A program made the position numbers and the translations under genes. Positions 1 through 62,426 of a stretch of DNA of 62,426 nucleotides are shown here, one piece after another. The notes beneath the pieces are model-generated. The model was given only the letters and a program-made list of their open reading frames with translations, did not search any database and was not told the origin of the DNA. Each line of letters begins with the position of its first letter. Positions within the stretch are counted from its first letter, which is position 1. Origin of the DNA: a virus (lineage: Duplodnaviria > Caudoviricetes); IMG/VR virus record IMGVR_UViG_3300005805_000090, positions 1-62,426 of that record; one strand, written 5' to 3'.

Positions 1-180
1 GGTAACATGGGTAAATATATCCGTCTGTGCCATAAGCCAGGTGCTTTCATGAATATGTGGCAAACAGGTGGTCGTGCAGCAGCTAACAAGACTGATGTAT
101 GGCAGCTCGGTGTTCACATCGTATCTGAAGTAGCTTACAAATTTGTAAACGCTAACAAGTACGGTTTGTTCACAGCCTAA
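1..180 (+). CDS. Major capsid protein, C-terminal fragment (partial)
   Basis: Frame 1 is open from base 1 (GNMGKYIRLCHK...VSEVAYKFVNANKYGLFTA*) and followed by a strong terminator. Position ahead of the structural block matches crAss-like gene order. Confidence 0.7.
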   Translation, partial: GNMGKYIRLCHKPGAFMNMWQTGGRAAANKTDVWQLGVHIVSEVAYKFVNANKYGLFTA

Positions 181-196
181 TCTTAGTAAACTCAAA

Positions 197-226
197 ATGG
201 GGAGGGGGAAACCTCTCCCCGTTTTA
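197..226 (+). terminator. Intrinsic terminator after the capsid gene
   Basis: ATGGGGAGGG-GGAAA-CCTCTCCCCGT hairpin followed by TTTT. Confidence 0.85.
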
Positions 227-248
227 TACAAACAAAAAATAAAACAAT

Positions 249-1178
249 ATGTTATTTGATCTAAGCAACAATCAACCTGTAGATGTTCCGGAATGGGCAG
301 AGCAGGAATTAAGAAATGAATTTCCTTATTTTTTCAATGAAAAAAGACCCGTTGTTTTGCGGGTTAAAGACCAATATAAATTGAGGACTTACAAAGTCCC
401 CACCAACAGCCCGGATAGCGACCCTGTGTTGATGATTCAGGCTCCCGGTGGTATCTCTATAAAGTCAAGGGGGAATTTTTACGACAAAGAAACTGAGTCG
501 GAATACACATTGATGTACACTACGTCAGCCCCAACCAATATCGGAGGTTCGTACACCTACCAAAACTCACGAATACAAATAAGTGACGGCTTTACAATCC
601 AGCCTCATCAAAAGGATTTGCTTTTTTATATTCAATACATCTGCCCAATTATAGACAATAACAAGTCCGTTAATAAGTCTGTGGGAGTTAAGTATGAATA
701 TGAGAAAAAAGATGTTGAGGCTAAGACTAAGATTAGCGCAGCAAAGGCTGCCCGTGAACTTGAAAACCTCATCTACTTCGATTTGGATTACAAGACAATA
801 TTGAAAGCCGTAGATGGTCTTGGTATGAGTCCGCTTCACACAGAAGAGGAAACTCGCGTAGCTCTTCACGATGCAATCAAGAATGGTAGCGAAACATTTA
901 AGAAGAATGCTTTTGAAATCATCAACTCATCAAAGCCACAGCAAATCAAGACTTCGGAGGGAGAGTCTATTCACGAGTTAGTTAACCGACTAATAAGTGA
1001 GAATTTTATCAAAAATGAGGACGGAATGTGGTATATTCGCGACCGTAGAGGCGATGGTACAAAGTGGTTGAAATCACCATTTTTTGAGTCAGCGCAAACA
1101 GGTAGCGAGGCTGCATTTGCTCTGATTGATCACCTCAAAGTAAATGAAGAATTATTAGGTAAATTAAGAAAACTATAA
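249..1178 (+). CDS. Conserved post-capsid protein (position of crAss gene-75-like protein)
   Basis: 309-aa ORF with an A-rich leader; function from synteny only. Confidence 0.55.
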   Translation: MLFDLSNNQPVDVPEWAEQELRNEFPYFFNEKRPVVLRVKDQYKLRTYKVPTNSPDSDPVLMIQAPGGISIKSRGNFYDKETESEYTLMYTTSAPTNIGGSYTYQNSRIQISDGFTIQPHQKDLLFYIQYICPIIDNNKSVNKSVGVKYEYEKKDVEAKTKISAAKAARELENLIYFDLDYKTILKAVDGLGMSPLHTEEETRVALHDAIKNGSETFKKNAFEIINSSKPQQIKTSEGESIHELVNRLISENFIKNEDGMWYIRDRRGDGTKWLKSPFFESAQTGSEAAFALIDHLKVNEELLGKLRKL

Positions 1179-1182
1179 AAAG

Positions 1183-3624
1183 ATGATTAGCACCGTATCC
1201 TTTTCGTTTGATTTAACCGCATCCCCGCCAAGGGCCGTTATTGTTGATTCTACGAATTATGCCACATTGTTATCCCCTGCAACCGTAGCAACTCAACAAG
1301 CAAAAGGATACGGTGTTCTTACTTTTAATGGCGACATAATTGAGGAAAAAAACACCTCTTCAAATCCGCTCATTGATATTCAGGCGGGACAAACAACGGC
1401 TTATATTGACCTTCCGCTTGACAACAATGGCAATGTAGCTAATGGGGTTTATGGCTTTGAGTATAGTTTAAGATTAGATTCCACAACGTTTCTGTCTGGA
1501 GGCACTGTTTCAGGAGGCACAACATTTACAAATACAAGTGATTGGTTAGGCAACTTTTTAAAAACAGGTGACTCCATAGATTTACAACCCTTCCCAGGTT
1601 CGCCGGTAATAAATACAGTTTCATCTGCGGCCGTTGTTGGTGGGGACACGGAGTTGACACTGGGAACCTCAGTTGCGAATGGCACTTATTTTCTATATGT
1701 AAATAATGTCGTTACAGAGCAGTTTAATGAAACTTATTCATATGCAGGATGCACTCAAACAACCGCTGATGTAAATTTCACCTATGATTGCGAGTATGGA
1801 AATAGCGGAACATGGGCTGTATCAAATGCTACGGTTTTAGGTTCAAACGAGATAGTATCAAGCCTTAGTTGCACGATAAACTACCCATCCTGGACAAATG
1901 TGGACCCTATATTCAATCCACAAATAATTACTACATCTCTACCCTATTCTCCACCCGTTGAAACGGAACCTCTTCTTGCTACGGGTACTTATAGCGTTAT
2001 TTTGTCGGAACAGATTCAACAAACCCAATCATCGGGTCTTACTGTTCTTTATAGCAAATCTATAACCAAGGAGTTTACTGTAAGCTGTGCCGGAACTCTG
2101 TGTGGACTTGTTCCCTGTATTGAGAACCTTCGCGCTGCCCACGCGGCAGAACTTATTCGAAATAAAGTTTCTAAATATCAAGTGTATGTAGACAACGTTC
2201 TTCTTTACTACACCGAGGCAATGAACTACAAGGCTTGCGGTGAACTTGATAAGTACAAGGAAACTATTGCGCTTCTTCAGGCGCAGTTGGACGCTTCAGG
2301 ATGCGACTGTGCTTGTTGTGATGATGAAACTTATTACTGGGTATCAAACAACTCAGCCAACTCAATAATCGACGAATTGCTTGCCAACTTCCAATTCCGT
2401 TTGTATGATGGCGAGGGCAGCGACCCAGGCCCGACTCAAACAGGCGTTGAACTTGGCGCTCTTTGGGAGGATACTTCTACGGGTATTCTTTATCGATGTA
2501 CTGACGCCACACCTAGCTACTTGCAATGGGAGCAATATTATGATCCAAATGCAGCCGCGTCTAGTCTAACAGCAACCCCTAGTAGTCCATATTTAACATC
2601 TAACAATGTTCAGGGCCAATTAGTAAACACGAATACGGCGCTTGTTAATCTTGATTCCTATGTAGATAGCCTTAATGGAACTAATGGGGTAAGCAGAACC
2701 GGAAACAACTTTTTGCTTGGGGGTTCTTTGACACAAAACACAACTATAAATAAGGGTACATATGACTTAAATATAGATTCAACTAGTGGAGACATAAATA
2801 TAACATCTACAAGTGGGGACGTAAACATAGACGCCGATCTTTATGTATCATCTACCGGAACCGCTATTTTTATAGAGGGAACAACTAGGGCAATTTCTGC
2901 TACGGCCACTAACGATCAAGCTGCGTTTCTGGAAGTAAATAGAACTACCAATAATACAGTTGCAGAAAATTTAGTTTTAAGAACATCTGTTGATTCAGGA
3001 TCAGGGCTTGCGGGGTTAGGCACTTCTATTCAGTTTGAATCGGAAGGTACTTCGGCGGTTATAAGTACTGCCGCAATAGAAAGTCTAATAACAAATCCTA
3101 GTACTGGTAGAGGATCGCTTCAGCTTAAGGTAAAAAGTGTAAGCTCAACCCCTTCTGCGGCACTTACTTTAAACGATACATTATCTGCTACTTTAAATGC
3201 CTATGGAGGTGGAACTTATTTGAATAATTCACCTAAATATTTTCTTAGTATAGATAGTGGTGGTTTGATATACGAGACAAGTTTGCCCATTTACACAATG
3301 GCAATTGCAAGAATCAGTCAGTCTGGTCTTTATCCTGGAAATCCACCAACACTTATTCAAACCGTATACAATAATACTGCGCAGACATTTAGCTTTAATC
3401 ATGACGGTGTTGGTGTATATAGAATAATATTAAGCGGTAGTGTTATAAACTCCACAAAAACTTCAGTTGCTATAACCAATGGATTCGGAACAACTAGGAT
3501 TGGTTTTGTGTATGCAGAACCAAATGCAGCTGGATACATAATCCTAAGAACTTATGATGAAAGTGGGGTAGCTTCTGATGGTGTTTTAAATAACGCTACT
3601 ATTGAAATAAAGATATTTGAATAA
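1183..3624 (+). CDS. Virion structural protein, tail hub/fibre-like
   Basis: 813 aa; beta-rich N-terminus, Cys cluster (CAGTLCGLVPC...GCDCACCDD), S/T/G-rich fibre-like C-terminal half. Confidence 0.6.
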   Translation: MISTVSFSFDLTASPPRAVIVDSTNYATLLSPATVATQQAKGYGVLTFNGDIIEEKNTSSNPLIDIQAGQTTAYIDLPLDNNGNVANGVYGFEYSLRLDSTTFLSGGTVSGGTTFTNTSDWLGNFLKTGDSIDLQPFPGSPVINTVSSAAVVGGDTELTLGTSVANGTYFLYVNNVVTEQFNETYSYAGCTQTTADVNFTYDCEYGNSGTWAVSNATVLGSNEIVSSLSCTINYPSWTNVDPIFNPQIITTSLPYSPPVETEPLLATGTYSVILSEQIQQTQSSGLTVLYSKSITKEFTVSCAGTLCGLVPCIENLRAAHAAELIRNKVSKYQVYVDNVLLYYTEAMNYKACGELDKYKETIALLQAQLDASGCDCACCDDETYYWVSNNSANSIIDELLANFQFRLYDGEGSDPGPTQTGVELGALWEDTSTGILYRCTDATPSYLQWEQYYDPNAAASSLTATPSSPYLTSNNVQGQLVNTNTALVNLDSYVDSLNGTNGVSRTGNNFLLGGSLTQNTTINKGTYDLNIDSTSGDINITSTSGDVNIDADLYVSSTGTAIFIEGTTRAISATATNDQAAFLEVNRTTNNTVAENLVLRTSVDSGSGLAGLGTSIQFESEGTSAVISTAAIESLITNPSTGRGSLQLKVKSVSSTPSAALTLNDTLSATLNAYGGGTYLNNSPKYFLSIDSGGLIYETSLPIYTMAIARISQSGLYPGNPPTLIQTVYNNTAQTFSFNHDGVGVYRIILSGSVINSTKTSVAITNGFGTTRIGFVYAEPNAAGYIILRTYDESGVASDGVLNNATIEIKIFE

Positions 3625-4376
3625 TGATCACCAACCTCGGTCAAATATACGATGAGCTTCTCTTCAGGGCCGGAAAGGACCTGAGGGGTGGCTACATCAC
3701 GCCTGATGACTTCAATCGGGCGATAAAAATTGTTAACCAGCGTTATTTGAATACGCTCGTGGATAATTTTGAAGAAAGCCGAGAGATTACAAGTGACCTT
3801 CAGACTTTTATTAAGACCCTAGGCTCTCCGCAGTATCCCGCAATGACATTCACCCCAGTATTGCAGGGCAGGCCAGAGCGTGGGGGGTATGCGGATGTCC
3901 CTGCGGACATTTGGTATCAGGCAACGGCAAGTTTTCTTGAGATACTCAACAATAACTGCTCGTATGAGACAAACTATCGGAGCGTTGAGTTTGTGAGCCA
4001 ACACGAGTTTGACGCCAAGATGCGTAACTCAATCACAAGCCCGGTTGACAACCCAAGTGAAAACGACCCAATCCTTGTCACTCGGAATGATAAATATTTT
4101 ATCTATCCCTACCTGCCTCGCATAACATTTACATACATACGCGAACCTATTCAGCCCGTGTTTGATTATGACACGAATCAATTTGGAGTTCCCGTATATT
4201 TGCCGCCGGGTTCTGTTCACACAACGGGGCCAAACGCGGGTTTACCAAGCTCAAGTGTTGAGTTTGAATACCCCGAAAGCTGCGTAGACCACCTAACGGA
4301 CTTGATTAAGACTTACATCGGTATTGGTAACGAAACCCAATGGAATATTTCCACTCAAATGCCAAGTAAGGTATGA
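3624..4376 (+). CDS. Tail ring / tubular (adaptor) protein
   Basis: N-terminal K..RGGYITPDDFN and TFTYIREP motifs typical of crAss-like ring proteins; TAATG coupling. Confidence 0.65.
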   Translation: MITNLGQIYDELLFRAGKDLRGGYITPDDFNRAIKIVNQRYLNTLVDNFEESREITSDLQTFIKTLGSPQYPAMTFTPVLQGRPERGGYADVPADIWYQATASFLEILNNNCSYETNYRSVEFVSQHEFDAKMRNSITSPVDNPSENDPILVTRNDKYFIYPYLPRITFTYIREPIQPVFDYDTNQFGVPVYLPPGSVHTTGPNAGLPSSSVEFEYPESCVDHLTDLIKTYIGIGNETQWNISTQMPSKV

Positions 4377-4993
4377 TAACAAAGCGTCAGGCCATAGAAT
4401 TAATACAGCACCGGTTGACAGGCGGGGACACCCCCGAAGATTTACGGCGTCTGTACCCTCGTTCGATTATTTCTCGAATGCTCAATCTTGCCCTTGCTGA
4501 TGTCGTTTCACGCGACCCCTATGAGGCGAGCGACATGGCGGTTCCGTATACGTTTACTCCTGCATCTGATTCAAACGGATACTACGTGACGTTGAGTCCG
4601 CAGCCAATCGCGGGGAGCATGGCTATTTTCAGCGTAGAGGACCAGTCGACAGGAGATAATGGATATATTGTACAGACCAAGTCTGAGGCAACGGCAATAA
4701 ACATTCTGCGTGGTGGAAATAGTTCTGCCGCAATCCTTTTTAAGGACAAACTCCGCTTCAACAGAAAGCCCGAAGGGGACGTTACGGTAACTATGGTTCC
4801 GAACGTGTATCAGATGGACGACGATGACATCTTGGTGATTCCAAGTGACGAGACAGGAAAGGGGGAGGCAATGCTCTTCCAAATGTGTATGCAGATGCTT
4901 ATGACACAGGGAATACAAGACGACTTGAACGACGATGCTATTGACGCTCAGAAGTTTGCTAAGGATACCTCAAGACTGTATACTAATCAATGA
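4373..4993 (+). CDS. Tail ring protein (putative)
   Basis: 206 aa, ATGA-coupled in the tail operon; helical N-terminus plus beta core. Confidence 0.55.
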   Translation: MITKRQAIELIQHRLTGGDTPEDLRRLYPRSIISRMLNLALADVVSRDPYEASDMAVPYTFTPASDSNGYYVTLSPQPIAGSMAIFSVEDQSTGDNGYIVQTKSEATAINILRGGNSSAAILFKDKLRFNRKPEGDVTVTMVPNVYQMDDDDILVIPSDETGKGEAMLFQMCMQMLMTQGIQDDLNDDAIDAQKFAKDTSRLYTNQ

Positions 4994-5721
4994 CAATCAA
5001 GAACATAAAATATATAGCAACCTCAGCCCTGTACCGACTGGGCAAGAACCCTGTTGGCCGTGAGCTTACGTGGATGACACAGGTTGCGATTGATTACTTA
5101 AGCGAAAAGGCTCCCCTTGACGGGAACGTGTCGCTTAAAACGATTTATGCCAAGATAGATACCGGGGCGCGGGTGTTCACTATGCCCGGAGATTGCATGA
5201 GGATTTCCAAGATAGGTTTGAAGTCAGGACGTCGCATTTGGACGTTGACTCCAGATACATCTTTGACATATCCTGAAGAGTTCTTCCGATGCGAGAGTGA
5301 TCAGAACGACGATGTTGTGCTTGATGGCTTCTTTCCAACGGGTTACTTTGGTTACTTTTACAACTATCCAAGCTACACGGTTGGCGGTGGCCGTAATGAA
5401 AACTACTACCGCGTGGATGGTAATAACATCATTTTTAGTCACAACATACCCGACGGTCAACTTGTTATTGAATATTTTTCAAACGGCTCTGCTGTAAATG
5501 AAAATACATTGATTGACACGGCTTATGCAGAGCCATTCCGCTTATATTTGATGAGCGAATATTGCCTTCACAAAGGTGGCGCAGAGGACAAGGCTAAGTA
5601 CAAGGAATTGCAGATGCAGTATGAGGCAGCCCAATGGAGCGCAAACCTTTTGGTTAAGGCTCCGCGCCTGAGTGAAATGATTGACGCGCTTGCACAGAGT
5701 TCAGAGTTTAATCTAGGATAA
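4990..5721 (+). CDS. Tail tubular / ring protein (putative)
   Basis: 243 aa directly upstream of the stabilization protein; MPGDCMRISKIG and LVIEY motifs. Confidence 0.6.
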   Translation: MTIKNIKYIATSALYRLGKNPVGRELTWMTQVAIDYLSEKAPLDGNVSLKTIYAKIDTGARVFTMPGDCMRISKIGLKSGRRIWTLTPDTSLTYPEEFFRCESDQNDDVVLDGFFPTGYFGYFYNYPSYTVGGGRNENYYRVDGNNIIFSHNIPDGQLVIEYFSNGSAVNENTLIDTAYAEPFRLYLMSEYCLHKGGAEDKAKYKELQMQYEAAQWSANLLVKAPRLSEMIDALAQSSEFNLG

Positions 5722-8700
5722 TGGATTTCAACGAGATAATAACATTTGAAGGTGGATTAAACACCGACGATACTCCACAGAGTATGCCCAAGGGCGATTA
5801 CCGAGACTTATCGTATTGTCGTATTGGTTATAATTCTGGAAACGCTTACTCTGTTGTTACCTCTCAAGGAACCCTTCTTATTGAAAATACGGAGATTACA
5901 TCTGTTGATAAAATATTAGGTGCGACCACATGGCAAAAAACAAATTCCATCGTATACTTTGTTTTTAAGGACGATGGAGAACATCAGATATGGGTTTATG
6001 ATATTTCAGCTCAAACCCACACCCTAGCGGTAGAGGGAGGCGAACTTAATTTTAGTCCGGACTGGCCGATTTATCACGCCAACATTATAGATGATATTTT
6101 GAAGTGGACTGACGGACGCTGGGATCCACAAATGTATGGTCCGGATGGCGAAAGACTATTTAACCCTCCGTATCAAATAAATCTAGCTAAGGCACTTGAA
6201 TCACCAAGCCCTAATGGTTTTTATACCGTAGTTGATCTTCAGACTATTGATGCGATTAAGTGGCCAATGGATCCTCCTATAGTGAGTTATTTTACGGACC
6301 CAACGCGACAGGACAATAAGCTCCGAAACAAACTATTTAAGTTCATAGTTCAGCCGATTTATGAAAATGGAGAGGTGGGTGCTTGGTCTATGTATTCTGA
6401 TTTACCGCTGCCGCAACAATCAGAACTTGTATCTGGAACTAACTGGCTATACCCAAACAATAGTAATGGAATAAAAATTCAATTTTACACAGGTCCCAAA
6501 ATAATACGCAAGTTCAATATAGCTGTTCAGCAATTTGATAAAGACAATTTTGGCGCGGAACCTCCGTTTGGAATTTTTTTACAACTTGATAAGGAACAAG
6601 ATTCGATATTAGACAATGAATTGTATTTTGTAGATTTCTATGGCGACGCAGCTTTGGCTCCCGCTATAGATTTTTTCAAGAACTATGATAGGCTTCCTAT
6701 AACAGCTGATTGTCAAGAGTACCTCCCAACGAGTCAATTGACGTATGTTAATTTCAGGGAAGGATACAATAAGCCTTCAGCAGAATATGAGCTGTTAAAT
6801 GTAAATGTTGGATACGATTTGAATGAAATAAATTGGAATCCAAATGCGGTAGTTACAATGGAGTTTATAGTGAACTTCCCCTCATTTACTAAGTATCTAA
6901 ATTATATAAATTTTCCCATATTAAGCCTTGAATCTGAAGTAGCTCAGTTTTTTAAATTTGCAGCAGGAAGCACGTTTTCAATGACCGTAAAAAATTACGG
7001 AACCTTTGTGTATACGATTACAGAATCTAATATACAAAACGCCCTGCAAGAATCTACAATTATATTGCAAAATCTTTACATAATGCAATTGATTGGGGAT
7101 GAATTTAGCAATCAATTTGGACTTCCGTTAGGAACGGCTGGCAATCTCATACTTCCAAGTGGAACTACAAACAGATGGGGCTATTATTGGACTAGCGGAA
7201 CCTTTTCCGTACAACAAGATGATCCTGTTCCTGGTTTTTCAATAAATACAATTTTTTCATCAATACCAGCAATCAATACAAATGCAGCCCCTTCGTTAAA
7301 ATCGGGAGCCACGCATAGTTTCGGGATTGTGTATGGGGATAGGGCTTATAGGGATAGCACTGTTTACACGGTAGATTCAATGGATCTTTTTGTTCCGTGG
7401 TTCTTTGATATAAATAGAGATGGGTTAAATGAAATCAATAATCCATTTACCATAACGCCTAATTTCACAATAAACCACATACCTCCAGTTTGGGCAACAA
7501 AGTATTGGATAGTCGCCAAGCCAGCCACTGAGGTTTTAGATTTCTCTCAATACACGACAAACAATATTGACGCCCCTTACACATCACACGTTTCTTCAAT
7601 TGTATTAGATTCAGCAACACAAAATAGATATAAGATAGTTTTAGACAATTATTATCTAACTCAAAACAAGGGGGCGGTAATAAGACATCAGATAAGAGTT
7701 GGGGACAAAATTAGGTTTATACGAAGAAGAGCCTCTGGATATTTTAACAATGCAAGTTTTATCCCATATCTCGAATACTTGGAGCTTGATGTTGTAGATT
7801 ACGTTGAGTCAGACGCCTCAAACGGAAATAGACAGGTTGTTTACACGAACTTATTTGATACATCACTTATCGATATTACAGATTTAGCAGGTGTAAATAA
7901 TCAACTTTTTGGTTCTTTAATAGAAATATACACACCTCGACCATCCGTTGACGATACTGGCAATATTTTCATAAGCCCTTGGAATGACATTAGTCAGGCT
8001 ATTGATATAAAAAACCCTCACACCAACGACAGATCTCACGCTTCCCCACCTAAAGCATACTTACAGGTTGGCAATGTTAATCCATATCCATCCTCTGTAT
8101 ATATTTACGTATATGGTGATAGTTCGGGATTGGCCTTTACATATCAAGATATAACTATTTATTATGATGATGGAACTACGGAAACTCAAATTGGAGCATA
8201 CATAAGTTCTGCGAATTATTATCAAAATTATAATACGACATTATTTGTTTTTTCAACCGTATCGGCTGATTCTTCTATGTCATACATAACAATAGATAAT
8301 CAATCTCAAGTTGTAACCGACCTAACATCAACATCTCCCGCCTCATTTGGACTTAATTACGGGGACGTGTATGTAAGACAGAGAAATTACCTAACCGGAT
8401 TGACGGGAAGCGATGCTATTGCTTATTATTACATAGAAGACCCAAACTATTCGGATTATTGGCAAAGCGATGTTCACAGTACGGGAAGATTAAGGATTGA
8501 AGATCAGAACGCCAAGATGGCTAATCGCCAGGCCACGGCAATTCATTCCGACTCATTTATTGCGGGAACACAAATAAATGGTTTATCTTCCTTTGCCTTG
8601 GATAATCAAAACATCCAAGACTTAAATGCCGTTTACGGCCCCGTAGTTAGAGCGTTTATGTCGGGCAGGGAGGGTAAGACGTTAAAGTGTCTTCAGCCCA

Positions 8701-9854
8701 AGAAAGAGAACTCTATCTACATTCAATACTATCCTAACGAGGTTGGGTCAGACTCAACGGTTCGTGTATCGAATAGAACGTTCGCTTCTTGGTTTGACAA
8801 CAAGAGTCTTTTGGGGTGTACTAATCCTGGGGCCTCAGTTGTTCTCCCTAATGGAGCGGCGATGTACTTTGATAACAACACCGGAGTGTTTGTGTATTCG
8901 GGGGGTAACGGTCAGATTCAAGTAAGCGAGATAGATCCTGACACTAGGTCAGATTACAAGTTCAGAACTAAGACTAAGCAACTAGCAAAGACTTACAATG
9001 AAAACACAAACCCGGTAGTAAGAACTTATGTGAATGAATCTGTCGGCGAGGCTGGGTTTGCCTTTGAATTTATAGATCCTAATACGGACGATTCTTATTA
9101 CGACCACGTAGTGTTTGACTATGTGAACATGAGGTGGCGTTCAACGTATGACTACAATTTCAGGCAATATTGCAACTTTGGTCAAACCCTGGTAGGCTGG
9201 GGTGTGGACAATCAAATGTATCTGCACAACCAGCCGAATCAATGGACTTTTCACGGGGACCAATTCCTTCAGCAGGTTTCGTTTGTTTCAAATGAGAATC
9301 CATTATTGTTAAAACGCTATCAGGATATTGCATTGGTTTCTGATAAACCCTTTACAATTACAGCTCAGTCAGAACCTAATCAAAGTTACCCGCTTGGGAT
9401 GAATACTCGGATGCCGAAAGAAATTATAAACATTTACGAGGGCTACGGCAAGGTTTACTATCGAAAGAACCTATATGACTCTCGTTTCTTTAATGCCAAT
9501 AACATTTCTGATTCTAACTTGCTTAATTGGGAACTCGATAATAACCAATCAAACCTTTTAAATCAAAACATCACCATCATACAACAAGATGGGGACGTAT
9601 TCACTGGAAAGGTTATATTTGCAATTTACAATCCTTCTACTAATAAGACTGTAGTGGTGTTATTGTCAGACTTTGGTGTCATTTCCCCCAACAGTACGGG
9701 TATTGCGGGAACTTGGTATTATAGTGACCAGGCATATTTGAATGGGGAGGACGTAAGGGCAAACGCATTAACTCACACATTGATTTATGACCCGTCAATA
9801 CTTAACCAAGGGTCTGTTCTTTTCTCTGTTGGAATTAAGGGTGTTTTATCATAA
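5721..9854 (+). CDS. Tail stabilization / muzzle protein (P22 gp10-like)
   Basis: 1377 aa; N-terminal FEGGLNTDD...PKGDYRD motif, FGIVYGD motif, beta-propeller-like composition. Confidence 0.8.
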   Translation: MDFNEIITFEGGLNTDDTPQSMPKGDYRDLSYCRIGYNSGNAYSVVTSQGTLLIENTEITSVDKILGATTWQKTNSIVYFVFKDDGEHQIWVYDISAQTHTLAVEGGELNFSPDWPIYHANIIDDILKWTDGRWDPQMYGPDGERLFNPPYQINLAKALESPSPNGFYTVVDLQTIDAIKWPMDPPIVSYFTDPTRQDNKLRNKLFKFIVQPIYENGEVGAWSMYSDLPLPQQSELVSGTNWLYPNNSNGIKIQFYTGPKIIRKFNIAVQQFDKDNFGAEPPFGIFLQLDKEQDSILDNELYFVDFYGDAALAPAIDFFKNYDRLPITADCQEYLPTSQLTYVNFREGYNKPSAEYELLNVNVGYDLNEINWNPNAVVTMEFIVNFPSFTKYLNYINFPILSLESEVAQFFKFAAGSTFSMTVKNYGTFVYTITESNIQNALQESTIILQNLYIMQLIGDEFSNQFGLPLGTAGNLILPSGTTNRWGYYWTSGTFSVQQDDPVPGFSINTIFSSIPAINTNAAPSLKSGATHSFGIVYGDRAYRDSTVYTVDSMDLFVPWFFDINRDGLNEINNPFTITPNFTINHIPPVWATKYWIVAKPATEVLDFSQYTTNNIDAPYTSHVSSIVLDSATQNRYKIVLDNYYLTQNKGAVIRHQIRVGDKIRFIRRRASGYFNNASFIPYLEYLELDVVDYVESDASNGNRQVVYTNLFDTSLIDITDLAGVNNQLFGSLIEIYTPRPSVDDTGNIFISPWNDISQAIDIKNPHTNDRSHASPPKAYLQVGNVNPYPSSVYIYVYGDSSGLAFTYQDITIYYDDGTTETQIGAYISSANYYQNYNTTLFVFSTVSADSSMSYITIDNQSQVVTDLTSTSPASFGLNYGDVYVRQRNYLTGLTGSDAIAYYYIEDPNYSDYWQSDVHSTGRLRIEDQNAKMANRQATAIHSDSFIAGTQINGLSSFALDNQNIQDLNAVYGPVVRAFMSGREGKTLKCLQPKKENSIYIQYYPNEVGSDSTVRVSNRTFASWFDNKSLLGCTNPGASVVLPNGAAMYFDNNTGVFVYSGGNGQIQVSEIDPDTRSDYKFRTKTKQLAKTYNENTNPVVRTYVNESVGEAGFAFEFIDPNTDDSYYDHVVFDYVNMRWRSTYDYNFRQYCNFGQTLVGWGVDNQMYLHNQPNQWTFHGDQFLQQVSFVSNENPLLLKRYQDIALVSDKPFTITAQSEPNQSYPLGMNTRMPKEIINIYEGYGKVYYRKNLYDSRFFNANNISDSNLLNWELDNNQSNLLNQNITIIQQDGDVFTGKVIFAIYNPSTNKTVVVLLSDFGVISPNSTGIAGTWYYSDQAYLNGEDVRANALTHTLIYDPSILNQGSVLFSVGIKGVLS

Positions 9855-9856
9855 AT

Positions 9857-10300
9857 TTGCCGCTAGTGGACGCCAAAATATCCTATAGCGCCATTCGTGC
9901 TGCATTTGATGGGGACGATGACATAAGGGATTATTGCGACGAGGACAACTCAGATAAAACGCCGGAAGGCGTGGCTGATGATGTTTACGAGAAGCTCTTG
10001 GACTATGAAGAGTTAGTTGATGGAGTGTTTAAGACGCTGATGGTTAACGAAGAAGAAGTTGGATTTGTTTATTATTTTGGGGATGTTTTAGTTAGCTTTG
10101 GAGTGAATAAGGCGTACAGGGACAGAGATTTTTTGACTTCATTGTTTGAAGATATGAAGAGGTGGATGGGTGGTGAGTTTATTACCTTTATGTGGAAAAG
10201 AAACGAAAGGGCGATAAAATGGTTTGAGAAGTGTGGTATGAAGAAAGAGGATTTTGAATTAGATAATGTTATTAAACTAAGATATAAGCCATGCCAGTAA
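9857..10300 (+). CDS. GNAT-fold acetyltransferase-like protein
   Basis: GVNKAYR...NERAIKWFEKCGM GNAT motifs; usual podovirus position between tail and ejection genes. Confidence 0.7.
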   Translation: MPLVDAKISYSAIRAAFDGDDDIRDYCDEDNSDKTPEGVADDVYEKLLDYEELVDGVFKTLMVNEEEVGFVYYFGDVLVSFGVNKAYRDRDFLTSLFEDMKRWMGGEFITFMWKRNERAIKWFEKCGMKKEDFELDNVIKLRYKPCQ

Positions 10301-11046
10301 CAGCAAAAGCGGTAGCTACAGGTGTAAAAATACTTAAGCCAGTTGCAAAGGCTGTAATAGCCGGTGTTCGAGCTAGAAGAGCTAGGAAACAAATTGAGGA
10401 ACTTGAAAAAAACCTCAAGGAACCAAGATACGAGCTTCCTCAGGAGTTAATGTCCACCTACAATATGCAGCTTGGACAAAGGACGGATATGCCTGGTCAA
10501 CAATTGGCTCAGTACGGTTTAGATTATTCTTACGGGGTCGGATTAGGTGGCGCGAGTCGTGCCGCAACAAGTTCTCAAGATCTTTTATCATCAGCAACTC
10601 AATTAGGTCAACAAAGAATGATTGGTGGTCTTGGTTTGGCATCACAAGCTGCTGACTATCAAAGAAAGGCAGAGCAGCAGAAGATGCAAAATTTAGCTGA
10701 TTTGTCAACGCAAATAGCTGGATACAGATACAGTCAGTACGAACAAAACCAATTAAATCCATTCCTTCGAACTTCAGCCGCAATATCTGCATTAAGAGAG
10801 AAAAGATATCAACAGATAAACAATATGACTGAGGGCATTTATAACGCGCTCGATCAGGTATCTGGTGAAATGACTACAGCTCAACAAGCGCAAAACAGTG
10901 GTTATCAAGGAAATATGTCAGGAAATGGAGGTGGTGGACTTAACGCCAATTCTTTAGGCGGAACAACGGGTGGGTCAACCGCTCCCGGAGCGGGTGGTTT
11001 TGATATGAATCAAGTAATTGCCGGAGGCGAAATGTTAGTTGGATAA
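10291..11046 (+). CDS. Small DNA ejection / internal virion protein
   Basis: Q/A/G-rich helical protein, first gene of the ejectosome block. Confidence 0.6.
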   Translation: MPVTAKAVATGVKILKPVAKAVIAGVRARRARKQIEELEKNLKEPRYELPQELMSTYNMQLGQRTDMPGQQLAQYGLDYSYGVGLGGASRAATSSQDLLSSATQLGQQRMIGGLGLASQAADYQRKAEQQKMQNLADLSTQIAGYRYSQYEQNQLNPFLRTSAAISALREKRYQQINNMTEGIYNALDQVSGEMTTAQQAQNSGYQGNMSGNGGGGLNANSLGGTTGGSTAPGAGGFDMNQVIAGGEMLVG

Positions 11047-11057
11047 AAATAAATGAA

Positions 11058-12335
11058 ATGGGAGTACCAAGCGCAGCAATAGTATACACAGGAGCAGCAG
11101 GTGAGATGCCTGGTTCGGGCAGAGGTGCTGCATATTTTGAGGGTGTTAATATTGATAACACAGTAATAGACAAAGCTCTAGAGGATCTCCGCACGTATGA
11201 AAAAGAAAGAGCAAAAGAGGAGCAAGACAAGAGGAAGGCGTGGGATGACTTAATGCTCGAAGATGTCGATAGTTGGAATGTCGATATGCCTAAGATTGAA
11301 GAAAAGGCAAATGAGTACACCAACTACATCCACAGTCTGATGCAGGACCCTAAAAAAGACCCCCAAAACCTGCCGATAGAGGACCGCAAAAAGATAAATC
11401 AAATGGCCGCAGAGATAAAGAAGATGACCAACGCGGCTAAGACAAACCAAGAGATTTGGAAAAGGGATTCATTAGAGATTAGCAAAAACCCTGATAAATA
11501 CGACCAATTACACGCAACTGATTGGTCGAAAAATTTTATGAATCCCGATCTCACACCTCAACAGAGGCTGGAGTACGCTCAACAAAACAACATATTTAGA
11601 AAAAATGTAAACTTGCTTGATGTTGTTGGAAGCATAGATGATGCGATGAGTGAGGGTGAATATAAAAAGGACGGACAGGCATGGATTGGCAAGGACCCCG
11701 AAGGGTTTAAAAAGGTTTTCAATACCATGTTAAACAATGCGAATTTCAGTCAAGATTATGATTCGCTTTTGTCACAATATGGCGACAAAGACAAGCTCGA
11801 AGCCGCGGCGGTTGATATGTTTAAACAAATGAACCCAGGTAAGAAAAGACCGCCGAAACAAACAGGCTCTGGTGGTGGAGATGGAGGTGGTGATAAAAAG
11901 ACAAAAAAGAAAGTTGAAATCATAAGCACAGGGAAGGTAGCGGGTAAAGATTGGGATCAAAACTATTCAATAAATGTTTTATCAGTAGGCAATGACGCCC
12001 CGGCTATTTTCGCTAATAGCAACCCTGTTTACAATGAAAATGGGGAGTTGATACAGGAGTCTATTCCTGTTTCAAATTTTAAGCCTGTAGGTGGTTTTTA
12101 TTTAAAAAAGGGTGGCGCTGTGACAGCAATTGGAACAGGAGAAACCGATGATGGAAAACAAGTAAAGGTAGAGGTCGATTACGACACCAATAAATATAAC
12201 TTCGAGTCTAACGGATATCCAAATATGTTTGATATTTTTAGACAAAAAACAGGCGCTGGATATGGCACAACAAAAGCCAAAACAGAAACAGACGAGGAAG
12301 CAGCCAAAAGAATATTTGAAGAACTTTCAAAATAA
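11058..12335 (+). CDS. Internal virion / ejection protein
   Basis: 425 aa, charged helical N-terminus, Gly/Lys linker; synteny. Confidence 0.55.
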   Translation: MGVPSAAIVYTGAAGEMPGSGRGAAYFEGVNIDNTVIDKALEDLRTYEKERAKEEQDKRKAWDDLMLEDVDSWNVDMPKIEEKANEYTNYIHSLMQDPKKDPQNLPIEDRKKINQMAAEIKKMTNAAKTNQEIWKRDSLEISKNPDKYDQLHATDWSKNFMNPDLTPQQRLEYAQQNNIFRKNVNLLDVVGSIDDAMSEGEYKKDGQAWIGKDPEGFKKVFNTMLNNANFSQDYDSLLSQYGDKDKLEAAAVDMFKQMNPGKKRPPKQTGSGGGDGGGDKKTKKKVEIISTGKVAGKDWDQNYSINVLSVGNDAPAIFANSNPVYNENGELIQESIPVSNFKPVGGFYLKKGGAVTAIGTGETDDGKQVKVEVDYDTNKYNFESNGYPNMFDIFRQKTGAGYGTTKAKTETDEEAAKRIFEELSK

Positions 12336-12344
12336 GAAATAGAA

Positions 12345-15300
12345 ATGCCAGTATCACTAACTCCAGAAGAAAAAGATAAGTTATTAAAAGGGCTTACAAA
12401 ATATGCATCCGAGGGAGCAAATGACGACCAATTGCGTAAGTTCCGAGACGCCTTCATCTCTGAGTTAAAAAAAAAAGGGGGTGGACAACCCGTTTCTGGT
12501 GCGGATGTCGAGCGGCCTGGCAAGCCTTCTGCGCCGAGTTTTGGGCAGAAAGTAGTAAATGAAGCTATTACTGAAGATATTCAGGTCCCCTTAAGAGGCC
12601 AGCAAAAGCCTCCTGTGACCAAAAAGCCATACCAAGATATTTATTATAAACCCGAAGCTCTACCTTCTGAGACAACTCAAACTGTAGAAACTCCGGTTAT
12701 AAAGGCGGCAAAACAAGATTTTAAGCAAACTCAAATAAAGCCTATTGTAAAGCCTCCTGTCACCGAACAGGGGATAAAAGAGCTTGAGCAAGAAATAAAG
12801 CAACCAGATAAAACATTCCTTAAGTTCCAAGATTATCAGACAAGTATTGATGATTTAGATGAGCTTGAAAATCTATACGACGAGGATTTATCTAATTTCC
12901 AATTCAAGTTGAGCAGAAGGCCCGACCTATACGCTAAGTATTCGGGCAGAACTGAACAGGAAACTATTGATTTTTTTAATGCCCTCAACGACCCTAATGA
13001 ACTTAGACGTAATGAGGCGCAGGCACAATTTGATGTAGAAAGAAATGCTTTGTATGAAAATTTTGTAAATGATTATAAATCATTAAAATCAAAGCACGGC
13101 AAAATAGCATCTGAATTGGATGTTATGACCGACGGTTTAACTGATGAATTAGTCAATGAAAAAAATTACAAGAAATTCATGGCCAAAAGAGAGTTTGCTC
13201 TTACGCCAACAGGCGCAGAGACTTCTTTTGGTGAAGTGGTTAATATAGATGAAGTCGATAAAGTTGCCACAGAGGTTGTTGACAATTATGGTTTACCAAC
13301 GGATGGAGATGCTTGGAGGTTGATGAAGAATAAAATCAAGGCTAAAGTATTTAATGAATACATGAAGCCTAGGGTTGAGGAAGAGTTAAAAAGAACCAAA
13401 CCTGATTTATTGGCTAAAAGACAGCAAATATTCGAGGAAGGATTTAAGGTAGATGATGATATATATGCTAAGACTGATGCCGTATTGACAACTCTTCAAA
13501 ATGAATATGAGCAGGAAGCAAAAAAGGAAATGGATTTGATAAATTCAGAGTACGAGGGCAGATCAAAGCAGTTGAATCAAAATTACGAGCAGTACAATAA
13601 AGAAATAGAAAGGCAGCAATTATTGTTGAACAATATGTATAAAGCTGGTCAGATTGACCAACTTGGATATGAGTCTGCATTTAATAAACTAGAGGATGAT
13701 AAGAAAGCATACCATGCAGAATATGAGAAAAACTTCCCAAATTTTGATGAGTATGTAAAGAAATCAAACGAGATAAACTCAAGGTATAATAGAAAATTCG
13801 AAATACAAAAGAAAATTCTTACAGACAAAGCTCAAGCAGAACTTGAGATTGCATATAAAAAATACGCTGAGACATACCAAGAGGACCCTAAGATTCTTGA
13901 GGAATTAAATAATGCATACAAGGAAGCATACGACGCTGTAGCTAAGCGAGACGGTGAAATAATCAAGATGGGGGCATCAATGTCTATGAACCCTGTAAGC
14001 TCGCTATATAACTCAACAATGAGTGCTATGGGCGGAGTATTCAAGGGATGGGGTGGTTCTATTGACAACAAATCTTTAGAACTTCTTGGCGAAACAATGG
14101 AGCAGAACTTTTATATGCCTGCCGCAAAAACCGAAGACTTTTCGGACTGGACAGATCTTCAAAACCTTTCAATGATAACAGGACAGGTTGCGGGATCTAT
14201 GGGACCATCTATGATACCAACGGCAGCAGCAGCAGTCGGAGTCGCTTTTGCAACTGGCGGTCTTGGGCTTCCTGCGTCTGCTACTGTTGTCACTTCAGGA
14301 CTTGCGGGGGCATTAGCTGGGTGGGGGGCTGAAACGATTGACACTGCGGGAAGGGCTTATTTAGATGTTTTTGAAAGAAGCGGCGGTGATGTAGCAAGAG
14401 CAAATGAGGCGGCCAAGCGTTCTGTAAAGTCTCAGTATGACATTATGTGGTCATACTCTTTTGAGGCTCTTCCGTTTATAGGAAAAGCATTGAAGTTTGT
14501 CCCCACACAAGTCGGAAGGATTGGCGTTGGTGCTGCCGTTGAATTGGGCACAGAGTTTACTCAAGAAATTCGTCAGGGTATTGCCGAGGAAAACATAGTG
14601 GAACTTGAAAGAGATCCGTGGACTAATTTTGACGAAGCAATCAATGATGAAAGAAGAAGAAAGCAGACGTTGGTTTCAATAGGTCCTGTAGCAATTATGG
14701 GAGGTGCTGGGCAAATTGGATCTAAATCTATTCAACAGGAAAGAAGGGATGCATATATCGCTCAACAACAAAAGTCGGTTCTTTCCACTGCCTTACCCGA
14801 CCAAAGAAGGCAGTACATACAAAACATGGTCTTTAACAGAAATGGTAAGTTTGCCAATACTGTTATAGCATCATTGTACGCATCAGGAAAGATAGACGAG
14901 AGAGAGTCAGCAAACTTAATGCTTGAAATAAAAAGAGCAGAGCAGATTAAGGAGGCTGGCAAGTCTGCTGGACTTAGCGGCTCAAAACTTAATATTTACG
15001 GATTCTACAGCGCAAGAGCAGAAGAAGCAGAAAGAAATGCAGGCAGGTTTGCAGCAGATCCTATACTCTCCAAGTCTTATCAGGATATGGCAAAGCAATA
15101 TCGCGATGCCGGTGTTGAATTTATGAATGGAGGTTCTCCCGATTTATTAACTTTAACTTATGCAGATGGTTCACAGGCCATGATGCTTCCGGAGGATGTC
15201 AATGCCCTATTTGCCGATCCGATTGCGCTTTCGCTTTTGAATAAAAATGCAATATCAATTGAAGCATATAATGAAAAAGGTGAGGGGCCTAAAATAATTG

Positions 15301-18300
15301 AGGAACTAAAAGGTCGCGCTGAAACATACGCTAAAAAGAACCGATACACTCAGGCGTCCGAGATTGCATCACCAATGCAAACTCTGCGTCAGAATATCAA
15401 CCAAAGGATTAAAGAGCTGTATGCTGAACAAGTTGAGTTAACTGAAAAACAAAAGCGGCAAGAAGCCGAAAGAATAACACAAGAAGAAACCGCTGCTTTT
15501 GAACAAAAAGAGAAAGAGCGTCAACAAGAAGAGCGAGGTCAGAGAGATATTGAGATAGAGAGATTGCAACAACAACGGATGGCAATAGGCGTTAATGATA
15601 TTGATGCTTTCTTTAGTGATATGAAGCCACTTGTTGCAACTACGGTTGAACGATTGGAGCAAGGGAAAAACGCTCCACAGAGCGCTATAAAAGTTGCATC
15701 TGATTATTTATACGCTAAATATAAGGAGTTGACAGCAATGAAGTCCGACCCTAACCGGATGATGACCATTGCTCAGATTGAGTCTGTACAAGCTCAGATA
15801 GAACAAGATTTACAAACCTTGGCGGGAAATCCTCCGTCACAAAAAATACAAGTCAATGATCAAGAAAACATCCAAGGGGTATCAGGTGAAGTCGGAGTCG
15901 GGCAAGAACCTGTCGAAACCCAACCTATCGAAGTCCCAAGCACAGAAGAGGCTCCGGCAGGTGGAATACTTCAAGCACAAGGGCAAGAAGAAGTAGTAAC
16001 CCCACAGGTTACAGAAGAACCCGCCCCTAAGCCAGCCCGTAAGACTCGACTTGCCAAGATGTTTGGTGAGGAAGGGGAAGGGGAAACTACTGTGAAGATT
16101 TCCGAAACTGCACCCGCTGTAAGAAGGGTTGGTGCTGTTGAGGCTTCAGAGGGAAGTAACGAAGACGCCGGAATTGAAAGCGCACTTGAAGGTGTTGGAC
16201 TGGACGAAACTAAACTTGAAGATTGGAAGAGAAAAAATAAAGCTCCAAGCAAGAAGGGTAGGATTGAAGAGTTAACACAAGCCGTTCGCGACTTGATGTC
16301 TGGAAAGATTAAGTTCAAGGAATACTACGAAAAGGCCAAGCAACTAATCCCATCGAAATCGATGGAAAAAGTCCCTACTCCTGCTTCATTTGAGGAGGTT
16401 GTAGGTTCTATCGACAAGAATAAGTTGAAGATTGGTATCATAAATCTCAACAAATTTGTCAAAAAGGGCATGAATGTGGGCTTGAGAATTGATATTCCCG
16501 CATTCAATAATTTTGGAAAGAATGTAGTCACTGTTCATGATAGGACGGGTTCAGGTCAACCTGTTATTGGATATGGATCAACGGGTTCTATAAGTAATGT
16601 AAAATTCAGGACGAGTGTATCAACCGCCGCAAAAATTGGTGCTGGAGAGCAAAAGTCAGCGTTTGCTATGGCTGAAGGACAGTGGATGGACGAATCGCCG
16701 GAAAGCATTCAAAAGAGAGCAGAGGAAGCATTGAACTCGCCTGAATGGGTGCAAGTAGGCATGAACCCCACACGTAATAGCTTCTTCTTCGACAAGGCTG
16801 ACGGCAACCCGGTTGTTGCAGCGGATGAAGTTCTTCAAGTCGGAAACCTTGTTTTGGCAAAGAATCCTCAGAAGATTGACCTTAACACCAAAGAGGGCAT
16901 GGCGCAGTTTGAAAAGCAATTCAGCGCCAAGACAAAAGAGGGTGTTACATATCAGTACAGGACAAGTAAGCCATCACCAGGTGAGCGCATTGGAAAGATA
17001 TTTGAAACATCCGATGGCGAAGAAGCTGTTCCTTTAATTGAACAGGCTCTTTCTGAAAGCGGTATAAAAGTAGAGGTTAAGAATGATGCTGACTACAATA
17101 ATGATGACCGTATAAAACTTAGTCAGGGTAGTGGTTCAGAAGGTATGTTTGTGGCCGATGATGGAACTATTATCTTAAATCGAGATAAAATTAAGGGTGA
17201 GTGGGGTAAAACTATTGTATTCCACGAGGGTATTCACCCTGTAATAAATATCATCCGGAACACCGATCCAAAGCGATACAGAGCAATCGTAGATGGACTC
17301 AAGGAAGAGGCTGCGAGAAACACTGAGGTTGCTAAAGCCGCTGCCGACATTGCCGCTTCTGAGGAGTATCAAAGAAGAGGTCCTGAGAGCATTGAAGACG
17401 AGACCATTGTTGAGACTATGGCTCGTGTGGCTACTGGCGATGTTGATATCAACACATTCAAGCCTTCGTTCCGTGAGAAGTTCATTGAGTTCATGAACGA
17501 TATAGCTAAGGTATTTGGAATAAGACGTATTGCCTTAAACTCTCAACGAATGGAAGTGAAGCGTTTGGCTGATCAGATCAACAAAATGCTGAATGAGGGC
17601 GGTAAGGTTAGTGATGTTGTAGGGAAGAAGAATGTAAAAGAATTCCAGAACAAGATAATTTTAGATGATACAAACTCTGTTTTTTCAAACACAAGCTCTC
17701 AAGCCAGATTTGAAATGAGGTTTTTGGAAGACTCCGAAGACTTTGCTAAATTGATAGAAGAAGGGCGTGTAGTTCACAATGCAAGTTTAGATGACATAAA
17801 CGGAGAAACTGTTGTTATTCATAATCCAGACAACTTTTCAACTGGGGATATTAAGTTTAGGGGGAAAGATCTTGTAAAGGGTGAAGGCGGTGTTTATTTT
17901 GTTTTGTTGTACAATGATGTATGGGCCTCTGGTAAAAAATCAAGCGCATCACAATTAGCCGCTTTGATAAATGAATCATTACAAAAATCAACTGATGGTA
18001 AGGGTCGATTGGTTTTAGTAAAAGGAGATGCAAGTAAGAATCTAACGAGCGTTAAAGGGGCCAAGGCCCTTATGGGCGTTATGGAGATTTTGGCAGACGA
18101 CGGCTTGATTCCACTGAGTGCTTTTAGAAAAGCATTGAACATTGCTGGAAAGAAGTACGGCATCAATTTCGACGGAAGAAACGATGCTAAATCTATACAC
18201 AAGGATATTCAGGATAAATTTATGAACGTATCTAATTCATCTTTTGAAAGAAGAGGTGATTTCGTTCGTGATGTAATTGATGCTATAGCTGATCAAAATG

Positions 18301-20252
18301 TATTATCTAAGGAAGCTATAGCGGAAATCGCTGAATCTATTGGTGCTAAAAGGAAAATGACTACATTCTCTAAAGCAAGCATCCTTGATTCTGTTGCTTA
18401 TGCGACTAGCGAAAGAATGCTCAGAGACATTCCTAATTCTCATGTATACGCTGTAATAGAAACATCCTCAAAGGTAAAACCTGAATTCATAGGTAAGCAT
18501 GAGTCTTATCCATGGCATATAGTTACTGAAGATGGAAGCAAGCCTATTCTTTATATACTTAAAGACAGACCATTTTATAATGATGCGTTTGTAGCTGCTA
18601 AAAGCACTGAGAAAGTAAAAGAAGGGGAAAGGTTTGGTGACATTAGTCGAGCTGGATTGGCGCAAAGAGGTATGGGACTTGCTAAAGTGGATACCAAGAC
18701 GGCTGGCCAACCATCCATAGACATCAAGCGCACTGGTAAATATGAAGCACTGCCCGGTGCGCCAACGCTCAAAGATGCCACCGGTCCTATTCCCGAACTT
18801 GTTGACGTGGCTGAAAGTTATGCTAAGAAGTTTGGAGTACCATATACCCGTCAGGCTGAGTACGTGCAAGTAGACGAGGATTTTGCAAAGAGTATTGCCA
18901 AGGCTTACGAAGAGATGAAGCATAATCCCACTGATCCTAAGGTGAAGGAGGCTTATGATGATTTAATTCGTCAAACGACTGACCAATACAACGCCCTTAC
19001 GGAGGCTGGATATGAATTCACATTCTTTGACGGCGAGACTGATCCGTATAATGGAAATCCCGTAGATGCAATGCGTGACTTACGAGCCAATAAGAAAATG
19101 GCCGTATATGGAACATACGCTGGATACGGAACGGGAAGTGAACTCAATATTGGACTTGACGATCCATCGGGAGGTCCAAGGCTTAGCGTAGATGAGGTTT
19201 TGAAGGCCGTAAAGAAAGCCGGAGGAGAAGTAATCAGCAGTTCTGTTTACGCTTCAGACACGGAGCCTACGCTTGTTGTTAAACTCAAGACAAAACTTGA
19301 CGATAAGTCGGCAACTAAACTTTCAACGGATCTTGGCCAGGAATCTATTGCTCAAAGATTTGATGATGAAACAGGCAAAATTCATGGTCCACAGGCTGAA
19401 AAATGGGGAGAATTTGATCCCAAGTTTTTTATAACCTCAGACGGAAGAAGGGCGTCAGAAACTTCAAACCCAATGCTTGAGGACACGGGATTGCAGTGGC
19501 CTGATCAAAACGGCGAAATGCATAAGGTTACTGCCAATGATTTGTTCCGAGCAGTCTACGATGCGTTTGGTCACGGGTTGGAAGGTGCTGGCTTTAGAGC
19601 AAGAGGAGAGGAGAATGCATGGCAGGCTCATGCTCGATTGTTTACTGGACCAGCCGTGGCTGCGATTACAACTGAAACACGAGGTCAGAACAGTTGGTTG
19701 AATTACGGTCCTTATGGCGAACAAAACAGAAAGGCAAAGGTTCAAGACACCATCTTTGCAGAGCAGAAAACAGGGCTGATGCCTGAGTGGACTTGGACAG
19801 AGAATGTGGCGCCACCAATGGAGGAGTCTAAGGAAGGCGTTAAGGGGCAGCCATCAATGGTGAAGCGTACTCCAGCCCAGATCAGACAAGCCGTAGAAGA
19901 TGGGGTAGACGCAGTTGAGGAGGCAATTGCTGATGGCATGGATCCACAGCAGGCTGTTGACGAGAACATTTCAAATCAGGATTGGTATGGCGATTTGAGT
20001 GCCACTCAAAAAGAACAACTGAATGAAATTCTTCAGGACGAGTTTGGAGTTACGGCGAGTGAACCTAAACTACAGAACAATGCCCAGCGTGTAGCTGATC
20101 TTTGGGAAAAGGGTGGAAAAGAAGCTAAGGCGGAGATTAAGAACATTTTGGAGACTGACCCTGAACTTTCGTACATTTACAACAATTTCCCGAAGATAAC
20201 TAAGCAGTTACAGGAACAGGGATTGTTGACTAAAACAGAGAATTGTCCATGA
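12345..20252 (+). CDS. Giant polyvalent internal virion protein
   Basis: 2635 aa; coiled coils, hydrophobic Gly/Ala segment, zincin motif VFHEGIHP with downstream E, and an NDLFRAVYDAFGH...RGEENAW...ETRGQNSW domain. Confidence 0.7.
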   Translation: MPVSLTPEEKDKLLKGLTKYASEGANDDQLRKFRDAFISELKKKGGGQPVSGADVERPGKPSAPSFGQKVVNEAITEDIQVPLRGQQKPPVTKKPYQDIYYKPEALPSETTQTVETPVIKAAKQDFKQTQIKPIVKPPVTEQGIKELEQEIKQPDKTFLKFQDYQTSIDDLDELENLYDEDLSNFQFKLSRRPDLYAKYSGRTEQETIDFFNALNDPNELRRNEAQAQFDVERNALYENFVNDYKSLKSKHGKIASELDVMTDGLTDELVNEKNYKKFMAKREFALTPTGAETSFGEVVNIDEVDKVATEVVDNYGLPTDGDAWRLMKNKIKAKVFNEYMKPRVEEELKRTKPDLLAKRQQIFEEGFKVDDDIYAKTDAVLTTLQNEYEQEAKKEMDLINSEYEGRSKQLNQNYEQYNKEIERQQLLLNNMYKAGQIDQLGYESAFNKLEDDKKAYHAEYEKNFPNFDEYVKKSNEINSRYNRKFEIQKKILTDKAQAELEIAYKKYAETYQEDPKILEELNNAYKEAYDAVAKRDGEIIKMGASMSMNPVSSLYNSTMSAMGGVFKGWGGSIDNKSLELLGETMEQNFYMPAAKTEDFSDWTDLQNLSMITGQVAGSMGPSMIPTAAAAVGVAFATGGLGLPASATVVTSGLAGALAGWGAETIDTAGRAYLDVFERSGGDVARANEAAKRSVKSQYDIMWSYSFEALPFIGKALKFVPTQVGRIGVGAAVELGTEFTQEIRQGIAEENIVELERDPWTNFDEAINDERRRKQTLVSIGPVAIMGGAGQIGSKSIQQERRDAYIAQQQKSVLSTALPDQRRQYIQNMVFNRNGKFANTVIASLYASGKIDERESANLMLEIKRAEQIKEAGKSAGLSGSKLNIYGFYSARAEEAERNAGRFAADPILSKSYQDMAKQYRDAGVEFMNGGSPDLLTLTYADGSQAMMLPEDVNALFADPIALSLLNKNAISIEAYNEKGEGPKIIEELKGRAETYAKKNRYTQASEIASPMQTLRQNINQRIKELYAEQVELTEKQKRQEAERITQEETAAFEQKEKERQQEERGQRDIEIERLQQQRMAIGVNDIDAFFSDMKPLVATTVERLEQGKNAPQSAIKVASDYLYAKYKELTAMKSDPNRMMTIAQIESVQAQIEQDLQTLAGNPPSQKIQVNDQENIQGVSGEVGVGQEPVETQPIEVPSTEEAPAGGILQAQGQEEVVTPQVTEEPAPKPARKTRLAKMFGEEGEGETTVKISETAPAVRRVGAVEASEGSNEDAGIESALEGVGLDETKLEDWKRKNKAPSKKGRIEELTQAVRDLMSGKIKFKEYYEKAKQLIPSKSMEKVPTPASFEEVVGSIDKNKLKIGIINLNKFVKKGMNVGLRIDIPAFNNFGKNVVTVHDRTGSGQPVIGYGSTGSISNVKFRTSVSTAAKIGAGEQKSAFAMAEGQWMDESPESIQKRAEEALNSPEWVQVGMNPTRNSFFFDKADGNPVVAADEVLQVGNLVLAKNPQKIDLNTKEGMAQFEKQFSAKTKEGVTYQYRTSKPSPGERIGKIFETSDGEEAVPLIEQALSESGIKVEVKNDADYNNDDRIKLSQGSGSEGMFVADDGTIILNRDKIKGEWGKTIVFHEGIHPVINIIRNTDPKRYRAIVDGLKEEAARNTEVAKAAADIAASEEYQRRGPESIEDETIVETMARVATGDVDINTFKPSFREKFIEFMNDIAKVFGIRRIALNSQRMEVKRLADQINKMLNEGGKVSDVVGKKNVKEFQNKIILDDTNSVFSNTSSQARFEMRFLEDSEDFAKLIEEGRVVHNASLDDINGETVVIHNPDNFSTGDIKFRGKDLVKGEGGVYFVLLYNDVWASGKKSSASQLAALINESLQKSTDGKGRLVLVKGDASKNLTSVKGAKALMGVMEILADDGLIPLSAFRKALNIAGKKYGINFDGRNDAKSIHKDIQDKFMNVSNSSFERRGDFVRDVIDAIADQNVLSKEAIAEIAESIGAKRKMTTFSKASILDSVAYATSERMLRDIPNSHVYAVIETSSKVKPEFIGKHESYPWHIVTEDGSKPILYILKDRPFYNDAFVAAKSTEKVKEGERFGDISRAGLAQRGMGLAKVDTKTAGQPSIDIKRTGKYEALPGAPTLKDATGPIPELVDVAESYAKKFGVPYTRQAEYVQVDEDFAKSIAKAYEEMKHNPTDPKVKEAYDDLIRQTTDQYNALTEAGYEFTFFDGETDPYNGNPVDAMRDLRANKKMAVYGTYAGYGTGSELNIGLDDPSGGPRLSVDEVLKAVKKAGGEVISSSVYASDTEPTLVVKLKTKLDDKSATKLSTDLGQESIAQRFDDETGKIHGPQAEKWGEFDPKFFITSDGRRASETSNPMLEDTGLQWPDQNGEMHKVTANDLFRAVYDAFGHGLEGAGFRARGEENAWQAHARLFTGPAVAAITTETRGQNSWLNYGPYGEQNRKAKVQDTIFAEQKTGLMPEWTWTENVAPPMEESKEGVKGQPSMVKRTPAQIRQAVEDGVDAVEEAIADGMDPQQAVDENISNQDWYGDLSATQKEQLNEILQDEFGVTASEPKLQNNAQRVADLWEKGGKEAKAEIKNILETDPELSYIYNNFPKITKQLQEQGLLTKTENCP

Positions 20253-20755
20253 TGACACCTAATAAACTCGATAAGAAAGCCGTTGATCTACTCATCCCGC
20301 GAATGAAGGATGAGTACAACGCATTTTACTTCTACCGTGCCGCCAGCAACTGGTGTCAGGGTGTTGGTTTTTTCCAAGCCGCCAAGTTCTTTGCTGCTGA
20401 ATCGCAGGACGAGCTTGAACACGCAAAGAAGATTGAGGATTACATCACCGACTGGAATGTGATTCCGGAACTTCCTACAGTGGCTCGCCCACAACTAGAA
20501 TTTTCTAGCATCGTAGAAGTTTTGGAAGAGGCTTACAAAATCGAGTATGACTTGTACGAGGCTTACGAGGAGACGTCGAAGAAACTTTTCGAGATTGACC
20601 TGTGCGTGTTTGACTTTCTCCAACCATTGCGGTTGATACAGAACAAGTCTGTTGCTGAGTACAGCGACAAACTTAACCTGCTCGAAGGAGTAGAGGGTAC
20701 TGATAAGTTCAAAGCACTGTTGTTGGAAGAAAAGTTATTCCCCGTAAATGGCTAA
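20249..20755 (+). CDS. Ferritin-like di-iron protein (non-heme ferritin type)
   Basis: DEYNAFYFY...AAKFF..ESQDELEHAKKI...KIE...FLQ..RLIQ ferroxidase-like residues; ATGA overlap with the giant gene. Confidence 0.85.
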   Translation: MMTPNKLDKKAVDLLIPRMKDEYNAFYFYRAASNWCQGVGFFQAAKFFAAESQDELEHAKKIEDYITDWNVIPELPTVARPQLEFSSIVEVLEEAYKIEYDLYEAYEETSKKLFEIDLCVFDFLQPLRLIQNKSVAEYSDKLNLLEGVEGTDKFKALLLEEKLFPVNG

Positions 20756-23700
20756 TCCCTGTAAAATAACCTTTAAGAAAACCAAGGACGGAAAGGCAAA
20801 GGAGTATACCTATGCCGAGTTCATGACCGCCTTGCAAGATGGCTTATTTCAAGAGCTTGTAGACTCTGGGGTTTTGAATGCAAACAAAATTCCAGGAAAC
20901 CCATTTGAGACTAAGGCTCCAGAACCAAAGGCTGGGAAAGTAAAAGAGCGTGGTTTTGTTAAGTCGGTAAAAGATAACGAAGAAATCCCGGACAGTGTAA
21001 AAGACGCATTCTCTGGAGACCGTATTAACTACGAGGTTCTTCCAAATGATATATCAGTAAATACCGCCAATGAAATTATAAAGTCGGTTGGTATAGATGA
21101 AGCTGAAAAGATTGCTCTTACCGGAAGCAAGAATATGCCTACGGCATTTAGAATAACGCTTGCCCAGGTTCTTATTAAGAAATTTTCAGCAAACGGAGAA
21201 ACTCAACGTGCAGTTGAACTTGTTGAGAATATTGCGGAACTAGCCACTGATTATGGTCAGGCTATTCAGGCACTTTCGTTATTTGCTCGACTGACTCCGG
21301 AGGGGGCTGTGCTTGCTGTGACCCGTCAGATCAAGAAGTCTCGCGAAAAGACACTTAAGAAATACAAGTCTGACGTCAAGTCAATTAAGAATGAGTTGAA
21401 CTCTATCAATAAAAATGCGGCTAATGAGGTTGCTAAAATTGTAGAGAAGGAAGCAGAAAAAACTACGGCTACCGTTAAGATGCCTAAACGTCCAGCAGCA
21501 TACGGTTCCAAGAATAAAATTGTAACCAAGGAAAGATATGAGAAGGCTCGTCAGAGTCTGAAGGGAAAGATGTTCAGTACAGTCGCTCCTCCACCTGAAT
21601 TGGTTGAGGTTGCGATGTTTCACATTGAGGCTGGGGCTAGAAACTTCGCCGACTTTGCCAAGCGCATGGTTGAAGACTTTGGAGACAAGGTTTCAGAATA
21701 CTTGCAGCCTAGTTACGATGCTGCTATTGATCAGCTAAATGCTGATGCCAAGCAAAAGCAAATTGACAAAGACGTAAAAAGATTCGGATCCTTGATGTCC
21801 GAACAGTTGCCTCGTCAGACCGATAGAAGATCAAAGGTAGAAAAGCTCAAGGAGCTTGCCGATGCCATTGACTCACAGACCGGGAATGACGCATTCAATC
21901 AGTTGCTCAATGACTACAAGGCCATTCTGGCTCAAGAGCAATTAGATAAGGACGCTGCTAAGGCCCAAAAAAAAATAGATAGGCTCGTTGCTTACATGGG
22001 TGCAGAAGCCGGTGTTAAGAAGGGCTTGAAGGAGATGAATGTAAAGATTAGCGACCTAATCAAAAAGCATTACTCCGAAGTAAACGCAACCCGTGAAGAT
22101 TTAATAGACAAGTTTGTGAATGAGGCTGGGCTGACCGGTGCTGAAGCAGACGCATTGGCTCAGAAAGTACAGACAGAGTTTGATAAGATAGTAAAAGAAA
22201 GAAAGGAAAGTGCGATCAAGCGATATATGCCTAGACAAGGTGATCCAAAGAAGAAGAAGGAGGCGTTCGAAAAACTTGTTGAAGCATCTAACCTTGGCGC
22301 TGTAGATGAGGCTATGGTAAATGATGCCCTTGCCGAGTCTCTGGGCATTGAAGGGTTGTCGGCTGAAGACGCTAAGAACATTCAGGACCTAGCCAATAAA
22401 GTGCAGGAAGCTAAAACTGAAAGGGAGGAACTACGCGCCATTCAAGATCTTTTGACTTATCAAGAAAACTTAAACGGTTTCTCATGGTTTGATGTAACCC
22501 AAGCGGTGTGGATGGCAAGCATTCTTTCGGGTTGGAAAACACAGACTATCAACGCAATTGCTAACTTGTACAATACGGGAGCCTTATTTGTGAATGCGTC
22601 TTTGCAGCGCAACTCAAGCAGGAGATTGCTTGCTAAAGGTTTGGCGGTGGGATGGAAGCGTGGATTCTTTGAAGGATTAGACACCCTAAAGACGGGTTAT
22701 AGCCCACTCCGCGACAAGTCTGAGACGCCCACAATTCTAGAGCGTGTAAACTTCAAGGGTGGTAAGTTCAATCCAGCTAACTACGCTAAGTACGTTCGTC
22801 GTATTATGACTGCTGTTGATGTGGTAGCTTTTGAAGGCCTTCGTCAAATGCGTTCATTCCAAATGGCCTATAAGAAAGCTGCTACCGAAAATGAGGGTAT
22901 GTCTCGCAAGAATCTTAGAGATAAGACTCTTGAGATATTGAATCGTAATGACGAAACGAAAAACAACGCGATTGAACAAGCTAAAAAGGAACGTCAGAAG
23001 ACAGAGAAAGAACTGCAAGATAAACTTACAAGCGGAGAGATAACAAAGGAGGAGTTCAAGGAGCAAATGGACTTTGCTAAAACCGATGAACGATTCCGAA
23101 TCCACGAATTGCTTGAGCAAGGTCGCCCAGAAGAGATAATGCAGGAAGCAAAAGATTTTGCTGCAAGAGGTACATTCAACCACCAGCCTAACGGTTTGCT
23201 TGGTATGCTTTCTACTTACATGAATTCAGCATCTAGAGATTTTCCACCGATTAAATTTGTGATACCATTCGTTAATGTGATTTCAAACGTAGCAAACGAA
23301 ACGCTGAACTATACGCCTGTAGGATTTGTAAGAGGCGTAAGAGAGGGCGGGACTATAACCGGACTCAAGCCGCAGCGGGACTGGGACGAGCAGAAACGCA
23401 CAGAGCTAATGATCAAGGCCACCATGGGTACAGCTTTGATGGCTACTGTTTATCTGCTCACAAAGTTAAAAGACGACGACGATGAACCTATTCTAGAGGT
23501 GACCACTAATGGATTTGGAAACTACACAAAGAATAAAGAGCTTGCGGAAACGGGATGGCAGCAGTATTCATTGAGAATCAAAAACCCGGTTACGGGCGAG
23601 TATTCTTCATGGATGTCTTATAGATCAAGCCCATTCATGGTAGGGTTATCTTTTATTGGAGGATTGAATGATGCTGAGAAATATAAAGGAGAAGATATAT

Positions 23701-24434
23701 CTACCGATGGATACGCTAAGATGGGTGTAGCTGCTACAGGTCTTATGAGATCATTCCTTGACCAGACATTTTTATCAAGCGGCGAAGAGTTCTTGTCATC
23801 TATCTTTGACGAAAGGGATGAGAATTTGGTAGACAATTTCGCGCAGTCACTTGTTAAAACAGCAACCGCCATCGCATTACCAAATTTTTATACTCAAACG
23901 GCACAGAAGATTTCTGATATAATGGACATTCCTCAAAAGGAAATCCGCGAGACTTACCTTGGAAGATTACTCCGCGATGTACCTGTGGCTAGAGACCAAT
24001 ATAAAAACATGATTAATGCTCTCGGAGACGAGATTGATTATGATACAGACTTGTTGATGAGCGGCGAGAAAGGCAAGCCAGAAGATAAACTTTGGAACCT
24101 TGTAATTAGTAAGAAGCAAACTATTGGAACTACTACTGCTCCAGAAACTTATGTAGATAAAAACAATAAAGAGGTGCAGGTAACAGATGACCAGGGCTAT
24201 CAGTTTGCTAAAGTACGTGGCTTATATATAAAAAGGGTTCTTGAGCAAAATTACGACTCATTGCTGAAAATGGATAACGACAAGTTTGCGGAATATTTGA
24301 AGAACGTAAAGACTGAAGCAACTAATCTTGCTAAAACATCTTTCACTGTAAGCAAGAGCGATTTAGATAAAAAGATTCAGAAAGAATTACGATCACAAAA
24401 GTCACAAATAGAGAAGATTCAAAGAAAAAAATAA
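20748..24434 (+). CDS. Large internal virion / ejection protein
   Basis: 1228 aa; helical, AARGTF...IPFVNVISN and hydrophobic C-terminal half typical of the last ejectosome protein. Confidence 0.6.
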   Translation: MANPCKITFKKTKDGKAKEYTYAEFMTALQDGLFQELVDSGVLNANKIPGNPFETKAPEPKAGKVKERGFVKSVKDNEEIPDSVKDAFSGDRINYEVLPNDISVNTANEIIKSVGIDEAEKIALTGSKNMPTAFRITLAQVLIKKFSANGETQRAVELVENIAELATDYGQAIQALSLFARLTPEGAVLAVTRQIKKSREKTLKKYKSDVKSIKNELNSINKNAANEVAKIVEKEAEKTTATVKMPKRPAAYGSKNKIVTKERYEKARQSLKGKMFSTVAPPPELVEVAMFHIEAGARNFADFAKRMVEDFGDKVSEYLQPSYDAAIDQLNADAKQKQIDKDVKRFGSLMSEQLPRQTDRRSKVEKLKELADAIDSQTGNDAFNQLLNDYKAILAQEQLDKDAAKAQKKIDRLVAYMGAEAGVKKGLKEMNVKISDLIKKHYSEVNATREDLIDKFVNEAGLTGAEADALAQKVQTEFDKIVKERKESAIKRYMPRQGDPKKKKEAFEKLVEASNLGAVDEAMVNDALAESLGIEGLSAEDAKNIQDLANKVQEAKTEREELRAIQDLLTYQENLNGFSWFDVTQAVWMASILSGWKTQTINAIANLYNTGALFVNASLQRNSSRRLLAKGLAVGWKRGFFEGLDTLKTGYSPLRDKSETPTILERVNFKGGKFNPANYAKYVRRIMTAVDVVAFEGLRQMRSFQMAYKKAATENEGMSRKNLRDKTLEILNRNDETKNNAIEQAKKERQKTEKELQDKLTSGEITKEEFKEQMDFAKTDERFRIHELLEQGRPEEIMQEAKDFAARGTFNHQPNGLLGMLSTYMNSASRDFPPIKFVIPFVNVISNVANETLNYTPVGFVRGVREGGTITGLKPQRDWDEQKRTELMIKATMGTALMATVYLLTKLKDDDDEPILEVTTNGFGNYTKNKELAETGWQQYSLRIKNPVTGEYSSWMSYRSSPFMVGLSFIGGLNDAEKYKGEDISTDGYAKMGVAATGLMRSFLDQTFLSSGEEFLSSIFDERDENLVDNFAQSLVKTATAIALPNFYTQTAQKISDIMDIPQKEIRETYLGRLLRDVPVARDQYKNMINALGDEIDYDTDLLMSGEKGKPEDKLWNLVISKKQTIGTTTAPETYVDKNNKEVQVTDDQGYQFAKVRGLYIKRVLEQNYDSLLKMDNDKFAEYLKNVKTEATNLAKTSFTVSKSDLDKKIQKELRSQKSQIEKIQRKK

Positions 24435-24452
24435 ACTATATTTGTATCTCCA

Positions 24453-24668
24453 ATGCACAATGACATCAGCCATACAGATATGACAGGACACGGATATGTA
24501 GACGGGGCAGCGTCGGTTTTATTGACCACATTTGCCACCGTGTTGTCCTGGCAGGAGCAGGCCGAATGGGCGTTCCGCATCTCGTCGTTGATTCTTGCCT
24601 GCACGGTGTCTGTTGTAGTCCTCTACGGACACTATAAGAAGTCTAAGAGAAAGACTCGTTCTCACTAA
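24453..24668 (+). CDS. Small two-TM holin-like protein
   Basis: Two hydrophobic segments and a basic C-tail; own TATATTTG promoter at 24437-24444. Confidence 0.5.
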   Translation: MHNDISHTDMTGHGYVDGAASVLLTTFATVLSWQEQAEWAFRISSLILACTVSVVVLYGHYKKSKRKTRSH

Positions 24669-24699
24669 AATTCTCCCTTCTGTAATTGTATACCTTCTG

Positions 24700-24772
24700 A
24701 AAACACAGAGGGCGGTGATCAGCCCGCCCTCAAAGTTCTCGTCTCCCGACTGCACTGATGTGCGCGAACTTG
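24700..24772 (-). ncRNA. Putative small structured RNA
   Basis: Minus-strand TATATTTG promoter (24778-24785), small hairpins, then a GAGGGCGG/CCGCCCTC terminator-like stem. Confidence 0.35.
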
Positions 24773-24887
24773 CAATGCAAATATATAAAATTTATTAATT
24801 AATGCAAAATAATTTGCACAATCTGTTTTGAGTATATAAATTCGCCCCGGTTTTGGTAATAAATAGTGTTAGTGATTATTGTTGGTT

Positions 24888-24917
24888 AACCCAGGCAACG
24901 GCTTGGGTTTTCTTTTT
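24888..24917 (+). terminator. Intrinsic terminator closing a short (~65-nt) transcript
   Basis: AACCCAG..CTTGGGTT stem plus T-tract; TTTG-N20-TAAATTCG promoter-like site at 24813-24844. Confidence 0.55.
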
Positions 24918-24941
24918 ATATTTGCATTCTAACGAAACGAT

Positions 24942-25589
24942 ATGATTGAATTGAAAATAGCGGACCCTACCCCGCATGAATTAGGAGAATATAGGACACT
25001 AATTAAGGAACTAAAAGACAAGTTCCCCGACGCGCAGGTAATGGTTGACCGTGGATGTTCGGACTACGCAATTAGTACCACATCAATATGGATAGATAAT
25101 GATAAACGTACAGACTCGCACTCCGCAATTTACCCCTCGGTTCCCAACAGGGGGACGGCGCAAATCAAGGCAGACATTCTCGCCCTTACCTTCGCTATGC
25201 GTCAACTTGGGTTTGATATCAAGTTCTTGGACAGCGATCCAATCATTCGCGAGAAGGTTACAATAACCCGCGGGAGGCTTGACGGCTGCGTTTCACTTCG
25301 TCAGTTAGTCGAACTGCTTGAAGATGCCAACCACGAAAAGCTCGACGAAGTAAAGGTGATGATAGAGAACAAGCGCAAGAACGGAGGCCGTCCAAGCAAG
25401 AAGTCGGTGATTGACTTTATATTTTCAGGGGCTAAGGAGGAAAAACGGGCGCAGCCTGTACGAACCGGGGCAGAGTGGGCGCGAGTCAAGATGGAGTGGC
25501 GTGATAAATTCTCTTCCTCTAAGTATGCGAAAATGTACAAAAGTCTCGACGAATTTTGTACCTTCGCGACTGAAGAAGAATGTAAATAA
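24942..25589 (+). CDS. Hypothetical protein
   Basis: 215-aa ORF with TATATTTG promoter at 24917-24924; coupled to the tail fibre gene. Confidence 0.6.
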   Translation: MIELKIADPTPHELGEYRTLIKELKDKFPDAQVMVDRGCSDYAISTTSIWIDNDKRTDSHSAIYPSVPNRGTAQIKADILALTFAMRQLGFDIKFLDSDPIIREKVTITRGRLDGCVSLRQLVELLEDANHEKLDEVKVMIENKRKNGGRPSKKSVIDFIFSGAKEEKRAQPVRTGAEWARVKMEWRDKFSSSKYAKMYKSLDEFCTFATEEECK

Positions 25590-28500
25590 TGGCTACTCAA
25601 ACAATTACTAAGATTCAGGTAGAGGGCAACGATGTAGTATCGTTTTTAAACGGCACTGACTATGTTCGTAGTATGAGTCAGATTCTCCCGCAGAGTCCGA
25701 CCTATATCTCGTACCAGTACGATACGATAACTATTTCGCAGGTGGGTGGAGATTCATTCCCATTCACCATTTATTCAATAACAAATGTTGGGGGCAATTC
25801 ATTTCCTGCATACAACTTCCAGACTCCGGCGGCAGACGTACAGAGTAAGACCGTTGAGATTTACAAACTTCTTGCAACGTCTATATTCAAAGGGTGTTGC
25901 GAGTGTGGGAATACAGAGCCAGAATGTTCGATTCAGTACACGTATGGTGACGACCCTGCTGTTGCTGGCTCGTTTAAATATTCAGGCGGTATTATCTCTT
26001 TTAATTACATTACAGGAAACAATCAGGACTTTACTGGTTTTTTCCCCATTATTCAAGACGGGTCGTGGGTTTTTATATTTAGCAAAACAGACCCAACAGT
26101 TTACGCGGTAATTCAATTAAGCAATTTTACGGATGCTACGACCCATGCTCAATTCGATGCTATCGAACTAAATGGTAACGGGCTTCCGTTTGTTGCAGGT
26201 ACACAGTTTTGTTTGGACTTTACAAGCGTTGGCGGCTCGCTCGTACAGGGTTGGCAGGACACGTTGAATATAAATTCCACTCTCAATCAAGACAACACGA
26301 TTGATGGTGGGGGTTATGACCTTCTTTTCGATAATAATAATTCGTTTATCGCTAACTCGCCATACGGATCGATTGAAACAAATTCATCAGGAACTTCATT
26401 AAACTCAGGCTCTCAACAGGTCGCTGTAACTTCTAGTTATGTTGACATAATTACACCGGGCCACGGCACAGCTTCCGCAGGATGGGCGCTTACACTTGAT
26501 GGTTCGGGACACGTTGAATACACTCCTGTTGGCACAGGCACTGTAGAGTCGGTAGACTTATCGATGCCATCAGCATTTACGGTAAGCAACAATCCTGTTA
26601 CCACATCGGGAACTTTAACAGTCACAGGGGCGGGAACGTCATCAGACTATATTGACGGGACCGGAGCGTTGCAGACCTTTCCAACGATACCAAGCCCACA
26701 AGGATTGCAGGATGTGATAACCGAAGACCCGGTTTTAACTACAAACAATACAGTTCAAGTAGGGGCTAATAATTTTGCTATTTTAGGTCAATCTGGCAAT
26801 ATTAATGCAGCATTAGAACTTACTCCTGGTAATGCAACTTTCGGAGCGGGGACGCTAATTCCTGTTCCATTTTCAAGCACTGGCGCTCAAGTTAAATTTG
26901 ATGGATTAAAAGGTTATTTAGAAGGTTCTGATTTTAATACCGGTAATTATGTAGCGGTACGTGTAGACGGTGGGAATAATCAATTGCAATTGGTTACTCC
27001 AAATGTAAACCTCAGTTCGGCTACAAATGGCCAAGTGTTGACATTAGTCAATCAGGCAACAGGCGCTGTTGAGTTTACTACAGTTAGCAGCACCCCATCT
27101 CCCCTAACCACAAAAGGTGACTTATATACTTATAGCACGACGGATGATCGCCTTCCTGTTGGGGCAGACGGTCAGTCGTTGTTTGCCGATAGCACAACGG
27201 CTACTGGACTAACCTGGCAAAACTTGACAGGCGTAAATGGATTGAGCAATAGTGGGCCATATAGTTTTAAGTTAGGCGGCACTTTAATTGAAGACACTAC
27301 AATAGATGGTGACAACAATACTTATTCTGTAGCTTTTGATGATCTATTTAAGTTAACAGGATTTACATCAAATTACACCGAGCTTGTCTCTAGTGTGTCT
27401 GGAGGAACAAACGGTCCGTGGCAAACATTTAATAGTTGGACGGGTCAAACGACTTGGGATATTAATTCGGTCGGGGTTACAGGGCCTATACCAGCATCTT
27501 GGATAACCGTAGGAACAACAATAACAGGCCCTGCTGGAGGAAATGTAATATCGTGTGTAGTAACCGCATTTGACCCTGTTACTGGAGATGTAACTACTGA
27601 CGTTGGTCTTGATTATTCAAATGTATCTCCAGCTCCTTTCACTATTGATTTATCTTTTACCACATTAGGTACCACTGCTAAACTAGTTTTAGATAGTGTG
27701 GGAAATGATCTTTTAGTTCCTGGTTTTTCTTTGACTGCATTAGACAATAGCCTTTCTGCATCTAACAGAGTTGGGATTGAATCATTATACAACATAACAT
27801 CTGGATCGCAAAAACTATCAATTAGAACAGAGGATTATTCAACTGCATCTACAGGAGATGTTTTAACATTACAGGCTGATGGAACCGTGGAATATCAAAC
27901 CCCTTCTACTGGAAGTGGAATTAAATATGGAACAGCTTCAGGTACAAATACTTATACTGTCACTATATCAGGGGTAACGGGGTACACGGATGGAGATACA
28001 TATGTCATCAAGTTTACTAGTGGGAATGATGATGACTCAACCATAAACATTAACGGATATGGAGCTAAGCTACTAACTAAAGAATTCAATGTTCAGCTTA
28101 CTGGGGGAGATATTGTATCGGGGCAAGAGTTGATTATTATCTATGATGGGACTAACTTCCAAACTCTTGGGGTAGCCCCTAACCAACTATTTGCCTACGT
28201 AACTAACGATGACTCAGTTACTATAAATAAAGGGGAGCCTGTGTATGCATACAGCTCTGCTGGGAACAGGATGAGTGTTAAACTTGCTAGCAACACACAA
28301 GATTCTACATCAGCACAGACAGTTGGGGTAGTATTCTCTACATCTATAGCAGCAGGACAGAAAGGGTTTATCATTACCCAAGGAGTTATATCTGGTTTAG
28401 ATACTTCAGCTTACTCAGCTGGGGCTCAGTTGTACTTAGGGGCAACAGCAGGAACACTTACTAGCACTAAACCATATGCCCCAAATCACCTTGTATATAT

Positions 28501-29362
28501 CGGGATAGTAGAGAGATCAAATGCAGGGAATGGGCAGATCTACATCAAACCACAGAATGGTTATGAGTTAGATGAGCTACACGATGTAGATCTAAATAGT
28601 GTAGGAAACACCCCATCAAATAACGACGTACTCACTTATATTACGGGGACAAATAACCTTTGGAAACCTAGAAGTATAACTACAATCCTTGGCTACACCC
28701 CAGTAACCAATGCGCGGACAATATCCACCACATCCCCATTGTCGGGGGGCGGGGACCTAACAGCTGATAGAACATTAAGCATAGCTGATGCAGTTGCAGA
28801 TGGGGCAACAAAAGGTGCTGCTGCTTTTACTGCTTCCGATTTTAATAGTTCAAGTGGAGTTATTTCACTGGACTACACGAACGGGCAGAAAGCAAGTGCA
28901 TTACAGCCGGGCTTTTTAAGTGCTTCAGATTTTTCTCTTTTAAATAGAGATACGTTCACAATACGTATGAACTGGGCAACTTATTCATTAGCGGATGCTA
29001 CTACATATTATTTTGCTGAATCAGCTGCTTCATTAACAAGCTCTGCTACTTTATATCTCTATAAATTCCCATTCGATTGTAAGCTCGTAGGCGCTTCCAT
29101 TTATTCAATGAATGGCACAAATAACGCTTCGGCAGAATCAAGTACTGTATATTTTCGATTAAATAATACAACCGATGTTTTATTGAGCAATGCAGTATCA
29201 TTTGGTGGAACAGCTCCAGTAAGTAACATTACTACTGTAACGGGATTAAGCCAAAGCATTACAGCTGGGAATACAGCAAACCTTAAGATAGTAACTGCAA
29301 ACTGGGCAACTAATCCAACAGGTGCATCTTTATTTGTATTACTTTATTTTGAACGCACATAA
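25589..29362 (+). CDS. Tail fibre / receptor-binding protein
   Basis: 1257 aa, T/S/G-rich with recurrent fibre modules (LTTKGDLY, GDVLTL, YELDELHDV, LSGGGDLTADRTLSI). Confidence 0.8.
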   Translation: MATQTITKIQVEGNDVVSFLNGTDYVRSMSQILPQSPTYISYQYDTITISQVGGDSFPFTIYSITNVGGNSFPAYNFQTPAADVQSKTVEIYKLLATSIFKGCCECGNTEPECSIQYTYGDDPAVAGSFKYSGGIISFNYITGNNQDFTGFFPIIQDGSWVFIFSKTDPTVYAVIQLSNFTDATTHAQFDAIELNGNGLPFVAGTQFCLDFTSVGGSLVQGWQDTLNINSTLNQDNTIDGGGYDLLFDNNNSFIANSPYGSIETNSSGTSLNSGSQQVAVTSSYVDIITPGHGTASAGWALTLDGSGHVEYTPVGTGTVESVDLSMPSAFTVSNNPVTTSGTLTVTGAGTSSDYIDGTGALQTFPTIPSPQGLQDVITEDPVLTTNNTVQVGANNFAILGQSGNINAALELTPGNATFGAGTLIPVPFSSTGAQVKFDGLKGYLEGSDFNTGNYVAVRVDGGNNQLQLVTPNVNLSSATNGQVLTLVNQATGAVEFTTVSSTPSPLTTKGDLYTYSTTDDRLPVGADGQSLFADSTTATGLTWQNLTGVNGLSNSGPYSFKLGGTLIEDTTIDGDNNTYSVAFDDLFKLTGFTSNYTELVSSVSGGTNGPWQTFNSWTGQTTWDINSVGVTGPIPASWITVGTTITGPAGGNVISCVVTAFDPVTGDVTTDVGLDYSNVSPAPFTIDLSFTTLGTTAKLVLDSVGNDLLVPGFSLTALDNSLSASNRVGIESLYNITSGSQKLSIRTEDYSTASTGDVLTLQADGTVEYQTPSTGSGIKYGTASGTNTYTVTISGVTGYTDGDTYVIKFTSGNDDDSTININGYGAKLLTKEFNVQLTGGDIVSGQELIIIYDGTNFQTLGVAPNQLFAYVTNDDSVTINKGEPVYAYSSAGNRMSVKLASNTQDSTSAQTVGVVFSTSIAAGQKGFIITQGVISGLDTSAYSAGAQLYLGATAGTLTSTKPYAPNHLVYIGIVERSNAGNGQIYIKPQNGYELDELHDVDLNSVGNTPSNNDVLTYITGTNNLWKPRSITTILGYTPVTNARTISTTSPLSGGGDLTADRTLSIADAVADGATKGAAAFTASDFNSSSGVISLDYTNGQKASALQPGFLSASDFSLLNRDTFTIRMNWATYSLADATTYYFAESAASLTSSATLYLYKFPFDCKLVGASIYSMNGTNNASAESSTVYFRLNNTTDVLLSNAVSFGGTAPVSNITTVTGLSQSITAGNTANLKIVTANWATNPTGASLFVLLYFERT

Positions 29363-29565
29363 TGAGAAAAGAATATCAATACAAGTTACAGGGCGATGGT
29401 CGCGATTCATGGACTGTTACCGAATTTAATGACAATGATGAAGTCATAACTCGCTATATGGTTTACGAAGATCCATCGGTTCAAATCGGCACAGCGCTCA
29501 AAGCTGTACTCTCTGCAACGCCTGAGGAAATCATAGAAATAAAGAAAATACTAAACATCCAATGA
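29362..29565 (+). CDS. Small fibre-associated / chaperone-like protein
   Basis: 67 aa, coupled directly behind the fibre gene. Confidence 0.45.
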   Translation: MRKEYQYKLQGDGRDSWTVTEFNDNDEVITRYMVYEDPSVQIGTALKAVLSATPEEIIEIKKILNIQ

Positions 29566-29954
29566 AAAAGATTTTACGCAAACTGCAACTCTTCGACGGC
29601 ATCTGGTCAATCCCAGTTGTCTTCTTCTTATTCCTCCTCGCCGGGACTTACAGCATGGAATACTTTGGCGACGGGCTGATCTCAACTGAATACATTCAGC
29701 AGGTGATTCTGTCGACTCTTATCCTAATTTTTGCTAACTTTGTGGTGTTCCTTGGTGGGTACTTCAACTTTCGCGGTTTGCAGAACTACTTTTACTCGAA
29801 GGCAGCCAAGTTAGATTTAGAATATGCATCAACACCATGGCAAAGAATTACACTATATATTGTTGTCTACTTTGGATTGCTCTTAGCTTTCCTCTTTATA
29901 CTGTGGCTGATAATGACGGCTACTGCGTCCGCGCCACTGCCGCCTCATTTGTAG
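29562..29954 (+). CDS. Holin-like membrane protein (3 TM)
   Basis: Three hydrophobic helices; overlaps the endolysin gene. Confidence 0.6.
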   Translation: MKKILRKLQLFDGIWSIPVVFFLFLLAGTYSMEYFGDGLISTEYIQQVILSTLILIFANFVVFLGGYFNFRGLQNYFYSKAAKLDLEYASTPWQRITLYIVVYFGLLLAFLFILWLIMTATASAPLPPHL

Positions 29955-30421
29955 GGGTTAAGGAGAGCGGCGGTAACAACCAAGGCTTCACAGACCGGGA
30001 TCTTCAAAATCAGCTCTATAAACAAGGATGGCGCCCAGGCTACGCTTGGTGCGCCTTTTTTGTTAAGGCAATGCTGCATGACTGCGGCGTTGACAACACC
30101 ATAACCGGTTGGAGTCCGTCGGCCTACAACACAAAGGACGTCATCTTCACTGACGGCAGGTTCTATAACTCGTTCAGGGACGGTGACGTGCTAGTTGCAA
30201 CCTTCACCTACTCTCAGTTCAGAAAAAGCCGTTTCAAGGGGATAGGCCATACAGGCATCGTAGACCGCGTTGGGGAGTATTCAATCCGCACCATCGAGGG
30301 GAACACCAACGAGCAGGGAATGCGTGACAGTCGGTCACGGGATGGGGTTTACGTCAAGATCCGTCCGCTGTCTAAAAACACCCACATAACCAGGTGGAAG
30401 AGGGCAACAGGATTCCGTTAA
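29837..30421 (+). CDS. CHAP-domain endolysin with N-terminal signal/anchor
   Basis: AWCAFFV (catalytic Cys), GHTGIV (His), TIEGNT motifs; hydrophobic N-terminus. Confidence 0.85.
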   Translation: MAKNYTIYCCLLWIALSFPLYTVADNDGYCVRATAASFVGVKESGGNNQGFTDRDLQNQLYKQGWRPGYAWCAFFVKAMLHDCGVDNTITGWSPSAYNTKDVIFTDGRFYNSFRDGDVLVATFTYSQFRKSRFKGIGHTGIVDRVGEYSIRTIEGNTNEQGMRDSRSRDGVYVKIRPLSKNTHITRWKRATGFR

Positions 30422-30453
30422 AAAAAGGGCCTCCCCGTTGGAAGGCCCTCTTT
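30420..30453. terminator. Bidirectional terminator between convergent operons
   Basis: A7-GGGCC...GGCCC-TCTTT. Confidence 0.8.
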
Positions 30454-30474
30454 AACAATAAACAACTATAACAA

Positions 30475-30891
30475 CTACAACACAAAAAAGTATAATGCTG
30501 CTGCGGAGGTGACAATGGTTGAACACTTCCAGAATATTTTCTTACGCCGCTCGGCGTTTCTTTCTTTGGTCATCAAGGCAAGCTGCTCGGACAGGAACTC
30601 AATCTCTGCCTCCTGATTGCGCCTAACTTCGTTACATAGCTTCCCGTTCTCGACCGCTAGGTCAAGGGCCTTCTGACACGCCTCTAGTTGGTCACGCATC
30701 ATCTGAATACGCTGCGAGCGGGACTCAATAGTCACCTTGTCCTGCCGAATGGTCTCGGCGGCTGAGGAGACAATCTCTTGGGCCTCTCGTGGAAGCTGCG
30801 GCGTACTAGTTGGCTGGGCGCAGACGGCCTGAACGATACTCGTTGAGAAGATAATTCCAAGAGTTAACGTATAAAGTCTTGAGCGAATCAT
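30475..30891 (-). CDS. Spanin-like protein (signal peptide, coiled coil, C-terminal TM)
   Basis: MIRSRLYTLTLGIIF... signal, coiled coil, RRKKIFWK followed by a hydrophobic tail; overlaps its partner gene. Confidence 0.55.
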   Translation of the reverse strand: MIRSRLYTLTLGIIFSTSIVQAVCAQPTSTPQLPREAQEIVSSAAETIRQDKVTIESRSQRIQMMRDQLEACQKALDLAVENGKLCNEVRRNQEAEIEFLSEQLALMTKERNAERRKKIFWKCSTIVTSAAALYFFVL

Positions 30892-31204
30892 TGGGTAACT
30901 TGGGTATTCGTGAAACAATTTTCTGTGCGTTTGCTATGCGCTCCTGTTCGATTATGAACTGCTCTTGGTCTTGTACCATGAACGAGTCGAGGGCGGCCTT
31001 TGTTTGGGTTACGATGACGAGGTTGGAGTCCATCTGCGCGATGTACTTCTCGTTGATTTCATGCAGCCTCTCGATTGCTATGGCCTCGTTCTCTGAGCTG
31101 GTGTGAAGGATCCCCATCCGGAATACCATAAAGAATACCCCGAACAGGATGGCGACACAGAGTGCAAGGATGATTAAGGTGTATATGTTTTTTGTCTTGT
31201 CCAT
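30806..31204 (-). CDS. i-spanin-like protein (N-terminal TM plus coiled coil)
   Basis: N-terminal TM, periplasmic coiled coil; TAACTTTG promoter at 31211-31218. Confidence 0.55.
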   Translation of the reverse strand: MDKTKNIYTLIILALCVAILFGVFFMVFRMGILHTSSENEAIAIERLHEINEKYIAQMDSNLVIVTQTKAALDSFMVQDQEQFIIEQERIANAQKIVSRIPKLPNDSLKTLYVNSWNYLLNEYRSGRLRPAN

Positions 31205-31252
31205 GTTATTCAAAGTTAGCGTATCCTAAGTCTTGCCAGGTTGGTGGATCTA

Positions 31253-31792
31253 TCATTTTTTTAGTTCTTTTACTTTGTCCTTATAGTGGTATATCAACTC
31301 CTTTATCTTGTCAAGCGGTAGGCTGAGGCGGTCGTTTCTTAAATTCTTCAAGTCCTCCATTCTTTTTTTACCTATTCGCTTCTCAAGTCCAATAGCGTAT
31401 TCGAGAAGATTTCCGTGCTTGTGCTGGTTACAGGGGACACATTGTCCAAAAACGTTATCTTCGTTGAACCTAAGGTTAGGGTATGATCCCGTGGAAAAGT
31501 AGTGACCCGCGTCGTACTTACCTTGCAGAGGGCGGTTGCAGGATATACACCCCTTCCCTTGGTCTCGAAGCCTAATGTATTGGTTAAACACCTGCTGGAG
31601 TTCTTTCCTCCATTGGGACACGGACTTGTTCCGCTCCTTAATCTCTTTCAGTTCGCGTTTAACCTTCTTCTCCTTCTGCTTGGATGAATAGGCAATCATG
31701 CATTCGATGTTCTCACACGTTGCCTGCATGGTGCTGTACTTAGGGATAAACTCCTGTCTACAGATTCTGCACTTCTTATTCCTCCCCTTCAT
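31253..31792 (-). CDS. ninG: NinG/Rap-family recombination endonuclease
   Basis: N-terminal CxxC...C..C, QQVFNQYIRLRD, CISC, DAGHYFS, LRFNEDN..GQCVPCN. Confidence 0.9.
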   Translation of the reverse strand: MKGRNKKCRICRQEFIPKYSTMQATCENIECMIAYSSKQKEKKVKRELKEIKERNKSVSQWRKELQQVFNQYIRLRDQGKGCISCNRPLQGKYDAGHYFSTGSYPNLRFNEDNVFGQCVPCNQHKHGNLLEYAIGLEKRIGKKRMEDLKNLRNDRLSLPLDKIKELIYHYKDKVKELKK

Positions 31793-31800
31793 AGGCTATT

Positions 31801-32076
31801 TTATTTTTCGGAGGGTTTCCACTCTGCCTGTTCTTTAGCCAAGTTTGCCTTGACGGTTTCCGCGAGTATCGCAGCAAAGTAGTTGACTGCCTCGTCCTTG
31901 TCGATGTGTTGCATGAACTGTTCATAGTCTACCTCCACGGCAAAGGTAGTGACTCCGTTGGTGGTACGCAAGACTGTGAAGTTCCAACTTTTGTTTTCGG
32001 TTCCGGGGAAGGCCATGGTTATGGTTCCGGGGAAATACTCCACCCGCTTGGATGGCTTGTCTGAGATTCTGATCAT
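31801..32076 (-). CDS. Hypothetical protein
   Basis: 91-aa ORF, ATGA-coupled. Confidence 0.6.
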   Translation of the reverse strand: MIRISDKPSKRVEYFPGTITMAFPGTENKSWNFTVLRTTNGVTTFAVEVDYEQFMQHIDKDEAVNYFAAILAETVKANLAKEQAEWKPSEK

Positions 32077-32291
32077 AGCTTTATGTTATAGTTGTTAATA
32101 ATTTCGTAGAACTGTTGGTACACCTCGTCATACGCCTCCCATTTCTTCTCGTCATGGGTGTCGTACTTTACCTTTCCTCTGAGGTATTCTCGGATGCCGT
32201 CTAGGGCAATCCTCATGTCAAGGGCTTTGATGGCTAGGTCGAAGTCGGACTGGTCTTCCGGTAGATTGAATTCAAGTATTGCTTTACTCAT
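32073..32291 (-). CDS. Conserved small phage protein (KAILEFNLPED family)
   Basis: Recognisable N-terminal motif; start lies in a junction repeat. Confidence 0.7.
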   Translation of the reverse strand: MSKAILEFNLPEDQSDFDLAIKALDMRIALDGIREYLRGKVKYDTHDEKKWEAYDEVYQQFYEIINNYNIKL

Positions 32292-32533
32292 TTGTCACCT
32301 CCATTATTTTTTTCTTCCTCATCAAGCACCCACTTTAACAGATAAATTTTATGACCGCATTTAAGTAACTCGTGATATGCATAATCCATTTCACCACTAT
32401 CTGCCCCATCTTTCCCCCAAAAGCTACGATCATCCGCATACTGTTTAGAAGCCTTTTCATGCCAATTTTTAATATCATCGTATTCTGCTACAAGGTCAAC
32501 AAGTTTTGCTCGTATTTCATCTACAGTTTTCAT
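32288..32533 (-). CDS. Hypothetical cassette protein ending GGDK
   Basis: Bounded by junction repeats at both ends. Confidence 0.7.
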   Translation of the reverse strand: MKTVDEIRAKLVDLVAEYDDIKNWHEKASKQYADDRSFWGKDGADSGEMDYAYHELLKCGHKIYLLKWVLDEEEKNNGGDK

Positions 32534-32817
32534 TTGTCACCTCCTTTTGTTTCTTCCTTTTCCCTAGTCGCTAGCCCCGACTGCTCAACGGTTATCCCTT
32601 GGGATTTCCTGAGCTGCTTTGTCAACGTCTCGTGCCTCCTAGCCCTAAGGATTGCCCGTGCGTTCTTAATGACCTTGTTGGTCTCCGGGTCAATCACCTT
32701 GAAGTCCATGCTGTGAACGAGTCCGCAGTCGCAACAGGCCATCTTGTATCCCTTCTCAATAGGCATCTGCCATTCGTTTTTAGGAACCTGATAGAAGTCT
32801 ACTTTTTTGTTTTTCAT
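32530..32817 (-). CDS. Small Zn-binding protein (CCDCGLVH) ending GGDK
   Basis: Cys/His motif; junction repeats at both ends. Confidence 0.7.
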   Translation of the reverse strand: MKNKKVDFYQVPKNEWQMPIEKGYKMACCDCGLVHSMDFKVIDPETNKVIKNARAILRARRHETLTKQLRKSQGITVEQSGLATREKEETKGGDK

Positions 32818-33086
32818 TTGTAACCTCCTTCATTTTTTGTACTTAACGTCCATCTGTCATCTTGTGAAGTTGTTGTATTAAGCATCTCAAGCTGATCCAC
32901 AGAAGCAGTAAGGGTCACAGGCTTATGCTGGTCATCATGCGGGATGTGCTTGTTGTCTCTAATCCTTTCAAGATTACCCAATTGTTTTTTAAAGGCATCA
33001 AGTTCCGCATTTAGAATCATCTTTTCGTTTTGCAGGTTCTTGATATGCTCTTCACAGTCTTTAATTGCAAATTCTATCTTGTTCAT
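32814..33086 (-). CDS. Coiled-coil hypothetical protein ending GGYK
   Basis: ATGA-coupled ORF. Confidence 0.65.
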   Translation of the reverse strand: MNKIEFAIKDCEEHIKNLQNEKMILNAELDAFKKQLGNLERIRDNKHIPHDDQHKPVTLTASVDQLEMLNTTTSQDDRWTLSTKNEGGYK

Positions 33087-33709
33087 TGTTTAGGTTGTTT
33101 AAGTGATTGGATAATTTCTTCATCTGAATAAGTAACATATCTCATGTCTCTCACTTTGTGCATTGCCTCCCAAACTTGTTCCCCCGTGTAAAGAGTTTCT
33201 TTGGCTTTGTTGTAGCCTGCTGTGAATGCTTTTCTTATTAAAGAAGAATTTGGGTATAAATCATCATTTAATGGATAAAATTCCTCAGCTAACTTCTCTA
33301 CATCTTCTACCATCTTCCCGACATCAGGAACATGGTTAGCCATTTTGTTGACCTCACCAATATGGTCCATCATTTTGTTGGTGTCGCCAAGTTGATCAAT
33401 GACTTCATCCCATGCATCATAATTTTTAATCGGAGCTTGAATAATTGTAGGCTCATCTCGTTCATAAGTCATTTCAAAAATGTCAGGTTTACATGGGTAG
33501 TATTCACCCTTGATGCCCCTTATAATATAATCTCCTTTAGAACATTTATGACCTCCTTCTAAAGTTGGAACTATTAGATATGGTGAACCATCGTCTTCAT
33601 AACCAATAATAAATTTACCCACATCATTAATGCTGAAGATGTCAAGGCATCTGAAGTTTCCATCATACTGTACCGCTTCAATAACAACTGGTTTTTTTCT
33701 GTATCTCAT
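33083..33709 (-). CDS. YRKKPVVIEA/YPCKPDIF-family domain fused to a repeat-containing C-terminal part
   Basis: Widespread phage domain in residues 1-85, then three ~10-aa xxD/ExNKM repeats. Confidence 0.75.
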   Translation of the reverse strand: MRYRKKPVVIEAVQYDGNFRCLDIFSINDVGKFIIGYEDDGSPYLIVPTLEGGHKCSKGDYIIRGIKGEYYPCKPDIFEMTYERDEPTIIQAPIKNYDAWDEVIDQLGDTNKMMDHIGEVNKMANHVPDVGKMVEDVEKLAEEFYPLNDDLYPNSSLIRKAFTAGYNKAKETLYTGEQVWEAMHKVRDMRYVTYSDEEIIQSLKQPKQ

Positions 33710-33990
33710 AACTTTTGTATTTCCTGTTCTACTTGTTCTAAATACTCCAACATATCATACCCCGTCATGTGGTCTGGGTGTTCACCTTCAAAGGTAAATT
33801 TGCGTTCTCCAATGGCATCAAAGGCACAGTATTCAGGTTTGTGGAGTCCATCAAAGATGCCTTTCATGTGCTTTACTGCTATCAAAGCACCCTTCTTAGC
33901 ATTTTCCCATCTCATATTGTCACTTAGAAATGACATTATGGTACTGTAGTAGTCCTCTACTAATTCTTCTGCATATTGTTTTGGTGTCAT
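33706..33990 (-). CDS. Hypothetical protein (MTPK..A.EL...EQEIQKL family)
   Basis: ATGA-coupled at both ends. Confidence 0.7.
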   Translation of the reverse strand: MTPKQYAEELVEDYYSTIMSFLSDNMRWENAKKGALIAVKHMKGIFDGLHKPEYCAFDAIGERKFTFEGEHPDHMTGYDMLEYLEQVEQEIQKL

Positions 33991-34082
33991 AGCTTATCAG
34001 TTATATTATCAAGTGCTACTCCTATTCTAATGAGGGCATAAGTTATCATTGCCCCGACTACAAAAATTGTTATTGATGTCAT
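33987..34082 (-). CDS. 31-aa single-TM peptide (not in ORF track)
   Basis: MTSITIFVVGAMITYALIRIGVALDNITDKL*, ATGA overlaps at both ends. Confidence 0.7.
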   Translation of the reverse strand: MTSITIFVVGAMITYALIRIGVALDNITDKL

Positions 34083-34291
34083 TGTACTTCTTTTTTAATG
34101 TGTCTGAAAGTTGGGTATTCTTTAGGAATGTTAAAACCAAGTGCCATGTAAAAAGAAAAGTAACCCCAGCAAATTCCAATGCCGTAAACTTTGATAACTT
34201 CTCCTTTTGAAATAACACTACACAGATAGGGCGTTAAAGCAAAATCTTCATTATTGCTCCTTGTATCCATAGTTCCAAATAAAACTCTCAT
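34079..34291 (-). CDS. Hypothetical protein
   Basis: Starts in a junction repeat. Confidence 0.65.
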   Translation of the reverse strand: MRVLFGTMDTRSNNEDFALTPYLCSVISKGEVIKVYGIGICWGYFSFYMALGFNIPKEYPTFRHIKKEVQ

Positions 34292-34530
34292 TCGTCACCT
34301 CCTTTAATTACTCGGTTGATCCTATCCAACAAGTCCTGTAAGTTACCAACGCTATCTATACTCCAACCTGTTTCAGTTTTTAATACATAGTAGCACCCGC
34401 CATCATTGTCAATTCCAAGTGATGACTCACACTCTATTGTTAGTTCTTCGTACTCACTTGTTGTCCCATTACAATTACCCTCTTGAACAAATGTAAATGA
34501 ACACTTTTCTAATGTTGGTTTATCGCTCAT
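34288..34530 (-). CDS. Hypothetical protein ending GGDE
   Basis: Junction repeats at both ends. Confidence 0.7.
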   Translation of the reverse strand: MSDKPTLEKCSFTFVQEGNCNGTTSEYEELTIECESSLGIDNDGGCYYVLKTETGWSIDSVGNLQDLLDRINRVIKGGDE

Positions 34531-34748
34531 TTGTCACCTCCGTATGTTATTTTTTCAAATGCGCGTTCCACCTGTGCGTATTCCCTTTCAATAAATTCCA
34601 AATTATCAAAAGAAAAAACTTCCCTGTAATAACTTGGCGGTGGCGGTGGATAAGACATTAAATTAGAATTGTCCTGAACATAATAGACGTAAAGTTTTTT
34701 CTTTTCTTGGTCTATTTCTACTTTTTGAATTTGATTGTTGTTAAACAT
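34527..34748 (-). CDS. Hypothetical protein ending TYGGDK (start revised to MFNNNQ)
   Basis: GGAGGTAACAATG start at 34748. Confidence 0.65.
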   Translation of the reverse strand: MFNNNQIQKVEIDQEKKKLYVYYVQDNSNLMSYPPPPPSYYREVFSFDNLEFIEREYAQVERAFEKITYGGDK

Positions 34749-34998
34749 TGTTACCTCCATAATTTTCGTTATAATAAGTCTGTGAATCTTTCCTGTATTC
34801 TGAATTGACATGGTATTGATATTCCGATTCCGCGCCTTCCTCCCAGGATAACTCAATCTGCTGCTGTTCGATTCGCATATAAGTGTTCATAATCATCATT
34901 TCAACACCTTGATACGCTCTATCCCATTCAATAGGTAGTGGCAGATTGTTTCTTTCCTCTCTCATTTGTTCAAGGAGTTGTTGCATTGCTGTTTTCAT
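34741..34998 (-). CDS. MKTA...YYNE.YGG family paralog
   Basis: Shares N- and C-terminal motifs with three neighbours. Confidence 0.75.
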   Translation of the reverse strand: MKTAMQQLLEQMREERNNLPLPIEWDRAYQGVEMMIMNTYMRIEQQQIELSWEEGAESEYQYHVNSEYRKDSQTYYNENYGGNNV

Positions 34999-35177
34999 TT
35001 GCTACCTCCAGTATTTTGTGTTTTTTCAATCATGTAGTCAATGTCATCAATCGCATCTTGAAACATCGTCTTAAATTGCTCCAATTCATTTTTCCAAACA
35101 TCATAACAAATCGTAGTATCTCTATCCTCAATGGTTAATTCTAACCAAGAGCTTTTTATTTTTGTTGTAATTCTCAT
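34995..35177 (-). CDS. Hypothetical protein ending GGSK
   Basis: Junction repeats at both ends. Confidence 0.65.
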   Translation of the reverse strand: MRITTKIKSSWLELTIEDRDTTICYDVWKNELEQFKTMFQDAIDDIDYMIEKTQNTGGSK

Positions 35178-35419
35178 TCGTCACCTCCGTATTGCTCGTT
35201 ATAGTAATCATCAAAATCGTCATAGGCTCTTACCACATTCCACGCCCTCTCCTGAGTTTGGTCTATGGCTTTTGTCCAGGTTTTCATCATCTGCTCCTTC
35301 TCCACTTCAAGTAACTCCTCTGCTTTGTCTATGGCTTCATAGAAACTAAGTGTTTTTGCGGGGTGGTCACCAATCATTTGGGTTCCCCATTCTATAAATT
35401 GTTGTAGTGCTGTTTTCAT
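35174..35419 (-). CDS. MKTA...EKEQ...YYNEQYGGDE family paralog
   Basis: Shared motifs with neighbours. Confidence 0.75.
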   Translation of the reverse strand: MKTALQQFIEWGTQMIGDHPAKTLSFYEAIDKAEELLEVEKEQMMKTWTKAIDQTQERAWNVVRAYDDFDDYYNEQYGGDE

Positions 35420-35466
35420 TTGTCCCCTCCGTATGTTTCGTTTTACTTGTTTCGCTTATTCCTATG

Positions 35467-35673
35467 TTAGCGGTAATGCTTAACCATATTCTCATCGAGA
35501 TAATAAGTCGAGAAATTATCACTAACCCAACCACCCTTCCAAATAGTTGTGCTTGTCGTAGTTTCATCAGTTGATAAGCAACCAGTAGTAGCACTACCGC
35601 TAACACCAGATAAAAGCAATTTATTACTGCTAATATCTAACTTTTCTGCTTGTTTTTTAATCTTGTTTTTCAT
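35467..35673 (-). CDS. Small ORF running through an attC-like site
   Basis: Starts inside the attC-like loop; LLLSGVSGS is encoded by the L'/R' arm; ends HYR* in GCTAAC. Confidence 0.5.
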   Translation of the reverse strand: MKNKIKKQAEKLDISSNKLLLSGVSGSATTGCLSTDETTTSTTIWKGGWVSDNFSTYYLDENMVKHYR

Positions 35674-35716
35674 ATCTAATTTTATTTTAAACTGCTTTTA
35701 TCTGTAAACGTTATAC
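35598..35716 (-). mobile_element. Integron attC-like recombination site
   Basis: GTATAAC ... 17-bp imperfect inverted repeat (35607-35623 / 35688-35704) ... GTTAGCG. Confidence 0.55.
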
Positions 35717-35722
35717 GAAATG

Positions 35723-35959
35723 TTACTCGTCACCTCCGTATGTTTCGTTATACCATTTATCGAAATTGAAATACCCTCGATTATCAACCATATCTGCTTT
35801 TGATATGGCATTTGAAACCGCATTTTCAATCTGCTCCTTCTCCATTGCTTTAGCTTCCGCTAAACACTTTCTAAAATGCTCTCTTTCTTTTGGGTCAGAA
35901 AATGGAAGAAAAGGTAATAGGTGTGCAAATAACCATTCTGTTGCTGTTTGCTTTTTCAT
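35723..35959 (-). CDS. MKKQTA.EWL...AKAMEKEQ...YNETYGGDE family paralog
   Basis: Shared motifs with neighbours. Confidence 0.75.
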   Translation of the reverse strand: MKKQTATEWLFAHLLPFLPFSDPKEREHFRKCLAEAKAMEKEQIENAVSNAISKADMVDNRGYFNFDKWYNETYGGDE

Positions 35960-36096
35960 TTGTCACCTCCTTCAATAAATATTATGTAATGACAATTAGG
36001 ACATTCAAGTTCTAATGCTTCAATGGGTCTAACAGCTACCCAACTATAAGTACATATGTCGCAATCAACTAATGATGTTGTAAATGATTCAGTCAT
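35956..36096 (-). CDS. 46-aa zinc-ribbon protein (not in ORF track)
   Basis: MTESFTTSLVDCDICTYSWVAVRPIEALELECPNCHYIIFIEGGDK*, junction repeats at both ends. Confidence 0.75.
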   Translation of the reverse strand: MTESFTTSLVDCDICTYSWVAVRPIEALELECPNCHYIIFIEGGDK

Positions 36097-36314
36097 TCGT
36101 CACCTCCGTATGTTTTATTAAAATAATCTTCAAACAAATCTCCATGACCCGTTTCTAAATAGGTTAATGTAGCATGGTCATAACACTTTTCCATCTGCTC
36201 CTTCTCCATTGCTTTGGCTTGGTCAAATAATTGACTTCTATTTCTTTCAGTCATATATTGATATAAAAAATCTAATTCGCTTTCTAACCACTCTACTGCC
36301 GTCTGCCTTTTCAT
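36093..36314 (-). CDS. MKRQTAVEWL...AKAMEKEQ...TYGGDE family paralog
   Basis: Shared motifs with neighbours. Confidence 0.75.
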   Translation of the reverse strand: MKRQTAVEWLESELDFLYQYMTERNRSQLFDQAKAMEKEQMEKCYDHATLTYLETGHGDLFEDYFNKTYGGDE

Positions 36315-36688
36315 ATCGCGTCCTCCAATATTGGTTTAAGGTTTGGCTTTTCGTATCCCTCCGGCTTGAGGATCTTCCCATCGTCCCGTCTGAAAACCCT
36401 TCCGTCCACAACCTTGGTCATGTTGCTGCGGTGTATCTCATCGAAGATAGCCTCTATCTTATCCGCAAGGCCATGTTCTACAATGGTCCCAATGAGGATG
36501 TAGAGCATATCCCCTAGCGCGTCGGCTATGTCAACCATCTCCCACGCCTGCAAATACTCGTCATTCTCTTCGGCCATCAGGTCATAGCGAAGTATGTGTC
36601 GTGTTTGACCAAGCCCGGTAGGAATTGTTGGGCTTTCGATTTCCGTGGCTCTGTGCCACTCTTTTAGTTGTTCGATTTGTTGTTTCAT
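36311..36688 (-). CDS. MazG-like / PRA-PH family NTP pyrophosphohydrolase
   Basis: EENDEY, DALGDMLY, EIHRSNMTK, RRDDGKILKP motifs. Confidence 0.9.
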   Translation of the reverse strand: MKQQIEQLKEWHRATEIESPTIPTGLGQTRHILRYDLMAEENDEYLQAWEMVDIADALGDMLYILIGTIVEHGLADKIEAIFDEIHRSNMTKVVDGRVFRRDDGKILKPEGYEKPNLKPILEDAI

Positions 36689-36692
36689 TTTA

Positions 36693-36764
36693 CAAAGATA
36701 ACTTATGTGTTGTTTTTATGCAATTATTTCTTTTGACTTCCGTGTTTCGGTCGCCATACTTTTG
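36693..36764. promoter_or_regulatory. Divergent Bacteroidota-type promoters
   Basis: - strand TATCTTTG (about 36693-36700); + strand TTTG(36732)-N21-TACTTTTG(36757-36764). Confidence 0.7.
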
Positions 36765-36769
36765 TTGCG

Positions 36770-36869
36770 TTCTCACATTGCAGTGTCTGGTAGCAGTGCA
36801 ATGTGGGAATTGAGAAATCTAATTCTCATGCCAAAATGCCCTCGGACTACCAGACGAGGGCTTTTTTTT
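36770..36869 (+). ncRNA. Three-hairpin sRNA with complementary loops
   Basis: Promoter upstream; 13-bp hairpin with loop GTCTGGTAG; terminator with CTACCAGAC in its loop and T8. Confidence 0.6.
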
Positions 36870-37067
36870 ACCCCACCCCACCATCCGAATCAGCCCTGTC
36901 GGTGCAAGAGGCAAACTTCATACGCGAGTATGTTGGATCAGGCAGCCGCCCCTTTGTGGGGCGGGGTAGTTTGTTTTTCATGGGGGGAGGCTTTTTCTTT
37001 TCTTCTCTTTAGGTTTCTTCTTGACTTGTTTCTTTTCTCTGTCTTTTCTTTTGAATGAGTCCAAGTT

Positions 37068-37502
37068 TTAACCTATCTCAAGTTGCTCATTTGGGTCGGG
37101 AATGTAGATATCAAGCGTCTCAGCGGCAAACTGCTTGACTTGTTCGATATAAACTATAAACTCGTCCGTTGCAAGCTCCGACGTTTTGCGTGGTATCTTC
37201 ATTACCTCGCCGGACGTTGGGTCGGTCAGCTCTGTGTAGAGGAACCTCCCCTTGAGGAACTCATGCGTTAGGTCGCGGTCAACATCATGGCCAAGCTCCC
37301 TGAGCCTTTCCACTATCATCGCCACAACTACGCCCCAGTAGTATGCATTCTGCACATCGGAGCGTACACGTTTCTTCATCTTGACTTCGATGGTCACGGC
37401 CAAGTCCTTGTCGCGGGACATGGCTCGGACTTCCTCTTCGAAGAGGGGGCGATTGTAGATTCGCAATGCCCCCTGTGGTGTAATTACTCCGTTGTGTTTC
37501 AT
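37068..37502 (-). CDS. NinB/YbcN-like recombination protein
   Basis: RS..QNAYYWG, HEFLK, TSEL...EF..YIEQV motifs. Confidence 0.8.
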   Translation of the reverse strand: MKHNGVITPQGALRIYNRPLFEEEVRAMSRDKDLAVTIEVKMKKRVRSDVQNAYYWGVVVAMIVERLRELGHDVDRDLTHEFLKGRFLYTELTDPTSGEVMKIPRKTSELATDEFIVYIEQVKQFAAETLDIYIPDPNEQLEIG

Positions 37503-37735
37503 TTTATCCTCCAAATTCTGAAGCCATCAGGATATGTGCGTGACTTAAACTTCTTGCCGTTGTTCTTTCCGTAGTATAAGGATGAGGATAGGACAGTCGA
37601 TCGCTTGCTTGTCATTGTTTCTTCATCGCACTTGATAAAGAATGAGTCTCCAACCTCCATTTCATGGAATGGATATTTGCTTTTAGTCTCCCGCGTTGAC
37701 TCCAATGGGATGTTCTTTTGGATGGTGATTTTCAT
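37499..37735 (-). CDS. Small DNA-binding-type protein (KYPF.EMEVGDSF family)
   Basis: Recognisable phage motif, ends GFRIWRIK. Confidence 0.7.
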   Translation of the reverse strand: MKITIQKNIPLESTRETKSKYPFHEMEVGDSFFIKCDEETMTSKRSTVLSSSLYYGKNNGKKFKSRTYPDGFRIWRIK

Positions 37736-38043
37736 TGTGCTTTAGATATTGCGTTGTATGACTTGGTTAATGTTTCTTTGAATTGTTCTTTAGTTATCTG
37801 TGTAACCTTGTTGCTCTTAAAGTGAGACTCTAAGAACTCAGATACTTTTTCTTCACTTCCGAGCATCTTGACGGACATGCTTACATAGCCGTCATTAAAG
37901 TAGACGGTCGTGAGGCTGAAGTCTTCTCTAATTGCAAAGACCTGTTCTGCGTGTGTGTAATAGTCCGTTGTAAAGTAGTATGGCAGTTCTACATAGGTTG
38001 TCTCGACCGTTACCGGCACTTGGTGTTTTACTTCGATTGTCAT
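37732..38043 (-). CDS. Hypothetical protein
   Basis: ATGA-coupled ORF. Confidence 0.65.
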   Translation of the reverse strand: MTIEVKHQVPVTVETTYVELPYYFTTDYYTHAEQVFAIREDFSLTTVYFNDGYVSMSVKMLGSEEKVSEFLESHFKSNKVTQITKEQFKETLTKSYNAISKAQ

Positions 38044-38360
38044 GTTGTTGGGGTATTAAAATGATTGTTTGTTACTAAGTATTCGTATAGGCCGTCGAGA
38101 TCCTTGCATATCTCGTTCTTGTGTTCGTCCCATGCCTTCATGTCGTCCCTTAACTCGTGTAGGTAAGACCTTTCGTACATGAACCAACAGAACCACTCCA
38201 TTCCCTTTTCAGTTAGCACAGCCTCCCATAGGTGCGTGGTCACATAGTATTGGGTGTCCATGAACTCGTTGAGGTCGATGCCCATCTTGTATGCCTTGTC
38301 GCACTTCTCGGACATCTCCTTCATCTTGATACAGGCTCTTGTGAATGCTAAATGTTTCAT
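38040..38360 (-). CDS. Hypothetical protein (EKGMEWFCWFMYE family)
   Basis: ATGA-coupled ORF. Confidence 0.65.
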   Translation of the reverse strand: MKHLAFTRACIKMKEMSEKCDKAYKMGIDLNEFMDTQYYVTTHLWEAVLTEKGMEWFCWFMYERSYLHELRDDMKAWDEHKNEICKDLDGLYEYLVTNNHFNTPTT

Positions 38361-39352
38361 GCTTCCTCCTCCTCTTCGGTTACACCAAACTTCTTGGCCT
38401 GTTCTACGATTTGATTGAAGTTGTATCCAGCAGCCTCAATCTCTGCACGAACCTCCTCATTCTTCTTGGTGATGTTATCACCCTTGGCATATCGGGAAAC
38501 TACTCGACTCCACTTGGCAACTTGTGACTTCACTGAGTCGGAGTAGTCGCGTGGCTCGTCAAAGTCGTACAGGAACTTGAGGTAGTTTGAATACTCGATG
38601 CCAAAGTTTTTCTTGAACTTGCCGTCCTCGACTACGATTAGTTTCTCAAGCGGTGGGCGGGTGCTTGCTGAGTAGTAGTGGCTGATTGCCGCAAGGTCAG
38701 CGAGGTATTCCTGTTCGAGGTCAGCGGTAGGCTCATACTGAAAGCACATCATTCGGAGGTCATCCTTGCAGATGTATACTAACTCTCCGTTCAGGCCGAG
38801 TCCTTTCATGTAGTGGAAGAGCTGAAGTCTGTGATGCTTGATGGGTTTCTCGGTCTTTTCCATCATGTCCATAACGAATGACGAGCAAGACTTAATCTCT
38901 AGCACTTTCTTCTCTAGTTCCTTGTCACCGAACTTCTCATATAATTTCTCCGCTATGTAAAGGGAGGATGCTTGGATGGATTCGGGAAGGTGAGACGAGG
39001 TGATGTCTTGCTTGGCACGCTCGATGTCGATGCGACCTCCGGCTAAGAAGTCCAATCGACCCGACACCTTGAGCATATTCGGGTACTCGACCATAACACG
39101 TTCTTGTGTATTGTTGATGAGGCCGGCACGTTCAAGGACGTAGCGAACCACCCACTCGACAAGGTTGCCCGCCTCGAACTTGCGGAGGCTTCTCATGTTG
39201 GGTGGGTTGGTAGGTTTGACCGCCTTCATCTTGAGGTATCGGTCAACAAGGGGCTGACCGATTTCTGATGCATAGCAGTAGTCGCGTGGCTCAAGCTCAC
39301 GCTGTTGGGAATAAACGCATTCATTCCATAGTTGTTGGAGATTCCAATTCAT
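38357..39352 (-). CDS. PD-(D/E)xK Cas4-like exonuclease
   Basis: YASEIG, SGRLDFL, LEIKS, QLFHYM motifs. Confidence 0.8.
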   Translation of the reverse strand: MNWNLQQLWNECVYSQQRELEPRDYCYASEIGQPLVDRYLKMKAVKPTNPPNMRSLRKFEAGNLVEWVVRYVLERAGLINNTQERVMVEYPNMLKVSGRLDFLAGGRIDIERAKQDITSSHLPESIQASSLYIAEKLYEKFGDKELEKKVLEIKSCSSFVMDMMEKTEKPIKHHRLQLFHYMKGLGLNGELVYICKDDLRMMCFQYEPTADLEQEYLADLAAISHYYSASTRPPLEKLIVVEDGKFKKNFGIEYSNYLKFLYDFDEPRDYSDSVKSQVAKWSRVVSRYAKGDNITKKNEEVRAEIEAAGYNFNQIVEQAKKFGVTEEEEEA

Positions 39353-39988
39353 GTTCTTGTGTTATTTCATTTATAAATTGTAAGTTGTGTTCATTGCAGA
39401 ACTCCTCAGCCACGCGAGGATTCTCGATGAGCATATACATCATCCCGTTGGGCTTCAGATTCATGTTTCGCCAATAATTCCATGCGCCAGGATATGTACC
39501 GAACGCGACGATGTTGCCAGTCAGGTCAGGGTTTATCGATATAACCCAATGCGTGGCTTTGATTTGATTTTCCATGTTCACAGCGTTATTGTGTTAGCGT
39601 GATTACGACGTTGTCTTTATCGAGCTGTGGACACCCGTTCTCGTCGAACCTAGTGTGGTATCCATCCTTCATACATCGTTGTACGATTGATGTATCGAAT
39701 TTCCCATAAAGGTTTATGCATCCTGAATATACGCTAATCTTGTAGAATGCATTATCGCCAAATAGCTCGACGATTTTACTAACTTTTTCTAAATTATTTT
39801 TCATCTCGTTGAATGTTAAAAAAGATTGATTTGATTTCGTTGGGGATTTGTTTGAGCAGTCGCCCGCTCGATTTGTAGTTGGGTGATACCTTGCCTATAT
39901 ACTTCACGTTCTTGCCTACGATTGCATAAACATCACGCGAATGTTTGACAACTTCATACCCATCTTTGGTTTTAAATAATCTTGTCAT
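39321..39988 (-). CDS. Three small hypothetical proteins (39321-39581, 39586-39804, 39794-39988)
   Basis: Tightly packed ORFs behind a TATATTTG promoter at 39997-40004. Confidence 0.6.
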
Positions 39989-40036
39989 GTAGTTTGCAAA
40001 TATAGTAAAACGTCCATGATATCAGCTATTTCCATA

Positions 40037-40357
40037 TTAATTAAGACTAATTAACTCCTCCGCGAACACCTCTGCAAGCACATCTGCGAGGTCGGCCTCT
40101 TCGGATCTGCTGAGTAGTCTCCGGAATAAACGAGCATCAACCCACCATATATCGTCGGTCTTCTCGTCGTTCATTCCACAGGCGGGACACTTTGTGAACG
40201 GCCTGTCACTTTTAATTCCAACGTCAACGTAGAAGAGGCACCCGCACGAATTGCGTTGCAACTTGTGCGCGGTGTATACCTCTCCTTTTTTGACGATTCC
40301 TTGTGAGTGGTCTTTGATGCAGACGATGTCGTCGCCTGCTCGGTAGTCTATTATCAT
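40037..40357 (-). CDS. Zn-ribbon-containing hypothetical protein
   Basis: GDDIVCI, CGC, CPACG motifs. Confidence 0.65.
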   Translation of the reverse strand: MIIDYRAGDDIVCIKDHSQGIVKKGEVYTAHKLQRNSCGCLFYVDVGIKSDRPFTKCPACGMNDEKTDDIWWVDARLFRRLLSRSEEADLADVLAEVFAEELISLN

Positions 40358-40405
40358 TTGTCAATATCTTTTAAGAGCCACATCATGAATCTGAATGCTA
40401 TGTAA

Positions 40406-41369
40406 TCAATACCTCGTTTCATGGCTCACTAGTTTATTGATTCGTTCCTGTGCCGCGTTGAACGCCTCAAGGAATTCCTCCCTTGTTATGAACTCAAAGC
40501 CATCGTAGTTGGCCTTGACTCTTTCTATTTCGGCGTCCACGTCCTTCATGTCTGTGCCTATCGGGTCAATGTTGATGGTATGGATTCCGAACCAATTCCA
40601 AATCTTGATATCGTGACCTGAGGTTGTTATCATCCCGTAGGCGGGCTGTCTCTTGTAATCAGAAACGTGTTTGTAGTAAATGGACTCCTCGATTTGTGGC
40701 GTCTCATCTTCTTTGTAGTGTCCATCATCCCAAGGATTGGACAACTTCCATGCGTCGTAGCCTTCAATGTTCATATGTATTATTGTTTTACTTTGTTAAT
40801 TCGATGTCTAGTTGATACTCGTCTATTGCCTCGTTGCTGTCGTCATCTACCTCGAACCTGTCCATGTAGGAGAAAGCATTGAGGTAGTCTCCGAATTGAT
40901 TGTATGCGTACACGGAAACGAATCCGTCCTCGTCATCCTCCACCACCCGAAGGATTACCTTTGAGTGTGGAGCGTCTTTGGCCAGTCCCTTCATGAAGGA
41001 ACCGAAGCTAGTGTTGTGGAATCTTGAATCAAGCATTGGTTATTGATTTTTGAGTTGATATACTTTTTCGTTGAATGCCTTTAGGCCATCCTTGTCGGAC
41101 TGCAATCGTTTGAGCATTTGTTCTTTCATGTTGAATGCTCCGATGATTAGCTCCATCATTTCGCCGTCCATGGAGTGTATATCCTTCCATGCGCGAGACT
41201 CTGTGTCTTTGAGGTCAGCCGCGATTTGGATGTTGTGCAGGTGAGTGTACCCGTCGTCGGCAAAGCCCGTGAATTCATTCATGTCCCCTCCCTGCTCTAG
41301 GTGGCTGAGGAGTCTGCTCGCGTCATCAATAATGAACAGGAGCCGTCTTCTGATTTCGTGATAATTCAT
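40406..41369 (-). CDS. Three early hypothetical proteins (40406-40774, 40788-41036, 41040-41369)
   Basis: ORFs with A-rich leaders; TACTTTTG promoter at 41392-41399; YDAWKLSNP motif in the first. Confidence 0.6.
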
Positions 41370-41440
41370 TTGAATAGTTATTTATAGGGTTCAAAAGTAT
41401 ATTGAAGTTTAAATTTGAAATGCCAACAAATGTTAACTAA

Positions 41441-41719
41441 CTATTGAGCACATAAGCCCCAAGGTTCGATTGATTTGATATTGGAGCGGGTGATGCCTAG
41501 CTCGCGGCAAATGGTGCGGGCTATTGCCTTCCTATTGCTTTCCAATCTGAGGTCGCACGGAAGGTTCAATCCTGCCGCATGAATGATGTCTCTAGGTTGC
41601 ATACCTAGTACTCGATGGCAGAATTTAACATCCTGTCCGAGGTAGAAGTTTTTGCCGTAGGCGTTGAGTGTCCAATCGTGTCCGAAGCCGTAGCTTCCTG
41701 TTGTTACTGAAATTGTCAT
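41441..41719 (-). CDS. Early hypothetical protein (FYLGQDVKFCHRVLG family)
   Basis: 92-aa ORF. Confidence 0.65.
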   Translation of the reverse strand: MTISVTTGSYGFGHDWTLNAYGKNFYLGQDVKFCHRVLGMQPRDIIHAAGLNLPCDLRLESNRKAIARTICRELGITRSNIKSIEPWGLCAQ

Positions 41720-41813
41720 TGTATTGTGATTTAAGTTGTTTCATAGGTAAGGGGAGTGCGAGCCGTTGCCGCTCCTCCCCTCTCGTTGCATTACGAGCCC
41801 TGCGATGCAGGAG

Positions 41814-41858
41814 AACATGGCGGGGGAATCGAACCCCCGCTTGCTCCATAGCCATGTT
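41814..41858 (-). ncRNA. Mini tRNA-elbow-like element
   Basis: AACATGG-CTATGGAGCAA-GCGGGG GTTCGATT CCCCCG-CCATGTT. Confidence 0.55.
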
Positions 41859-41863
41859 GGTTT

Positions 41864-42820
41864 CTATTGTTCTCTTGAATCTAATTCGTTAACGACCTCG
41901 TCGATTTGCTCATGCACCATGAGGCAGATATCTTCCTGAGAGTCGAATGCGTGTCTGTAATCGTTTGTCAACATTCCGAGGATAGTTGATAGTGCGGCAA
42001 GCCGTTCTTCGAGCGTGTTAATGCTCATGGCCTTGAGTCGTTGAGTTGTTGTGTTTACCATTTGAGTTGTTATTAATGATGAGGTTCGGTTGAAGTTGTC
42101 GGTGCGATGAAGAATAAGATATCAGGGTATGTGCTTCTGTATCTTTCTAGCATCTCTTGTGCGGTGGCTTTATCGAGGCCGCTCGTGTGTACCATGCTCT
42201 CTTCCCATAGAGACCATGTTTCTACCTTGTTGCTCATTGGAAATCGTTGTATTGAAATTGGTTCGTATTGATGTAGTTGATTATTTCCTCGCGGTATGCA
42301 TATTCAATCTTCCCTCCTTCAGGAGTGAACAGGGTGAACATTGCGCGGCCTGTATCGACGTCCTCGCCCTCGTATACTACAGAGCCATCGTCCTGCATTT
42401 CGCGGAATTTAATTTCAGCAGTAATTTGCTGTGCGGCAAGCATTGCTAGAAAAAATAGTGTTTTCATTTTGTTATTGTTTTAATAGTTATAACCCATTGC
42501 AAGGTCTTGTTTGTATTCGAAGTATTCCACGGCTTGTTTAGTATTCATACTGAATACTTGTCGGCTTAGTGGATAGTAGATGCACTCAGCGCCTTTCTTG
42601 ATTACTGCACCGCTCTCAGCGCAGATGCAGTTGAATTTTGCGTGTATCACGCGGGGGTCGTTCTTGTACATTGTTGTTATGAATTAAGGTTGTCGATTTC
42701 GCTTTCGTCAAGGTAGATTACTAGGCCGTTGTCTAGCTTAATCCAATTTTCACCTGCGCTGTAGATGGTGCGGCCTACCAACATCTCGATGGCTTCCGCT
42801 GTGAGTTTTGCTGTTGTCAT
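41864..42820 (-). CDS. Small early proteins (41864-42061, 42234-42467, 42480-42671, 42677-42820)
   Basis: Packed ORFs with AACA-rich leaders; 42677-42820 (MTTAKLTAEA..., 47 aa) is not in the ORF track. Confidence 0.6.
42073..42237 (-). pseudogene. Frameshifted small gene or sequencing error
   Basis: ATGA-coupled start MSNKVETWSLWE; a plausible product continues in the +1 frame (MVHTSGLDKATAQEMLERY...). Confidence 0.35.
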
Positions 42821-42837
42821 GTTACTGTATTTTTATT

Positions 42838-42896
42838 GGTAAAGACCACAGGGACAAGCCCCATGGTTTCGGCTACTGAAGCCTCATCAGTCTACC
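42838..42896 (-). ncRNA. Type I hammerhead ribozyme
   Basis: GGTAGA-CTGATGA-GGCT(TCAGT)AGCC-GAAA-CCATGGGG(CTTGT)CCCTGTGG-TC-TTTACC: complete core, three stems, GUC triplet. Confidence 0.9.
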
Positions 42897-43246
42897 TTCT
42901 CGTACACGGACTCGACGTAGTCCATGAACTTGCTGTACCCTACTCTTACGACATCTTTCTGCGCTGTTGTCTCAGCACGTCTAGCACGTTCGCGGGCTTC
43001 TACATACCAATCGACTAGTAGCTTATTGTCGGCCTCGGTCTCTGCACCGAAACTCATAACGTGTGAGTCGTTGTACCGAAGTTGCAGCACCATTTGCAGC
43101 GGCAGGTCTTTGGTGAATGTCGCTAGCCTTACGCTGTACGTTAACTCGAAGCCGTCGTCGGAGCGTATACCGTTGTAGTCGGCTGACTCGTGGATGTGGG
43201 TGAAGTTGATGCGGCTGAGCGCATCGATAAAGTTCTGTGTTGTCAT
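42887..43246 (-). CDS. Early hypothetical protein
   Basis: Its TGA stop lies in the hammerhead CTGATGA core. Confidence 0.65.
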   Translation of the reverse strand: MTTQNFIDALSRINFTHIHESADYNGIRSDDGFELTYSVRLATFTKDLPLQMVLQLRYNDSHVMSFGAETEADNKLLVDWYVEARERARRAETTAQKDVVRVGYSKFMDYVESVYEKVD

Positions 43247-43258
43247 TGTTATTGAGTT

Positions 43259-43426
43259 TTAATTGTTTGAATGGTGTCCGTATACTTTATAGAAGCACTC
43301 TTCGCAGTCAGCGTCCGTGCCTTCAGTCTGCTGTACACATTCGTACAGCAGGACTTCCTTGTCGAGGGAAGAGCCAACCCACAGCCCCGCTGTGAGTATA
43401 GCTATAAAGATGATTGCTTTTTTCAT
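43259..43426 (-). CDS. 55-aa membrane/secreted Cys-containing protein (not in ORF track)
   Basis: MKKAIIFIAILTAGLWVG...CEECFYK; ATGA-coupled. Confidence 0.6.
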   Translation of the reverse strand: MKKAIIFIAILTAGLWVGSSLDKEVLLYECVQQTEGTDADCEECFYKVYGHHSNN

Positions 43427-43964
43427 TGTTCTCCGTATTTAGATTTCAATGTGTAGTAGTCGTATGCGTTCTCCGTGTACATATCGCATAACGTTTCCTC
43501 TTCGAGGTAGAATCGCTCGACCTCTTGTCCGTAATAGATTCGCATCACGAAGTCGTGAAGCGAAGGGAAGATGATGGCCTCGCCGTCCTTGATATAGACG
43601 TGTATAGCGTTGCCGTTGTTGTCGTGGCGAACCTCGTATAACTCGTCCGCTTTTTGAAGATGCTCGTTGTGTATCATATTGATTAGTTGTTATTGATTAA
43701 TATTTTGCTTTCGTTTGTGCATTCATACCATTGGCCGTCGTGCTTCTCATACCACTCGCCCTCGTCTTCATAGTCCCACTCAGTATAGCAGTAGGCGTCG
43801 TCGTCGTATGCCTCGTCGAGGTCGGCATAGCCAATCTCGATAGCGTAGCGTTCAGCGTCCTCCTCGTCAATGAAGTACATGAGGCTCTCTTCGAATAGGT
43901 ATCCCTCATTCATACCCTCGTTTGTGGCGGAGCATATCCGCGCAAATCTTTCTGTTGTTTCCAT
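43423..43964 (-). CDS. Two acidic early proteins (43423-43677, 43683-43964)
   Basis: High D/E/Y content. Confidence 0.65.
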
Positions 43965-43975
43965 GTTGTGTTATG

Positions 43976-44562
43976 ATTTAGAAACAGGGGCAGGAGTCGA
44001 ACCCGCCCTTGCACCATGCCTGTTTAGATGATTGAATAAACCGCGTGATTTGCGATGGCTTGCGCCGTGAGACGTGCATAGGTTGCTCGTTGAGTCTCAG
44101 TGCCAGCATCCTGTGGCTCAGGAAGGTCGATGACCTTATCGAGGTCGACTGAGTAGATAGCACGTTGGCGGTTGTGAATGCCGAATTCAGCGGCCTCCTC
44201 GATAGTATCGAAGTAACGGCTAACGTCTAGCACTAGCTTTCCGCCTTCCCACCAACCGCCAATGTAGTTGTCATCCTGCTCTAGCATAAGGCCGTTGGTT
44301 GCAATGAAGTCACGAACGTGCTGTGCAATCATTTCAGCCTGCAAATGCCGCTTGTAGCGAATAAATGAGACGGGAAGGTCAGCAATGTACTCGCGTCCAT
44401 AAACCGACGCAAATGCGCCTGTGGTTGGTACGTCGTGAGTAAGGTGGTAAGTAGCCCCGTTGCCCGCAACGAGGGACTCGACAAAAGTGTTGAGGTTCAT
44501 ATGATATTGAAATTTAGAAACAGGAGCGGGAATCGAACCCGCTCTTGCACCATGCCTGTTTA
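43976..44562 (-). repeat. 51-bp direct repeats (43976-44026, 44512-44562) forming T-arm-like hairpins and flanking one gene
   Basis: 47/51 identical; the differences preserve pairing. Confidence 0.85.
44024..44500 (-). CDS. Conserved phage early protein (GxW...LDVS...Q.AIY family)
   Basis: Start revised to MNLNTF (44500). Confidence 0.65.
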   Translation of the reverse strand: MNLNTFVESLVAGNGATYHLTHDVPTTGAFASVYGREYIADLPVSFIRYKRHLQAEMIAQHVRDFIATNGLMLEQDDNYIGGWWEGGKLVLDVSRYFDTIEEAAEFGIHNRQRAIYSVDLDKVIDLPEPQDAGTETQRATYARLTAQAIANHAVYSII

Positions 44563-44805
44563 AATGCCGTGGAATAACTGCCCGTCGTTGAACCATGGCT
44601 GATATTCACCATGGTCGGCAATCATGTCGTCTAGTTCGTAGAAGTCAGTAGTCGCGGCCAATTTCATTTCATGGCACACTGCGATGACTGGGTGTTCGTC
44701 ACCTCGTGTCGGATGCTCGTAGAACTCGATGAGTTGACCTGCATCGTTAATCATTTCGCCGTACTTGGTTGGCTCAAGAGCCATGAGTTTTGTGTAGTTT
44801 AACAT
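44560..44805 (-). CDS. First early protein (IEFYEHPTRGDE family)
   Basis: First ORF after the long structured leader. Confidence 0.65.
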   Translation of the reverse strand: MLNYTKLMALEPTKYGEMINDAGQLIEFYEHPTRGDEHPVIAVCHEMKLAATTDFYELDDMIADHGEYQPWFNDGQLFHGI

Positions 44806-44826
44806 TGCTGTATGTATTAAAGATTA

Positions 44827-45282
44827 GAACAACGCGGGGACTCGAACCCCGTGCGATATTGGCGACCTCAGTCATCCAATATTGCCGCGCCTTGCGTCGT
44901 TGCTATAGTTGTTTAATTTGCGGCACGTTTGCCTTTGCGAGCAGTCACGTTGTTAGTGTTAACTGCTCCCCACATTACTGCGGGACTTGTATTGCGCTGT
45001 TGCGCTTTTTTTCGGGCCATAGCGGTACTCCGTTTGTTACTCCCATGCTATTTGCACGGCTCTGGCAAGTTTTACCCGTAGCTCCTAACCTTGCTACTAA
45101 CTGGTTGCCGAATGTTGTCGGCTATTTGCGGGCTTGCTCCCGTCGCGTCGTCGCCTTCGCGCTTACCCTTTTTTGATTGTCGCAGTAAGGGAATCAAAAC
45201 TGCTAGCTATCTTTCAACTTTCACAGGCCTCACGGGCTACTACTCGCTACGGGTGATTTGAGCACTCCGTTGTTCCGTTGAA
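44827..45282 (-). ncRNA. ~450-nt structured non-coding leader ending in a tRNA-like domain
   Basis: TATCTTTG promoter at 45288-45295; no credible - strand ORF; long-range 9-bp helix 45246-45254/45074-45082; many hairpins; 3' T-arm. Confidence 0.55.
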
Positions 45283-46179
45283 CGGCGCAAAGATATGGGC
45301 AAGTGATTGTTTCAATGCAAATTTTAAAAACCTTTTAAAACACCTGTGTTTACAGGGCATTCAAAAATGCGACCTTCTGAAACCCGCGCCAAATCAGACT
45401 AAAAGTAGATTGCAACTTTTTTTTAAATTATTTTCAGTTTTTGAGGAATGACGCGGGTTGTAGAGCGAAAATTTTTTTTAAAAAAGTTGCATTTTTCTTG
45501 GAAGCCGCGTAAACATTGACTATCTTTGTAAGCAATAGTGCTAAAAGCAGCGTCAGTATTGAGATACAGGCCGGCGGGAGAAAGTCAAAAATGGGCGTTT
45601 TAGGTATGGTCGCTAGCTGTTGTAGAGGGTAGGAAACAGGCCAAAAGGCCAAACACACAGCAAACGCTCTGAAACGCAAGCACAGCGCGGGATTGAAGGA
45701 ATTTGTTATTAAATGGCATAACTTCTCGGAAACGCAGTTCACAGGATATCAGATAGGGTAAAACAAGCAAGCCAACAGCAGGCAATCAGGCAGGTCATGC
45801 GCGGGCAAATCCACAGCGAATCCTCCTAGGTAATACACAGACAAGAGAGAGACAAGCAAAGAGCAATAACAGCACTCATGCGCGCTCGCACATTAGGCCA
45901 ACCACAACTGAGGTTACCCCAACCAAAAAGCACAAGCATTGCTTGCATCGCAGTATTGGCGCGGGTTTCAGGCAGTTTCTGTGGCGTTGGATGACTATTG
46001 CGAGCGGGTTGTTTGGGCGGCATGGGGTGCATGAATGAGCAGGATATAACGTGCTTAAAACTAACACGTTGGTGCTTTAATGCAAAGTGGTTGATTATCA
46101 GTAGGTTAGTCTACTTTCTCCACGGGGCGGAGACAAGTTTACCCGCGCAGTGGGCAGGGCTGTTCATGGCGGCAGGTCG

Positions 46180-46214
46180 GCAGGATATCGGGGCGCAGGA
46201 TATCGGGGCGCAGG
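46180..46214 (+). repeat. Tandem 15-bp repeat GCAGGATATCGGGGC x2.3
   Basis: Read directly from the sequence. Confidence 0.9.
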
Positions 46215-46473
46215 TCGTCGCGCTGTTAGCTGTGCAAGATAGCAGGCAGGTTGTGCGGCAATACAACTCGTCATCAGGTTGTAGTATTACACAACGCTAC
46301 AGCCCGCATTGTTCCACGCTTGCACTGCTATGTTCCACGATATCTATCTTACTGATAGTCAATGAGTCATATATTGGCGGCACAATGAACGTAACTGACT
46401 GATAATCAACCCCACCCCTTTTGCCAAATCGACTTCGGGAAGGGGACAGGGCAGAGGCTGTGGGGGGAGGGAC

Positions 46474-46550
46474 CCCAACCATTCTGAGTTTATGGAATGT
46501 TAAACCCAACCAAAGTGAGTTTATAAATTCCCCAACCGTTCTGAGTTTAT
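46474..46550 (+). repeat. Three 20-bp direct repeats CCCAACCnnnnTGAGTTTAT
   Basis: 46474-46493, 46505-46524, 46531-46550. Confidence 0.9.
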
Positions 46551-46588
46551 AGATTTTCGATAAACTTTGTATAAATGACGATCTTGCA

Positions 46589-46596
46589 TATATTTG
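46589..46596 (+). promoter_or_regulatory. Bacteroidota -7 promoter element TATATTTG for the basic-protein operon
   Basis: TTTG about 19 nt upstream; ATG at 46606. Confidence 0.7.
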
Positions 46597-46605
46597 TAAA
46601 AAATA

Positions 46606-47397
46606 ATGGCCATGGACGCGTCGAAAGACTATTCGGATAATATGTTTGGTGCAAGCTACGTGAGTCAGTTCTTGAAGAAGAAAAAGAAGAAGGACCAGGA
46701 GGTTAGCATGAGTTGCAGCGAACATGGCTGCGCGGCGTATGAGTCTGGTGGTGGTGGATCGGATGCTGGTTCTAGCAGGTATAAGCAGAAGGATTCATCC
46801 GGTCCGAAGGGGGAGAAGTCAAAGGTTCTTAGCAAGAAGGAGGCGGATAAGAGGGCGAAGGAGTTTGAGGAGAACCGAAGGAAGGCGTCTCAAAGAACCA
46901 CTATGTTTGATATAGAGAAATCAAAATTCTGATAAATAAATGAATACACCATCAAGCGGACGCGCAGGACGCGTTGAAAAAAGAGCGATAAAGACGCTGG
47001 GAAAGGCTCAGAAGACTTGGTCTAAAGCTGAGGCTACACGTAAGTCGGCGGAGGATAGCAAGGTTTTGTCTAAGGGCGGTCGTGATCTCGCGATGGCTAA
47101 GGCTGAACAGTTGTATGGTAAGGCCGCTCGTCAAGAGAGTCGTGCTAGAAACAAGATGGACAAGGCTAAATACTTAGCTGACAAGAAGAGTAACGCTAAG
47201 CCAGGCCAGGTTGGTCGTTTAACGAAGAAGGGGTAATGAAGTACGCATCACAGGACTTTAGGGATAATATGTTTGGAAGGTATTCTCCTGCCAATCAAAT
47301 CGTCAAGAACAAGGCGAGGAAGGCCCAGGAGGAGTTGGAGGCTAAGATTCTTGAGGAGTCTGAGAAGGACGAACACGAGTGTAACTGTAAAAAGTAA
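46606..47397 (+). CDS. Three small charged proteins (46606-46932, 46940-47236, 47236-47397)
   Basis: Lys-rich; first and third share ASxD(Y/F)xDNMFG; the third is not in the ORF track. Confidence 0.65.
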
Positions 47398-47402
47398 GAA
47401 AT

Positions 47403-47692
47403 ATGAAATCAAAATCACACCCAGGCTTCAAGTCTGTACAGAGTAAGATTGCGAAAAAGCAGGGAATTAGTAAGGAACGTGCGGGGGCTATCTTGGCTTC
47501 TGCTGCTCGTAAGGCTAGTCCTGCCGCGAAGAAGGCCAACCCTATGTTGAAGAAGGTTAAGGCTAAGAAGTAATGGCAAAGTCGTTAGGTACATCGGTTA
47601 AGACGACCTTTGGTAAGAGAAAGGATGGGAAGGCGATAAAGCGCAGGTCCCCGAAGGATAAAAATGTAAAACCAACAAGAGGACAGGGATGA
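47403..47692 (+). CDS. Two very basic peptides (47403-47573 MKSKSHPGFK..., 47573-47692 ...PTRGQG)
   Basis: TAATG/ATGA coupling; K/R-rich; not in ORF track. Confidence 0.7.
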
Positions 47693-48198
47693 ATAAACCT
47701 AAACCCAAATACAAGGAGTTCAAGAAGTCTCTTCCACCCAATCTGGCTAACACACCGGAGCGCAAATACAATATGAAGCGCAACTGGAAAGAGAGTGGTA
47801 GGCCAAAGGATTTCAACGAGGCTATGAATCGTAATGATCCTATGTTTGAAAAGGTTTATCACCCTGAGGAGGGAAAATCATATTACCACGCAGGGTCTGT
47901 TGCCCCCAAGAGTGAAAGGTTTTTGAAGCCCAAGAATCATCCGACTACGTACAAAGAGCTTGAAGGATTTAAATCTGTTCCTAAGGAAGAAAGGGCGGGA
48001 ACGAAGTTGGTTTCTCGTGGGCGCAGCTGGCAGTACAAGCAAAAAACTGAGCGTGAGATGAATCGTCCTGGTGTCGATAAGCGTAGTGAAAAACGAATTG
48101 ATCGTGGTATCGCTATGTCCAAGAAGGCTGAGGCCAAACAACAGGCAAAGCAGCAGCCTAAATTAAAGCCGTCTAACCCACCAAAACGTAAAAAATAA
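47689..48198 (+). CDS. Basic protein with LKPKNHPT..KE motif
   Basis: 169-aa ORF, coupled. Confidence 0.65.
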   Translation: MNKPKPKYKEFKKSLPPNLANTPERKYNMKRNWKESGRPKDFNEAMNRNDPMFEKVYHPEEGKSYYHAGSVAPKSERFLKPKNHPTTYKELEGFKSVPKEERAGTKLVSRGRSWQYKQKTEREMNRPGVDKRSEKRIDRGIAMSKKAEAKQQAKQQPKLKPSNPPKRKK

Positions 48199-48350
48199 TG
48201 GCAAAAGCAGGATTATACGCTAATATTGCAGCAAAGAGAAAGCGCATTGCTGCTGGGTCAGGCGAGAAGATGAGGAAGCCAGGAACCCCTGGTGCCCCAA
48301 CAGCGAAGGCGTTTGAACAGTCTAAGAAAACAGCTAAAAAGAAAAAATAA
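48198..48350 (+). CDS. 50-aa basic peptide (GLYANI.AKR.RI.AGSGEKMRK family)
   Basis: Family common in aquatic phages; not in ORF track. Confidence 0.8.
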   Translation: MAKAGLYANIAAKRKRIAAGSGEKMRKPGTPGAPTAKAFEQSKKTAKKKK

Positions 48351-48671
48351 ATGGCAAAGAAAACAAGCCCACCTAAAAAGAAAACACCAAGCCCGGTTGG
48401 TCCATACAAGATGACTACTTCTAAACCAAAAGGAGGTTCACAGTTTTTGCCGAAAGGTATTCCTGCTGGTTCAAGATCCAACACCCCAAGTAGAGTTTCT
48501 GAGATTTCAAAACTAGACGCTAAAATTCGTATGCAAGAATCTCAAAACAAAAAGTTTTTGGCGTCTGAGCAAGAAAAGAGAGGGAATATGGGAGCAGCAA
48601 AAAAATTAAAGGCCCAAGCAACGCGTGATTCTCTCAACGCGGTAAACATCATGAAACCAAAAAGAAAATAA
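48351..48671 (+). CDS. Basic hypothetical protein
   Basis: K/P-rich 106-aa ORF. Confidence 0.65.
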   Translation: MAKKTSPPKKKTPSPVGPYKMTTSKPKGGSQFLPKGIPAGSRSNTPSRVSEISKLDAKIRMQESQNKKFLASEQEKRGNMGAAKKLKAQATRDSLNAVNIMKPKRK

Positions 48672-48934
48672 TGGCAAAGTCTCCAGCATGGCAACGTAAA
48701 GAAGGCAAGAATCCCGAAGGCGGACTGAATGCCAAGGGTCGAGCCTCGTACAAACGCGAAACCGGGGGTACGTTGAAGCCACCGGTGTCTTCTGAGCAGG
48801 CAAAGAAGTCTCCAAAGGCAGCAGCTCGACGCAAGTCTTTTTGCGCTAGGATGAGCGGAATGCCTGGGCCGATGAAGAAGCCTAACGGAAAGCCGACAAG
48901 GAAGGCATTGGCACTAAGAAAATGGGACTGCTGA
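48671..48934 (+). CDS. Basic protein of the PAWQRKEGKNP.GGLN...RRKSFCARM...WDC family (DUF6321-like)
   Basis: Highly recognisable motif. Confidence 0.8.
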   Translation: MAKSPAWQRKEGKNPEGGLNAKGRASYKRETGGTLKPPVSSEQAKKSPKAAARRKSFCARMSGMPGPMKKPNGKPTRKALALRKWDC

Positions 48935-48938
48935 GGCT

Positions 48939-49396
48939 ATGATCAACTTTAACTTTTATACAGACGTAGATCTAGCACAGTCGGGGACGGCGCTACTGAA
49001 GTCCACAGGTTTTTTGATGATGGCAACCATGTTTGAGGGGATCGACATCAACTCCATGCACGTTCCTGCGATCATCCTTGAGCTTGCCAAGCTGTTTGCT
49101 TACCTTGGTGCTGGGGTTTCGTTCTTCAGGTTTGTCCTTGGCTTGTTCATGGGTCCAAAGAAAGATAAGAAATGATACTAATAGTCGCCGCAGTCATTTT
49201 GGGGTTAATTATAATTTACCTCGTCGTAGACTCGATTGTTTTGGATCATGAGATAAAGGAGAGCCACAGCCGAATTATGGAGAAGATAAACGGGGTCATT
49301 GACGGCGTGAAGACGTTCTTTACCGTTACGCTTGTTGACAAGATATCATCAGCATTTGGCCCGGAAGAGGCTCCTGAGGATGAAGTAGAACTATAG
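48939..49396 (+). CDS. Two small membrane proteins (48939-49175, 49172-49396)
   Basis: Hydrophobic helices, ATGA coupling. Confidence 0.6.
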
Positions 49397-49434
49397 AAAC
49401 ACGGTCTCGTGCAGGGTCCGTTGTAGTTACGACT

Positions 49435-49462
49435 AAAGCCGATCAGAAATGGTCGGTTTTTT
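49435..49462. terminator. Terminator between convergent operons
   Basis: AAAGCCGATC-AGAAAT-GGTCGGTTTTTT. Confidence 0.75.
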
Positions 49463-49755
49463 CTATTATTCGGACTATGGCGTATACCCCAGAATAAAGG
49501 GCGATGACAATTAGTGCGAGGATAATATAAGTTTCCATACTAAAATAAAATATAGGATTGTTAGAATTACGTAGTAAACCAGCATTGTATACCAGTGTGG
49601 TTTATTGAGTTCCCATCGGATCTTTCTCATGGCCTTTCTTACATCAGACTTGCACATAAATCAATAAGATAAAATATTGCAACTCCAGTTCCGATTAAAA
49701 CTAAATATGGGACCAGACGTTCAAGGTCCTCTTTCAGGTTATATTTCTTCGCCAT
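49443..49755 (-). CDS. Three tandem 31-39-aa TM peptides (49443-49538, 49511-49630, 49639-49755)
   Basis: METYIILALIV..., MRKIRWELNKPHWY..., MAKKYNLKEDLERLVPYL... Confidence 0.5.
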
Positions 49756-50026
49756 TTTTCCAAATCTCTTTAGCGTATTCAACAAGATGATCAAAGCTCT
49801 CTGAGACATACTCTCCCTTAATGCTGTCGCTCCACCACTTCCCGTCGGGGCTTTCGAGGTAGTAGAGTACGTCTTTCTCATCCGCATCAAAAGTCCACGA
49901 GGCGACTTTTGCCTTGTAGATAGCGAGGTGGTCGGTTGGCTTGCCGTTCTCATGCCATAGCGAGATGGCGTAGACTTCCGTGCCTGGCTCGTAGGCAAAG
50001 ATTGTGTACTGTGTTTTCTTTTTCAT
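49739..50026 (-). CDS. Hypothetical protein (SH3-like beta fold possible)
   Basis: 95-aa ORF with an A-rich leader. Confidence 0.65.
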   Translation of the reverse strand: MKKKTQYTIFAYEPGTEVYAISLWHENGKPTDHLAIYKAKVASWTFDADEKDVLYYLESPDGKWWSDSIKGEYVSESFDHLVEYAKEIWKNGEEI

Positions 50027-50040
50027 TTCGTTTGTTTTAG

Positions 50041-50114
50041 TAGCCAGGACACGATTCGAACGTGTATCTCTTAACCTTGTGGGCGCAGCGCGTCTACCAT
50101 TCCGCCACCTGACT
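50041..50114 (-). tRNA. tRNA-like element lacking a paired anticodon arm
   Basis: Acceptor AGTCAGG/CCTGGCT, D arm GGCGGAATGGTAGACGC, T arm ACACG-TTCGAAT-CGTGT. Confidence 0.6.
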
Positions 50115-50167
50115 ATGTTGCTCGTCTTTCCGAGCCGTCACCCGTTTCTTGTCTTAGTGGGTTAACT

Positions 50168-50274
50168 TGGCAACCAGAACAGGATTTGAACCTGTATTGG
50201 GGGCATTGTCGCGAGTTGCTCTCCCACTCTCCGTTAACTGTCCTAAGGGCGTCTACCAATTCCGCCATCTGGTT
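50168..50274 (-). tRNA. tRNA-like element with an expanded non-canonical centre and encoded CCA
   Basis: Acceptor AACCAGA/TCTGGTT-G-CCA, D arm GGCGGAATTGGTAGACGC, T arm ACAGG-TTCAAAT-CCTGT. Confidence 0.6.
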
Positions 50275-50408
50275 ATGTTTGAGGATGAGAAGTCCTCTGT
50301 GTTGTAGAGCATAACCTTCCCTCTCTTGGGTTAATAATTCCTTTCTCAATGGAACAACACGTTTGTTTTTATTTTAGCTCGTAAGCAAGGGTAACAACAC
50401 CCTATGTT

Positions 50409-50663
50409 TTACCGCTCAGTCTTTGTAAGCTCGCTCTTATGAGGCGGGTCAAGAAGTTCTCTCCAATATTGCTGCATTTCGTATGGATTTTTGACATACT
50501 CGTTGATTTTATTCATCGCCTCTTCAACGTTTTCAAATGGGATTGACTTGCATCCCACTCGGACTACACATCCGCGTGAACAAAACTCAATTTCAATTTT
50601 GTACTCTTGCAGGAAATAGTGGTTTCCTGGACGTTCTACCGGTGTTAATTCTGCTTGATTCAT
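50409..50663 (-). CDS. Hypothetical protein (GCVVRVGCKSIPF family)
   Basis: 84-aa ORF. Confidence 0.65.
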   Translation of the reverse strand: MNQAELTPVERPGNHYFLQEYKIEIEFCSRGCVVRVGCKSIPFENVEEAMNKINEYVKNPYEMQQYWRELLDPPHKSELTKTER

Positions 50664-50674
50664 ATTTGTTTAAT

Positions 50675-50902
50675 TTACATTTTCATCATTTTCTTAAGAT
50701 ACAGCGCAAGGTCAAGCGCCTCCTCGTATGCGTGCTGGATCCACTCATCTTTGGTTAAGTCCGTGCGGTCCATTGTGTGATTATACTGAGAAAAACCCTT
50801 CTTTTCACGCATAATCATGTCTACGATTACCTCGTTAAGTAAGTCAGAGGCGTACTTTATCGGCTTATTGTCGCTTGTATGTCCCATCGATAGTTTAACC
50901 AT
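50675..50902 (-). CDS. Small all-alpha NTP-PPase-like protein
   Basis: RTDLT..EWIQHAYEEALDLALYL motif; start uncertain. Confidence 0.6.
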   Translation of the reverse strand: MVKLSMGHTSDNKPIKYASDLLNEVIVDMIMREKKGFSQYNHTMDRTDLTKDEWIQHAYEEALDLALYLKKMMKM

Positions 50903-52022
50903 TTGTGTTCGGTTCCCATTAGTTTGTCCATCTTAAAGCAGTCCCCTAATGCTTTTGTTTTGGCTGACTCTGGACTCTTGGCCCTAGCCTTGGCGTTGTG
51001 GACGATCTTATCGCCGTCCCACACCGTTATTACGTAGTTATTCATGTATCCCGTAGGTTGAGTTTTTCCACACACGCACTTGGTCGCTAGAGAAGTGCTT
51101 GATTTCGCCGCCGTTGCACAGCACGACCGTTATCTCGTCGTTCTCTAGAAAACCGTTTGGGGTAATATAGAGGATGTAGCCGTCACCCAACGGGGTTGTC
51201 ACCGGTATCGGCCTGTTTGCGAAGATCATCCTGGCAACTCTTCAGAACCCTGTCTATCTCCTCCTTCCTCATGTTGCGTAGCGTCGGCAAGTTCTTCGAT
51301 ATTATCTCCATCAACTCCCTCGCCTGTTCCGGACTCGCTGTCTGAAGCTGTTCCACTAGGTACTCCGTCAGACCCTGCTTGGTTTTTCTCATCGATTTGT
51401 CTTTTTATGTCAGTAATTCCTTTACTTACTAAGGCCCAGTATTCAACAGGAAGTGTTGCAAGGTTCTGTAATGTCGACTCCATCGACTCTACAGCACTCA
51501 AGTACGCATCTCCGCCGTCCACGCTGCCAAGGACGCCAAAAATAGGCATAAGTTCGCGTTCTAGCTTCTGAATTAAGTTTTTAGAGTGCATCTTCATGTC
51601 GTGTCTGAAGAACTTCATCTCAACACACTCGTCGTGACACTGCGCGTAAATCTGTTGTGCGCCCAGGGCGGTTACAATCAGTCGTTTTTTTCTTTCTAAG
51701 TCAGTCATTTCGTTTATTTTGGTGGCAAATATATAACACGTATGTTACTTACGCAAGTTTTTTAACATTAATTTGCGCCAAACAGGAAACTCACGTCGCT
51801 CATGATCATGTCGTCCACCTCTTCCATGGAAAGTCCCACGATAAAGTCATCCCCTCCAGAGCTGACCATACACAGGTTCTTATAGTTCTGATACGGCCTC
51901 ACGTTGTCTATCTTGTAAAAGATTGCAGGCTCGCATTCATACTTTTCCGGTGTAGCGCCAACCAGGTCCGCGATCTTTTTCTCGTCGGTGTCCACCACAA
52001 TCGGAAGTATGACTCTAAACAT
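50857..52022 (-). CDS. Hypothetical proteins (50857-51045, 51038-51229, 51226-51708, 51768-52022)
   Basis: Packed ORFs; promoter TATATTTG at 51726-51733. Confidence 0.6.
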
Positions 52023-52023
52023 A

Positions 52024-52266
52024 TTACTCCAAATTTACTTTTCGATAGCCCATCTGCCATAGAAAGTCCGATATTTTTACCCCATATTCTTCAACAAAGC
52101 TCTCATCCCAATGTTTGAACTCGTGGTGAAGATACTCGTGAACAAGGACCTCTAGGTACTCTTTTGCCGGGAGCCTTGGGTCGATTTCAATCAAGCCATG
52201 CTCATGGTAAAGGCCACGCGCCTTTTCCCTGCCCAAGTTTCTCTCTTTTACGACCAGATCTCCCAT
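52024..52266 (-). CDS. Minimal zincin-like metallopeptidase
   Basis: GLY...IEIDPRL...VLVHEYLH motif. Confidence 0.75.
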   Translation of the reverse strand: MGDLVVKERNLGREKARGLYHEHGLIEIDPRLPAKEYLEVLVHEYLHHEFKHWDESFVEEYGVKISDFLWQMGYRKVNLE

Positions 52267-52333
52267 ATAACAAAATACGGAAAAAAAAGAACACCCCGTG
52301 TAACAAAAAAGTGCATAAAAATATTACGAGAGA

Positions 52334-53353
52334 CTATTTGATCTTCCCGTTAACAATTCGGTAGTTATTCACCTCAAACTCCTCATTATCAAACACTTTC
52401 ACGTGCGCAAATCCGTGGGTGAATTTATTGATTGGCATATAGTCAGGATGAAGCTCACACAGGCAAGCGACCGACCAACAGGTTGTCACCTTCCCGTTGA
52501 TGTTTGGCTCAGTATGTTCTGACGTTTGGTGGTGGTGTCCGCAGATGGCGTTGTCCTTCGCCCTGAGATAAAGTCCACGGGCGATGTTTACCGGGCTGAA
52601 CATACTCGACCCAAACTCGTGTCCGTGCAACGCAATCAACCTCCCCATCCCAACAAGCTGCTTGTCTGGGATAAACGTGATATTTAATTGCTTGAGGTGC
52701 AAGATGGATTCAAGCGAAAACTCCTCAATCCCAACCAAATCTGAAGCGTTGTTGATTAGGTAGTGGTCCCAGCGGATGTCGTGGTTTCCTGCCTTGAAGT
52801 ATATTGCTTGAGTAGGGAACAGCTTTCGCAGGGTGTAGAGGAAGTCTCTTGCCATGTAGATTTCCGACGCGAGGTCGCGCTTGCGCGGGTCTTTTTGGAA
52901 GCGGCTGATCGCGTAGAAATCGATGAGGTCCCCGTTAATGTAGATTGTGTTGACCTCATTTTCAAGACCGTACCTGAGAGCAGCTGTGAGGGCAGCAATG
53001 TTGTGAAATGGTACGTGAATGTCGGTGAGAAATAGGATATCATTGTGATTTACGGGTAATTTATAGTGCTTATACTCTTTTTCTTTTGAATCAGGCAATC
53101 CTAGTGGATTACTGTCGGGTATCAGCTCATTAATGATATCCTCGAAGGCGTTTATAATTGCTTGTGGCTTTATTCGTGTCTTTTTTACCGGCTCATTTTG
53201 ATTATACTTCTTCCACGCCATAAACTGCCTGGTGAAAGATTTAAGGCTGGAGCTAGAGTTTGAATTATTCCATTCGTTTTCAATTTTCTTAGCCTGGCTA
53301 ATGTTACTTTTATCGTTTAAGATGTTACGATAATTTTGTACGTTATTTTTCAT
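52334..53353 (-). CDS. Calcineurin-like metallophosphoesterase
   Basis: TDIH, NGDLID, GNHD, HGHE, GHHH motifs; start revised to MKNNVQ behind a promoter at 53369-53376. Confidence 0.9.
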   Translation of the reverse strand: MKNNVQNYRNILNDKSNISQAKKIENEWNNSNSSSSLKSFTRQFMAWKKYNQNEPVKKTRIKPQAIINAFEDIINELIPDSNPLGLPDSKEKEYKHYKLPVNHNDILFLTDIHVPFHNIAALTAALRYGLENEVNTIYINGDLIDFYAISRFQKDPRKRDLASEIYMARDFLYTLRKLFPTQAIYFKAGNHDIRWDHYLINNASDLVGIEEFSLESILHLKQLNITFIPDKQLVGMGRLIALHGHEFGSSMFSPVNIARGLYLRAKDNAICGHHHQTSEHTEPNINGKVTTCWSVACLCELHPDYMPINKFTHGFAHVKVFDNEEFEVNNYRIVNGKIK

Positions 53354-53389
53354 TTGGTTGATATGTTGCAAATATAATCACCACCACCG

Positions 53390-53470
53390 AAAAAAACCGC
53401 CCCTTTTTAGAGGCGGTTCACACAAACGAAATGAATAAAACAAACTGAACTTGCGCCATTACAACGCAAC
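53390..53470 (-). ncRNA. Putative sRNA: 5' hairpin, U-rich seed, terminator
   Basis: TACATTTG promoter at 53475-53482; terminator AACCGCCTCT/AGGGGCGGTT plus T-tract. Confidence 0.55.
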
Positions 53471-53503
53471 TCAGCAAATGTATCAACAAACTTTTTAGCT
53501 TGC

Positions 53504-53740
53504 TCATTTTCTTTTGATTACGATGACTTTCTGCTTTTTATTTTCCTTTAGGCTCCTCTTCCACGAGTAGTATTTAAGTGGAAGAACAGTTGCAACCAAC
53601 AAGAAACAAGCAACAGCACTTGAGTAGTTGTTTTGCACAATAGAAAGTGCAAATGCAATTGAAAACGCAAACAGAAAGGCCGTGAGTGTGATGTTGGGCA
53701 TTTCCAACATATGTCCGATAAATGATTTCTTTAGTTCCAA
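53504..53740 (-). CDS. Two-TM membrane protein
   Basis: Two hydrophobic helices, basic tail; start uncertain. Confidence 0.55.
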   Translation of the reverse strand: MELKKSFIGHMLEMPNITLTAFLFAFSIAFALSIVQNNYSSAVACFLLVATVLPLKYYSWKRSLKENKKQKVIVIKRK

Positions 53741-53876
53741 AGTATAAAATGAGTTTGAGATTTATTTCCGCTTGTTATTAATAATAAAGTTATTGGCACA
53801 CAAATATAAACATATTTTTCATCGCCATTTTCATCCCAGGCGTACCGTTCGTATGTCTGCCCCTCGATGATGTCCA

Positions 53877-54152
53877 TCAAATAGTTTGGATCTTTAGCCT
53901 ATCAAATTTTTCTAAGCTAATGGTCTTTCCCTCAAACTTACCCCGGTAGGTGCAGTCAATGACCTCGCAATCTCCGTCGCTGCTCCAGGCATTAGCCATG
54001 GCCCTTATGTGAACCTTTACGGCCTCTGTGGTGTTTAAAACTTCGGATGTCTGAAGGATCTCATTGTTGTCCCCGATGGTTCTCACGCGGAAGGCGTTCA
54101 TTTTCTTGCCGTTTATTGTGCGCTTGGCGTCTTTGATTTCTATTATTCCCAT
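53877..54152 (-). CDS. YegP/DUF1508-like protein
   Basis: FRVRTIGDNNEILQTSE.L...AV..I pattern. Confidence 0.6.
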   Translation of the reverse strand: MGIIEIKDAKRTINGKKMNAFRVRTIGDNNEILQTSEVLNTTEAVKVHIRAMANAWSSDGDCEVIDCTYRGKFEGKTISLEKFDRLKIQTI

Positions 54153-54157
54153 GTGTG

Positions 54158-54643
54158 CTAAATTAAATCGTCTGATGGCGTTGTTACTCGGTCCGGATTT
54201 ACCCTGTAGGCAACAAGAATGTCGGGATTCTTTTCATTGAAGAAGTCCAACAACAGCTCCTGCTGTGATTCATTCAGGTCAGCAATAAAGTGACGAATTT
54301 TGTTCCTACGGGCTGGGTTGTAGTCGTAGTCTGTTCGAAGTGTCTTCAGTGCGTGACAAACAGTAGCGTGGTCCTTGTGGGCAAGACGGGCAACTTCGGC
54401 CAGTGTCTTGGTTGTACAAACCTTTACGGTAGTCATGTACATCTGACGGGCAAGGACAACCTCTTTAATTCGCTTGTCGCTTTTGATGTCGCTAGTTGGG
54501 ACATTAAAGTGTCTGCTCACCTTTTCTAGCAGTTCGTTTTCTTGTGGGTCGTCAACCTTGTGGAGGTATTCGTATACTTTGGTGAACTCGGCCCGGCGAC
54601 TGTCGGGAACCATATTTACTAAATCTTTGAATGTGTATCTCAT
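54158..54643 (-). CDS. DnaA C-terminal (domain IV)-like HTH protein
   Basis: IKS..R...VVLARQMYM...TLAEVAR..HKDHATV.HA. Confidence 0.8.
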   Translation of the reverse strand: MRYTFKDLVNMVPDSRRAEFTKVYEYLHKVDDPQENELLEKVSRHFNVPTSDIKSDKRIKEVVLARQMYMTTVKVCTTKTLAEVARLAHKDHATVCHALKTLRTDYDYNPARRNKIRHFIADLNESQQELLLDFFNEKNPDILVAYRVNPDRVTTPSDDLI

Positions 54644-54709
54644 GTTTGTTTTATTTAAGCCGTGGCGGGTTTGCTTGCGTTTATCCCCCGCCACGACTCT
54701 TGGTTAAAG

Positions 54710-55339
54710 TTAGAATGGCAAATCGTCTCCTGGGTCTTCTGTTGCAGGCGCTGAATATGAATCGAGCTTCTTAACAGAACTTACCGCCTTGACCTGTGGC
54801 ATGAAAATGTCGTTGAGGTGCTTTTCAAAGAACTCTTGGCGCTCTGAGTCGTCCCAAACAACTTGCCCCTTCACCTTGATCTGTTTCATTTCAGGCATAT
54901 TGCCTGGGTTGTCCTTGGTCCAGCCCCATTTGATGTCCTCTTGTCCATGACGAAGATAAAGCATTGTCTTAGTCTTTCCGTCAATTTCTTTAGACCAAGG
55001 GGAGAGAGTAATCTCTTTTCCTGCGTCGATGTTTGGCATACACAAAAAGAAGCCTGATGAGTAGCGTGACGACCACGGCATCTGGATTTGGTACTCTTCG
55101 CCCCCGTCCTTCAGAACAATACAGAGCTGATCCCCATATCCCTGTTCAGATACTCGCTTGAATACATCTACGATGTAGCCCGAAAGCGAAGAGAATCGCT
55201 GCTCATACCACACCTTAGTGCCGTCCTTTCTGTTACACTTAATTGAGCCAGCTGTCCCTTCAGGAACGCGTTTGGCAATCTTACCGCCAGATATGCTGAG
55301 GTAAGTACGGTTTGATGAACCACCTTGATTTAATCCCAT
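54710..55339 (-). CDS. Single-stranded DNA-binding protein (putative)
   Basis: Beta-rich OB-like body, acidic DDLPF C-terminus, replication-module position. Confidence 0.65.
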   Translation of the reverse strand: MGLNQGGSSNRTYLSISGGKIAKRVPEGTAGSIKCNRKDGTKVWYEQRFSSLSGYIVDVFKRVSEQGYGDQLCIVLKDGGEEYQIQMPWSSRYSSGFFLCMPNIDAGKEITLSPWSKEIDGKTKTMLYLRHGQEDIKWGWTKDNPGNMPEMKQIKVKGQVVWDDSERQEFFEKHLNDIFMPQVKAVSSVKKLDSYSAPATEDPGDDLPF

Positions 55340-55422
55340 AACTTTTTGATTAATATTAATTGGTTATATTTCGCAAATGTAGCATATATGTTTCTTTTGT
55401 GCAAGAAAAAAACTGTTAAATT

Positions 55423-57369
55423 TTATTCCCACGCCTCTCTGTGTCCATTCGGGTGCCCAGTCTCCTCTTCCCATTCTTTTATCTCTTTCGAATCCGCCCA
55501 ACTCCTGTTTGGCTTTATTGCGGTTGGCTGTTTAATTTCAGACTGTACGTATTTACCGTCGATGGCCTGTTGAAGGTAGTCAATGTTATCAAACGTAAAC
55601 CTTCGGGTAGATCTAACAAGTTCAAAGTCAAAGAATCCCTTGATTCCGACAATCTTTTGTCTACGAATCTTCTTGGAGTGAAACTCACAGAGAGGACTTT
55701 CCGGGGACGTTTGGGCAAGCGGACGGTGGTAGATAATAATGTTGTCGGCCTTGTTGTTCCACATTGCTCCATCGGCTAGGTCAAACACTTCAGGGCATGG
55801 ATAGTTTCCGTCGTCACCCTTTCTCATCTTGTGTGGGTGAACCACAATGTCAAAGTAGACGTTGTTCTTCCTCGCAAACCTTGTGCAGTCCGAAAGGAAC
55901 GTCTCAAGGTACTTGTCGCTTCGTCCACCCCCTTTGCTGTAGTCGTTTGCCATTTGGTTGAACGGGTCGATTACCACGCGGTCCACTCCGTGCTTGATGA
56001 TCATGCTGAGGAACACTTCTTTTACGTAATCAGGAGTCGGGCTTACGTTCTTGGGGTACACCATGAAGATGTGCTGTCCAATCATCTCGTACACCTTCTT
56101 GTACGCATCGTAACTTGGCCTGTGGTAATTGTTCGGGGTACAATCCTTCCCAAAATAAATCTCAACAAGGTCATGGTAGAACTGCTCCGCTGGTAACTCT
56201 TCAGGAGTAAAGATGGCAACCTTCTCCCCAAACTTTACCATGCGGAATATCATCTCCCACTTCATGAACGAGGACTTGCCATAGTTTCCTATTCCGGAAA
56301 CAATTGTTAATTCGCCTTTAACTCTTTTGAAGTGCTTGTCGAGCAACGGCACTCCAAGGGGCATGGCTGCCTGATAACCCTTGTGGTATATGTCGGACGC
56401 TTGCTCAAACACCTCCTCGGCGTAGATAACATCTTCCTTGCTTATCTCTTCGAGGTCCTGCTCGGTGAGTTCAATCTTGACCTCCGTGTGGTTACTCTTT
56501 GTAACCAGTTGGTCCTTGGTAAACTCAGCAGTGTTCCATTGATTCATATTGGCGCGATACGCACTACGGATAGCTTGACGACACTCCTTCTGACTGAAGC
56601 TAGAGTCGGGAGTTACGTGCGTCATCATAAGGTTGTAGCACGTATCCTCCATCATTCCAAACCTACAGCAGCTAGCAGCTAACTTGAACACGAAGTGGTT
56701 CCTCTCCCCCTCGCGGAACGCGTCTCCCTTAGATGTCATCCACGTAAGAAGGTTTTGGAATATCTTGTCGTCGTCGTTAATTGTTTCGGTGGTTGTCTGT
56801 TGAGGCAACCTCCTATCAGCCTTCTTTACAGGTAATTTTTTGTAAGTTTCAGCGTTTGGATTGTAATAGAGGTCGGGATCATACGACTCAAAACATAGTC
56901 GGGAAACGTTACGTCCTGTCTTATCAATGTCCGGCATATCATTCATTAAGGCATCAAAATGCTCTTTATGCATGGTTTTCCATTCAATTTGGACGAGCGC
57001 TTTTAAGCCCTTTCCTGAGGGTGAAACCCAAACTGCGGTAATGTACCCTATAGAACACAATTCGCTTCGTTTTTGGGCTATATCTGACACGTTATCGAAG
57101 TCCAAAACGACATATCCTGAGTGTTCGAGCAGTTCTGAGTCCTTTCTCTTGGAAAACGTACCGCTAAAACAGACAGCAGGGAGTTTCTTTTTTAATTCAT
57201 CCGCCTCTTTCTTGGTCTTGGCTTCCCTCGCCTTCTCAACAAGTGCCTTTGATTTTCCAGTCCAAATTCGTTCAAGTGCGCCCAGCACACTAATTTGGTG
57301 TCCTTGCAGGTCGTTGAAGTCTTTGTAGATGGATACCTTACCATTTATTCCTTGCGTCATTGGGGTCAT
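55423..57369 (-). CDS. Primase-helicase: BT4734/VirE-N primase domain + PriCT + SF4 helicase
   Basis: KKKLPAVCFSGTF, HSG..VLDFD, SPSG.GLK; GERN..F.LA; Walker A GIGNYGKS, VVIDPFN, HPHK. Confidence 0.85.
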   Translation of the reverse strand: MTPMTQGINGKVSIYKDFNDLQGHQISVLGALERIWTGKSKALVEKAREAKTKKEADELKKKLPAVCFSGTFSKRKDSELLEHSGYVVLDFDNVSDIAQKRSELCSIGYITAVWVSPSGKGLKALVQIEWKTMHKEHFDALMNDMPDIDKTGRNVSRLCFESYDPDLYYNPNAETYKKLPVKKADRRLPQQTTTETINDDDKIFQNLLTWMTSKGDAFREGERNHFVFKLAASCCRFGMMEDTCYNLMMTHVTPDSSFSQKECRQAIRSAYRANMNQWNTAEFTKDQLVTKSNHTEVKIELTEQDLEEISKEDVIYAEEVFEQASDIYHKGYQAAMPLGVPLLDKHFKRVKGELTIVSGIGNYGKSSFMKWEMIFRMVKFGEKVAIFTPEELPAEQFYHDLVEIYFGKDCTPNNYHRPSYDAYKKVYEMIGQHIFMVYPKNVSPTPDYVKEVFLSMIIKHGVDRVVIDPFNQMANDYSKGGGRSDKYLETFLSDCTRFARKNNVYFDIVVHPHKMRKGDDGNYPCPEVFDLADGAMWNNKADNIIIYHRPLAQTSPESPLCEFHSKKIRRQKIVGIKGFFDFELVRSTRRFTFDNIDYLQQAIDGKYVQSEIKQPTAIKPNRSWADSKEIKEWEEETGHPNGHREAWE

Positions 57370-58054
57370 AGCTATAGTTTGTTTGTTTTACATTCGTTGT
57401 TGTTGTCTCGTCTTCCCACCTCCTGTCGCGAAGATAGCGAACAGGATCCTTCCAATACTTGCGTTCGCGCCCATTCTTATGGTTCCCCATGCCTTCTACT
57501 GCGAGTGTACGGTCCTCAGCAGATAGTTTATTCCAAACAGTAAGGGTTTGTTTCTTGTCAACCTTCTTGTCATACATCAACCAAAACTGCTCGAAAGAAT
57601 ACTTACTTTCTTCTTTTACTTTATTCTTTTTATTATGTGAGCATTCCTGAGCAGGGGTATGCTCATTTTTGAGCAGGGGGTATGCAGGTTTTTGAGCAGG
57701 GGTATGATCAAAAAAATCATCCTCCTCATTTTCAGACATTGGTATTTCCGGCGTAACCGTTCTACTTAATATGTCGGCATCCATGTTTATGGTTAGGCAT
57801 CTTACCTCAACCTCATTTCGGCTGTTAAGTTTAACTACCCTCCCTAAAACTCCCTTCTGTTCAAGATCGGAGATAACCCGCCTCACACTATGCTTGGATA
57901 TACCAAGGCATTCCCCCAAATAATGGTTTGAGGCAAAGCAATACCCCTTGATGTTTGATAGGTTTGAAATAACACCTACGAGTAGCTTCTCAGTAGACGA
58001 AAGTTCCTTGCTAAGCAGCACACTTGCAGGGATGATTGAATATTGATTATGCAT
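57338..58054 (-). CDS. Replication initiator (N-terminal wHTH, internal iterons, FEQFW..Y.KK C-terminal domain)
   Basis: LSSTEKLL...GYCFASNHYL HTH pattern; start revised to MHNQYS at 58054. Confidence 0.8.
   Translation of the reverse strand: MHNQYSIIPASVLLSKELSSTEKLLVGVISNLSNIKGYCFASNHYLGECLGISKHSVRRVISDLEQKGVLGRVVKLNSRNEVEVRCLTINMDADILSRTVTPEIPMSENEEDDFFDHTPAQKPAYPLLKNEHTPAQECSHNKKNKVKEESKYSFEQFWLMYDKKVDKKQTLTVWNKLSAEDRTLAVEGMGNHKNGRERKYWKDPVRYLRDRRWEDETTTTNVKQTNYSYDPNDARNKW
57601..57706. repeat. Iterons TGAGCAGGGG(G)TATG x3 plus AT-rich stretch: likely replication origin
   Basis: 57648-57661, 57670-57684, 57693-57706; ~22-bp spacing; lambda ori-like layout. Confidence 0.75.
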
Positions 58055-58059
58055 AAGAT

Positions 58060-58180
58060 AAAAAAGCTCGCAAGAACCACTTTGCGAGCTTTTGAGTTGG
58101 TTAGTATTTGTAACCACCTTCCAACCCCCGGTTGCTGTGGTTCTTTAGCAAACGGGGGGCGGAATATTTTGACAAACATA
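58060..58180 (-). promoter_or_regulatory. Promoter and attenuator-like leader of the initiator gene
   Basis: TATGTTTG (58173-58180), hairpin 58125-58158, terminator 58060-58093 ending about 6 nt before the ATG. Confidence 0.65.
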
Positions 58181-58199
58181 AAACAACCACGCAAGGTTG

Positions 58200-58391
58200 T
58201 CAAGGATTTTCTTGATTATTTTTTATGTGCCAGGTTTCACAATCCCAACACATAAACGGGTATTGATCGTAGTCACAATGCTCTTCTGCCTCCTTTCGGG
58301 TCTTGTAACACCTTTTGCCACAGCCATATATGGAGTTTTTTATCATAAACCAAAAGCAAAGTATAACCAGTGTAATTGAGCATATAAACAT
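58200..58391 (-). CDS. Small Zn-finger protein (CGK..Y...EA...C..C..WH) with N-terminal TM
   Basis: Cys/His pattern; promoter TAAATTTG at 58396-58403. Confidence 0.55.
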   Translation of the reverse strand: MFICSITLVILCFWFMIKNSIYGCGKRCYKTRKEAEEHCDYDQYPFMCWDCETWHIKNNQENP

Positions 58392-58467
58392 AGTGCAAAT
58401 TTAATCAAAATAGTCTTGTTAACAAGCAAGAACTTGACACTATGTTATTTGTCTGTATATTTGCATC

Positions 58468-58683
58468 ATGAGTAATTTGTTTCCACCCGACCACCGGGTA
58501 TTTATAGAAATAGAAAACAAAACTGACAAGCAAATTGACGCTGTAATAACAAAAGTTGGCAACTTCTGTGACTTTGAGGTAGGGCAGAGGATTTGTATTG
58601 TTGGAAAAGTAGACAAAGTTGAACTGCAAGATGTTACGGAGTATTCTGTACACGAGCGATATATAGTTATGGTTTATGAGTAA
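58468..58683 (+). CDS. GroES/Cpn10-like protein
   Basis: LFPPDHRVFIE...VITKVG...EVGQRI...ERYIVMVYE Cpn10 pattern; promoter TATATTTG at 58456-58463. Confidence 0.7.
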   Translation: MSNLFPPDHRVFIEIENKTDKQIDAVITKVGNFCDFEVGQRICIVGKVDKVELQDVTEYSVHERYIVMVYE

Positions 58684-59210
58684 CATTAAGAACTGGGATA
58701 GAGCCATCCTTCTTCTCAACAAAATGATTGACGAGAGGATTGAGATATATGAGGTCATGAGAATCTTTACCCCGATGGCAACTAAGTCGCGGAGAAAACT
58801 TCTATACTGTGATCCGGCGATAACTTCAGAGGATCTTGATCAAGTCGAGAAAGCGATAACAAGGTATAATGAAACCATGAAAGAAATATCCGAAACAAAG
58901 GTTGAAACTAGAATCAAGAGGTCGGCTTTCTTCAAAACACTGCAAGAACACTATGATAAGAACAAAGACAAAAAATAACTACCTCAAAATCATAGAGGTG
59001 TATGAATATTACATCAGAAGAGAGAAGGTTGACCCCGTAAAGGTGGAGGGCTTGATGTCCGACTGGGATGCCGTGATGGTTTTTGGAAGTTACTCATCGC
59101 TTCGCCGGTGCGTGAATAAGCTAAAGAAAAAGATTCCAATCGGAAAGAAAAACTTCGACAAGCAGAAACAGGTGCTAGAAATATACGAACAAAAATTGGC
59201 TAACAAATGA
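58676..59210 (+). CDS. Two hypothetical proteins (58676-58978, 58953-59210)
   Basis: Overlapping ORFs in the packaging operon. Confidence 0.6.
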
Positions 59211-60010
59211 ATTTAAGTGGATTAGATTTAGAGAAGCTGAGGCTTGTAAATGGGGAGTGCATTATTGAACTTCATTCGTTAACAGAAGACGAGATAGACT
59301 TCAATGGTGGGAAACTGAAAATAGTTAACAAAATAAAAAATTACATTTCAGAGATTGATGACGATGAGATGGTAAGGGTTGTGAAGGCTTTAAAAAAATC
59401 GGGATATAAAGACAAACAGCTATTAAAGGAATATGAGCTTATGGCGGGGGAAGCGCACAGAGAAGCTGACCCTGATAAGGAGAATATACAGGACAAACAG
59501 GCTGTAAGAAGGGGTAAAATTATTAAGATAGCAGAGGCAGAACTTAATTATGCAGGATGGGATTATGATTGCGAGTTCGATGCGGTAGAGGGAGATGATG
59601 TTTGGTTTGATGCTACCTTTACTCGTGAAATGATTACAGAGGGAGAAGGAGGTTGCATTATAGACGGTAAGATTTATTTGATGATTTCAAAGAGGTCGAT
59701 ATACGCAGCCAAACGAGGGGATGATATTGTTAGTCTAAATGGATACATAATCGGCAAATTGCTTGGAAATGAAAGAACATTTGGCTCTATTTACATACCA
59801 GACAACGATATTCAAAGAATAGAGGTTGTTGTTCCTCCGGCAAGAAATCCTCGATACGCTCGGCCAGATGTATGGACTAATACAGAAGTTAAAAAGGGGG
59901 ATGTAGTTTGCGTAAGAAATGTATACGCTACAAAGTTAGACCCCACATTAGCTAAGACAACGGATTATGTTCGTTTCCAATCACGAGTTATAATGGCGTA
60001 TGAAAGATGA
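59207..60010 (+). CDS. Tandem GroES-like domain protein
   Basis: RGKIIK...VEGDDVWF and EVVV.P...VKKGDVV repeats; position upstream of terminase as in crAss-like phages. Confidence 0.6.
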   Translation: MNLSGLDLEKLRLVNGECIIELHSLTEDEIDFNGGKLKIVNKIKNYISEIDDDEMVRVVKALKKSGYKDKQLLKEYELMAGEAHREADPDKENIQDKQAVRRGKIIKIAEAELNYAGWDYDCEFDAVEGDDVWFDATFTREMITEGEGGCIIDGKIYLMISKRSIYAAKRGDDIVSLNGYIIGKLLGNERTFGSIYIPDNDIQRIEVVVPPARNPRYARPDVWTNTEVKKGDVVCVRNVYATKLDPTLAKTTDYVRFQSRVIMAYER

Positions 60011-60660
60011 TAAAATTAGATTTTAGTAAAATATCGTATAACATTGAAAGCATCCCGGATGACGAGTCGGTGATATACCGCTTCTCGGACCTGGCTAGTC
60101 AAGCCCATATTCTCGACAGGTCAGACGACCTTCCTGAAGGGGTTAGCGCCGACAAGGTTGTACGCTATCTCATATATATGTTCGCTCCAGGTACACCTGT
60201 AAAAGATGCGTATCCTGACATCAACCAACGCAAACGATACACTCTGAACAAATTGAACATCAGGGTTGATGACACGGATTCTGAGGACGGGTACGCCCAG
60301 CTCTGCATGATGAATGTAGACTGGGCGGTGGAGCGGTACATCGTGTTCACCCGCCTGCAATGCTCGGAAGATTATTCGATTATGAGTACGGCTGACATCC
60401 GAATAGCCGCGCTTCAAAGGGCGCTATTGACTCAGCCTGTTGACAGGTCAAATGACGACAAGAACTTTCAGGCCGGTCTTGAGAGTTGGCGTCAGACCCT
60501 AGTGGATGCTCGTACTCGAATTATGAATGACGAGGTAAGTATTACCCTACAGAAAGCAATTACGTTCTCTGTTCGAGCGGAGAATTTGGGGATACAACCT
60601 GAACATTATTCAAGGATTTGGCGTGAGAAGAAAGAAATATTCCCGGAGGTAATACCATGA
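60007..60660 (+). CDS. Putative terminase small subunit
   Basis: Helical 217-aa protein coupled to the large subunit; synteny only. Confidence 0.4.
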   Translation: MIKLDFSKISYNIESIPDDESVIYRFSDLASQAHILDRSDDLPEGVSADKVVRYLIYMFAPGTPVKDAYPDINQRKRYTLNKLNIRVDDTDSEDGYAQLCMMNVDWAVERYIVFTRLQCSEDYSIMSTADIRIAALQRALLTQPVDRSNDDKNFQAGLESWRQTLVDARTRIMNDEVSITLQKAITFSVRAENLGIQPEHYSRIWREKKEIFPEVIP

Positions 60661-62405
60661 AGTACGAGTACGAGGAGGAGGATAAATACGTTTCTTTTCA
60701 CGAGGACGACGATGAGTTGGACACGATTCGCATTCCGCTCCCGCGACTTGAGGAGTGGTATTCGCATCACTTGAAAAGAGAGGTAAGCAGGGAGGAGGCC
60801 CTGACGTATGTTGATGGTTATGGCCTTGATCCGAGAGAACAAAAGTTTCCTTATCAGGAAACTCCCGAAAAGATAAAGCTCATCTACGAAGTTGTATTTA
60901 ATAAGAAACACGCAACCAATAAGTCCAAGTACAAGGAGGTTGGCGACGTAAGGCTTGAGGATATTTACGAGGAGATAGAATCTAATCAGAAGTATTATGC
61001 TATGGAGATTGAGTGGATCAAGCTCCAGATAAAGCGTAGGTATGTAGGATATTGGTGTTTCATTAAAGGGAAGCCAACGTACCTAAACGGTGCTAATTAC
61101 TTCTTCCTCAACTTCTGGACAGTAAAAAACTTCGGCAAGAATAACAACAGACCTGATTATAGAGATTACCAACGCAAGATGTTCCATCTGTTCATGTATG
61201 CCTACACAACAGAGGATGCGTTCTATAAGCACAAGATACTTTATAGAGAGGACGGCGTTGTGAAGACAAGGTATTCGAATCAAGATGTGAAGAATGTGGT
61301 TGATGAAATGAATGAACAAGGTTTTGAATACTACGTCGAGCCAAACGTGAATGTTACCGTAGGCAAGGGCAAAAGAACGGTTCACGGAATTAATTTCGTG
61401 TCTGGACGACGTATCGCAAAGACCGCAATCGCTTGCTGCTTCTGCACTTGGGGGACACTCAATATGCCTGACCAAACATTTATCATACAGGCGATGAATG
61501 AGGACCAGGCGGTAAATAAGATATTCATAAAACAAATTCAAACACCTGTAAGCAAGCTCCCTTTCTTTTTTCGTCCATACTATCGTGGACGTATAGAGGC
61601 AAAGGAGGGTTTGCGTTTTCAGTATGAAGGAGCAATCGCATCAGCAGCAAGAGCTGGAATCGTCCCCGAACAAATGGAATGTTTCATCACGCCGTTGCCT
61701 TCGACGGAGAAAGCGGCGGATGGGGAAGCGGAAATCGCTTTTGTTTACCGTGACGAACCAGCGAAAAAAACGGACGCGAAGGCGGCGGACCAAAACATTC
61801 CGACGTGGTGGTACAACACGATGAAGCCCGCCATCGAGCGCGGGGAAAACATCCGAGGGTTTTGCATCATGCCGTCAACCGTGGGTGACATGGATACAGG
61901 GGGTGGAGCGCAGTTCTTTGATATCGCAAACGATTCGCACTTCTCTGACCGAAATGAGAACGGAACCACGCCGTCTGGACTCATAAACTTCTTCCTTCCA
62001 GGTTACTATGCGGTTGAGGGGTACATCGACGAGTATGGATCAAGTATTATCGACGATCCGAAGGAACCCGTGATGTCCAACGAGGGCAAGTGGATTACAA
62101 AAGGAGCTAAGTCATATCTATTAAACCAAGCAGACTACTTTGAAAGGAAGCGTGAATGGCAGAAGTTAATTAAGTTACAGCAGAACTTCCCAATGACCTG
62201 GAAGCAGGCGTTTGCTGTTATCCCCAAGGATATGGGTATGCCCATCGAGAAGATGCGTGACCGAATATCTGAACTCAAATTTTCTCGCACACCAATTACT
62301 ACCAAAATAAACTTTAAATGGGTTGGGGATAAGTTTGGTGGAGATGCTAGATCGTTAACCTTATCCTATTCCAGTTTGAAACAAGAGAGAAAAAATCCAC
62401 TCTAG
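60657..62405 (+). CDS. terL: Terminase large subunit (ATPase domain; C-terminal nuclease missing)
   Basis: GYW.FIKG.PTYL.G.NYFFL, YRDYQ, RRIAKT Walker A, YRDEPAK Walker B, PST motif III, Q.FP.T..QAF. Confidence 0.85.
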   Translation: MKYEYEEEDKYVSFHEDDDELDTIRIPLPRLEEWYSHHLKREVSREEALTYVDGYGLDPREQKFPYQETPEKIKLIYEVVFNKKHATNKSKYKEVGDVRLEDIYEEIESNQKYYAMEIEWIKLQIKRRYVGYWCFIKGKPTYLNGANYFFLNFWTVKNFGKNNNRPDYRDYQRKMFHLFMYAYTTEDAFYKHKILYREDGVVKTRYSNQDVKNVVDEMNEQGFEYYVEPNVNVTVGKGKRTVHGINFVSGRRIAKTAIACCFCTWGTLNMPDQTFIIQAMNEDQAVNKIFIKQIQTPVSKLPFFFRPYYRGRIEAKEGLRFQYEGAIASAARAGIVPEQMECFITPLPSTEKAADGEAEIAFVYRDEPAKKTDAKAADQNIPTWWYNTMKPAIERGENIRGFCIMPSTVGDMDTGGGAQFFDIANDSHFSDRNENGTTPSGLINFFLPGYYAVEGYIDEYGSSIIDDPKEPVMSNEGKWITKGAKSYLLNQADYFERKREWQKLIKLQQNFPMTWKQAFAVIPKDMGMPIEKMRDRISELKFSRTPITTKINFKWVGDKFGGDARSLTLSYSSLKQERKNPL

Positions 62406-62426
62406 TATTATAAAAAATTGAATGAT

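Follow-up and report, generated by a model that had tools for sequence, protein, structure and literature searches.

A reiterated stop/start junction in a variable small-gene array of a freshwater tailed phage: a candidate linker for cassette shuffling

Unrelated small genes in the phage DNA analyzed here (the window, a whole record of 62,426 bp) are chained by a short repeated junction at which one gene ends and the next begins. The junction is conserved as a nucleotide sequence and is spread over unrelated genes; it lies in a region whose gene content varies among relatives, and the ends of homology between relatives cluster at its copies. The reading that we favor, and consider fairly probable, is that the junction is a conserved linker through which cassettes are shuffled, conceptually akin to the PeSLs of T4 and the nin region of lambda. 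With similar, moderate confidence we regard the region as the nin-like, hypervariable accessory part of a genome that otherwise lacks Shine-Dalgarno sequences (SDs), that of a freshwater tailed phage.

The gene array and its junction motif

The first-pass annotation described about 18 small ORFs in a chain, and we counted 18 (a01 to a18) between the MazG-like and NinG genes (Table 1). The GC content of the array is 0.382 versus 0.435 for the remaining genome. The stop codon of one gene usually overlaps the start codon of the next, as in a nin-type chain: 15 of the 19 junctions have the 4-nt overlap ATGA, and one more has an 8-nt overlap. The MazG-like gene sits between the array and a NinB-like gene, whose match is itself weak (E = 0.0065); it carries GGAGGACGCGATATGA within its final codons, and the GGAGG at the MazG/a01 junction is spaced differently. 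The NinG leader has no SD. The Cas4-domain exonuclease is a candidate part of the phage recombination module.

Searches of Pfam (E ≤ 0.01) and PHROG (E ≤ 0.001) returned nothing for 16 of the 18 array proteins (a11 lay outside the scan), which leaves the suggested anti-defense role of these genes unsupported. The a12 and a13 proteins match PHROG families of unknown function, a13 having a PHROG-419-type N-terminal domain; a02 and a14 have only sub-threshold Pfam matches.

Table 1. Features of the array and its surroundings
Feature	Coordinates	Strand	Remarks
Cas4-domain (PD-(D/E)XK) exonuclease	38357..39352	−	phrog_1990, 7.2e-10; phrog_1706, 4e-12
NinB-like ORF	37068..37514	−	PF05772, E = 0.0065; weak, under Pfam's cutoff; protein identity to backbone relatives, 92-94%
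MazG-like nucleotide pyrophosphohydrolase	36311..36688	−	Upstream anchor; PF01503, E = 1.9e-11; phrog_671, 4.9e-30
Array of 18 small ORFs	31801..36314	−	a01, 36093-36314, to a18, 31801-32076
Motif copy a01/a02, GGAGGTGACGAATGA	36093..36107	−	Extended tail ACATACGG…
Motif copy a02/a03	35956..35970	−	Exact match
Tail-only copy at a03 end, GGAGGTGACGAGTAA	35723..35737	−	Stop without start
a04, 68-aa ORF	35467..35673	−	Own A-rich leader without SD
Orphan tail copy, AACGAAACATACGGAGGGGACAAATGA	35416..35442	−	Supplies a05 start
Motif copy a05/a06	35174..35188	−	
Motif copy a06/a07, GGAGGTAGCAAATGA	34995..35009	−	2 mismatches
Variant junction a07/a08, GGAGGTAACAATGTTTAA	34741..34758	−	One base shorter; a08 ATG at 34748
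Motif copy a08/a09	34527..34541	−	Family-type tail TYGGDK on a family-unrelated protein
Motif copy a09/a10	34288..34302	−	
Block a10-a13	33083..34291	−	ATGA overlaps without motif
Motif copy a14/a15, GGAGGTTACAAATGA	32814..32828	−	
Motif copy a15/a16	32530..32544	−	
Motif copy a16/a17	32288..32302	−	
NinG (Rap-like)	31253..31792	−	Downstream anchor; PF05766, E = 9e-46

The junction motif is the 15-mer GGAGGTGAC(A/G)AATGA, which is present in 11 copies at ≤2 mismatches, all on the minus strand and all between the MazG-like and NinG genes. Searching with GGAGGTGACRAATGA at ≤2 mismatches gave 11 matches, from 32288 to 36107, versus 0.26 expected (100 shuffles, maximum 2); the motif thus exceeds the genome-wide background and is confined to the array. 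At ≤1 mismatch the whole record has 9 reverse and 0 forward matches, and the backwards control had 0 of either. The twelve motif junctions claimed earlier are these 11 copies plus a variant shorter by 1 nt (34746, a07/a08), which reads GGAGGTAACAATG and has the 8-nt overlap ATGTTTAA. Unrelated proteins do share the C termini GGD(K/E), GGYK, or GGSK in the array, as had been noticed, and the ending GGNNV occurs too.

In general one motif supplies the upstream C terminus, a GGAGG, the stop, and the next start, as proposed, but this fails at the tail-only copy at the end of a03, which reads GAGTAA, gives no start, and is followed by a 49-nt gap. Two direct copies of a protein family's 3′ tail (see below) flank a04, which looks like an inserted cassette; the "scar" of a duplication seen in the first-pass annotation is this a04 segment between its two tail copies. 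The orphan copy is a true orphan, lying in no ORF, and still gives a05 its start: eight codons ahead of its TGA the frame is closed by a TAA, so that the copy is the tail of no ORF.

Nucleotide-level conservation of the junction

A widespread family of small viral proteins, MKKQTAVEWL…YYNETYGGD(K/E), is the origin of the extended motif, which forms the 3′ tail of its genes; of 285 pattern matches in IMG/VR, 187 were confirmed as relatives by tblastn. Within the array the extended motif takes the form AACGAAACATACGGAGG because four genes, a01, a03, a05, and a07, are paralogs. Among 67 nonredundant tails, GGA was present in 67, GGT in 65, and ATGA in 67. The tail codons of 68 family genes were TAC in 126/136 cases, AAC in 77/84, and GAC in 47/50, versus 98/252, 50/215, and 65/303, respectively, in the bodies of the same genes. 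In the ∼15 nt that precede the SD, synonymous sites are fixed in the direction opposite to the genes' own codon bias. The tail is conserved as nucleotides, not as a peptide, and the objection that conservation might be at the peptide level only fails on these counts.

The codon counts also contradict the idea that the motif is a peptide-selected C terminus (…YGGDK) of one tandemly duplicated family, although the four array paralogs do have that tail and a family member precedes 69 of the 109 nonredundant motif junctions found across 56 loci. The proteins upstream of these junctions fall into 28 clusters and those downstream into 46; the short form of the motif ends 27 clusters beyond the family, and in the window 8 non-family proteins have motif-bearing tails. 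The glycine codons show no synonymous change, the Y, N, and D codons run against the gene bias, and the orphan copy encodes no tail at all. We judge this explanation to be very improbable.

Spacing is conserved as well. GGAGG lies exactly 6 nt from the ATG in 114 of the 154 GGAGG-bearing junctions, whereas SDs and spacers are diverse in ordinary SD-using loci (L048 and L049). The GGAGG core has decayed in the relatives L013, L012, L011, and L010 (to GGAAG, GAAGG, GGAGT, and GGGGG), and therefore the constraint on it is not absolute; TGACAAATGA is retained in relatives while the core decays.

Gene content and breakpoints among relatives

Backbone relatives are 88 to 94% identical in NinB, 84 to 98% in NinG, and 73 to 86% in MazG. 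From MazG to NinG, gene content and order are different in every nonredundant backbone relative, and so are not fixed. One gene is found behind differing upstream tails, and one tail before differing genes: downstream of the a14 tail lies a15 in this phage, a09 in L013, and a different gene in L011, and the a16 tail precedes a17 in this phage and an a05 homolog in L054. Both HSPs in L013 overlap by the 15-nt motif. In L011, the last ∼10 codons of MazG are swapped for a GG-type tail that is found on another gene in L056.

Homology ended ≤8 nt from a motif copy in 19 of 45 cases, an excess (binomial P = 2e-9) given that such windows make up 8.8% of the region; these ends are nonindependent events, and BLAST ends are fuzzy. 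There were 1.46 ends per motif junction versus 0.50 per non-motif junction (19/23 versus 13/21 expected, P = 0.03). Another 22 of the 45 ends lay inside genes and 4 at non-motif junctions (a13/a14 and a17/a18), and therefore the motif is neither necessary nor the sole breakpoint. Thus, the expectation that breakpoints fall at the motif is borne out for part of the ends, and the broader proposal of a recombination handle, which the variable cassettes and clustered ends favor, is tempered by the remainder.

Selection for intact genes would likewise concentrate surviving breakpoints at gene borders. It is conceivable that selection is all there is: the junction would be a strong RBS in a stop/start overlap, and recombination would be illegitimate and random. 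The copies would then be alike because there is a single best solution (GGAGGTGA, ∼6 nt, ATGA), and recombinants with breakpoints away from gene borders would not survive. The intragenic ends and those at non-motif borders are in keeping with this account, which the SD data (below) bear on further.

Assembled contigs give additional joints. In those of another study's run (X5), a14/a05′/a09 are joined at motif copies and the a05 tail is joined to a12; a contig of X2 diverges exactly at 35415. The X5 joints that "go back" fit a circle or a relative's different gene order alike, these being assembled contigs. No junction-to-junction deletions or circles were found in the source study's three runs (X1 to X3), which were searched as contigs only, a form from which rare variants are dropped. 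Shuffling had been proposed to proceed without an integrase, and none is among the 7 Pfam families identified (E ≤ 1e-4) in the 36 backbone ORFs scanned, out of ∼107 crude ORF calls; nor was a single-strand annealing protein recognized in those 36.

In the model that we favor, the linker has as its core a 7- to 10-bp complement of the 16S rRNA 3′ tail (GGAGGTG), a fixed 6-nt spacing, and ATGA as both stop and start. Its longer form (∼30 nt) is the family's 3′ tail, …YYNETYGGDK, and would have passed from there onto the ends of unrelated small genes. There is no intergenic space because the array genes overlap, and therefore a shared linker is the place where recombination leaves both genes intact. 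Such recombination could occur between two phages or between two positions of one array; it would be driven by homology, perhaps through the phage exonuclease and NinB/NinG-type functions, and single-gene cassettes would be exchanged, inserted, deleted, and reordered without a site-specific recombinase. The copies flanking a04 would be the expected remnant of a single-crossover insertion in the tail.

SDs, the likely host, and related systems

Of 986 non-motif starts in 90 related loci, 40 have a strong SD, versus 39 in mock windows, as do 3 of 88 such starts in this genome; neither is a signal above background. Because ribosomes of Bacteroidia (PMC7797042) and of Bacteroidota (PMC9976891) are reported to be SD-blind, the SD-free genome and the 90 loci fit a Bacteroidota host, which we consider probable. 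At the junctions, a complement of the 16S tail is present in the interval of 5 to 9 nt from the start, with a spacing of 6 nt. GGAGGTG pairs with …CACCUCC… of the 16S tail, a perfect complement in 6 of 6 Flavobacteriaceae-family genomes, and the predicted SD-ASD ΔG values are −9.3 to −16.7 kcal/mol at 10 junctions and −13.6 to −16.7 kcal/mol at 8. Among the other stop/start overlaps in the genome, 22 of 24 are without a strong SD, so this phage needs none for chained genes. Together with the SD-blindness reported for the likely host group, this weakens the claim of the first-pass annotation that the junction is a translational coupler. The linker may also set the translation of the downstream gene, but we regard such a role as uncertain.

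Of 91 copies of the exact 15-mer, 19 lie in unrelated SD-rich phage contigs, where it is an ordinary strong RBS; this, with the perfect match to the 16S tail, speaks for selection alone. That explanation is at odds with the SD-free background, with the many overlaps here that do without a strong SD, and with the upstream ∼15 nt that are synonymously fixed against codon bias. Nor does it sit well with a TGACAAATGA that outlasts the GGAGG core or with a spacing more fixed than that of SD-using loci. We consider it rather unlikely.

The lambda nin region is said to have been described by Kroeger and Hobom in 1982 as a "chain of interlinked genes," and a model of "short conserved boundary sequences" was reportedly put forward by Clark et al. 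in 2001. In lambdoid phages the chain consists of small genes lying from ninB (orf) to ninG (rap), each stop codon overlapping the following start. We know of no single reiterated 15- to 30-nt sequence at the lambda nin junctions. Lambda's host uses SDs throughout, whereas the present phage group does not. Like a lambdoid nin region, the array lies beside NinG and a (weakly matched) NinB-like gene, has ATGA chains, and is mosaic in content, and for both, relaxed phage recombination acting on short flanking sequences held in common is the proposed route of exchange. The orf and rap genes of the nin region, and exchange through short conserved flanking sequences, are described in PMC2327257.

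The PeSLs of T4-type phages (Arbiol et al. 2010, PMC2839356; Comeau et al. 2014, PMC4122927) (promoter-early stem-loops) are, as reported there, short conserved regulatory repeats between small, mostly ORFan, nonessential genes of a hyperplastic region, with indel or replacement ends of close relatives at the repeats and no site-specific recombinase. The present repeat is similar in these respects: it is reiterated (12 copies in 4.3 kb; 109 junctions in 56 loci), and both the homology ends and the X5 joints fall at its copies. PeSLs are reported to be intergenic and transcriptional, combining a stem-loop terminator with a sigma-70 promoter of the early class, whereas here an SD/stop/start lies inside a coding overlap, so the upstream protein's last four residues are written by the repeat. 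A PeSL unit proper can be rejected: the motif is in overlapping ORFs, and promoter-like or terminator-like matches in 30 to 40 kb did not coincide with motif copies. Mini-circles are reported for PeSLs, whereas this array is known from genomes and assembled contigs.

The array also resembles integron cassettes in having promoterless single-gene units in one orientation with a recurring boundary, which are gained, lost, and reordered. Integron cassettes end in attC-type imperfect inverted repeats, whereas the unit of 15 nt that recurs here is a direct repeat and is itself coding (the repeat search at the junctions covered direct repeats only). An integron array would also have a tyrosine-recombinase integrase beside it, and no integrase family was among those identified in the 36 ORFs described above.

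An extended SD of rpsU, read by bS21-less ribosomes, is reported in the Flavobacteriales (PMC9976891; PMC13000453; PMC13000457). In the F. johnsoniae work, rpsU was described as the sole gene with an obvious SD, and bS21-less ribosomes gave better translation of strong-SD reporters (PMC9976891); rpsU-type SDs had ΔG values of < −13 kcal/mol over 9 to 13 bp (PMC13000457). The junction likewise has a strong complement to the 16S 3′ tail amid a background that lacks or avoids SDs, but rpsU is reported to be a single autoregulated cellular gene, whereas here 7 to 10 bp are repeated a dozenfold at stop/start overlaps. Possibly, then, the junction SDs are read only by ribosomes with a free anti-SD (those lacking bS21), or displace bS21, and the array is conditionally translated; its conservation would reflect regulatory use, which is compatible with a linker in recombination too. 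The ΔG values at 8 junctions are within the rpsU-type range, although they come from a different program than the F. johnsoniae values, and the GGAGGT nucleotides are kept in 65 to 67 of the 67 tails. However, the pairing falls short of the 13 bp that rpsU reaches, the GGAGG core decays in some relatives, no bS21 gene is present in the 36 scanned backbone ORFs, and the host is one that we infer. We assign this explanation a low probability.

Both functions could reside in one sequence: in phages of SD-blind Bacteroidia, a reiterated SD junction of the rpsU class might act as a homology handle by which single-gene cassettes are shuffled and as a switch making translation of the entire accessory array depend on ribosomes with a free anti-SD, either bS21-less or with bS21 stripped off by the SD itself. 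We hold this combination to be improbable. If it is true, the dual-use junction would be an undescribed phage-borne exploitation of specialized ribosomes.

The junction-linked array

The window, an entire IMG/VR virus record of 62,426 bp with an estimated completeness of 95%, holds 18 counted ORFs (a01 to a18; 31 to 208 aa) between a MazG-like gene and NinG, and all genes in this stretch are on the minus strand. The 19 junctions comprise 15 ATGA overlaps, one 8-nt overlap, and three short gaps. The first-pass annotation had described an array chained by a repeated Shine-Dalgarno (SD)/stop/start junction, and this description was confirmed with small corrections. At ≤2 mismatches, the motif GGAGGTGACRAATGA gave 11 matches versus 0.26 expected, all on the minus strand within 32288-36107; a twelfth copy, at the a07-a08 junction, is shorter by one base. 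At 35723 the copy reads GAGTAA and no longer contains a start. Because of an in-frame TAA 8 codons upstream, the copy at 35416-35442 lies outside any ORF, yet it supplies the start of a05. Proteins upstream of the motif end in GGDK, GGDE, GGYK, GGSK, or GGNNV. The repeated junction is real and statistically solid.

Features of the window discussed in the text
Feature	Position	Strand	Evidence or remark
MazG-like pyrophosphohydrolase	36311-36688	-	PF01503, E=1.9e-11
NinG	31253-31792	-	PF05766, E=9e-46
Cas4-domain exonuclease, 331 aa	38357-39352	-	phrog_1990, phrog_1706; 1.7 kb upstream of array
GCAATGGAGAAGGAGCAG block, first site	36193-36232		
GCAATGGAGAAGGAGCAG block, second site	35820-35857		
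GCAATGGAGAAGGAGCAG block, third site	35285-35304		

The G+C content is 0.382 in the array versus 0.435 elsewhere. A search for known RNA families with Rfam at the gathering threshold found tRNA alone; the sole tRNA (50040-50114, minus strand) is a tRNA-Cys, confirmed as a tRNA by Rfam, for which ARAGORN gives the anticodon aca versus the usual gca. The structural half of the genome includes one ORF of 2,635 aa (12345-20252, plus strand). Between the NinB-like gene and MazG is a gene-poor spacer (36689-37067) with terminator-like hairpins on the plus strand; in relatives this spacer reaches about 1.5 kb, and the longest ORF over MazG, taken from the first ATG/GTG/TTG after a stop, is 148 aa versus the 125 aa used here.

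By a sequencing-run look-up, metagenomes of lake water contain DNA almost identical to the window, and freshwater metagenomes of other studies contain parts of it; the runs listed included none of RNA. A distant blastn search with 31000-37500 recovered no relative among GenBank phages, the sole match being a 75- to 113-nt piece of a13 (33083-33709). This piece (33454-33567), from the N-terminal domain of a13 (phrog_419 and relatives), has 74 to 82% DNA identity to hypothetical genes of Enterococcus, Clostridium, Streptococcus, Klebsiella, and Acinetobacter phages and of Flavobacterium phage 11b; conservation at the DNA level across such distant phages is unusual.

With a11 outside the scan and a08 scanned with one additional N-terminal codon, 16 of the 18 array proteins had neither a Pfam match (E≤0.01) nor a PHROG match (E≤0.001). 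The PHROG matches of a12 and a13 were to unknown-function families only, and a02 and a14 had Pfam matches below threshold. These searches gave no supporting evidence for the anti-defence role that had been suggested for the array.

Proposed exchange of genes at the linker

Seven loci have a common backbone (amino acid identity of 88 to 94% for the NinB-like protein, 84 to 98% for NinG, and 73 to 86% for MazG), and five of them are non-redundant. The junction had been proposed to act as a recombination handle, and the comparative data support that idea. Aligned from NinG to MazG, the relatives have 4 to 7 ORFs in the interval, and gene content and order are not fixed; both the selection and the order differ in each non-redundant relative. 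Behind the a14 tail, the window has a15, the related locus L013 has a09, and L011 has another gene; behind the a09 tail, the window has a10 and L013 has a gene of 76 aa; behind the a16 tail, the window has a17 and L054 has an a05 homologue. The 76-aa gene stands behind three different tails in L009, L011, and L013. Two genes match over their whole length, from motif to motif: a09 (34541..34288) and, in L054, a05 (35420..35174; 92% over 247 nt). In L013 the high-scoring segment pairs (HSPs) of a14 and a09 share the 15-nt motif as their overlap. The last ~10 codons of MazG in L011 are replaced by a GG-type tail, and the same tail is found on another gene in L056.

The ends of homology were taken from HSPs of ≥60 nt after dropping three duplicate loci: L014 and L018 are the same as L013, and L055 is the same as L054. 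A motif copy lay within 8 nt of 19 of the 45 ends, although such positions make up 8.8% of the region (P=2e-9), whereas 4 of the 45 fell at non-motif borders (3.5% of the region; P=0.07); here ends are non-independent events, and BLAST ends are fuzzy. Counted per junction, there were 1.46 ends at motif junctions versus 0.50 at non-motif junctions (P=0.03). The other 22 ends were elsewhere, many of them at the edges of conserved blocks of the small-protein family described below.

Assembled contigs from sequencing runs gave further joints. In a run from a different study, X5, contigs run in the order a14, a05-like, a09; the joints are at 35424->32823 and 34541, and there is a further one at 34299. 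The a05 tail is also joined straight to a12 in these contigs (33984->35174). One contig of the source-study run X2 diverges exactly at 35415. Several other listed joints were not counted because their sides, of just 20 to 26 nt, are the motif itself. Among the assembled contigs of the source-study runs (X1 to X3), a search for deletions or circles found no joints.

The most likely mode of action is a crossover at the shared linker. Overlapping stops and starts leave no spacer in which a random joint would keep both genes whole, and the shared linker of 15 to 33 nt could provide two genomes with a crossover site that preserves both genes. Insertion by a single crossover would leave the insert flanked by two direct linker copies; a04 is so flanked, which is the expected state. 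We infer that such exchange would be driven by homology. Candidate recombination functions beside the array are the Cas4-domain exonuclease, a NinB-like ORF (a weak match), and NinG; no annealing protein was recognized among the 36 ORFs scanned. Relaxed phage recombinases are reported to use homology that is short or diverged (PMC2327257). A Chi-like hot spot was considered and rejected for five genomes of the Flavobacteriaceae family: GGTGACAAATGA was absent (0), and GGAGGTGA occurred 40 to 158 times per genome (both strands summed) versus 38 to 101 for the backwards control, about the random expectation for an 8-mer.

Source, conservation, and spread of the linker

Four array proteins, a01, a03, a05, and a07, are paralogues in a viral small-protein family with the consensus MKKQTAVEWL…AKAMEKEQI…YYNETYGGDK, and the 3' tail of the family is the extended motif AACGAAACATACGGAGGTGAC(A/G)AATGA. 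In IMG/VR, 285 stretches match a degenerate peptide pattern for the family, and 187 were confirmed by tblastn. The family is rare in the cellular genomes searched (three loci in genome_contigs; 2 of 401 sampled genomes, in the phylum of genome G001), so it is mostly not prophage-borne there. Its AlphaFold model has four helices (pLDDT of 87.2, confident) and no structural match at E≤0.001 in PDB or BFVD; the ESM Atlas gave viral "hypothetical protein" clusters alone. Outside the array, the junction before the ORF at 43259-43426 (43423-43445, minus strand) reads aatacggagaacaATGA, which resembles the family tail in decayed form.

Conservation of the tail is not confined to the peptide. Codon choice is unbiased by retrieval because the loci were fetched with degenerate patterns. 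Across 67 non-redundant tails, the glycines are encoded by GGA (67/67) and GGT (65/67), and each of the 67 closes with ATGA. Codons ending in C are used in the tail for 126/136 Y, 77/84 N, and 47/50 D residues, versus 98/252, 50/215, and 65/303, respectively, in the bodies of the same 68 genes. Since the tail codons run against the body bias, ~30 nt are held at the nucleotide level, a length greater than an SD alone needs. A second nucleotide-fixed block of the family, GCAATGGAGAAGGAGCAG (AMEKEQ), has GAG and AAG codons contrary to the gene bias. The edges of this block are also sites where homology to relatives and to contigs ends, which suggests half-gene exchange inside the gene.

The motif is not restricted to the family. 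The fetched loci contain 727 non-redundant ATGA junctions, of which 109, from 56 loci, carry the 15-mer at ≤2 mismatches. The proteins upstream of these 109 junctions group into 28 clusters, the family making up 69 of the 109, and those downstream group into 46. Two proteins, of 67 aa (L054, 10243-10446) and 119 aa (L060, 2084-2443), clustered apart from the family yet have the full …NETYGGD(E) or …NETYGGNK tail and the 24-nt extended motif; by their sequences they are candidate tail transfers. Of the 154 junctions with GGAGG, 114 have it exactly 6 nt from ATG, and GGAGG is absent from 566 junctions; in two SD-using loci, SDs and spacers varied as usual.

A scan of IMG/VR for the exact 15-mer gave at least 118 stretches. 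Among the matches listed, there were 91 copies in 79 loci, with 19 copies in SD-rich and 41 in SD-poor contigs; family tails, also among the matches listed, numbered 1 in SD-rich versus 19 in SD-poor contigs. In SD-rich contigs the exact 15-mer is simply a good ribosome-binding site. Recent import of the motif from SD-using phages is unlikely and was rejected, as 90 of 90 family-carrying loci are SD-poor.

An SD-type linker in an SD-less lineage

Elsewhere in the genome, leaders are A-rich and without SD sequences (107 ORFs from our own crude caller). Pairing was predicted with the 16S 3' tail …GGAACACCTCCTTTCT, which is the same in six of six genomes from the family of a Flavobacteriaceae metagenome-assembled genome. 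Predicted pairing was ≤-9.3 kcal/mol at 10 of the 18 array starts, 8 of these being ≤-13.6, versus ≤-9.9 at 3 of 88 other starts, for which the median of -1.6 was weaker than that of mock windows (-3.1). Just 2 of 24 stop/start overlaps outside the array have a strong SD; therefore, the phage chains genes without SDs. Across the 90 family-bearing loci, strong SDs occurred at 40 of 986 non-motif starts versus 39 mock windows; thus, the motif is the sole SD-like signal of the whole group.

The host appears to belong to the Bacteroidota. Pointing to this phylum are the absence of SDs, a BT4734-like N-terminal domain among the phage ORFs, an excess of TATATTTG (13 occurrences versus 3.07 expected), which we take to be a form of the TAnnTTTG promoter element of Bacteroidota, and the titles of cellular contigs carrying the family, which name Flavobacteriaceae, Flavipsychrobacter, one odd case of Pirellulales, and no others. 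Verrucomicrobiales are likewise reported to be without SD sequences (PMC10798248).

Judged by its sequence, the linker would act as a very strong SD wherever a ribosome has its anti-SD free. Ribosomes of Bacteroidia are reported not to recognize SDs, because the 16S tail is held by bS21, bS18, and bS6 (PMC7797042). In Flavobacterium johnsoniae, an obvious SD is said to be on rpsU alone, and ribosomes without bS21 are reported to read strong-SD messages better (PMC9976891); at rpsU, a 13-bp helix is described as displacing bS21 (PMC13000457), and the prfB frameshift site is stated to have an SD that normally goes unused (PMC10798248). On one reading, the GGAGG core does little in the host and persists as part of the linker; on the other, the array is tied to ribosomes whose anti-SD is free. 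An idle core fits the decay of GGAGG in several relatives to GGAAG, GAAGG, GGAGT, and GGGGG with TGACAAATGA retained; a tie to free anti-SD ribosomes fits the invariance of GGAGG in 65 to 67 of the 67 family tails. Instant expression of captured genes by translational coupling is plausible as a putative function and awkward with the likely host.

The feature is conserved-linker-mediated modular shuffling, and its unexpected property is that the linker is of the SD type although the phage lineage is SD-less. The same concept is found in the PeSL of T4-type phages, described as a reiterated regulatory cassette between ORFan genes, with modules shuffled there (PMC2839356, PMC4122927), but the promoter and terminator that define PeSL are absent from the array motif. 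In position and architecture the array resembles a nin region, with NinG, a weakly matching NinB-like gene, and ATGA chains. Unlike integrons, the phage has no integrase among the ORFs scanned. In the open-access literature, we found no description of a reiterated SD/stop/start linker or of SD-bearing gene arrays in Bacteroidota phages.

It is debated whether phages gain and lose small ORFan accessory genes by random illegitimate joining plus selection or by recombination between short sequences held in common. In this array such a sequence stands out with unusual clarity and can be counted across hundreds of environmental contigs. It occupies gene borders of zero length, at which two intact genes would hardly ever be expected from random joining; thus, the question becomes directly testable. 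The near-perfect SD linker contrasts with a phage lineage, and probably a host phylum, otherwise without SDs. At rpsU, the one known cellular case, an SD of this kind is read by bS21-lacking ribosomes alone. A translational function of the linker would tie the accessory genes of the phage to the heterogeneity of ribosomes; without such a function, the linker would exemplify a sequence kept by recombination and not by apparent function.

What the first reader, a model, noticed from the sequence alone, without database searches (positions are those of the whole stretch)
44827..45282. ~450-nt ORF-free structured RNA at the head of the early operon
Seen: a consensus promoter (TATCTTTG at 45288-45295, with TTG upstream) is followed by about 480 nt before the first ATG (44805). 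The stretch has a long-range helix ACCCGTAGC/GCTACGGGT (45246-45254 with 45074-45082) enclosing several hairpins. It also has a TTTTGATT/AATCAAAA stem whose loop CCCTT can pair with the adjacent AAGGG (pseudoknot), a repeated AACA(A)ACGGAGT, and a GAGCAGT/ACTGCTC stem. It ends in a tRNA-like domain (44827-44904: acceptor AGCAACG/CGTTGTT, stemless D loop, long helix, GGGG-TTCGAGT-CCCC T arm) reminiscent of the tmRNA TLD. Inference: a large phage ncRNA or antitermination leader, possibly an undescribed class.
Basis: partly seen in the sequence, partly recalled or inferred. Interest (0 to 1): 0.7.

Follow-up and report, generated by a model that had tools for sequence, protein, structure and literature searches.

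The report
Phage leader RNA ending in tRNA mimic
A freshwater phage starts one of its operons with a roughly 460-base non-coding, folded RNA that ends in a tRNA look-alike, and in related phages such look-alikes swap places with self-cutting ribozymes, which suggests they are cut-here signals that divide a long message into pieces.

Summary
On the minus strand, a conserved Bacteroidota-type promoter (45288-45295) is followed by a non-coding leader (no ORF conserved; substitutions lack codon periodicity). The leader ends in a 78-nt tRNA-like cloverleaf at exactly 44827-44904.

Covariation in relatives supports the cloverleaf (15 of 29 pairs with double changes, 22 sequences). It also supports ten hairpins in the first ~250 nt (14 of 52 pairs, 12 sequences). 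No Rfam family matches.

The same operon carries three acceptor/T-arm "minihelices" after genes. In relatives, hammerhead ribozymes with intact cores occupy the same intergenic slots. Homologous downstream genes are preceded by cloverleaf, minihelix or hammerhead interchangeably, at matching distances from the start codon.

Best reading: these are interchangeable RNA-cleavage modules, and the cloverleaf separates a structured leader RNA from the first cistron. Cleavage by host RNase P/Z is inferred, not shown. The function of the leader body is unknown: bodies are swappable between constant ends and precede at least six different first genes. I found no prior description of this arrangement.

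The parts
45288..45315 (-). Promoter: -7 box TATCTTTG (45295-45288) and a TTG 17 nt upstream (45315-45313), Bacteroidota type
   Evidence: Sequence. A TAnnTTTG-like box sits at the same distance from the cloverleaf in relatives. It is the only minus-strand TAnnTTTG between 41399 and 48508. The motif alone is not rare (78 found against 54.9 expected). That this motif is the Bacteroidota -7 consensus is recalled knowledge.
45268..45283 (-). Constant 5' end: hairpin GTTC-AACG-GAAC (45283-45272). It overlaps an 8-mer GAACAACG (45275-45268) that is complementary to the 3' acceptor strand of the cloverleaf.
   Evidence: Shared by leaders whose bodies are unrelated. No compensatory double change was seen, so its role is open.
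45034..45287 (-). Leader body, module A: ten helices. P1 45277-45272/45200-45195; H1b 45269-45263/45255-45250; H2 45240-45234/45229-45223 (GTGA loop); H3 45191-45186/45171-45166; H4 45161-45158/45147-45144; H5 45142-45139/45132-45129; H6 45122-45118/45111-45107; H7 outer 45105-45102/45077-45074 and inner 45097-45093/45082-45078; H8 45059-45054/45048-45043.
   Evidence: Alignment A9, 12 sequences (3 of them partial): 99.3% of cells paired, 14 of 52 pairs with double changes, 0 of 500 shuffles as high, slid controls 0-2. 8 of 10 helices have at least one double change. P1 and H1b never vary, so they are untested. L174 was not used to derive the model and fits it.
44905..45033 (-). Leader body, module B (includes the hairpin GAGCAGT...ACTGCTC and the conserved CAACTAT just before the cloverleaf). 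It is replaced by unrelated sequence in some relatives.
   Evidence: conserved in WIN, L049, L012 and L007, partly in L047, and replaced in L045, L034 and L043. In L174 the hairpin stem is longer and the loop differs.
44827..44904 (-). tRNA-like cloverleaf: 7-bp acceptor AGCAACG/CGTTGTT, 3-4 bp D stem with an A(A/T)GG loop, 13-pair anticodon-like arm ending in a 4-nt loop, 5-bp T stem with a TTCGAGT loop, and a discriminator-like C.
   Evidence: A1, 12 sequences: 96.8% paired, 11 of 29 pairs with double changes, 0 of 500 shuffles. A8, 22 sequences, model-fitted: 94.6% paired, 15 of 29, 0 of 500. The MFE is the cloverleaf. It is the only copy in the window. ARAGORN and Rfam do not call it a tRNA.
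44560..44826 (-). 21-nt A/T-rich spacer (44826-44806) and first cistron (ATG 44805, stop ends 44560; 81 aa; PHROG 11770, function unknown)
   Evidence: Third-position excess of substitutions.
44518..44561 (-). Minihelix m1 (acceptor stem plus T arm, linker CATGGTGCAA). It overlaps the stop codon of gene 1 and lies 17 nt before the ATG of gene 2.
   Evidence: R1 73.2 bits. Family covariation in A3: 97.6% paired, 7 of 13 pairs with double changes, 0 of 500 shuffles.
43982..44025 (-). Minihelix m2, overlapping the stop of gene 2 and 17 nt before the ATG of gene 3
   Evidence: R1 70.2 bits.
41813..41859 (-). Variant minihelix m3 (AACATGGC/GCCATGTT), followed by a conserved structured tail running to about 41720
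   Evidence: R1 40.6 bits. Sequence. The same element and tail occur in relatives.

Best explanation
The stretch is the non-coding first segment of a leftward operon of small genes, presumed early, in a freshwater phage of Bacteroidota.

Transcription from the promoter at 45288-45295 gives an RNA with three parts:
- a constant 5' hairpin;
- a structured but evolutionarily swappable body (here about 380 nt, built from local hairpins);
- a 78-nt tRNA-like cloverleaf.

The cloverleaf is one of several interchangeable 'cut-here' modules placed 12-25 nt upstream of start codons in this phage group. The others are acceptor/T-arm minihelices, real tRNAs and hammerhead ribozymes.

I infer that the polycistronic transcript is cleaved at these modules: by itself at hammerheads, and by the host's tRNA-processing nucleases (RNase P on the 5' side, and RNase Z or similar on the 3' side) at the tRNA mimics. 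This would detach the leader RNA from the first cistron. It would also give each downstream cistron a short, A-rich, unstructured 5' leader, and leave upstream fragments with a structured 3' end.

Shown: non-coding status, conserved structure, modularity, the swaps and the matching spacing.

Inferred: that cleavage occurs, which enzymes act and on which side, and that the released leader RNA is stable and has a function of its own. That function is unknown. It is probably operon-level or trans-acting rather than specific to gene 1.
For: Non-coding.
- No ORF is shared by all 8 full-length leaders.
- There is no codon periodicity: 23/24/28, against 16/13/36 in gene 1.
- No PHROG or Pfam hit for the overlapping ORFs.

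Structure.
- Cloverleaf.
- Module A.
- Minihelices.

tRNA mimicry.
- A 7 + 5 bp acceptor/T stack, a UUCGANU T loop and a GG in the D loop.

Hammerheads in the same slots.
- 8 distinct sequences by regex in relatives, a ninth in L030 and a tenth in L164.
- The catalytic core is invariant, 100% of cells are paired, 7 of 16 pairs carry double changes, and 0 of 500 shuffles reach this.
- Rfam Hammerhead_1 scores 26.5 bits, E = 5e-4, for L034.

Natural swaps (56 distinct element-plus-downstream rows: 19 cloverleaf, 28 minihelix, 9 hammerhead).
- MKKRF...: cloverleaf (L011), minihelix (L007), hammerhead (L047).
- MANMC...: cloverleaf (L037), minihelix (L014).
- M(S/T)NKDFIKALRS...: cloverleaf (L033), minihelix (L035).
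- M.(N/Y)TTFNIGLNNNP...: cloverleaf (L012), minihelix (L039).
- MTTQ(D/E)FIQQL...: cloverleaf (L014, L015, L052), minihelix (L051).
- MTT(A/Q)KL...: minihelix (L044), hammerhead (L030).

Spacing to the ATG.
- Cloverleaf 14-23 nt (19 rows).
- Standard minihelix 13-25 nt (18 rows).
- Hammerhead 9-17 nt from its end, which is 15-23 nt from the cleavage site (9 rows).
- A real tRNA at 50041-50114 is followed by CTAA and, 14 nt after its discriminator, an ATG.

Leader as a unit.
- Family I leaders precede at least 6 different first genes.
- Three unrelated bodies share the 5' end and the tRNA-like 3' end.

Literature.
- Hammerheads flank genes in prophages. In haloviruses HF1/HF2 one lies 13 nt upstream of the first early ORF, with a mapped 5' end nearby (PMC3088659, passages).
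- t-elements act as RNase P/Z signals at mRNA ends (PMC1920247, abstract).
- RNase P cuts phage C4 RNA and polycistronic mRNAs (PMC11143913, passages).
Against: - No RNA ends were observed. The only RNA library holding a relative is kept as contigs, and one 636-nt contig runs unbroken from gene 1 through the cloverleaf into the leader. That is either an uncut precursor or DNA carry-over.
- The window itself has no hammerhead, so the swap argument rests on relatives.
- The hammerheads score below Rfam's gathering score (26.5 against 34), and the others were not reported at E <= 0.1 in a 41.8-kb scan.
- The minihelix 5' strand overlaps the upstream stop codon (stop-to-element distance about -2 nt in most rows). 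RNase P cutting at the helix end would remove part of the stop codon, which favours 3'-side cutting or no RNase P step.
- The minihelix coaxial stack is 13 bp, not 12.
- No CCA is encoded.
- The cloverleaf is much more conserved than a mere cleavage signal needs: the acceptor is nearly invariant, CAACTAT lies upstream, and the inner loop is conserved. This hints at an added role.
- The phage encodes no recognisable RNase P, RNase Z, CCA-adding enzyme or RtcB among 35 ORFs scanned. Host enzymes must therefore be assumed, and the host is unknown.
Confidence: 0.55

Rival explanations
1. The leader is a cis-acting regulatory leader (processive antitermination, attenuation, or a ligand or protein switch). 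The tRNA-like hairpins would act as terminators or pause sites that the leader-modified polymerase reads through, with no cleavage needed.
For: It sits directly after the promoter. The consensus scan flags the cloverleaf T arm and both minihelices as terminator-like, a GC-rich stem followed by a T-rich run. A 5' 8-mer can compete with the local acceptor strand for the 3' strand, which could form a switch.
Against: Hammerheads in the same slots carry no T run after them. The T-loop and D-loop tRNA signatures are not needed for termination. The same leader precedes at least 6 different first genes, and unrelated bodies share the ends. No known antitermination or riboswitch family matches.
Confidence: 0.13
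2. The tRNA mimics are not cut. They would act as stabilising or insulating structures, or as ribosome-recruiting elements for a host without Shine-Dalgarno use, that keep each start region unstructured. The leader would be a long structured 5' UTR.
For: Constant 12-25 nt A-rich spacing to the ATG. An RNA-library contig spans the cloverleaf uncut.
Against: Interchange with a self-cleaving ribozyme whose catalytic core is invariant in 8 of 8 sequences is hard to explain without cleavage. The tRNA-specific features (T loop, GG in the D loop) point to tRNA enzymes.
Confidence: 0.1
3. The cloverleaf, alone or with the leader, is a trans-acting tRNA mimic. It could be a decoy or inhibitor for host tRNA-directed enzymes or tRNA-targeting defences, or an RNase P-processed regulatory RNA like P1/P7 C4 or P4 CI.
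For: The cloverleaf is very strongly conserved, beyond what base pairing alone requires. C4 RNA is an RNase P substrate made from a phage transcript (PMC11143913, passages). That C4 and CI arise from operon leaders is recalled knowledge.
Against: No anticodon-type loop. Antisense 10-mers to the cloverleaf elsewhere in the genome are at chance level: 5 found against about 4 expected by my estimate. No Rfam C4 hit. This reading does not explain the minihelices or the hammerhead swaps.
Confidence: 0.1
4. The conserved elements matter at the DNA level, as recombination boundary sequences for cassette shuffling or as part of an origin, and the RNA folds are incidental.
For: Elements lie exactly at mosaic junctions between relatives. 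DNA contigs of relatives show joints at them (44025>44827, 44559>44820, 44914>45269, low-stringency joints with short sides, so only a hint). An ORF-poor repeat-rich region lies just upstream.
Against: Compensatory changes keep the pairs, including G-U pairs on the sense strand. The tRNA T-loop consensus and the hammerhead core are strand-specific RNA features. All copies share the orientation of the operon.
Confidence: 0.06
5. The whole roughly 460-nt RNA is one giant tRNA- or tmRNA-like molecule whose acceptor stem is closed by its 5' and 3' ends.
For: An 8-mer at a fixed distance (13-15 nt) from the -7 box is complementary to the 3' strand. Among the 16 correctly parsed rows it pairs at 8/8 in 11, 7/8 in 3 and 6/8 in 2. 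WIN's own 5' end reads GAACAACG. The MFE of the full leader uses this pairing.
Against: No double compensatory change. When the 3' strand changes (L037, L051, L055) the 5' motif does not follow. In the short-leader group the variable positions sit in the loop of a local hairpin. The local acceptor strand does covary in L164 (GAAACG/CGTTTC) and L072 (AACAACG). There is no tag ORF, no G3:U70 pair and no Rfam tmRNA match.
Confidence: 0.05

Closest known systems
Plant-mitochondrial t-elements and the mitochondrial tRNA punctuation model
   Same: tRNA-like structures built from an acceptor stem and a T arm lie at mRNA boundaries and are thought to signal RNase P/Z cleavage (PMC1920247, abstract). 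Here too, stop codons abut the element.
   Different: This is a bacteriophage operon and the host enzymes are unknown. The elements are interchangeable with hammerheads. Cleavage has not been shown. That the mitochondrial elements abut incomplete stop codons is recalled knowledge.
MALAT1-mascRNA / MEN-beta (a long ncRNA whose 3' end is made by RNase P at a tRNA-like element)
   Same: A long structured non-coding RNA is followed directly by a small tRNA-like cloverleaf. The weak Rfam hits are to this family (24.7-30.7 bits).
   Different: The scores are below the gathering score of 42.5, so it is not a member. This is a prokaryotic virus, and protein-coding cistrons follow the element. The MALAT1 mechanism is recalled knowledge and was not read here.
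Hammerhead ribozymes flanking genes in prophages, and HHphage of haloviruses HF1/HF2
   Same: Hammerheads sit in phage intergenic regions a few nucleotides upstream of start codons of early polycistronic transcripts, and have been proposed to process them (PMC3088659, passages).
   Different: That work does not describe tRNA mimics in the same slots in the passages I read. Here the two kinds replace each other in front of homologous genes.
P1/P7 C4 antisense RNA and P4 CI RNA
   Same: Small structured phage RNAs that RNase P cuts out of a longer transcript (C4: PMC11143913, passages).
   Different: No Rfam C4 match, and no antisense target above chance. Details of C4 and CI biology are recalled knowledge.
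GOLLD and ROOL large phage ncRNAs
   Same: Large, ornate, non-coding RNAs of unknown function encoded by phages, often next to tRNAs. GOLLD sometimes has tRNAs in its linker (bioRxiv 10.1101/2024.12.08.627333, passages).
   Different: No Rfam match. This body is a chain of local hairpins with swappable modules, with no evidence for a conserved global fold.

Membership tests
tRNA (Rfam RF00005 / ARAGORN) | 7-bp acceptor stem and 5-bp T stem with a UUCRANY loop | tested here: met
tRNA (Rfam RF00005 / ARAGORN) | 5-bp anticodon stem with a 7-nt anticodon loop | tested here: not met
   The arm has 13 pairs and ends in a 4-nt loop (UGAG, CGAG or UGCG).
tRNA (Rfam RF00005 / ARAGORN) | Detected by the tRNA models | tested here: not met
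   ARAGORN and Rfam call only 50040-50114, plus 50171-50274 with lax filters. Neither calls 44827-44904.
tmRNA tRNA-like domain | Acceptor stem formed by the 5' and 3' ends of the molecule | tested here: inconclusive
   A 5' 8-mer complement exists without covariation. The local strand covaries in L164 and L072.
tmRNA tRNA-like domain | Tag reading frame, and a match to the tmRNA model | tested here: not met
   ARAGORN finds no tmRNA. Rfam tmRNA scores 14.1-18.5 bits against a gathering score of 47.
tmRNA tRNA-like domain | G3:U70 alanine identity pair (recalled knowledge) | tested here: not met
   The pairs are A1-U, G2-U and C3-G.
tRNA-like processing signals (t-elements, mascRNA) | Acceptor/T-arm coaxial stack with a tRNA-type T loop at a boundary between RNA units | tested here: met
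tRNA-like processing signals (t-elements, mascRNA) | Cleavage by RNase P and/or RNase Z | not testable with these tools
   Only contigs of one RNA library were available.
tRNA-like processing signals (t-elements, mascRNA) | Rfam mascRNA-menRNA gathering score | tested here: not met
   24.7-30.7 bits against 42.5.
Hammerhead ribozyme (elements in relatives, none in the window) | Catalytic core CUGANGA...GAAA...NUH with three stems | tested here: met
   The core is invariant in 8 of 8 sequences. Stems are 100% paired, with 7 of 16 pairs carrying double changes.
Hammerhead ribozyme (elements in relatives, none in the window) | Rfam gathering score | tested here: not met
   Hammerhead_1 26.5 against 34; RAGATH-1 hammerhead 27.8 against 56.3. 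The others were not reported at E <= 0.1.
Hammerhead ribozyme (elements in relatives, none in the window) | Self-cleavage | not testable with these tools
   Needs an in-vitro transcription assay.
Known large or leader RNA families (GOLLD, ROOL, C4, riboswitches, antitermination RNAs) in Rfam 15 | Match to any curated covariance model | tested here: not met
   No hit on the leader at gathering scores, nor at E <= 10 over 43500-46500 apart from chance-level hits. The same holds for 9 relatives' loci.
Intrinsic terminator | GC-rich hairpin followed by a U run | tested here: inconclusive
   The consensus scan flags the three T arms, with 9 sites found against 5.1 expected in the region. Hammerheads in the same slots lack a U run.

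The most novel reading that the evidence does not exclude
A group of freshwater Bacteroidota phages builds its operons from cassettes separated by interchangeable RNA-cutting modules: tRNA mimics read by host RNase P/Z, and self-cutting hammerheads. The first 'cassette' is not a gene but a new class of roughly 400-nt structured non-coding RNA, released with or at a tRNA-like 3' handle. This would be a prokaryotic-virus counterpart of MALAT1-mascRNA. It would also be a natural experiment that assigns a function, cistron separation, to phage hammerheads.
Probability: 0.35. Interest if true: 0.85.

Novelty: new variant of a known kind. Interest (0 to 1): 0.72.

Why it matters
The biological role of genomically encoded self-cleaving ribozymes in bacteria and phages is described as still open (PMC6765202, passages). 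Here tRNA mimics and hammerheads replace one another in front of homologous genes, at the same distance from the start codon. That makes 'cistron separation' directly testable with simple cleavage assays and module swaps.

It would also extend tRNA punctuation, known from organelles, to phage operons in a phylum whose translation initiation does not rely on Shine-Dalgarno pairing (recalled knowledge). And it adds a conserved, covariation-supported, roughly 400-nt phage RNA of unknown function to the short list of large structured non-coding RNAs.

My library searches found no description of this arrangement. Only listings were seen for most of those papers, and supplements were closed.

Tried and rejected
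- **Rfam.** At gathering scores the window gave only a tRNA at 50041-50114. The permissive scans gave only sub-threshold hits.
- **blastn.** 44000-46000 against 50,697 phage records: no match.
- **Bacterial genomes.** The minihelix pattern had 0 hits. The cloverleaf pattern had 6 hits, all chance.
- **Chance pattern hits dropped before any count.** L036, L040, L046, L053, L057, L058 and L060. L017 and L018 look like ordinary tRNAs. Most of the 119+ hits of the 15-mer scan were also dropped: only 5 had promoter context, and 2 of those are truncated.
- **Antisense targets of the cloverleaf.** At chance level.
- **Small ORFs.** A 35-50 aa ORF occurs only in WIN, L049, L012 and L007 and is frameshifted in L047. 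A 25-aa ORF occurs in L049, L012, L007 and L047 but not in WIN.
Not conserved.
- **5'-3' closure.** Not demonstrated. The WIN row of that script, and, picked a wrong internal box, so WIN's 5' end was read instead.
- **Thermodynamic z-score of module A.** Not significant (-0.69).
- **Family II leaders.** Only 5 sequences; 6 of 73 predicted pairs carry double changes, which is weak.
- **RNA library X20.** Contigs end 5-7 nt inside m1 and m2, but DNA contigs break at the same elements. This is not evidence of processing, and depth cannot be compared.
- **Joints in DNA run X5.** Obtained at 80% likeness, three of them with sides of 29-30 letters: a hint of mosaicism only.
- **More distant relatives L003-L005.** They have other arrangements upstream of the gene 1 homologue.
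- **Not used.** Structure prediction, complex prediction and the large protein searches, because the question is about RNA.
Full report
**What the window is.** The window is a whole IMG/VR virus record of 62,426 bp, estimated 95% complete. Its terminase is only about 25% identical to those of Flavobacterium, Cellulophaga and Maribacter phages. Its DNA is held almost completely by lake-water metagenome runs; run X2 was laid and has three contigs at 99% identity or more. The promoter type TAnnTTTG points to a Bacteroidota host; that this is the Bacteroidota consensus is recalled knowledge. The finding lies on the minus strand, at the head of a long leftward run of small ORFs of unknown function. 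'Early' is an inference from that layout.

**Checking the observation.**
- TATCTTTG is at 45295-45288, with a TTG 17 nt upstream.
- The two arms of ACCCGTAGC/GCTACGGGT are in place.
- The TTTTGATT/AATCAAAA stem and the CCCTT/AAGGG pairing are present.
- The tRNA-like domain is at 44904-44827.

The octamer TAnnTTTG is not rare in this genome: 78 matches against 54.9 expected. The promoter call therefore rests on a matching box at the same distance from the tRNA-like domain in relatives.

The stretch is not free of ATGs or small ORFs. Sense-strand ORFs of 23, 35, 20 and 17 aa occur. None is kept in all 8 full-length relatives. The 35-50 aa ORF is seen only in the four closest sequences, is frameshifted in L047, and is absent in three. 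Variable alignment columns fall 23/24/28 over the three phases (p = 0.76). Gene 1 downstream shows 16/13/36 (p = 7e-4). The overlapping ORFs hit no PHROG or Pfam family. The region is non-coding.

**Is it structured?** Thermodynamics alone is unconvincing. The z-score is -2.42 for the 480-nt leader and -0.69 for its first 254 nt. The evidence is comparative.

I collected relatives in three ways:
- through the downstream protein;
- through DNA motifs in viral contigs;

Seven pattern hits without the element were dropped.

For the 78-nt domain, 12 distinct long-type sequences give a cloverleaf with 96.8% of cells paired. Of its 29 pairs, 11 have changes on both sides. No shuffle of 500 reaches this, and slid controls give 0-1. 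A model-fitted alignment of 22 sequences gives 94.6% paired and 15 of 29; because it is fitted to the model it leans towards the structure.

The D stem (3-4 bp), the long anticodon-like arm and the T stem all covary. The acceptor stem is almost invariant in these sets. It does change in a compensated way in L164 (GAAACG/CGTTTC), and on one side in L072 (AACAACG) (read directly). The MFE fold of the window's copy is exactly this cloverleaf.

For the leader body, the first ~250 nt (module A) is shared by 12 sequences, three of them partial. A model of ten local helices gives 99.3% paired. Of 52 pairs, 14 have double changes, with 0 of 500 shuffles as high and slid controls at 0-2.
- I derived this model partly from eleven of these sequences, which inflates the paired fraction.
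- L174 was found afterwards. It fits the model and supplies a compensatory change in a helix that had been invariant.
- Two 5'-proximal helices never vary, so they remain untested.

A local hairpin using the same 3' strand covaries instead. The TTTTGATT stem has one pair broken in 8 of 9 and no covariation. The CCCTT/AAGGG pairing is kept as CCCTCT/AGAGGG in relatives.

The cloverleaf is not alone.
- Two 44-nt direct repeats lie right after genes 1 and 2 (44561-44518 and 44025-43982).
- A variant lies at 41859-41813.
- Each folds as an acceptor stem stacked on a T arm, with a short GG-containing linker.
- Sixteen distinct copies from relatives are 97.6% paired, with 7 of 13 pairs carrying double changes and 0 of 500 shuffles as high.
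- A covariance model finds exactly these three in the window, all on the operon's strand.
- The same model finds 2-3 clustered copies in each of five relatives' genomes.
- A real tRNA (50041-50114) precedes another gene in the same way: CTAA, then an ATG 14 nt after the discriminator.

A sub-threshold Rfam hit then led to hammerhead ribozymes in relatives.
- There are eight distinct sequences by a structural regex, plus one in L030 and one in L164.
- All are intergenic.
- The core CUGAUGAG...CGAAAC...GUC is invariant.
- The stems are 100% paired, with 7 of 16 pairs carrying double changes and 0 of 500 shuffles as high.
- Only L034's was scored by Rfam: Hammerhead_1 at 26.5 bits, below the gathering score of 34.
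- The window itself has none.

**The swap.** One search lists 56 distinct element-plus-downstream combinations: 19 cloverleaf, 28 minihelix, 9 hammerhead. Homologous downstream genes are preceded by different modules.

| Downstream gene | Modules found upstream |
|---|---|
| MKKRF... | cloverleaf (L011), minihelix (L007), hammerhead (L047) |
| MANMC... | cloverleaf (L037), minihelix (L014) |
| M(S/T)NKDFIKALRS... | cloverleaf (L033), minihelix (L035) |
| M.(N/Y)TTFNIGLNNNP... | cloverleaf (L012), minihelix (L039) |
| MTTQ(D/E)FIQQL... | cloverleaf (L014, L015, L052), minihelix (L051) |
| MTT(A/Q)KL... | minihelix (L044), hammerhead (L030) |

Distances to the start codon also agree:
- cloverleaf: 14-23 nt;
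- standard minihelix: 13-25 nt (18 rows);
- hammerhead: 9-17 nt from its end, which is 15-23 nt from its cleavage site.

Ten rows are variant minihelices followed by a conserved structured tail. In four of them the 'ATG' the script found lies inside that tail and is not a gene start. Those ten rows are left out of the spacing range.

**How it most likely works.** A hammerhead cuts itself. A tRNA-shaped element is what RNase P and RNase Z recognise. Both kinds sit in the same slot, at the same distance from the next start codon. The simplest reading is that all of them are cleavage modules dividing the polycistronic transcript, and that the cloverleaf detaches the leader from gene 1.

The matching spacing suggests that the relevant cut at the tRNA mimics is on their 3' side, giving the downstream cistron a short A-rich leader as the hammerhead does. 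An RNase P cut on the 5' side is possible for the cloverleaf, since a U precedes the acceptor stem. It is awkward for the minihelices, whose 5' strand overlaps the upstream stop codon. None of this cutting is shown.

The only RNA library with a relative is stored as contigs. One contig runs through the cloverleaf uncut. The phage encodes no recognisable RNA-processing enzyme among 35 ORFs scanned.

**The leader body.** Leaders fall into unrelated body families that share only the first ~20 nt and the tRNA-like end.
- Family I, the window's type: 380-408 nt from the promoter box to the cloverleaf.
- Family II: a modular network of 257-396 nt.
- A third type, in L164.

Family I leaders stand in front of at least six different first genes. 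The body is therefore not a gene-specific control element. It behaves like a non-coding 'first cassette' tied to the operon start. Its function is unknown. No known RNA family matches it.

An unexplained detail is the 8-mer near the 5' end. It is complementary to the 3' acceptor strand in every leader examined, but shows no compensatory change.

**Comparison with what is known.** The closest working analogues are:
- plant-mitochondrial t-elements and mitochondrial tRNA punctuation (PMC1920247, abstract);
- MALAT1-mascRNA (recalled knowledge; only weak Rfam similarity);
- hammerheads flanking prophage genes, and the HF1/HF2 hammerhead 13 nt upstream of the first early ORF (PMC3088659, passages);
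- RNase P-processed phage RNAs such as C4 (PMC11143913, passages);
- large phage ncRNAs next to tRNAs, GOLLD and ROOL (bioRxiv 10.1101/2024.12.08.627333, passages).

The element is not a member of tRNA, tmRNA, mascRNA, C4, GOLLD or ROOL by the tests run. Seven library searches found no description of tRNA mimics interchanging with hammerheads in phage operons, nor of this leader. Supplements were closed and could hold related hammerhead alignments.

**Verdict.** This is a real, conserved, structured non-coding leader RNA ending in a true tRNA mimic. It is part of a previously unnoticed modular punctuation system. I rate it a new variant of a known kind, with interest 0.72 and confidence in the processing mechanism 0.55.

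Noticed in passing
window 50041-50114 and 50171-50274 (minus strand): Two tRNA genes lie in a ~380-nt intergenic gap. The first (Rfam 41 bits; ARAGORN calls it Cys, anticodon ACA) is followed by CTAA, with an ATG 14 nt after its discriminator. That is the same layout as after the tRNA mimics. The second (35.9 bits, found only with lax filters) is about 104 nt long, has a Leu-type D arm, a long insert and an encoded CCA.
   Followed up: partly
window 45296-46600: An ORF-poor 1.3-kb region lies between the divergent leftward and rightward operons. It holds three 24-nt tandem-like repeats (46473-46553), a 15-nt perfect tandem (46180-46209), a perfect 16-nt inverted repeat (45377-45392 / 45956-45971) and a 33-nt AT-rich inverted repeat (45403-45499). 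The ORFs in it hit no family. It is a candidate origin or control region, and parts of it are conserved in relatives.
   Followed up: partly
window 41720-41812 (minus strand), and relatives L012, L035, L043, L032, L030, L039, L044: The variant minihelix m3 is followed by a conserved structured tail of about 95 nt. It has the hairpins CCTGC-ATC-GCAGG (CTGCT-CAC-AGCAG in relatives), CTCG-TAATGCAA-CGAG and GGGGAG...CTCCCC before the next gene. Its function is unknown.
   Followed up: no
window 45268-45275 with 44827-44834: The 5'-terminal 8-mer GAACAACG is a perfect complement of the cloverleaf's 3' strand CGTTGTTC. It sits at a fixed distance from the promoter in every leader examined, including those with unrelated bodies. 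Its changes are mostly G-U compatible, but none is compensatory. It could be an alternative pairing or switch, or a relic of an insertion.
   Followed up: partly
L012:2636-2687, L034:2319-2370, L039:1208-1259 and 2004-2055, L047:1190-1241, L032:8681-8732 and 7913-7971, L043:7318-7376, L164 (about 490-545 nt after its leader start): Type I hammerhead ribozymes with intact cores sit in the operons of relatives. Most score below Rfam thresholds, so they are probably missed by standard annotation.
   Followed up: yes
window 44518-44561 and 43982-44025: MFE folds of the minihelices add a 3-bp mini D-like hairpin (GCA-UGG-UGC) between the acceptor and the T arm. The variant type has GCU-AUGG-AGC at that place, which would be a compensatory change. 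This was not tested formally.
   Followed up: no
window 20243-20755 and 12345-20252: A ferritin-like/rubrerythrin-domain protein (Pfam E = 3e-20) is encoded inside the block of very large virion-type ORFs, next to a 2635-aa ORF with almost no family matches.
   Followed up: no
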